Part shown: positions 1-26,566 of the stretch, one piece after another
Layout of the letters: each line of letters starts with the position of its first letter
Position numbering within the stretch: position 1 is the first letter of the stretch
Assembly (NCBI GenBank): GCA_963777155.1
Contig: CAVZPM010000021.1
Coordinates: 1-26,566 of the forward strand
Length of the DNA stretch: 26,566 nucleotides
Reading direction: 5' to 3'
Origin: Candidatus Bathyarchaeota archaeon
GTDB lineage: Archaea; Thermoproteota; Bathyarchaeia; Bathyarchaeales; Bathycorpusculaceae
Notes under the pieces: model-generated
The model's database searches: none
What the model saw: only the letters and a program-made list of their open reading frames with translations
What the model was told of the DNA's origin: nothing
Made by a program: the position numbers and the translations under genes

Positions 1-9
1 TTGGTTAGT

Positions 10-14
10 CCTCC
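10..14 (-). promoter_or_regulatory. Probable Shine-Dalgarno (GGAGG) of a minus-strand gene starting just left of the window
   Basis: The reverse complement of 1-20 reads TTTCTCGGAGGACTAACCAA; GGAGG lies 9 nt from the window edge. Confidence 0.35.
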
Positions 15-215
15 GAGAAAAGAGATGTCTTCTTGCCCTCTGTTGAATAGTTATGCTTTAGTGATCACAAATCTGTGTACTAAGAAGAAGACTGCAAAAA
101 GGTTAAACTATATTCTGAGTATGTATGGCTGCTTCATAATCATCATATATATCGATTATCGCAATACTGCTTATATTGAAATTTAAGGCCATATAGAATT
201 TAGGATGGAAAAGAT

Positions 216-362
216 TTGACGAATCTCTTCAGAAAATTTGAGCGAGGCTTAACGGTTCTAGCGATGGCACCATTAGTTAGCCTTGAAAAGAAAGAAAGCC
301 AAAGACGCATGGAAGAAAGATTAAGGCGTGCTGAAGATAAACTGGCAAGACGAGCAAGATAA
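216..362 (+). CDS. Small charged helical protein, 48 aa (not in ORF track)
   Basis: Manual translation from TTG216: MTNLFRKFERGLTVLAMAPLVSLEKKESQRRMEERLRRAEDKLARRAR*. Alternative ATG at 264. AT-rich TATA-like sequence at about 170-187. The stop lies 10 nt before the next ATG. Confidence 0.5.
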   Translation: MTNLFRKFERGLTVLAMAPLVSLEKKESQRRMEERLRRAEDKLARRAR

Positions 363-372
363 GGGGTCTAAA

Positions 373-558
373 ATGCAAACCATCAAGAGCACAAGGGAAA
401 TTCAAGAAATTCTGAACGACGCGAAAATAGATTTTGATTCAGCGGTTAATGCAGCTCTAAACGCTTATCTGCCCAAATTATTGATGACTTGTCCCTTCAC
501 AGATCAGCCCTGCAGTAAAAAACAATGCAACAACTGCGAATCAGCAAACCAAAAATAA
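373..558 (+). CDS. Small protein, 61 aa, with C-terminal Cys cluster (CPFTDQPCSKKQCNNC)
   Basis: Same frame as track ORF 328..558. ATG373 follows AAGGGG and avoids overlap with 216..362. It has four clustered Cys and an amphipathic helical N-terminal half. Confidence 0.6.
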   Translation: MQTIKSTREIQEILNDAKIDFDSAVNAALNAYLPKLLMTCPFTDQPCSKKQCNNCESANQK

Positions 559-752
559 TTAGTAATAACTTGAAATTATTCTAAGCCTACTTGAATTAAG
601 GCGCTTATTTTTTGGGGTTAAAAAAAGCAATATAGAAACTACAGATTTAGGAATGCACATCTTGGGATTTTTTTCTTGGTTGTTGTATTATGAATGTAGA
701 AGAAGAGCTCTTAAGAAATATTGTATATGTTTTTGAAATTGGAAGAAACTGC

Positions 753-2864
753 TTACTTGAAGAATCTGGAAAGGATGGGTAATGATCTAAATCTGCTATA
801 TTCAGGTGTAAGGCTTCTCCATGCGAATGCAGGTTTGTCCTCCTCATTCACTAAAGTGCGGTCTATTAGTCCTACTTTTTCAGCTTCTTGGAGTTCCAGT
901 TCCATTTGTTCGAGGTCAGTTGAAGAATCTGTGAGTTTGTCTAACTCCTTTGCTATACCTTGTGTGGTTGGGTTGCCCTGTTTTTTGGCGTTCACTACTG
1001 CTCTGATAATTCGCTGTTTCTGCGTTGATAATTTATTGTAAAGAGTCAGTAAGGACATTTTTTCTTGTAAGTTAACGAAGGCTCTATAGAACAAGAGCAC
1101 TACAAGCAACGCAATACTTCCAGCTGATAGAGCTAAGCCGTTTTGGCTAATTGTCAAGGCAATTGTTGTCCAGGTTTTTATGGGCTCCCAGTAATCGTTT
1201 ACAGCTTTCGCAATCGGCAAAAGCAATACTTCTGATTGTGTAACTTCATCCGCAGACTTTGGATACGCAACCAAACTTATTTTCACCTGTTTTTGCTGAG
1301 TTTGATTATTAACGTTAAATGTTGCTGTCTCATACCAGTAGAGGACAACTTGGGTTTGGTTGGTGCTGAGGTATTGGAAAGCAAAGTAGCGTCCGACGAT
1401 GGGTGGGTTGGCTTGGGTTTGGATATCAGTTAGGTCAAGTTGGGTGACTTTTGGTTGGAGTCCCTGGCTTATGGGGTAGTTTATGAGGCAGGTTTCCCAG
1501 CGGTGCAGAGGACCAGTGGTTTGGGCGAGTTCGAGAGCAACCCATATGGTTGGTTTGTTGGGTTCCGTTGAAGCGTAAGCGTAAACTAGGGAGGCGTCTT
1601 CACCTGAAAGCTGTTCAAAACTAGTATCTCGATAAACGTAGCTTAGGTTATAACCATCTATGTTTGGAAGGGGTAGGATTTTGGTGTCTGGTTGAAGCCC
1701 ACTCGGGGTTTGGATGAGGATTTGGGCGGGTCCTTCCGTTAACGCAAAGACTGGTGCTTGGATGCTTAGTAGAAGAGCAATTATTATGCCGATGCTTGCG
1801 ATTTTTGCTATGTCGGCTCGGCTAAGTTTTATTTTTGGCAGTTTGCCTATTTTTCCGCATGTTGGACAGAATTCTATGGTATCCGCAGGCATGGGGTTGC
1901 ATGTTGGGCAGGGTTGTTGGGGTTTGGGTTTTTTGATGAATTTTTCTGTTGTAACTAGAAGGATTAGGGTACCTATGAACATAAGTACCGTGGCGCCTAA
2001 GGCGTGGAAAACTTGGAGTGCCAATTGGTCTCCATAAGCGTTTCCGATCGCAAGTATCGTTGTAATACGTATTATATTTAAGACGATTATGAGCGGTATT
2101 CCAAGTAACAGGATTATGGGTTTACTCCAAAGTTTTCCTCTTGAAATGTAAGCGATAAAGACTGCGAATATAAGAAAGCCGACAAGACTGTAGACGCCCG
2201 AGCAAGCCACGTCTACGCTAAAGTTCATTATCGTTTGGTCGGCTCGTGTGATGGTTATTATTGGGCTGCCGTATTGGGCTGATATCGTGGATGCGATGCC
2301 GAAAACGTTGGCTAAGCCGTTTGAGGCATGGGCGCTTAGGTCGGAGAGGGTTGAACCTACGCTGTAGAGGATCTCGGTAGGTGGCGGTGTGAGGAAGAAT
2401 AGGAAGACGATAGGGAAGATGAGTTGTTTGAGGGTCTGTCCGTTAAAGAGTATTAGAATGAGTCCTGATGCTAAGACGGGTAGGGTAAGCATGTGGTATT
2501 CAATTGGTGTGAAGGTGTATGATCCAAACCAGTAAGCTAAGATGGCTGTTGTACAAAGCAAAACGCCCACAATTGGGGTGAAGTTTTTGGTGAAACTATT
2601 GGAAGCCGTATTAGGGTTGTTTTGACTTAAAGTGGCACTAACCATCTTCCTCTTTCTGTAAAGCAAATATCCAAACAGGACAGGTATCGCTAGAATATGG
2701 TAAGTTGCTTCATCGCTAAGTGCATTAATAAAGATTAAAGTTAAGTCTTGAAAATAAAACGCAATAACTGTTATAGCTATGACTGAAAATTTTATTGCTA
2801 CCGCTATCCTTTGTTGGTCTATTGCCAAATTCATCTTTTCTCTGGTTGGAAGTTTAGGTTGCAT
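753..2864 (-). CDS. Exosortase/archaeosortase-family transpeptidase with Zn-ribbon, EpsI-like and C-terminal wHTH-like domains
   Basis: Multi-TM N-terminal half with exosortase motifs: YHILAIP, FPIVFLFFLTPPP, catalytic VDVACSG (Cys), LNIIRI (Arg) and VFH (His). These are followed by CPTC-x10-CPTC, a TM, an EpsI-like region (LHRWETCL, VLYWY), another TM and a soluble helical tail. Confidence 0.88.
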   Translation of the reverse strand: MQPKLPTREKMNLAIDQQRIAVAIKFSVIAITVIAFYFQDLTLIFINALSDEATYHILAIPVLFGYLLYRKRKMVSATLSQNNPNTASNSFTKNFTPIVGVLLCTTAILAYWFGSYTFTPIEYHMLTLPVLASGLILILFNGQTLKQLIFPIVFLFFLTPPPTEILYSVGSTLSDLSAHASNGLANVFGIASTISAQYGSPIITITRADQTIMNFSVDVACSGVYSLVGFLIFAVFIAYISRGKLWSKPIILLLGIPLIIVLNIIRITTILAIGNAYGDQLALQVFHALGATVLMFIGTLILLVTTEKFIKKPKPQQPCPTCNPMPADTIEFCPTCGKIGKLPKIKLSRADIAKIASIGIIIALLLSIQAPVFALTEGPAQILIQTPSGLQPDTKILPLPNIDGYNLSYVYRDTSFEQLSGEDASLVYAYASTEPNKPTIWVALELAQTTGPLHRWETCLINYPISQGLQPKVTQLDLTDIQTQANPPIVGRYFAFQYLSTNQTQVVLYWYETATFNVNNQTQQKQVKISLVAYPKSADEVTQSEVLLLPIAKAVNDYWEPIKTWTTIALTISQNGLALSAGSIALLVVLLFYRAFVNLQEKMSLLTLYNKLSTQKQRIIRAVVNAKKQGNPTTQGIAKELDKLTDSSTDLEQMELELQEAEKVGLIDRTLVNEEDKPAFAWRSLTPEYSRFRSLPILSRFFK

Positions 2865-2998
2865 GCAACTACACGGTAGCTAGTTAGTTTTTTGGTATCA
2901 CATGGTTATTGGTAAATGTGTTTTTAAATGCATATTGTTTTTTTCGTAATAGAGAGGAAAAAGTGAAATGAGCAGACAACTGTTTAAGACTTAGTTGG

Positions 2999-3787
2999 TT
3001 AAAATCGCTTGGGATTTGGCAGTAGGCTATTTCGTTTCTTGAAGACTACAAAGCTTACTAAACAAGCGGCCAAGGCGGCGAGTGCGCCATAGGAATATTC
3101 TGGAATTACGGTTATATCTCCTCGACATGTTGTTGCTGCACTGCTAGCTTTGTAGTTGTTATCGCCGGCGAAGGCTGCTTTGATTACGTAGACCCCGTTT
3201 GGCAACTTATCGTCGGGGTTCCACTCGAAGCTATACGATCCCTGTGAGTCTGTATTTACAGTTGTAATTGGTTTATCTCCCGTCCCGTAGTTATACATTA
3301 AAATAATGGGCTCAAATGGCACACCTTGCAGGTTGCTTGTGAGTCTTCCAGTTATAGTGGTGATTTGGTTACCGATTTTGTTTACGGTTTTAGGGTAAGC
3401 GCTAACTGTTAGTTGGGTGTCTTTTAGCTTGACAAAGTTTGCCGTTATTGTGCCTGGACCATTGATTGTTGCTGTTGTTGTCGCTTTTAAGGGGTCTGCA
3501 ATTGTTATGGAGCCTGTTTTTGTCCATGATATAAAAGTGTAACTGTCCTTTTTTGCCGCGACGATGTTTATGGTTTGACCGTTATCGTACCAGTTGGTGC
3601 CAGAGGGAGAGGTTGTGCCTGAGTTGTGCGGATTGACTTTGAAGGTAACTTGATAGTGGGTTTTCCAGTTTGCCGTTGCACCAAAAGCCGACTGCACTTC
3701 CATAAACATAAAAGCAGCTAAGACTAAGAAAACTACAGATACGGCTAAGAAACTATGCCTTCTCCTCACATCAATTCCCATTCCCAC
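2999..3787 (-). CDS. Secreted cell-surface protein: InlB-B-repeat-like and Ig-like domains with a PEF-CTERM-like sorting signal (VIPEY-TM-KKR)
   Basis: N-terminal basic and hydrophobic signal peptide. YQVTF...SGTTSPSG..WY..G.....YTFISW...TITANF repeat. Ig-like T...G.YSF.W...G.Y.I.A.FAGD..Y..S region. C-terminus VIPEYSYGALAALAACLVSFVVFKKR. The start could be GTG3787 or ATG3781. Confidence 0.85.
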   Translation of the reverse strand: MGMGIDVRRRHSFLAVSVVFLVLAAFMFMEVQSAFGATANWKTHYQVTFKVNPHNSGTTSPSGTNWYDNGQTINIVAAKKDSYTFISWTKTGSITIADPLKATTTATINGPGTITANFVKLKDTQLTVSAYPKTVNKIGNQITTITGRLTSNLQGVPFEPIILMYNYGTGDKPITTVNTDSQGSYSFEWNPDDKLPNGVYVIKAAFAGDNNYKASSAATTCRGDITVIPEYSYGALAALAACLVSFVVFKKRNSLLPNPKRF

Positions 3788-3993
3788 AATAGGCTAAACT
3801 GATTGCTTATCTTATATTTAATGTACTATAGATTTGTTGGTTGCTTTTTCTATAGTAACTAATGAAATAAGATGTCTTTGAGTTTTTCTGCCATTCTTGT
3901 AGCTACTAATGAATTTTTTGAAGAGCTCAGACCAAACAACGCCAGAACAAAGAAGTGCAAGCACTAATAATTCCAAATCGTGCAGACTGAGAA

Positions 3994-4188
3994 TTATAAA
4001 CCCGTTTTCTTTCGAGTATATTTTCGCTTTTTGATAGTTAATGAGACTTTGTAGGGGAAATATTGCTTTGAAGACTTAATCTTCATGGTGCCTGACTCAC
4101 CCACAAACACCAGTGGATACTCCTGAACTAGAAGCTTCGCGAATTCTGCCAGAGCATTCATAGCCTGAGTAGTCTGATCTTTTTCCAA
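3994..4188 (-). CDS. Small hypothetical protein, 64 aa, with basic C-terminus
   Basis: Fills an intergenic gap divergent from polB. Composition is protein-like (helix, strands, KKRKYTRKK tail). Confidence 0.5.
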   Translation of the reverse strand: MEKDQTTQAMNALAEFAKLLVQEYPLVFVGESGTMKIKSSKQYFPYKVSLTIKKRKYTRKKTGL

Positions 4189-4325
4189 ATCAGAAGATAT
4201 CTATACCACCGCACATCCCTTATTCTCATCAATTCTTAAACATTGTTTTTAATTGTAAAAGAAATAGCAATGCTCGAGTAATTGAGAATCATTAGCAATC
4301 CAAAAGAGTAGGACTCAGATAACAG

Positions 4326-4331
4326 TTTAAA
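4326..4331 (+). promoter_or_regulatory. Candidate TATA box (TTTAAA) for polB
   Basis: TTTAAA lies about 37 nt upstream of GTG4368, with SD-like GGCGGT at 4357-4362. Confidence 0.35.
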
Positions 4332-4367
4332 GACGTTTTTGTATTATGTTTTTTGTGGCGGTTACTG

Positions 4368-6749
4368 GTGAAAATTTCTTTTTGGTTGCTGGACATTAAT
4401 CCCAAAATCGACAAGGACAAGGGCACAATTGAGCTATGGCTTTGGGGAATTGATGGCGCGGGTAATCGAGTCCTTATTGTTGACCGAAACTTTAATGCTT
4501 ACTTCTATGCCGTGGTGACGGAGGGTTTTGATGCCTCGAAGATTGTTGATACCGTCATGAAGGATTTTGGTCAATCAATTGTGAAAGTGAAAGTTGCCCC
4601 TCGTCGATTCTTTGGCAAACCTGTGACAGCAATAAAGGTTTACTGCAAGGTTGCAACTGAAATGGGCAAGGTCGCCAATCAACTTCGAAGCGTCGAAGGG
4701 GTGGCTTTTTGCCTCGAAGATGACTTTCGCGCTGCTATGCGGTACCTTATCGACAGTGGCATAGTTCCCTGCAGCTGGCACGAAGTCGATGTAGAGAGAG
4801 AAGAGAACGTAGGATGTGTGAGGGTTGCTGAGGTTTATGTGGCTAATTCACCGCCTGAACCTCTAGAAAATGTCTCAGTGCCACCTTTGAGGGTTCTGAG
4901 TTTCTCGATGATTTGTTACAGTCGTGAGGGTTCACCCAAACCCGAACGCAATCCTGTGTTAATCATTTCAACCGCAACCAGTAACGGCGAAGAAAAACAA
5001 TTCATCGCAAACGAAGATAGAGACGACAAACCTGTTATCGAAGCTTTCCTCGGTTATATTTGTCAGTTTGACCCAGACATTATCACGAGCTTCGGTGCCA
5101 ACACTGTAGACTGGACATACCTTAAAAGCAGAACCCGCAAACTAAAAATCAAATTGGAATTTGACCGAGCTAAAATGGAACCGCACACCGGCGTCTATGG
5201 CCATATTTCTACAACGGGTATTGCCAATGTCGACTTGGCCGATTTTATGGATGTCTTCCCAGAAGTTAAAGTGAAAACGCTTTGGAATCTTGCGAATCAT
5301 TTAGGCGTTATTAAAGACCAGCAGGATGTTATTGAGGATGTTTTGTTTGCAGATTATTGGGATGACAAGCAGAAACGTCCGTTGCTTTGTCGGTTTGGGA
5401 TGAATAGCGCCTGCAAAGTACAGGGTACCACGTCACTGCTTCTAGATTTTGCGATGCAGCTTGCGAGCTTAACAAGTTTGCCACTGGACCAAGTGATGAC
5501 AGCAGCTACGGGTTTCCGGGTCGAGTGGTTTCTAATCAAGCAGGCACAAAAAGTCGGCGAACTCACACCTAAACGCATCGAGCAACCCTACGTACCTTAT
5601 GCCGGTGGATTGGTTTTATCCCCTAAACCAGGTCTTCATGGAGATATCGCCGTTTTAGACTTCAAATCAATGTACCCAAACATAATGTTAACCTACAATA
5701 TCTCACCTGACACATACATTACACCAGAAGAACCTTCGCCGCCAGAAGGAGTTTTTGAAGCACCAGAGGTAGGGCACAGATTCCGCAGATCTCCGCCTGG
5801 ATTCTACACTGAAGCCCTCACATACCTAATCGGCGTAAGAAACACCATCCGCCAAAAAATGAAGACCATCAAGTTCGACTCTCTGGAATACCATGTGCTA
5901 GATGCAAGACAGAAAGTAGTTAAAATCATCACAAATGCTGCTTATGGTTATGCTGGCTGGATAGGTGCAAGATGGTACCTTAAACCTGTTGCTGAGGCTG
6001 CTTCAGCGTGGGGCAGGTATTCGATTTTAACAGCTGAAAAAATGTCTAAGCAAATTGGAATAGAAGTTGTGTATGGGGACACTGACAGTTTATTCCTCAA
6101 CTATGATCAAGTCAAGATTGAAGAATTAAAAAATCAGATTAAGCAAGAGCTCAAGTTGGATGTAGAAATCGGCGAGGTCTATAAGCGGATTTTCTTTACC
6201 GAAGCTAAGAAACGTTATGCGGGGTTGCGCCAGGATGGTAGCCTCGACATCGTGGGTTTGGAGGTTATTCGCGGCGACTGGGCTGAAGTAGCTAAAAAAG
6301 TACAGGAGCACGTATTAGAAATTATTCTAAAAGAGCAATCAGTAAAAAACGCAGTTGCTTATGTGCGTTCGATCATCACTGAATTGAAACTACATAAAAT
6401 TCCAGTTAAAGACCTAATAATTTGGAAAACGCTCACTAAAGCCCCAGAAGAATACGCTATAAAAGCTCCACATGTGGAAGCCGCAAAAATGCTTAAAGAA
6501 AAAGGCTGGCGCTTAACAAGCGGCGACAAAGTGGGCTATGTAATCCTTGCGGGAAAAGGACGTCTATACAATCGTGTGAAGCCGTATATCTTCGCCAAAT
6601 CCGAAGAAATAGATGTTGATTACTACATAACCAGCCAAGTGCTCCCTGCCGCCTCACGGATACTTGCGTTTTTCGACGTAACAGAAGCAGAATTGTTAAA
6701 AGAAGCTAAAGAAACAAAGGAAATTAGAAGTCTATTGGATTATGTTTAG
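4368..6749 (+). CDS. polB: Family B DNA polymerase (PolB3-like) with degenerate 3'-5' exonuclease motifs
   Basis: Polymerase motifs are intact: LDFKSMYPNI, KIITNAAYGY, YGDTDS, KKRYAG. C-terminal PIP-box-like IRSLLDYV. The ExoI/II/III positions read FSMIC / SFGANTVD / FGMNS. The start is placed at GTG4368 (the track used TTG4353). Confidence 0.95.
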   Translation: MKISFWLLDINPKIDKDKGTIELWLWGIDGAGNRVLIVDRNFNAYFYAVVTEGFDASKIVDTVMKDFGQSIVKVKVAPRRFFGKPVTAIKVYCKVATEMGKVANQLRSVEGVAFCLEDDFRAAMRYLIDSGIVPCSWHEVDVEREENVGCVRVAEVYVANSPPEPLENVSVPPLRVLSFSMICYSREGSPKPERNPVLIISTATSNGEEKQFIANEDRDDKPVIEAFLGYICQFDPDIITSFGANTVDWTYLKSRTRKLKIKLEFDRAKMEPHTGVYGHISTTGIANVDLADFMDVFPEVKVKTLWNLANHLGVIKDQQDVIEDVLFADYWDDKQKRPLLCRFGMNSACKVQGTTSLLLDFAMQLASLTSLPLDQVMTAATGFRVEWFLIKQAQKVGELTPKRIEQPYVPYAGGLVLSPKPGLHGDIAVLDFKSMYPNIMLTYNISPDTYITPEEPSPPEGVFEAPEVGHRFRRSPPGFYTEALTYLIGVRNTIRQKMKTIKFDSLEYHVLDARQKVVKIITNAAYGYAGWIGARWYLKPVAEAASAWGRYSILTAEKMSKQIGIEVVYGDTDSLFLNYDQVKIEELKNQIKQELKLDVEIGEVYKRIFFTEAKKRYAGLRQDGSLDIVGLEVIRGDWAEVAKKVQEHVLEIILKEQSVKNAVAYVRSIITELKLHKIPVKDLIIWKTLTKAPEEYAIKAPHVEAAKMLKEKGWRLTSGDKVGYVILAGKGRLYNRVKPYIFAKSEEIDVDYYITSQVLPAASRILAFFDVTEAELLKEAKETKEIRSLLDYV

Positions 6750-7927
6750 GCGGGTGGTATTGCGTCTTTGAATGTTATCAAATCAACGTTCAATGCGGGT
6801 TTGACTGCTTCGGAGACACGGGAAGCTACGATGCGTTTTATGTTCTTGTCGGCTGCGATGTCAACGATTCGTTGGGTGATGATGCCGTCGAAAACCACTG
6901 TGTTAACGCCCGTTACCTGTGAGAGTTTCTCTGCAAGCTGGCTGACTGGGAGACGTTCGATAAGTTCGAGTTTTTCGTTCAGCAGTACTGCTTCGAGAGT
7001 TCCAACCAGAGCTTTTGCAGCTTGAGTTATTGTGTCGGGGACTTCAATCTTGACACGTTCGGGAACCTGAATCTTCTTTGGAGGCGCTGGTGCTGGAGCC
7101 GGTTTTCCTGCCGCTTCAGAGATGGGCATCTTGTTTTCTATGGCTTCAGAGATTTCTTTGCAGTTGCATTCCTCGATCTCTTTACCCCTTGGAGCGCGAC
7201 CGACAAACTTTACGTTAGTTACTTGAATGAGCTCTTTTAGGATAAGGTCGCCGCCTCGGTCGCCATCAAGCAACGCGGTAGCTATTCGTTCTTTTGTGAT
7301 TTTCTTTATCGAATCAGGGACTTTTGCACCTTCCAAAGCAACAGTGTTAAAGATTCCACAACGCATCAAGTTGATGACATCAGCGCGTCCCTCAACAACA
7401 AAGATTTCTTTGGCGCCCTCCAATCCAGGTCCAGCCGGCAAGTCTTCTGGTCCATATTTTTCTACTTTACCTACTTTCATTGTGTCGCTGATTTCTTTGT
7501 ATACTTCGTCGACGCTTGGCATGGATTCGATATTCCATCGGTGGAGGATTTCTTTGGCGCGGTCAATGATTATTTTTCGGCGTGCCTCGCGAATGTCCTC
7601 AATTTTTTCCAGATTAACTTTTGCGGAACAGGGTCCAACACGGTTAATACTTTCAACGCTTGCAGCAATAAGAGCTGTAGAAACGCGGTCAAGGCTTGTT
7701 GGGATAGTTATTGAACCGTTGGTTCGGTCATTCTTTGAGTGTAGATCGATTTCGATCCTGCCGATACGCCCTGTTTTTTGAAGTTCGCGAAGGTCAAGTT
7801 CTGGACCAAAAAGTCCTTCTGTTTGACCAAAAACTGCTCCAATAACATCGGGTTTTTCAACTACACCTTCAATTTCAAATTTAGCGTGTACAACGTACTT
7901 AATCGTAAATGTTTGGGATGCTCCCGT
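6746..7927 (-). CDS. dnaG: Archaeal DnaG (TOPRIM; exosome-associated primase-like protein), about 393 aa, with a non-canonical start
   Basis: TOPRIM motifs VVEGRADV and DGDRGG. The frame continues without a stop upstream of ATG7522: (T/M)GASQTFTIKYVVHAKFEIEGVVEKPDVIGAVFGQTEGLFGPELDLRELQKTGRIGRIEI...RVGPC, which is the conserved archaeal DnaG N-terminus. The next in-frame stop upstream is TAA at 7972-7970. Confidence 0.93.
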   Translation of the reverse strand, partial: TGASQTFTIKYVVHAKFEIEGVVEKPDVIGAVFGQTEGLFGPELDLRELQKTGRIGRIEIDLHSKNDRTNGSITIPTSLDRVSTALIAASVESINRVGPCSAKVNLEKIEDIREARRKIIIDRAKEILHRWNIESMPSVDEVYKEISDTMKVGKVEKYGPEDLPAGPGLEGAKEIFVVEGRADVINLMRCGIFNTVALEGAKVPDSIKKITKERIATALLDGDRGGDLILKELIQVTNVKFVGRAPRGKEIEECNCKEISEAIENKMPISEAAGKPAPAPAPPKKIQVPERVKIEVPDTITQAAKALVGTLEAVLLNEKLELIERLPVSQLAEKLSQVTGVNTVVFDGIITQRIVDIAADKNIKRIVASRVSEAVKPALNVDLITFKDAIPPA

Positions 7928-7973
7928 AAATATGCACTTCCTATGTGAGTTATGTTCTAATTGATTATGTTAA

Positions 7974-7999
7974 TCGCACTAATGCGAGTTTTTCTCGCA
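7974..7999. repeat. Three alternating TCGCA/TGCGA motifs forming overlapping inverted repeats
   Basis: TCGCA(7974-78) CTAA TGCGAG(7983-88) TTTTT CTCGCA(7994-99). Confidence 0.6.
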
Positions 8000-8221
8000 A
8001 TGATGAGATTTTTAACTTTATTACTGATTTAGAATTTAGTTGCATGCGGTCTAATAATACTTGTGGTTCCAAGATTCACTAGCAATAAAGTTGAATTTTA
8101 TCACTAAGTCCTTAACTGCACTGCCAGTCTACTAAACAATAGTCGCGTTCATATTGCATCCTGAAGTCAACATGACCCTCCAACTTAAATAATAAAACCG
8201 ATAAAGAACTGAGTGGTCCCA

Positions 8222-9028
8222 ATGAGTCTACATATTAATCCTGATTATGACAAATTGCTGCCACAGATGACTGAGGAAGAATTTAGCCAACTCAAAACAT
8301 CCATCCAAACAGAAGGACAACATTACCCCATAATTGTAAACGAAGACCTCGAAGTCTTAGATGGGCATCATCGATTCCGAGCCTGCATCGAACTTGGCTT
8401 AGAACCAGATTTTGAAGTTCGCAAATTCGATGACAAACTTCTGGAAAAAAAGTTCGTTATCGAAGCCAATCTTAGACGACGCCACCTAAACAACTTCCAG
8501 CTAGTAGAATTAGCGGTACCGCTGTTAGAAATCGAGAAAGCACTTGCAAAGAAGCGTCAATCGAAAGGCGGAAAGAACGGCCGGGATATGCAGTTGGGCT
8601 TAGCGTCTGACGACACTGACCCAACCCTTGAGCCAGAGTTCAAGGCAAAAGCCACGGAAGTTGTCGCCAAAAAAGCTGGCGTTTCCACTCGAACTTTTGA
8701 ACGCGGCAAAAAAATCCTCGAGAAAGCCAGCGAAGACGAGAAACAAAAGTTGCGGGAGGGAAAAACGAGTATTTCTAGAGTCTATCAAGAAATCGTTTCC
8801 AGCGAAAACCCGCAACCCAAAAAAGATGAAACTCATGGAATCCTTGGATCAAATGAGTCTCCTCGTGAAGCACAGAATAGAACTGAGTTACTCGCACTTC
8901 TGGACAGGATGATAAAACAAGAAGTGTTTTGCCCCTCATGTGGCAACTCTATGTTTGAATGCAGCAAATGCCACACATCACTAAAGAAACTACTACAATC
9001 TAAAGATGAAGGGGAAAGTGGTGCTTAG
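8222..9028 (+). CDS. ParB/Srx N-terminal-domain protein with HTH and C-terminal Zn-ribbon
   Basis: LKTSIQTEGQHYPIIV...VLDGHHRFRAC (GxxR motif), EANLRRRHL, HTH-like ATEVVAKKAGVSTRTFER, and C-terminal CPSCG-x5-CSKC. ATG8222 is preferred over GTG8213. Confidence 0.85.
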   Translation: MSLHINPDYDKLLPQMTEEEFSQLKTSIQTEGQHYPIIVNEDLEVLDGHHRFRACIELGLEPDFEVRKFDDKLLEKKFVIEANLRRRHLNNFQLVELAVPLLEIEKALAKKRQSKGGKNGRDMQLGLASDDTDPTLEPEFKAKATEVVAKKAGVSTRTFERGKKILEKASEDEKQKLREGKTSISRVYQEIVSSENPQPKKDETHGILGSNESPREAQNRTELLALLDRMIKQEVFCPSCGNSMFECSKCHTSLKKLLQSKDEGESGA

Positions 9029-9042
9029 CAAAACAACATTGA

Positions 9043-9690
9043 TCACTCAAACAGTTGGGTCATTAGACGTTGTTCAGCTTTCCGTAGATGCTCCACCACA
9101 GTAGAGCCTACAAGTCCAAGTCTCTCCGCGAGCTCCTCTGAGGTTATTTTTCTTGGAATATCATAGTAACCCATTTTGTAGGCTGTCATTATAACTTCTC
9201 TCTGTTTCTCAGTTAACCGGTTAAGTGGTGAGATGGGTGAGAAGTTAGCGTCTGCCAACAGAACCACTCTATATCGGATTCCTAACGTATCAATTTTCTC
9301 CATAAAATCTTTAACCTGTTTCTCATTGCCAAGGAAAGATATTTTGATTTTTCCTTCGCCGATTCCTATTGGCGGAAACAGGTAGCCGCTCTCTATACCG
9401 ATAGCGCTCAAGACGGAGGATAAGCTCGGTCCACCTCGCAGAAACACTAGGTATGCTCCGTTTTTTTGTCGCTCCAGTACCTGTGCTTCAACCAAGAACC
9501 CGTCAGTAAGTAAATCTTCAACTTTTGATGTTGAATCTTTAAACACCACTTCTGAAATTGCCGCAAATTCTTGTGGATCCTGCCGCAGAAAATAGATTAG
9601 TTTCAGGGATTTTATTTTTTTAAACTGCGGTAATTCAATTCCAATTTTGATTAGTTCCTTCTCAAAGACCTCAAGTATTAAGCGTCGCAT
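9043..9690 (-). CDS. Bat/HTH-10 family transcriptional regulator
   Basis: The C-terminal LTEKQREVIMTAYKMGYYDIPRKITSEELAERLGLVGSTVVEHLRKAEQRL is the HTH-10 signature. Confidence 0.9.
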   Translation of the reverse strand: MRRLILEVFEKELIKIGIELPQFKKIKSLKLIYFLRQDPQEFAAISEVVFKDSTSKVEDLLTDGFLVEAQVLERQKNGAYLVFLRGGPSLSSVLSAIGIESGYLFPPIGIGEGKIKISFLGNEKQVKDFMEKIDTLGIRYRVVLLADANFSPISPLNRLTEKQREVIMTAYKMGYYDIPRKITSEELAERLGLVGSTVVEHLRKAEQRLMTQLFE

Positions 9691-9719
9691 GGAGAAATGT
9701 TTGTGTGGCTAAGGATATA

Positions 9720-9745
9720 CTTTTCGAAAAGCCGAGTATACTCGG
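9720..9745. promoter_or_regulatory. Two abutting perfect palindromes; candidate operator
   Basis: CTTTTCGAAAAG (9720-9731) and CCGAGTATACTCGG (9732-9745) lie in the divergent regulator/MMPL intergenic region. Confidence 0.65.
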
Positions 9746-9827
9746 TACAATATTAATCTGATAGCAAAACATCCATACTTGGTTTAAAAAAACATCACAC
9801 TAAATAATTTATAAACAGCTGACGGAC

Positions 9828-12800
9828 ATGGCACAAGAAAAAACAAACTCATTCGGTAAACTGGGTCGACTAATCACAAAGCGTAAGTTCTCTATAATAG
9901 TTGTTTGGATATTGCTGTTGGCAATCATTTTACCAATAGTATTGGCTGCTTCAGGAGTTACCTCTCTGACGATGAATTCATCCACAGAAAGCAGCATTGA
10001 ATCGGCAAAGGCAGGAGACATAATTACTGCTCAATTCCAAAAATCAGTCTCCAACGATTCACTCGTAATAATTATATCGACCAATGATGCCTCCTCATTG
10101 GCTACACAACAGTTCATTGACGAACTGACCCAACGAATTAATGAAAACTCTAGCCTAATTGGACTAGAAAACATAACCAGCGTCTATTCGATTCTGATTC
10201 CAGCTTTAAACGGAACAAACCAGGGTGTTTATGCTGCCTATAAAGGCGGAAACTTGACGTATAATTTACTCTACAGTGTTCCCACGATTTATTCTAATGT
10301 TTGGTTCCAAGCTTACAACACAACTAAAAACGGCCAGTTAGTTCCTGGCTTAAACCAGACTACTCAGGCAGTGTACTCTGTTAAGGAGAACGCGAACATG
10401 ACATATTATTTACTTTATTCTGTTCCAGCCATATACTCGAGTGTCTGGGCGGGAGCTTACACTACCCTTGAAAACGCCAACCTAACCTATAACTTGCTCT
10501 ATGGCCCCCCCGCTATCTACCTGAACTCATGGCAACAAGCAATGGTTCAAACTTCGGGTGATGTAAATCAATCTAACTCTATTGCAAATCAAACAACTGC
10601 ACAGACACTTAATGCAGTTGACCCTACAGCATATACCCAGTATACTTCACACTTGCTTGAAGCCTTCAACACTGCTTGGACCCAAAGCTTCTTAGATTCC
10701 CAAACATCAACATGGACACCTATAGAGCGGGCTACTTTTGCTTCGACCCAAACAAACCAATTATACATTAACACCTTCTTAGCCGGCAACTCTACTGCCC
10801 AAGAGTTTGTAACTGCGTTAACTAACACACTTACCTTTCAGGACTACCTAAACAACGCCAACAACCAAACACAGAATAACGTCGCACTCACCAACTTTAC
10901 AATCCAACTCCTGAATTCTTCTTCATCAAATGATGCTTCCTCAACCGACTCCATAATGGCGCCTCCAGACTCTTACAACTTGGACGCCTATAGTATCAAA
11001 GCTTTCAATGAAGAAGCATTCAGTCAAACGGAGACGATTCTTTCCCAGGCTGACCCTGCCTCGTTCACTCAGTACATTTCGACCTTGCTCAACGAATTTA
11101 ACGCTTCTTGGACATCGAGTTTCCAAAACCCTGAAACACAAACCTTCACATCTACCCAGCGAGCGTCGCTTTCTGCAAACATCACCAACCAACATTACAT
11201 CAGCACAACCTTAGCAGGCAACGCTTCCATGCAGGACTTCGTCACCGCCTTAACACATACTTTCTCACTGGATAGTTTCTTGCTTAATACACAACAGCAG
11301 AATAACGACCAAATTCGAGACTTCGCCATTCAATACATCGCTAAACAGTCAAAGTCGCCAGTTGCCTTCGTAACCGCCGCCTACAATTTAGGCAAAACAC
11401 CATCCAGCGGAGCGCTGGCAGAATTAGCGGACAACGTGATTTGGAACTCACAAAGCTATGGCATGGACAAGTTTGTACCTATGTTTAACAGTATCTCTTA
11501 CAACACAACCAAGAGCATACTCAAAAACATCGATGAATCCTCATACAACGACTACACTTCGCATATGCTAAGTCTCTTCAACGCTTCTTGGTACTCAACG
11601 ATACCAAAACAACCTACATCGACAACATGGATAAACCAAACTGCCTCCGCGGCAGCCGACATTGCAAACTCTCAATTCATCCCAACTTATCTAAACGAAG
11701 GTGCAGATTTCGCAAATCAAATCGCCCACACCCTCCGGTTGCAGGATTACCTCAACGCAAACACAACAGAAACCAACGCTAAACTCAAAACCTTAACCAT
11801 AAGCTATGTTGCCAACCAATCCAGTTTTTCTAAAGAATTAATTACCGCAATATATGGTATGGGCGAAAACGCAACCAACAACGCACTACAAACGTTATCA
11901 GCCAACATAGTTTCTAACTCAAACGTCTACAACATAGGCGAACAATTAAACTCGTTAGTAATCTCGTTTGTTTCTCCTTCAAAGGATGTGACGCTTGTCT
12001 CCGTCACGTTTGATGGGTCAAACGAGAGCAACGTGTTAACCCTCCGAAACATAATTGCTTCGCAGTTAGCGAATCACCCAACCGACATCAACTTGGCTCA
12101 AGTAACAGGTGGCGACGCCTTAAACTACGATTTCGGTCAATCAACTAACAAAGATCTAGAAATCATCTTGCCCATTACCATAGCACTGCTTATCATTGCA
12201 ACAGGTATCTTCTTCCGATCTATCGTAACCCCAATCATTACGTTGGGTACAATTGGCGTTGGGCTTGGGGTGTCCCAGATTTTCCCATACCTAGTTGGTA
12301 CCTACATCAATTCAGTCGACTACACAGTAACTACAGTGCTTATGACGGTGCTCATTGGAGTTGGAACAGATTACAGCATATTCATTCTTGCCCGTCATAG
12401 GGAGGAACGAATTAACGGGTTACCGCTCTTTGAAGCAATAAAGAAATCCATCACTTGGGCAGGGGAAAGCATCGTGACTAGCGGCGCAACCGTAATCATA
12501 TCCTTCTTTGCGCTCGCAACCACCTCAATGATTATGTTGCAAACTATGGGATTAATCGTCGGGTTAGGCATAATCGTTACACTGCTAGCGTCCTTAACTT
12601 TTGCACCAGCCTTAACTGCAATCTTGGGTGATAGAATTTTCTGGCCCAACTCAGGAGAGCGGTTCCAAAGGTATGCATATAGCGTCATCGAGAAAAACAA
12701 GCGCAGAGGCGGTTATTTTGCTAAAAGTGGCAAATTCTCAGTGAAGCATGGTAAAGTAATCATACTCGTGGCGGTCCTCGTCACAATACCTGCCTTTTAC

Positions 12801-13928
12801 GTTTATTCAACGACGACACCAACCTTCAATCTCTTGGGCACTGCATCGAACAGTCTAGAATCAGTTTCCGCCTCAAACACCCTGACAAACTCGTTCGGCG
12901 GAGGCAGATTGATGCCATCATACGTTGTAGTGACCTTTGCAAACCCGATAGTAGGCAATGGTGGCTTTAGCAGTGGTGAAATGGCAACGCTTCAGAGCAT
13001 TTCTTCAGACATAGCCGCCCACATTGGGGTCCAAGAGGTAACTGGACCTACGATGCCATTTGGAGAAGCAGTTGATTACCGCACAATTACAAATAACTCA
13101 GACACAATCACCTACGACGGTATGATAAACGCCGTAAGCAACGACACCCAATCAGCGTTGATAACTGTCAAGTTCACTGTTGACCCATACTCAACCGAAG
13201 CTATGAACTACGCCCAAGAAATACGTTCCAACCTTCACACAAACTACGACAGCGCCAGTAACGTTACAGGAATTTATTTTGGTGGAACAACTGGGGAAAT
13301 ACTGGATACAAGAATGACTTTCGAAAACCAATTCAACTCCATTCTACCAATCGTCGCTTTGGGTGTTGGTATTGTACTATTCGTTGTGTTGGGTTCTCTA
13401 ATTCTGCCAATCTTCGCTGTAGTGTCAGTACTGATGAGTATACTGTGGACTCTTGCTGTTACAGTGATTGTGTTCCAGTCCGCTTTTAACTTTGGATTGT
13501 TATTCATTACTCCATTGATTCTCTTCGTTTTACTGCTAGGCTTAGGCATGGACTATAACATATTTATCCTCACTCGGATACGTGAAGAATCCGCCAAAGG
13601 TCAACATCTAAACGACGCAATCATTAACGCCATTCAGCAAACAGGCGGAATCATCACTGCCGCAGCCATAATCCTTGCTGGTTCACTCGGCACACTACTA
13701 TTATCAAGTAACATGATGCTAAAAGAGATGGGTTTCGCCTTCGCATTTAGCATACTCATCGACGCTCTAGTCGTACGAACCTATCTGGTACCCGCAGTTA
13801 TGTCAACGTTTGGCAAATGGAATTGGTATAACCCCATCAAACGTTTACAACGAATAAAAAACTTAACTGACAAACAACATTCCGCAGAGCAACAAAAAAT
13901 CGAGGAAAACCAGAATAAACCAATTTGA
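9828..13928 (+). CDS. MMPL (RND superfamily) transporter with a large repeat-containing extracytoplasmic insertion
   Basis: Two TM bundles with GVGTDY and GLGMDY motifs. RHREE...ITWAGESIVTSG and RIREE...TGGIITAAA segments. N/T/S/Q-rich first loop of roughly 700 aa. Confidence 0.92.
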   Translation: MAQEKTNSFGKLGRLITKRKFSIIVVWILLLAIILPIVLAASGVTSLTMNSSTESSIESAKAGDIITAQFQKSVSNDSLVIIISTNDASSLATQQFIDELTQRINENSSLIGLENITSVYSILIPALNGTNQGVYAAYKGGNLTYNLLYSVPTIYSNVWFQAYNTTKNGQLVPGLNQTTQAVYSVKENANMTYYLLYSVPAIYSSVWAGAYTTLENANLTYNLLYGPPAIYLNSWQQAMVQTSGDVNQSNSIANQTTAQTLNAVDPTAYTQYTSHLLEAFNTAWTQSFLDSQTSTWTPIERATFASTQTNQLYINTFLAGNSTAQEFVTALTNTLTFQDYLNNANNQTQNNVALTNFTIQLLNSSSSNDASSTDSIMAPPDSYNLDAYSIKAFNEEAFSQTETILSQADPASFTQYISTLLNEFNASWTSSFQNPETQTFTSTQRASLSANITNQHYISTTLAGNASMQDFVTALTHTFSLDSFLLNTQQQNNDQIRDFAIQYIAKQSKSPVAFVTAAYNLGKTPSSGALAELADNVIWNSQSYGMDKFVPMFNSISYNTTKSILKNIDESSYNDYTSHMLSLFNASWYSTIPKQPTSTTWINQTASAAADIANSQFIPTYLNEGADFANQIAHTLRLQDYLNANTTETNAKLKTLTISYVANQSSFSKELITAIYGMGENATNNALQTLSANIVSNSNVYNIGEQLNSLVISFVSPSKDVTLVSVTFDGSNESNVLTLRNIIASQLANHPTDINLAQVTGGDALNYDFGQSTNKDLEIILPITIALLIIATGIFFRSIVTPIITLGTIGVGLGVSQIFPYLVGTYINSVDYTVTTVLMTVLIGVGTDYSIFILARHREERINGLPLFEAIKKSITWAGESIVTSGATVIISFFALATTSMIMLQTMGLIVGLGIIVTLLASLTFAPALTAILGDRIFWPNSGERFQRYAYSVIEKNKRRGGYFAKSGKFSVKHGKVIILVAVLVTIPAFYVYSTTTPTFNLLGTASNSLESVSASNTLTNSFGGGRLMPSYVVVTFANPIVGNGGFSSGEMATLQSISSDIAAHIGVQEVTGPTMPFGEAVDYRTITNNSDTITYDGMINAVSNDTQSALITVKFTVDPYSTEAMNYAQEIRSNLHTNYDSASNVTGIYFGGTTGEILDTRMTFENQFNSILPIVALGVGIVLFVVLGSLILPIFAVVSVLMSILWTLAVTVIVFQSAFNFGLLFITPLILFVLLLGLGMDYNIFILTRIREESAKGQHLNDAIINAIQQTGGIITAAAIILAGSLGTLLLSSNMMLKEMGFAFAFSILIDALVVRTYLVPAVMSTFGKWNWYNPIKRLQRIKNLTDKQHSAEQQKIEENQNKPI
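10251..11870 (+). repeat. Degenerate protein-level repeats inside the MMPL loop (3 short and 3 long)
   Basis: N[LM]TY.LLY..P.IY...W occurs at about 10251, 10395 and 10479. T...L...D...[YF]..Y.S.[LM]L..FN.[AS]W...N..[YF]I.T.L...F...[LI]..T.....[YF]L occurs at about 10595, 11028 and 11508. Confidence 0.8.
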
Positions 13929-14261
13929 GAGCCTTCGTGTTTCCTCAAGTATGTTGCTTGAGATGGAGTAAATGTGAAAGAACCTATTCAGAAGGTGCCC
14001 ATATTTTTTCCGGACATGGAGAATACCTGAAAAGCAATTCTTCCAAGGCAGGGCAAAGCATTCGTTTAATATTAATCATGACTAAAGGAATTTTTTATAA
14101 TGCCCAGAACCTTTTGCCAAAAAACTTTCCGATCAGTTGACCTAACTTATAGTACAGTATTAGTATGTTTACACTTACTTTTCCCTGTATGAATCATTGA
14201 TCGTTTTCTTTTTCTTAAGAGTATTAAATTTTATAAAAGCACCTCATTAAACAGTCGCACT

Positions 14262-14360
14262 TCCTGCGTTATCAAATAGCACGCCAAGGGCTATTTGATT
14301 GTATAAAGCAAATCCAGAGGTTGGTTTGGCCGAGGAAATCAGAGCCTAACCTGCTTTTTT
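14262..14360 (+). ncRNA. Candidate structured small RNA or leader upstream of the FrhB-CBS gene
   Basis: TTTTATAAAA at 14229-14238. Perfect 10-bp stem ATCAAATAGC(14271-80)/GCTATTTGAT(14290-99). Second stem AGGTTGG(14318-24)/CTAACCT(14346-52), then T6 at 14355-60. Confidence 0.35.
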
Positions 14361-14449
14361 GATCCCTCATCTTTTTTTAACTTTTTCCCTGTTTTTAATG
14401 TATCCTTTTAAGAACCCTTGCGCAATTGTTATAAGGATAGGGTTCAACT

Positions 14450-15952
14450 ATGGGAGAAAAAAATGACTCACTCATAGCATACAATATTTTGGAAAAAAAA
14501 ATAATTAACGCCGGATTGTGCACTCTTTGCGGCGCTTGTGAGGCCGCTTGTCCAGTGGGTGCTTTGCATGTTGAAGATGAAAAAGTCAAGCACACCTGCG
14601 ATTGCTCTAAATACATTGATTTATGTACCATGTGCTACGAAATTTGCCCTCATTCAGAAGCGCTTATGATCAGAAGTTTGAGTGCTGTGGCTGATGCTCC
14701 GATAAAGAATGAAGCACTGGGGTGCTACCGTAAAATGGTTCTAGCTCAAGCAGTTGATCCTAAAATAAGGGAACTAAGTCATGGTGGAGGTGTAGTCACT
14801 TCTCTGCTGAAATTCGGTATAGAAACCAAGATTTTTGATAGTGCTATTGTTTCTCAGGGCGAACCTGAAAACCCTGCAAAACCTAAGCCTGCTGTAGCAA
14901 CGGTGCCAGATGATGTACTTTCAGCGATAGGGAGCAAGTTTTTTCCCTCTTCAATAGCCACAGCATACGGAACTGCAGTTAGCTGTTATGGAAAAACTAA
15001 TATTGCCTTTGTTGGAGTGCCCTGTCACGTGCTAGCTCTCCGAAAACTGGGGGCTTGGCAGCATAGAATTAGCGGTAACTTACGAATGACTATTGGGCTC
15101 TTTTGTTTTGGTACACTATCTTTTAGTGCCTTGCTGAAATATCTAAAAGAGAAGTATAATATTGAATTATCGGATATCAAGCAGTTACGCTTGACTTCGG
15201 AACTTGTAATTCAAACAAGTAAAAGCGAACTTAGGCTTCCATTGTCTGAGGTTTCAAACGAAATTTTGCCAAGCTGCCGAAAATGTACCGACTTCACCTC
15301 TGAACTCGCCGACATATCCATTGGAAGCGCTTATCCGTTGAAGGATTGGTCAACGGTTATTATCCGAACAAAAGACGCAGAAGACTTCTTTTATAAAGCG
15401 GTAGAAAACCGTGTTATCAACACGTGGGTTATCGAGGAAGAACCAGATGTCATCGAAGGGGTGATGCTTGCGGCGATGGAAAAACGAAAGTCAGGTCTCA
15501 AAAAAGCTAAAGAAATTGAAGAAAGCACGGGGCATCTTTCAGTATTGCTTAGAGAAACTAGTGCTCTAGCCAGCATAAAGATAGCTGACATTATGACAAA
15601 GAACGTTAAAACTATTCCAGAAACTATGACTGTATCTGAATTCTTACGTCTAATTGCTAGATACCATCATATAGGTTATCCTTTGGTAAATAAAAACGGC
15701 GATCTTGTTGGGTGGGTAACTTTAGAGGAAGCCTCAAGAGTTGACAAAGATAAACGGAGCGAAACATCGGTAGGTCAAATAGCTAGACGAAAGTTGGTAA
15801 GTGCATTTCCTGATGAGACTGCTTTGGATGCATTTAAGAGAATGAGTGAAAACGCAATGGGAAGAGTAGTAATCTTCGACAGGGCTGATCCAAAGAAGGT
15901 TGTGGGTGTCCTTACAAAGACTGACTTGATGTATGCTCTAACGAGGCAGTAA
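14450..15952 (+). CDS. FrhB/FdhB-family (F420 hydrogenase/dehydrogenase beta subunit-like) protein with N-terminal 2x[4Fe-4S] and a C-terminal CBS pair
   Basis: CTLCGACEAACP and C..C.EICP. FrhB motifs GGGVVTSLL, GVPCHV, IGLFCFG and CRKCTDFTSELADISIG. CBS repeats IADIMTKNV...YPLVN...LVGWVT and FPDET...VVGVLTKTDL. Confidence 0.9.
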   Translation: MGEKNDSLIAYNILEKKIINAGLCTLCGACEAACPVGALHVEDEKVKHTCDCSKYIDLCTMCYEICPHSEALMIRSLSAVADAPIKNEALGCYRKMVLAQAVDPKIRELSHGGGVVTSLLKFGIETKIFDSAIVSQGEPENPAKPKPAVATVPDDVLSAIGSKFFPSSIATAYGTAVSCYGKTNIAFVGVPCHVLALRKLGAWQHRISGNLRMTIGLFCFGTLSFSALLKYLKEKYNIELSDIKQLRLTSELVIQTSKSELRLPLSEVSNEILPSCRKCTDFTSELADISIGSAYPLKDWSTVIIRTKDAEDFFYKAVENRVINTWVIEEEPDVIEGVMLAAMEKRKSGLKKAKEIEESTGHLSVLLRETSALASIKIADIMTKNVKTIPETMTVSEFLRLIARYHHIGYPLVNKNGDLVGWVTLEEASRVDKDKRSETSVGQIARRKLVSAFPDETALDAFKRMSENAMGRVVIFDRADPKKVVGVLTKTDLMYALTRQ

Positions 15953-16012
15953 GTAGCCGTTGAATCAAATTTATTAAGGGAATACAGCTTAGGTTACAAG
16001 TTAGCCTTTAGG

Positions 16013-16522
16013 TTGCCCAGATTTATGGCGGAACATCCTATAGACAAAACTCGTAAAACCAGCTTTTTAGCGTTAGCGTTGATGATTATTATTTTTGTTG
16101 CAGCTTTTTTGAGCATCATTTTGAGTTTGATTTATCCCGGGTTTATTGGTTTGTTGTCTGGAAGTACGTATGTTTCTGGTGGTGCCATTTACGACGCTAT
16201 CTATGTCATACTTACAATAGCTACCGATGTTCTCTACCTTTTCGGAGGTATGGTGATAACTTTCGGCGCCATATTAGTGATCGCCCATTTTATTCAGCTA
16301 AAACTCAGGGATCCGTACCAGCCATCGTTTTCTACCCGTACTTTATCTGGGTACTTAACGTTAAGCCTCAACTTTTTTATTGGGGCAGAAATCATCCGTA
16401 CCGTCGCCGTTAGAACGTATGAAGAATTTGCCCTACTTATACTGGTGATACTTAGTAGGGGACTTTTTAGCCTGATTCTCTATATAGAAAGACGTTGGCA
16501 TGGAACAACAGAAACAGAATAG
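16013..16522 (+). CDS. DUF1622-like membrane protein
   Basis: Four hydrophobic segments. R..LSGYLTLSLNFFIGAEIIRTV...EEFALLILVILSR..FS..L..E matches the DUF1622 pattern. ATG16025 is an alternative start. Confidence 0.75.
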   Translation: MPRFMAEHPIDKTRKTSFLALALMIIIFVAAFLSIILSLIYPGFIGLLSGSTYVSGGAIYDAIYVILTIATDVLYLFGGMVITFGAILVIAHFIQLKLRDPYQPSFSTRTLSGYLTLSLNFFIGAEIIRTVAVRTYEEFALLILVILSRGLFSLILYIERRWHGTTETE

Positions 16523-16870
16523 CGCTTGTTTTAGCATCGTTTTTTTGCTAACCGTGAAATTTGCAGATTTCTATTCTTAAAATTCAAAAGAGAGTGCATT
16601 CCTTCTTTGTGAAATAGTCCAGGGAAAACAGCTCAAGTGGAGAGAAGAAAAGACTCTGACAAAAGGCAATAGCGCAACGGCTTCCTAAAGGGCACTCACC
16701 CTCGCAAACAAGCGCTCTGTTTTTCGGAGATACTATTCTAAACCGATTAATGGAAGGAAAAATTTATCTCTACCTATCACATTGTTATAATTATTTAAAA
16801 AGTACAAGAGAGAGGAGCTTTTAAAATGGTTATAAAGAAGCCGCGAAGTTTACCCCATTTAACTTACAAT

Positions 16871-16999
16871 ATGGAATCTTCTGAAGCCTTTAGTCGGGAT
16901 ATTCTTACGTATAGAAAACATGTCCCACGTAGCGTATGCGATACCGAGCGTGACCGTCGACAACACAGAGACCCCCTGAATGAAGAAGAATTGAAGTGA
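16871..16999 (+). CDS. Possible small protein, 42 aa (not in ORF track)
   Basis: MESSEAFSRDILTYRKHVPRSVCDTERDRRQHRDPLNEEELK*. A TATA-like TTATAAAG lies about 35 nt upstream, in an otherwise empty intergenic region. Confidence 0.25.
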   Translation: MESSEAFSRDILTYRKHVPRSVCDTERDRRQHRDPLNEEELK

Positions 17000-17157
17000 A
17001 AGGTACAACAACCAACAAGATTTCCAGAATAGAAAACGATCAAAAAGCTTATAACTAGACGGCACAATAGAAACAAGAAATAGAAAATAAGTAAAGAAAC
17101 ACCCCAAAGATAGTGAAGAATTACCAAGCCCTAAGGCAGGTTCTGTAGATTATTTAT

Positions 17158-18582
17158 CTATTTACTCTCTATTGGATTCTTGGTAAGCAAATATTTATTG
17201 ATAGCCTGTGCAGCTCTTTTTCCTGAACCCATAGCGTTGATGACAGTGGCTTCCCCTGTCATGATATCTCCGCCAGTGAAAATACCTGGAAGTTTGGTTT
17301 CTCCAGTTTCGGGGTCAGCGACAATGGTGCCCTGTGCCGTTGTTTGGAGACCTTTTGTTACGGTTTGAATTACCGGATTGGGAGTTCGTCCAATTGCCAC
17401 AATGACAGTATCAACTTTCAAAATAGTTTCTGAGCCCTTGAGGGGGACCGGTCTTCGCCTTCCAGAAGCATCTGGTTCTCCAAGTTCCATTGTTACAAGT
17501 TCAATCGCGTTTACCCTCCCTTGCTCGTCTCCTATGAATCTAGTTGGAGCAACAAGGAACTTGAAATGTACACCTTCTTCTTCGGCGTTTAGTAACTCTT
17601 CCCTTCTAGCGGGCAACTCTTCTTTTGATCTTCGGTAGATTATGCTTACTTCCTCCGCACCACATCGTATAGCGCAGCGCGCTGCATCCATAGCTACGTT
17701 TCCTCCACCTATGACTGCCACTTTTTTACCTACTTTTAGTGGGGTATCGAAGAGTGGAAACTGGTATGACTTCATAAGGTTAACTCGTATGAGAAACTCG
17801 TTAGCTGAATAGATGCCTAACAAGTTTTCGCCAGGAATATTCAGGAATAATGGAAGCCCGGCGCCAGAGCCGATAAAGACCGCGTCATAACCTCTTTTGA
17901 ACAAATCTTCAATTGTAAACGTTCTTCCGACTAGGATGTCCGTACGCACTTCCACACCTAACCTTTTAATGTAATCGACTTCTGCCTGAACAATTTTTTT
18001 CGGCAGTCTAAATTCTGGGATGCCGTAGATTAGAACACCGCCAGTATTATGAAGCGCCTCGAAAACTGTTACCTTATGACCCAGTTTTGCTAGTTCAGCT
18101 GCCACTGTCAATCCAGCTGGTCCTGAACCTATTACGGCAACCTTTTTGCCTGATGGTTTTGGCAAGACAGGAACGTGCGTGCCTCTTTCCAACTCAAAGT
18201 CAGCGATGAATCTTTCAAGCCTACCGATCGAAACTGATTGCCCTTTTTTCCCCAGCAAACAGAGTTTTTGGCATTGCTCTTCTTGGGGGCAGACCCTACC
18301 GCATACTGCAGGAAGGCTGTTTTTCTCTTTGATTTTTTGACTGGCTTCGTCAAGCTTATTCTCTTTGACGAGCTTGATGAACGCGGGAATGTCTAGTCCA
18401 ACTGGGCAGCCTTTAACACACTGAGGGCTCGGACAACTAAGACATCTATTTGATTCCTGCAACGCTTCTGCTTCTGAATAGCCTACTTCTACTTCCTCGA
18501 AGCTCTGTGTTCGGGTTTTGGGTGATTGCTTACGCATCGGAACAGCATTTTTGTTAGGTTGACCTGCGGCTTTTTCTTTCAT
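17158..18582 (-). CDS. nfnB: NfnB/SudA large subunit (GltD-like NADPH flavo-iron-sulfur protein)
   Basis: RCLSC....CVKGCPV, CGRVCPQEEQC, IGSGPAGL, GGVLIYGIPEFRLPK, IGGGNVAMDAAR and GGD...G.ATVI.AM. ATG18582 overlaps the upstream TGA (ATGA coupling); the track start is 18600. Confidence 0.9.
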   Translation of the reverse strand: MKEKAAGQPNKNAVPMRKQSPKTRTQSFEEVEVGYSEAEALQESNRCLSCPSPQCVKGCPVGLDIPAFIKLVKENKLDEASQKIKEKNSLPAVCGRVCPQEEQCQKLCLLGKKGQSVSIGRLERFIADFELERGTHVPVLPKPSGKKVAVIGSGPAGLTVAAELAKLGHKVTVFEALHNTGGVLIYGIPEFRLPKKIVQAEVDYIKRLGVEVRTDILVGRTFTIEDLFKRGYDAVFIGSGAGLPLFLNIPGENLLGIYSANEFLIRVNLMKSYQFPLFDTPLKVGKKVAVIGGGNVAMDAARCAIRCGAEEVSIIYRRSKEELPARREELLNAEEEGVHFKFLVAPTRFIGDEQGRVNAIELVTMELGEPDASGRRRPVPLKGSETILKVDTVIVAIGRTPNPVIQTVTKGLQTTAQGTIVADPETGETKLPGIFTGGDIMTGEATVINAMGSGKRAAQAINKYLLTKNPIESK

Positions 18583-19487
18583 TGCTTCCCGCATGGGCAA
18601 GTAGCTCCTTCGCCTTTTTCACGGAAGGCTAACGCTGAACTCTCTTCCGCAGGATATTCACTTAATCGACCCATTAATTCTTTAAAGTCTGTTTTATGTG
18701 CATCAAACTCCGGCCCGTCGATGCAAGCAAACTTTGTTGCACCGCCGACGGTTATTCTACAAGAACCGCACATTCCCATACCATCCACCATTATGGGGTT
18801 TAAGCTTACTATTGTCTTAATTCCGTAAGGTCGAGTAACCTCTGCTGTTGCTCTCATCATAGGCACCGGACCTATAGCATAAACGATGCCAAACGGGTAT
18901 TCTTTCTCAATAAGCAATCTTAGAACATCACTAACGAATCCTTTCTGCCCTTTTGAACCGTCATCGGTTGAGATGAACAACTCATCAGAGACTGCTTTCA
19001 TTTCGTCCTCGAGAATTAGAAGTTCCCTATTCCTTGCTCCGAGAATGGAAACAACTTTGTTTCCTGCAGCCTTAAGGGCCATCGCAATAGGATAAGCCGC
19101 CGCGGTGCCTACTCCTCCACAAACAACTGCAGCAACACCATAATTCTGTATACAACTAGGATTCCCTAATGGACCAGCTACATTTAGTATTTCATCTCCC
19201 ACATTTAAGGCAGCGAGCTTTTTAGTTGATACTCCGAGGTGTTGGAAAATCAACGTAATCGTTCCTGCAATGCCTTCCGCACTCTTCCATTTGAAGAGTG
19301 TAAGAGGGATTCTTTCGCCTCCTTCATCTATCCGTAGAATTACAAACTGACCTGCTTGGGCTTTTTCAGCTATTTCTTGTGCAACCAACGTAATCTCAGT
19401 CACTTGCGGATTAAGGGAGCGTTTGCTTACTATGACATGTCCGCTTCTGCCTAAAGCAAATGTATTCTTCGATTCATCATTTTGCAT
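18579..19487 (-). CDS. nfnA: NfnA/SudB small subunit (FAD, [2Fe-2S], NAD-binding)
   Basis: GQFVILR...GERIPLT, GPLG, GGVGTA, GPVPMM, IMVDGMGMCGSCR and FACIDGPEFD. ATG19487 has AAGGAG upstream; the track start is 19556. Confidence 0.9.
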   Translation of the reverse strand: MQNDESKNTFALGRSGHVIVSKRSLNPQVTEITLVAQEIAEKAQAGQFVILRIDEGGERIPLTLFKWKSAEGIAGTITLIFQHLGVSTKKLAALNVGDEILNVAGPLGNPSCIQNYGVAAVVCGGVGTAAAYPIAMALKAAGNKVVSILGARNRELLILEDEMKAVSDELFISTDDGSKGQKGFVSDVLRLLIEKEYPFGIVYAIGPVPMMRATAEVTRPYGIKTIVSLNPIMVDGMGMCGSCRITVGGATKFACIDGPEFDAHKTDFKELMGRLSEYPAEESSALAFREKGEGATCPCGKQ

Positions 19488-19549
19488 TTTTGAACTTTTC
19501 TCCTTATTATCTCCCACCGCCAGGTGGCAAGCCTCAGCGTCAACGCGGA

Positions 19550-20725
19550 CTACCATGCCTGCGATGCAGCTTTAACTATTACTTTTGTTGCAATGTCAAA
19601 ATTCATCTTCCCTGTGTTCAGGACCATATCATAAATCGTTGGATCTTCCCAATTGATGTTGTGAAATCTTTGCAAATATTCAGCCTGCGCTTTGTCATTG
19701 TCTTCAATTAACCTTAGAGCATCCTTTTGACTCAATCCTTCGCTCTTCATGATTCGTTTAACCCTGACGTCTACAGGAGCAACGATCCTTACGTGAAGCA
19801 CGCCTAATTTATGTTTCAATATTGCTTGCCCACCTCGTCCCACAATAACTGTTTTCCCTCTACTAGCCAAGCTACTGATGACCACATGAATAACGGAGAG
19901 GCATTCCTCCTCGTCGAGGGCTTTCCTAATTTGTGCATTGTCTTTCAAGGCGTGAGATACAACAGGTTTCTTACGTTGAAGAATTTTATCTACAAACCCC
20001 TTAACCTTGTAAGTATCTTCAGAAAAATCCGCAATTTCTTCCTCAGAAACACCAATGCTTTTGGCTGCATCTACCATTAAAATCTTATCGAAGTAAGTAT
20101 AACCGAGAATCTTGCTGACATCCAAGGCAATTTCGTCTCCACCGCTACCCACCTGCCTCGAAATCGTTATGACGGTAGGTGTGATCATTGCCACTTGTTC
20201 CTCCGACGTAATGTGTTCTAAAACTTTTTCTATTTCCTTATAAGTTGGCTCCATGGCTGGATCTTCGGAAACCCACATGTAACGTACAATGCCGTTTTCG
20301 TCGAGGATAAAAATTGAGGGTTTTTCAATTGGGTAGCACCCTTCTCCCCAGCAACAAGCATAAGATCCGTCTTCATGTTCAAAGCAGTCGTTCAATTTAA
20401 GCCCATATTTTTCGAATACTTCACGCTTATGATCGCTAAGGACTGGGAAAGGTAGTCTGTTTTTCTCGGCAAAACGCCTATTTGAATTGAAGACAGTAAT
20501 GTCTATTCCCACAACTTGAGCCTTCAAATCAATTAGCCGTGCAATCGAATCTCTAAAATCACAGCGCTCTTTTGTGCATTTTGAAGTTAAAGCGCCTACG
20601 AAGAAGACTAACACGACCTTCTGTCCTAAAAACTCCTTCAGGCTTCTTGCCCTGTTTTTCTCATCGGGTAAAATGAAATCTGGTGCTTTGTCTCCGACTT
20701 TTAATTGATTGATCACAAGTATCAC
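19550..20725 (-). CDS. Fusion of a degenerate peroxiredoxin (Bcp/AhpC-TSA fold) and a cytidylate-kinase-like domain
   Basis: N-terminal half: VGDKAPDF.L, FFVGALTSKCTKERC, LPFPVLSD, FILDENGIVRY.W. C-terminal half: VITISRQVGSGGDEIA, VIVGRGG, LHVRIVAP...RVKRI, WEDP..YDMVLNT. Single uninterrupted frame. Confidence 0.88.
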   Translation of the reverse strand: MILVINQLKVGDKAPDFILPDEKNRARSLKEFLGQKVVLVFFVGALTSKCTKERCDFRDSIARLIDLKAQVVGIDITVFNSNRRFAEKNRLPFPVLSDHKREVFEKYGLKLNDCFEHEDGSYACCWGEGCYPIEKPSIFILDENGIVRYMWVSEDPAMEPTYKEIEKVLEHITSEEQVAMITPTVITISRQVGSGGDEIALDVSKILGYTYFDKILMVDAAKSIGVSEEEIADFSEDTYKVKGFVDKILQRKKPVVSHALKDNAQIRKALDEEECLSVIHVVISSLASRGKTVIVGRGGQAILKHKLGVLHVRIVAPVDVRVKRIMKSEGLSQKDALRLIEDNDKAQAEYLQRFHNINWEDPTIYDMVLNTGKMNFDIATKVIVKAASQAW

Positions 20726-20937
20726 TGCTATCCAAAAAAGAGGTGTGCTAGTATAAATGATTAAGCCTATTCGAAAAATTTTTTGTTGAATTTGGAAACA
20801 GCAACCATAAAGAACCCTAGAATTTCTTTAACAATCCTTTCCCTTTTTTGTTCAAATTGAAGCGCTCAAACGAGGGCTGAGTAGGCTACTGGTTTTCTTA
20901 TATGGATTAGCCTCAGAAACCTTGAGCAACTGAGGAA

Positions 20938-20957
20938 TTCGTAAAATACCGAGTGTA
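20938..20957 (+). promoter_or_regulatory. Degenerate copy of the MMPL upstream motif, upstream of the MFS gene
   Basis: TTCGTAAAATACCGAGTGTA compared with TTCGAAAAGCCGAGTATA (9723-9740). It is followed by TTTTATAA at about 20971-20978. Confidence 0.4.
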
Positions 20958-21015
20958 ACTAAAGCAACATTTTTATAATCCATACATCCTTTAGCCCAAA
21001 AAACTCTTCACTCAG

Positions 21016-22707
21016 ATGACTAAAATTATGGTACAGTACAAATGGGTTGCGCTTTCTAATACGACTCTTGGTATGTTGATGGCTTCAATCGACATGACCA
21101 TAGTTCTGATAGCGATGCCTTCGATTTTTAGAGGCATAAACATCAATCCTTTCACATCATTCCAATATCTACTCTGGGTAATGTTCGGCTACAGCATCGT
21201 GACGGCCACTCTATTGGTTACTTTCGGCAGACTATCTGACATCTATGGAAGAGTCAAACTTTACAATCTGGGTTTTCTCATATTCACTATCGGCTCAATT
21301 CTGTTGTTTTTAACACCCAATACAGGAGACGCAGGAGCCATTGAGTTAATAGTGTTCCGAATCATCCAAGGAGTGGGCGCCGCATTCCTCTTCTCAAACA
21401 GCGGAGCCATTATAACCGACGCTTTTCCCGAGAACGAACGCGGAAAAGCATTAGGAATAAATCAGTTAGCTTTTCTGGCTGGCTCATTAATCGGATTGAT
21501 TCTAGGCGGTGTTTTGGCGGTTTATGATTGGCGTTTGGTCTTCTTAGTCAGCGTTCCAGTCGGTATCATCGGCACAGCTTGGTCATATTGGAAACTAAAA
21601 GAACAACACATTCAAAGAAAGAAGCAAAAACTTGACGTTTGGGGAAACATCAGTTTCGGAGGCGGCTTAACACTAGTTTTACTATCTATAACTTACGGCT
21701 TAACACCCTACGGCAACTCTCCAATGGGCTGGAGCAACCCCTGGGTCATTTCTTCATTAATCACTGGCGTCGGTTTGCTAGTAGCATTTCCATTCATCGA
21801 ACGCAAAGTGCCAGACCCCATGTTCAAACTTGATCTATTTAAGAACAGAACCTTCGCCGCAGGAAACATCGCAACTTTCCTAAGCGCAATGTCCAGAGGT
21901 GGAGTCATGATAATGCTTGTAGTGCTCTTGCAGGGTATCTGGCTGCCCCTTCAAGGATACAGCTACGATTCTGCTCCGTTTTGGGCTGGAATCTTCATGA
22001 TCCCCATGTCGATAGGCATAGCTATTACTGGTCCTCTAAGTGGCTGGTTATCAGACAAACATGGCGCACGAATCCTAGCCACTTCGGGCATGATAATAAC
22101 CGCCATTGCCTTCTTAGCGTTCACTCTTCTGCCAGCCAATTTCGGTTATTTTCCTTTTGCAATAATTCTCTTAGTCATGGGGATCGGAAATGGAATATTT
22201 ATGTCCCCTAACATGGCTTCAGTGATGAATTCTTGTCCAGCTGAACACCGTGGCGCCGCTTCAGGCATGCGCTCCACTCTGCAAAACTGCGGACAAACCA
22301 TTAGTCAAGCTATTTTCTTCAGCATAATCATCATCTCACTAAACGCAACCCTGCCAACGGCGCTTTCGACCGCAGTGGCGAGTACAGGTGCTTCACCACA
22401 AGTTGCAGCCGCATTCAGCCATACACCAGCAGCTGGAGCACTCTTTGCAGCTTTCCTCGGCTACAACCCCATCGGAACATTGCTTCAAACTATGAACCCA
22501 ACTTTGGTTGCAGCATTATCCCAACATACAGTAACCGTTCTGGAAGGACAAACTTTCTTCCCCAACGCAATCGCCTCACCATTCATGAACGCGCTGACAA
22601 TCGCCTTCATAATTGCAGCTGTTCTCTGCGTCATGGCAGCTGTATTTTCAGCCCTAAGAAGCGAAAAAGACGTTAATAAAAAAATAAGAGTACAAGGCAG
22701 TCTCTAA
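21016..22707 (+). CDS. MFS transporter, DHA2 (EmrB/QacA-like, 14 TM)
   Basis: D.TIV.IA.P, GRLSDIYGR (motif A), FRIIQGVG, ERGKALG, WRLVFLV.VPVG and GWLSDKHGAR. Confidence 0.92.
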   Translation: MTKIMVQYKWVALSNTTLGMLMASIDMTIVLIAMPSIFRGININPFTSFQYLLWVMFGYSIVTATLLVTFGRLSDIYGRVKLYNLGFLIFTIGSILLFLTPNTGDAGAIELIVFRIIQGVGAAFLFSNSGAIITDAFPENERGKALGINQLAFLAGSLIGLILGGVLAVYDWRLVFLVSVPVGIIGTAWSYWKLKEQHIQRKKQKLDVWGNISFGGGLTLVLLSITYGLTPYGNSPMGWSNPWVISSLITGVGLLVAFPFIERKVPDPMFKLDLFKNRTFAAGNIATFLSAMSRGGVMIMLVVLLQGIWLPLQGYSYDSAPFWAGIFMIPMSIGIAITGPLSGWLSDKHGARILATSGMIITAIAFLAFTLLPANFGYFPFAIILLVMGIGNGIFMSPNMASVMNSCPAEHRGAASGMRSTLQNCGQTISQAIFFSIIIISLNATLPTALSTAVASTGASPQVAAAFSHTPAAGALFAAFLGYNPIGTLLQTMNPTLVAALSQHTVTVLEGQTFFPNAIASPFMNALTIAFIIAAVLCVMAAVFSALRSEKDVNKKIRVQGSL

Positions 22708-22730
22708 TTAAAACGCTTGAGTTATTTGGT

Positions 22731-25172
22731 TTATTTGCGGTTTCTTTTAGAAATTAGCGCCAATAAAAGTGTTGAAACGATAAGTAGCATAATAATAATC
22801 TGAATGTTTAATTCTGGCACTTGAGGTGTCACGGAAGGTTCAGGAGTATGTGTTGGGATATTCAACGGTGAGGGTGTAGGTGTTTGAGTTGGTGTTTGGG
22901 TTGGATTTGGTGTTGTACTTGCTGTTGAGACTAATGGGCTCAGTGAAGGGGTTGATGTTTCAAGAGTGACCGAGCAACTATATGTTGATATTAAACCTGC
23001 ATTATCCATAAATTGAACAAAAATGCTTTTTATTCCATCCCCACCTTCCAGAGGCCATTCTTTTGAAACCCCATATGGTTCCCAACTTGACCAGTTGCTA
23101 TTATCGTTGGCAAAGCGGATCTGTGCAACTCCTGAAACACCATCGCTTGCATTCAAACTAAGCGTAATGTTCGGGTTGTCAACGATGACTCCGCTGGGTG
23201 TTATTGAGCCTGTTGGAGCAGTTTTGTCCAGTTTTATTCCTATCAAAGTTACGTGTGGAAGCTCCATTGTACTTGTTCCGTCAGGACTCCATGTACTCCA
23301 GTACTCAAGGGTGTTGTTGCTGCCCTCAGTTGTTATAGTGGGTTGTCCATTACTGGAAACGTTGAATGTGGCGCCGCCGTTTATTCTGTAGAACGTTTCG
23401 TTCACTCCATAGTCAGGTGTCAAGGTCAAGTTAACATCGGATGTTTGCCAGGAATCGGTGAAATTGTTTGCAACGATTGGCAAACGAGTTAGGTTAATAC
23501 AAAAATCAGAACTGTTATCCCTGATTACTAGAGTGTGTTGTCCGGGAGTTGTTGTTGGCACTTGCAAGGTTGTATTAAAGAACCCGGTTTCGTCCGTTAG
23601 AACTGTGCCTAAATTGACTTCACCATCCCAAAATAGCGAAATATTGCCCGGGCTAAACCATTTCCCGCTGATAGGTAAAGAATCGCCGTTTTGGACAAAA
23701 ATGTTCAATGCCAAATTCGTGTCATTACCGTATAATCCTTGGGCAGTTAAGTTGCCTATTTGAGCTATACCTCTACGCCATTCCGAGTATGGAATGGCAG
23801 TTTTGTATGAGCGCCCGTTGCTATTGTCTGTAACGTTAAATGTAATCGTATCAAATTGTTGCGGGTTGTCTCCTGCTATGTTGTTCTGTAACAGATCTGG
23901 GGCGCTAATGGGAAAAGAGAATTCATTTGCAGATATTGTAAAGTTGTTGAATAGTGAAACCCAAGAGGTATTGATTGAGTTTCGATAGGAAATGTTTACT
24001 GAACTCCCTGGGATAAAGCCTACACCATTGATTGTTAACAAACCACCTGGAGGACCATACGTTGGAGAAACGGTAACTTCAGTCCCAAAATTAATTGTCA
24101 AAGGACTCCCCAAACCGGTCACCAAGTCGTAACCTGAGGTTGCGGAATTAACATGGTTAGATCCCGAAGTTATGTCTCGAAAATAGGTAGAATATGCCGA
24201 TAGTGCTCTACCGTAAAGGTTAGAGTTGGTAACGGAGAGTCCGAGAGCATGAATTGCAGCCCACTGAGGTGCACCTGCGCTCGTACCACCTACTTTCCAC
24301 CATGTACCATTGTAAACAGAGACACCAGTTGTAGCATTTCCGTTGTAAGAAACATCTGGAACAGCACGTTTAGCGTAGGCAAGTCCAAAGTTAGTTTGGA
24401 AATTAGGTCTGGTTACATAGCTGCTTACCCCACCGCTACTATCATACCAAGATAGCTCAGAAATTACTGTTCCATCGGAGTTAAGATTAAGCGTTGTCCC
24501 CCCAACACTAACCACGTTTGCTGAAACCGCTGGCCAAAACACTTTCGAACCGTCGTCACCTGAAGAGGCAAAAAAAGTGATGCCGGGTTTATTGAAATGA
24601 TAATCAAAATTTGCTTCGTTGAAGAATTCATCACCACCCCAACTCATTGAAACTGCAACTACGCCCGGCTGGTTTGCGGCATAATCGACGGCTGAAAAAA
24701 GGGCAAAATCAGTTGGATTAACGGCTTCCACAAGAAGTATTGTTGCGTTGGGAGCTATGGCATGAGCCCATTCAACATCTAGACAGGTTTCCATGGCCCA
24801 ATTGCCATCGGTTTGCATATTTTGTGACATCTTATGGACTATGAAATTGCCGGTACTGTTGTCCGGGAGATTATATTGATTAGAAAATGAGTTATAGTAA
24901 GTCAGTATGTTTGGTGTGTCATAGGCGTCAATTATGGCGATGGTTGTTCCATTGCCGCCTGAAGATGGCAGGTTATAGGCTGTTCTTATCTGGCTTGGAG
25001 TATAGCCTATTGGAGTTAAAGATCCTGAAAAAGGTGAAATATACATTGGGTGTGCGGTCCAGTCTGAGGGGGACTGGTTAGAAGTGTTTGCGCTTTGTAT
25101 CTGGGCAAAGCTGCCTACAATAAATAATATAATAGTAGTGAATACGAACAATCTTTTGCCTATTTGGTACAC
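22731..25172 (-). CDS. Secreted S53 (sedolisin-like) serine peptidase with Ig-like domains, a Pro/Thr linker and a VPEL-TM-basic sorting signal
   Basis: Signal peptide. ETCLDVE (Glu/Asp), SSGDDG, VPDVS, VGGTSAGAP (Ser) and Ca-site GYDLVTGLGSP. The tail reads TPTQTPTPSP...QVPELNIQIIIMLLIVSTLLLALISKRNRK. Confidence 0.9.
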   Translation of the reverse strand: MYQIGKRLFVFTTIILFIVGSFAQIQSANTSNQSPSDWTAHPMYISPFSGSLTPIGYTPSQIRTAYNLPSSGGNGTTIAIIDAYDTPNILTYYNSFSNQYNLPDNSTGNFIVHKMSQNMQTDGNWAMETCLDVEWAHAIAPNATILLVEAVNPTDFALFSAVDYAANQPGVVAVSMSWGGDEFFNEANFDYHFNKPGITFFASSGDDGSKVFWPAVSANVVSVGGTTLNLNSDGTVISELSWYDSSGGVSSYVTRPNFQTNFGLAYAKRAVPDVSYNGNATTGVSVYNGTWWKVGGTSAGAPQWAAIHALGLSVTNSNLYGRALSAYSTYFRDITSGSNHVNSATSGYDLVTGLGSPLTINFGTEVTVSPTYGPPGGLLTINGVGFIPGSSVNISYRNSINTSWVSLFNNFTISANEFSFPISAPDLLQNNIAGDNPQQFDTITFNVTDNSNGRSYKTAIPYSEWRRGIAQIGNLTAQGLYGNDTNLALNIFVQNGDSLPISGKWFSPGNISLFWDGEVNLGTVLTDETGFFNTTLQVPTTTPGQHTLVIRDNSSDFCINLTRLPIVANNFTDSWQTSDVNLTLTPDYGVNETFYRINGGATFNVSSNGQPTITTEGSNNTLEYWSTWSPDGTSTMELPHVTLIGIKLDKTAPTGSITPSGVIVDNPNITLSLNASDGVSGVAQIRFANDNSNWSSWEPYGVSKEWPLEGGDGIKSIFVQFMDNAGLISTYSCSVTLETSTPSLSPLVSTASTTPNPTQTPTQTPTPSPLNIPTHTPEPSVTPQVPELNIQIIIMLLIVSTLLLALISKRNRK

Positions 25173-25330
25173 TTCTCTCAGCTAACACCTCTAGGTAGGG
25201 ATATCCTGTTTATTATGATATCAGTATCTCTATTTCAATATATACACCTTACTGCAACCGCATCTGTCTGTCTTTTTAAAGGACAAACGATATAGCCCTA
25301 CACTTAACAACACTAAGGTAGTGAAATAAA

Positions 25331-26559
25331 TTGTCTATGCAAAAATCGTATTCACGTTTACTTGGCGTAATTGGAAAACCAAACACGGGAAAATCCACTT
25401 TCTTTAGCGCTGCAACTCTAGCGGCTGTGGAAATCGCCAATTACCCCTTCACCACCATTAAGCCAAACCGAGGAGTCGGCTACGTCCGAACCAAATGCGT
25501 CCACGAAGACTTTAAGGTGCAGGACAATCCCCGAAACAGCCTCTGCATAGACGGTGCGCGCCTGGTCCCAGTGGAATTAGTCGACATAGCAGGCATCGTT
25601 CCAGGCGCCTGGGAAGGACGCGGTTTAGGTAACCAGTTCCTCGACGAAATCCGCCGAGCAGACGCCCTCATCCACGTTGTTGACGCTTCGGGCGGAACCG
25701 ACTGCGAAGGAAAAAGCTGCAAACCCGGCGAACACGACCCCTTAGAAGACATAAAGTTCCTTGAACGCGAAATAACCATGTGGATGGTAACTATCATAAA
25801 GAAAGATTGGTCAAAAATCCTAGAACCGCTGAAGCCGACAAAAAAGGCATCGCTCACCATCTTGAAGACCGCTTATCAGGGTTAAGCATAAAACGCCAAT
25901 TCATCAGCGAAGCCGCTCGGCGCGCAAACTTGAACATTGAGGCCCCAGCCTCCTGGACAGATGATGATTTCTACCGTTTCATAGACAACTTACGGAGAAT
26001 ATCTAAGCCGCTGCTTATTGTAGCCAATAAGATAGATTTGCCAACCGCCCAAGCAAATGTTGAAAGAATGAAAAAACTCGACTACATCGTTATCCCATGT
26101 TCTGCAGAAGCTGAGTTGGTACTAAGACGAGCAGCGGAGAAACAGCTGATTGATTACAAACCAGGCGACAAAGACTTCAAAATAACGCATCCGGAAAAGC
26201 TGTCGGCAGGTCAGATTAAGGCGCTTGAACAAGTAAAAGAAAAAATACTCAAAACAAACGGATCCTCGGGCGTTCAAGAAGCCCTAAACACTGCATACTT
26301 CAAACTCTTAGATATGATAACCATCTACCCAGTCGAAGACTTAGAGCATTTATCCGACTACAACGGACGGGTTCTTCCCGATGCGTACTTAGTCCCCAAA
26401 GGCACTACTGCCCACCTATTCGCATATATAATCCACAGTGAACTTGGCGAAAGCTTTCTCTATGCCGTAGACGCTCGAGACAAAAGGCGAATCGGCGAAG
26501 ATGCTATCCTAAAAGACCGAGACGTAATATCGATTGTTAGCGCTAAGAAACGCAATTAA
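25331..26559 (+). pseudogene. ychF: Archaeal YchF/OBG-family translation-associated NTPase, split by a 1-nt frameshift at about 25820 (pseudogene or assembly error)
   Basis: The first frame has GKPNTGKST, NYPFTT, DIAG...[13 protein letters not shown] and IHVVD. The second frame has KPLLIVANKID, SAEAE and the TGS-domain VLPDAYLV..GTT...FA..IH. The junction reads TCA AAA ATC CT AGA ACC GCT. Confidence 0.88.
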
Positions 26560-26566
26560 CCTTTAG

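Follow-up and report, generated by a model that had tools for sequence, protein, structure and literature searches.

A PolB3-type DNA polymerase of Bathyarchaeia with replaced exonuclease residues and a canonical polymerase site

The polB3 and dnaG locus

The window, which is the whole 26,566-nucleotide stretch of Bathyarchaeia DNA analysed here, contains a family-B DNA polymerase gene and a convergent primase-like gene:

4353..6749, + strand, polB3 gene (open reading frame with Pfam and PDB 5mdn matches)
6746..7903, - strand, dnaG (Toprim primase-like, with Toprim Pfam matches; convergent, overlapping the polB3 stop)

The polB3 frame is uninterrupted and encodes 798 aa when read from a TTG start. 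For comparison we used a set of 121 sequences, consisting of the window protein and 120 listed homologues that are 68-99% identical. Homologue N termini follow MK/VK(V/I)(S/T)FWLLD, and 40 of the 121 proteins are 793 aa long, which suggests that translation probably starts at the GTG at 4368 to give a 793-aa product. The stop-to-stop frame of dnaG extends over 6746..7969, and the DNA upstream of polB3 holds nothing but small ORFs that lack support. None of the 15 window ORFs that we scanned gave a RadA-like Pfam match. No PPB2-like gene turned up near polB3 either, which is the weaker null of the two because no PPB2 model was searched.

The product of polB3 is a full-length archaeal family-B polymerase of the PolB3 type and an orthologue of crenarchaeal PolB3, an identity that an earlier note on this DNA had proposed. 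It matched the Pfam families DNA_pol_B (2.1e-62) and DNA_pol_B_exo1 (2.4e-20), and its best structure match was the P. calidifontis PolB3 5mdn (E 1.9e-217, residues 10-796), with weaker matches to Thermococcales PolB (~1e-100) and S. solfataricus PolB1 1s5j (8.1e-40). The phylogeny described below agrees with this assignment. An AF2 model of the protein has a mean pLDDT of 91.9 and a pTM of 0.88, and Foldseek searches with this model returned TM scores of 0.83/0.86 to 5mdn, at 44% identity over the alignment, and of ~0.85/0.90 to the 9°N and KOD polymerases. As modelled, the protein retains the fold of the exonuclease domain. In the alignment with 5mdn, the uracil-pocket positions of the N-terminal domain are unconserved even in 5mdn.

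Exonuclease and polymerase sites

We read the exonuclease residues from a residue-by-residue alignment with 5mdn and followed both active sites through the homologue set. The features of polB3 that bear on its activities are as follows:

4887..4922, + strand, ExoI remnant LRVLSFSMICYS, residues 179-190 (Asp185 to Ser, Glu187 to Ile)
5088..5111, + strand, ExoII remnant SFGANTVD, residues 246-253 (Asn248 to Gly, Phe252 to Val, Asp253 kept)
5391..5411, + strand, ExoIII remnant RFGMNSA, residues 347-353 (Tyr348 to Phe, Asp352 to Ser)
5658..5681, + strand, motif A DFKSMYPN (Asp436 and steric-gate Tyr441, both in 121/121 sequences)
5922..5948, + strand, motif B KIITNAAYG (Lys524 and Asn528, both in 121/121)
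6072..6089, + strand, motif C YGDTDS (catalytic Asp576 and Asp578, both in 121/121)
6207..6224, + strand, primer-terminus motif KKRYAG (Lys620 and Tyr622, both in 121/121)
6723..6746, + strand, PIP-like C-terminal tail IRSLLDYV (conserved in homologues, low pLDDT)

The alignment bore out the substitutions that had been proposed for all three exonuclease motifs, with each motif placed as before. At ExoI, the 5mdn segment 'lrvlafdievyn' lies opposite LRVLSFSMICYS, with Asp replaced by Ser and Glu by Ile. At ExoII, 'vgynsngfdw' lies opposite TSFGANTVDW, in which Tyr is replaced by Phe, Asn by Gly and Phe by Val while Asp is kept, and at ExoIII 'mryvlddvrs' lies opposite CRFGMNSACK, in which Tyr is replaced by Phe and the two Asp residues by Asn and Ser. 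The site has thus lost three of its four metal-binding carboxylates as well as the ExoIII Tyr, and the ExoII Asp (D253) is the sole survivor. Where proofreading family-B enzymes follow the pattern ExoI DxE, ExoII Nx2-3(F/Y)D and ExoIII Yx3D, the window protein has Ser, Ile, Gly, Asp, Phe and Ser.

These replacements are shared by the homologues. The canonical residue was found in 0/121 sequences at each of the ExoI Asp, ExoI Glu and ExoIII Asp (352) positions. At the two ExoI positions the set has Ser (118), Asn (2) or Phe (1), and Ile (111), Val (7), Leu (2) or Met (1); Gly occupies position 248 in 120/121 sequences, Phe replaces the ExoIII Tyr in 120/121, and Asp253 is present in 116/121 of these close homologues. 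The motifs that replace them, FS[MIL]ICYS, GANTVD and FG[LM][DN]SA, are themselves well conserved in the Bathyarchaeia core, and in view of this and of the frequent retention of Asp253 the pocket could have some residual or altered activity. Mean pairwise identity in this core is 58% for the exonuclease domain versus 67% for the polymerase domain, which corresponds to an exonuclease/polymerase divergence ratio of 1.27, versus 1.17 in intact crenarchaeal PolB3. Judged from these residues, the window PolB3 probably lacks 3'-5' exonuclease activity.

The polymerase site, by contrast with inactivated PolB2, is canonical. Motifs A, B and C and the KKRY motif are intact throughout the 121 sequences, as the earlier note had stated for the window protein, and Asp436 and Tyr441 were also invariant in a 58-sequence alignment. 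The contrast that the note drew with inactivated PolB2 likewise stands, in that PolB2 has an altered motif C whereas motif C of the window protein is intact.

The C terminus may bind PCNA. PCNA-interacting peptides (PIP) follow a Qxx(L/I/M)xx(F/Y)(F/Y/L)-like C-terminal consensus; the putative PIP tail IRSLLDYV is missing the Gln and has the L..YV spacing. The pattern [SN]-L-[MLTI]-D-[YF]-[VLIF] ends 116/121 homologues, and residues 786-798 have pLDDT values below 50, which predicts that the tail is disordered.

Breadth of the exonuclease-site loss and retention of polB3

We scored the exonuclease residues of 80 polB3 loci, five of which remained unscored (L045 and L104, for which the longest ORF was the wrong one, and L065, L094 and L102, in which the exonuclease region was missing). 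Forty-two loci scored as intact, all with DxE...D...YxxxD, and these included all rows whose title names a Thermoprotei order. Mapping the loss on a phylogeny placed the window protein in a group made up entirely of exo-lost PolB3, beside intact crenarchaeal PolB3, in each of four trees. Tree 1 was built from 103 of 151 proteins (those of 700-900 aa, window included), from which the intein-containing P0157 was then left out, and its all-lost group held 15 of 102 rows (SH-like 99). Trees 2-4 used hand-picked subsets of 55-56 rows. The all-lost group comprised 32/56 rows in tree 2 (SH-aLRT 91), and the same 32 rows formed one side of a branch in tree 3, for which we took out the motif columns and applied a site-heterogeneous model (SH-aLRT 22). 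Tree 4, a quick LG+G4 tree without bootstrap that included PolB2 and was rooted on a PolB1 outgroup, gave an all-lost group of 23 rows (support 81); the whole of PolB3, window included, formed a branch of 42 rows (SH-aLRT 100), with PolB2 and PolB1 outside it. These trees point weakly to a single origin of the loss, with support ranging from 22 to 99 and lowest under the better, site-heterogeneous model.

In the wider lost clade, the ExoI Glu and the ExoIII Asp were absent from every row, and the replacements varied by sublineage. All six catalytic positions differ, mostly to hydrophobic or basic residues, and Asp253 itself is often replaced. Positions that are invariant in intact PolB3 and altered in the lost clade fall almost exclusively in the exonuclease site (187, 248, 252, 352, 355, 356), with few elsewhere (108, 123, 324, 332, 365, 407). 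A sequence-level search of the whole lost clade for compensating carboxylates found no acidic residue conserved beyond those shared with the intact enzymes, and none specific to the lost clade.

Taken together, loss of the exonuclease catalytic residues is an old, lineage-wide state of a PolB3 branch that includes Bathyarchaeia and some neighbouring archaeal groups. The subclade includes Bathyarchaeia, Culexarchaeum/Methanomethylicia-type and Nitrososphaerota/Geothermarchaeota-type archaea, and related MAGs. Identical or similar substitutions recur in independent assemblies from many sources, and the fixation of the loss in 121/121 homologues and throughout the subclade rules out sequencing error, as the earlier note had argued on other grounds. 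What did not survive is the note's treatment of the loss as a peculiarity of one gene, since the state is old and shared across the lineage, and the gene itself is often missing in Bathyarchaeia.

The polymerase complement that the note had proposed to check was recovered from the same genome, which encodes both PolD subunits (DP1 and DP2), an exo-intact PolB1 (motifs DIE / FNGDDFD / YCMRD) and a Y-family polymerase. Neither a PolB2 nor another intact PolB3 was found there, the sole further PolB3 sequence in the genome being a decayed 3' fragment on contig C8. Across Bathyarchaeia, a PolB3 orthologue (E<=1e-100) was present in 124 of 201 sampled genomes, including 114 of the 172 of high quality. 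Because no orthologue was found in the other 58 of these 172, we consider polB3 dispensable, and such frequent absence fits an accessory enzyme better than a special fidelity strategy. Entire families were nearly devoid of the gene (f7, 0/12 genomes; f21, 3/34). Among 24 other genomes of the same genus, polB3 was uninterrupted in 14, interrupted in 4 and cut by a contig end in 1, and a PolB3-type match was absent from 5.

Two genome-wide associations were tried and rejected. PolB2, searched with a Bathyarchaeia PolB2 query, was not complementary to PolB3 in the 201 genomes (both, 51; PolB3 only, 73; PolB2 only, 22; neither, 55), and the odds ratio for co-occurrence was 1.75 (p 0.10), a value that treats non-independent kin as separate genomes. 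This lack of complementarity means that a shared translesion-extender niche gains no support. Nor did the data support a general tie between exonuclease loss and PolD: DP2 was found in the window genome and in the hosts of exo-lost L062 and L064, and searches of the host genomes of exo-lost L097 and L105 and of exo-intact L071, which may be incomplete, gave no DP2.

Proposed role and comparison with known polymerases

We favour, with moderate confidence, a reading in which the window PolB3 is an accessory, dispensable and non-proofreading polymerase that is probably tethered to PCNA. Its exonuclease active site would have been destroyed while the exonuclease fold and the polymerase site were kept under purifying selection, and the enzyme would most likely polymerise DNA without self-editing, held on PCNA by its conserved C-terminal tail. 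Probable tasks are gap filling in repair, extension from mismatched or damaged termini and possibly strand-displacement synthesis, with bulk proofread replication left to PolD, through the DP1 exonuclease, and to the exo-intact PolB1. These candidate roles are extrapolated from how exo-minus family-B enzymes are known to behave and from the genetics of PolB3 in Sulfolobus. Both S. islandicus and S. acidocaldarius can do without PolB3, although its deletion causes sensitivity to some DNA-damaging agents, and its function overlaps with that of PolB2.

Other readings account for parts of these data. If PolB3 were instead a main replicative polymerase, with another nuclease, such as the exonuclease of the PolD subunit DP1, correcting its errors in trans, then the perfect conservation of its polymerase motifs, its conserved PIP-like tail and the presence of DP1 and DP2 in the genome would all be explained, and Kazlauskas 2020 does assign replicative roles to PolB3-type enzymes in some archaea. 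We judge this improbable, as an orthologue was not found in a third of the high-quality genomes (58/172) and is nearly missing from whole families, the gene is interrupted in 4/24 genus relatives, an exo-intact PolB1 and PolD are encoded alongside it, and crenarchaeal PolB3 is, in the genetics cited above, non-essential. About equally doubtful is a repurposing of the exonuclease pocket in which the retained ExoII Asp, with newly conserved Ser, Cys and Asn residues, would form the core of a non-canonical nuclease or of a site that binds or senses primer ends. The conserved replacement motifs of the Bathyarchaeia core, the retention of Asp253 in 116/121 homologues and an exonuclease domain that diverges only slightly faster (1.27 vs 1.17) would fit such a site, as would residues R260, G283, H284, S286 and G289 of the stretch between ExoII and ExoIII, which we take to be the beta-hairpin; these residues show little or no variation in the lost clade. 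However, the catalytic positions vary in the wider clade, where hydrophobic or basic residues predominate and Asp253 has frequently been lost; a new acidic residue common to the whole clade is absent; and structural constraint alone would also be expected to conserve these residues within the core.

The convergent dnaG raises the thought of a Pol alpha-like enzyme that extends primase-made primers without proofreading, possibly those of the tail-to-tail DnaG. This overlapping convergent arrangement recurs at 25 of 33 exo-lost loci, and Pol alpha itself has an exo-dead, pol-active architecture (Kazlauskas 2020). However, convergent dnaG also lies beside polB3 at 20 other scanned loci, mostly of Thermoprotei, and Makarova 2014 (PMC4104785) describes the same neighbour for crenarchaeal polB3. 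Since exo-intact PolB3 loci have it too, the dnaG neighbour is not linked to the exonuclease loss. Convergent genes are, moreover, not co-transcribed, the protein has a PIP-like tail in place of a C-terminal Cys-rich domain, and polB3 is dispensable, all of which makes this reading somewhat less probable still than the two before it. Least probable of all is that the gene is decaying or catalytically inert, or that the substitutions are assembly errors. Interrupted copies do occur in some relatives, and contig C8 of the same MAG carries a further, decayed copy of the 3' end, but the 798-aa frame is uninterrupted, every polymerase catalytic residue is present in 121/121 homologues and the model is confident (pLDDT 91.9), and errors would not recur as identical or similar substitutions across independent assemblies.

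The accessory reading can be extended into a bolder and, in our view, unlikely proposal. A single early loss in the ancestor of a large group of non-crenarchaeal TACK lineages (Bathyarchaeia, Culexarchaeia, Geothermarchaeota/Nitrososphaerota-like) might have given rise to a dedicated non-proofreading PolB3, as an archaeal counterpart to the division of labour in eukaryotes, where exo-dead Pol alpha and Pol zeta operate alongside proofreading replicases. The exonuclease domain, kept and still constrained, would then handle primer ends while the enzyme extends mismatches or lesions or displaces a strand.

Bathyarchaeia rank with the most abundant archaea of sediments and soils, what is known of the enzymes that replicate and repair their DNA comes from sequence alone, and PolB3 is usually described as a proofreading enzyme. 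Our results would qualify that textbook view, as they indicate that specialisation of B-family enzymes through loss of proofreading, with precedents in Pol alpha, Pol zeta and PolB2, also took place inside the archaeal B3 group and did so with the polymerase site untouched. Patchy retention of polB3 could also help to show which polymerases a cell requires in addition to PolD and PolB1. An exo-dead PolB3 clade is undescribed in the accessible parts of the literature searched, including Makarova 2014 (PMC4104785), Kazlauskas 2020, Raymann 2014, PMC12680538, 10.1101/235028 and PMC11791011, and one may yet appear in the motif logos and tables that accompany Kazlauskas 2020 and Makarova 2014.

The exo-lost PolB3 is not a new kind of system. 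Its closest counterpart is crenarchaeal (Thermoprotei) PolB3, such as 5mdn and the Dpo3/PolB3 of Sulfolobales, which is collinear over its full length with the same domain order (N-terminal, exonuclease, polymerase), carries the same motif A, B and C variants and the same convergent dnaG, and is the sister group in the trees. In contrast to the window protein, in which all of these are replaced, the crenarchaeal enzyme retains the ExoI Asp and Glu, the ExoII Asn and the ExoIII Tyr and Asp.

Archaeal PolB2 (Dpo2), a translesion extender with iRadA and PPB2 as partners, is a family-B enzyme that likewise is accessory, patchily distributed and non-functional at its exonuclease site. The two differ in that Bathyarchaeia PolB2 has the motif C H[GA]IVDS, with a single Asp and a conserved His, versus YGDTDS in the window protein, and in that the PolB2 operon contains iRadA and PPB2 (arCOG07300), of which no such neighbours were seen in the window. 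An assignment of the window protein to PolB2 is excluded by this motif and by the tree, in which PolB2 falls outside PolB3 (support 100). Basal TACK PolB2 sequences with an intact DxD, selected for their iRadA/PPB2 operons, appear in a Venclovas-lab 2025 study (PMC11791011), which prompted us to consider whether PolB2 descended from the exo-dead PolB3 clade; we rejected this candidate because the tree puts PolB2 outside all PolB3.

The catalytic subunits of eukaryotic Pol alpha and Pol zeta, as described in Kazlauskas 2020, are likewise B-family enzymes that combine an inactivated exonuclease domain with an active polymerase and carry out specialised synthesis. The likeness is one of analogy only, as the window protein belongs to the archaeal B3 clade and comes without a Cys-rich C-terminal domain or known accessory subunits. 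Engineered exo-minus archaeal polymerases, of the D141A/E143A type in Pfu, Vent and 9°N, have both ExoI carboxylates removed. The same two carboxylates are gone from the window PolB3, with the polymerase otherwise unchanged in the engineered enzymes. The exo-lost clade thus provides a natural exo-minus set that can be compared biochemically with its exo-plus sisters and may interest enzyme engineers; it differs from the engineered enzymes in being natural and ancient, and in having additionally lost the ExoIII Tyr and Asp and the ExoII Asn.

The proofreading site and family identity of PolB3

The earlier note had described the polB3 product as a PolB3 with a dead proofreading site and intact polymerase motifs. 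The three exonuclease strings it had quoted lie at the following positions, given with the gene and its neighbor and with the residues of Pyrobaculum calidifontis PolB3 (structure 5mdn) that they replace.

4353..6749, + strand: polB3 open reading frame, 798 aa from TTG
nt 4887-4922, + strand: ExoI string, D-I-E of 5mdn replaced by S-M-I
nt 5088-5111, + strand: ExoII string, Y-N-S-N-G-F-D of 5mdn replaced by F-G-A-N-T-V-D
nt 5391-5411, + strand: ExoIII string, Y-V-L-D-D of 5mdn replaced by F-G-M-N-S
6746..7969, - strand: dnaG frame, 407 codons open, convergent with polB3 and overlapping its 3' end

Because most homologues are 790-794 aa long and begin with MK/VK-[VI]-[ST]-FWLLD, polB3 translation probably begins with GTG at 4368. 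Alignment with 5mdn showed that three of the four metal-binding carboxylates are replaced, along with Tyr of ExoIII and Asn of ExoII, and that the Asp of ExoII is retained. The ExoI, ExoII, and ExoIII residues are needed for two-metal exonuclease catalysis (compare archaeal polymerases made exo-minus by D141A/E143A). As claimed, the polymerase site is intact in motifs A (DFKSMYPN), B (KIITNAAYG), and C (YGDTDS), and the KKRY motif is canonical. Among the window protein and 120 homologues of 68-99% identity (the best 120 of 1993 matches), neither Asp nor Glu occurs at the ExoI positions (0/121) and Asp is absent from the ExoIII position (0/121), while the polymerase residues checked are all retained (121/121), which rules out a sequencing error; the note had argued the same from the several coordinated substitutions. 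The replacement motifs are conserved in the Bathyarchaeia core (FS[MIL]ICYS, GANTVD, and FG[LM][DN]SA), and the same set of 121 carries a C-terminal tail, [SN]L[MLTI]D[YF][VLIF], in 116 members, which fits a PIP-like PCNA anchor.

The polB3 product matches Pfam DNA_pol_B and DNA_pol_B_exo1, and its best solved relative is 5mdn (E 1.9e-217, collinear over residues 10-796), followed by weaker matches to Thermococcales PolB (~1e-100) and S. solfataricus PolB1 (1s5j; 8e-40). Bathyarchaeia also have true PolB2, which lack ExoI and read H-G-I-V-D-S at motif C; in a tree with a PolB1 outgroup they fell outside all PolB3, the PolB3 branch having a support of 100. By this tree and the convergent dnaG neighbor, the window gene is a PolB3 orthologue that departs from the family in proofreading only. 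The convergent arrangement was found at 25 of the 33 loci whose exonuclease residues are replaced (hereafter lost, as opposed to intact) and at 20 other loci, mostly Thermoprotei; it is described for crenarchaeal polB3 by Makarova et al. (2014; PMC4104785). The dnaG frame itself has no ATG, GTG, or TTG before Met150, and its relatives align from a residue encoded by ATT at 7903-7901 (- strand; I-K-Y-V-V-H-A-K-F-E-I-E-G), which points either to initiation at ATT or to an error.

An AF2 model built from a 58-sequence alignment had a mean pLDDT of 91.9 and a pTM of 0.88, with pLDDT below 50 at residues 786-798 only, and superposed on 5mdn (TM 0.83/0.86) and on the 9°N and KOD polymerases (~0.85/0.90). 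Within the Bathyarchaeia core, pairs are on average 58% identical in the exonuclease domain and 67% in the polymerase domain, a divergence ratio of 1.27 versus 1.17 in intact crenarchaeal PolB3. Between ExoII and ExoIII, in a stretch that we take to be a beta-hairpin, R260, G283, H284, S286, and G289 are invariant or nearly so in 15 lost representatives. By these identities, the divergence ratio, and the conserved stretch, the exonuclease domain is not decaying. Positions strict in intact PolB3 yet altered in the lost clade lie nearly all in the exonuclease site, the others being R108, A123, R324, I332, P365, and N407. Sequence comparison found no acidic residue newly common to the whole lost clade.

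Extent and origin of the loss of exonuclease residues

Clusters at 50% identity were each scored by a single representative; the starting set was the window protein and its best 150 matches, of which the 103 with lengths of 700-900 aa were used. Of 102 tree rows, 78 were intact and 24 lost, and the window fell within a group of 15 rows, all lost (FastTree SH-like 99), which adjoins intact representatives that include one from Sulfolobaceae. In named genomes, 75 of 80 loci were scorable, with 33 lost and 42 intact. The closest relatives of the window carry Bathyarchaeota or Bathyarchaeia titles, and the 23 scored rows with Bathyarchaeota, Bathyarchaeia, or Bathyarchaeales in their titles were all lost. 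Outside that group, lost rows bear the titles Methanomethylicia (L062), Thaumarchaeota (L097), Nitrososphaerales (L098), Geothermarchaeota (L105), 'Thermoprotei archaeon' (L110, adjoining L105), 'Methanobacteriota' (L064), and Thermoproteota (L059), and cluster look-ups added Culexarchaeum nevadense and one Nitrososphaerota MAG. Three more bear bacterial titles (L040, L054, and L093), which are probably binning errors. Among the intact 42 are all rows with a Thermoprotei order in the title, the euryarchaeal rows, one Methanomethylicia row (L071), and one of Sifarchaeum. The replacement of the exonuclease residues is real and lineage-wide, extending beyond one gene.

A single ancient loss is the simplest reading of these data and is not firmly shown, because the grouping recurs across trees with unequal support. 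A quick LG+G4 tree of 56 rows placed the window's 32-row lost group on one side of a branch (SH-aLRT 91), as did a site-heterogeneous model with the three motif regions removed, where support was only 22; when PolB1 served as outgroup and PolB2 were added, 23 lost rows again grouped together (support 81). No row of the lost clade has the Glu of ExoI or the Asp of ExoIII. Some sublineages retain the ExoI Asp, ExoII Asp, or ExoIII Tyr, and substitutes vary, which is the sequence pattern expected after inactivation and unlike that of a rebuilt site.

Within the lost group, the earliest-branching row in both the 56-row LG+G4 tree and the PolB1-outgroup tree is L064, which retains Asp in ExoI and in ExoII, has Lys in place of the ExoI Glu, and carries Gln/Glu in ExoIII. 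Its genome (G230; groundwater, 'Methanobacteriota archaeon') has two PolB3-size family-B genes, with frames of 806 and 795 aa, of which L064 is the one that was scored. A second, independent lost group occurs among euryarchaeal-type PolB3 (P0168, P0169, P0172, P0174, and P0187); its titled members are Thermoplasmatota MAGs, two members have motif C YADTDG, and it adjoins an intact euryarchaeal-type representative.

Genomic context and patchy presence

The window (contig C21) belongs to a genome of 2.29 Mb in 39 contigs, 90.6% complete with 3.8% contamination. It is ordinary chromosome, encoding an exosortase, an MMPL transporter, FrhB-like and GltD-like proteins, a peroxiredoxin-cytidylate kinase fusion, an MFS transporter, and an Obg-like GTPase. 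The checks proposed earlier found in this genome a PolB1 of 921 aa with intact DIE, FNGDDFD, YCMRD, and YGDTDS, both DP2 and DP1 of PolD, and a second PolB3 that is a decayed 3' remnant (last 725 nt) on contig C8. The genome also encodes a Y-family polymerase, and no PolB2 was found in it.

The C8 remnant belongs to a rearranged second copy of window 6025-9337 and 20935-26566 at the contig end (C8:50562-59774; locus L117, 5563-14775). One 5.6-kb part matches window 26566-20935 at 97.8% identity. Another, of 3.3 kb, aligns with 9337-6025 at only 87.9% through 41 gap openings, contains many stops, and covers a parB-like gene, dnaG, and the polB3 remnant, within which C8 terminates. Apart from a 350-nt piece, window 9.3-20.9 kb is absent from the copy, and window 1-6024 is not duplicated. 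The copy reflects either a segmental duplication with one copy decaying or two strains binned together. The Obg/YchF-like GTPase (MMR_HSR1, YGR210-like G4, TGS) is split in the window into overlapping frames (25331..25885 and 25780..26559, +) and is a single 411-aa frame on C8, the reverse of the polB3/dnaG situation. An 813-aa ORF within the 97.8% part (22731..25172, -) had no Pfam match at E<=0.001.

With the window protein as query (E<=1e-100), a PolB3 orthologue was present in 124/201 sampled Bathyarchaeia genomes and in 114/172 of those with completeness of 90% or more and contamination of 5% or less. It is all but missing from some families (f7, 0/12; f21, 3/34; f6, 1/6) and fills others (f15, 8/8; f11, 17/18). 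In 24 further genomes from the window's genus, polB3 is uninterrupted in 14, interrupted in four (G001, G012, G020, and G023), and cut by a contig end in one; five (completeness 58-97%) gave no PolB3-type match. Otherwise full-length polB3 matches in G140, G120, G192, G183, G055, G156, G162, and others contain a stop in frame (TAG, TAA, or TGA), or two of them, which may be real interruptions, read-through at the terminal stop, or assembly errors. Dispensability of PolB3 in Bathyarchaeia fits the non-essentiality of Sulfolobus PolB3, whose deletion sensitizes cells to some DNA-damaging agents and whose function overlaps that of PolB2.

PolB2 (motif C HGIVDS) occurs in 73/201 Bathyarchaeia genomes and, at the thresholds used, 55/201 have neither PolB2 nor PolB3; the window's genome has PolB3 only. 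Cross-tabulation of the 201 genomes showed that the two distributions are not complementary, and complementarity was rejected as a clue to role. A link to PolD was likewise rejected, as the loss does not track PolD possession among the host genomes compared. Three Bathyarchaeia loci (L131, L132, and L133, in G034, G030, and G039) encode short family-B polymerases of ~635-660 aa with DFESLYP and YGDTDS, which group with PolB1 and not with PolB2 or PolB3.

Possible role and relation to known polymerases

Taken together, the polymerase site is intact and the editing site destroyed, with fold and tail preserved, in a gene that is frequently lost and whose genome also encodes a Y-family enzyme and two candidates for a proofreading replicase. 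The enzyme would synthesize DNA without self-correction, probably on PCNA, and may serve accessory tasks such as filling repair gaps, extending termini that a proofreader would degrade, or displacing strands at downstream 5' ends.

A literature search of article texts found no published description of an exo-dead, polymerase-intact subclade within PolB3. Exo-dead B-family polymerases in general are already known; Kazlauskas (2020) lists Pol alpha, Pol zeta, PolB2, and the C-terminal half of Pol epsilon. PMC11791011 describes basal TACK PolB2, chosen by iRadA/PPB2 operons, that have an intact DxD and a less decayed exonuclease domain. In contrast to those PolB2, which sit in iRadA/PPB2 operons, the window polB3 stands without such an operon.
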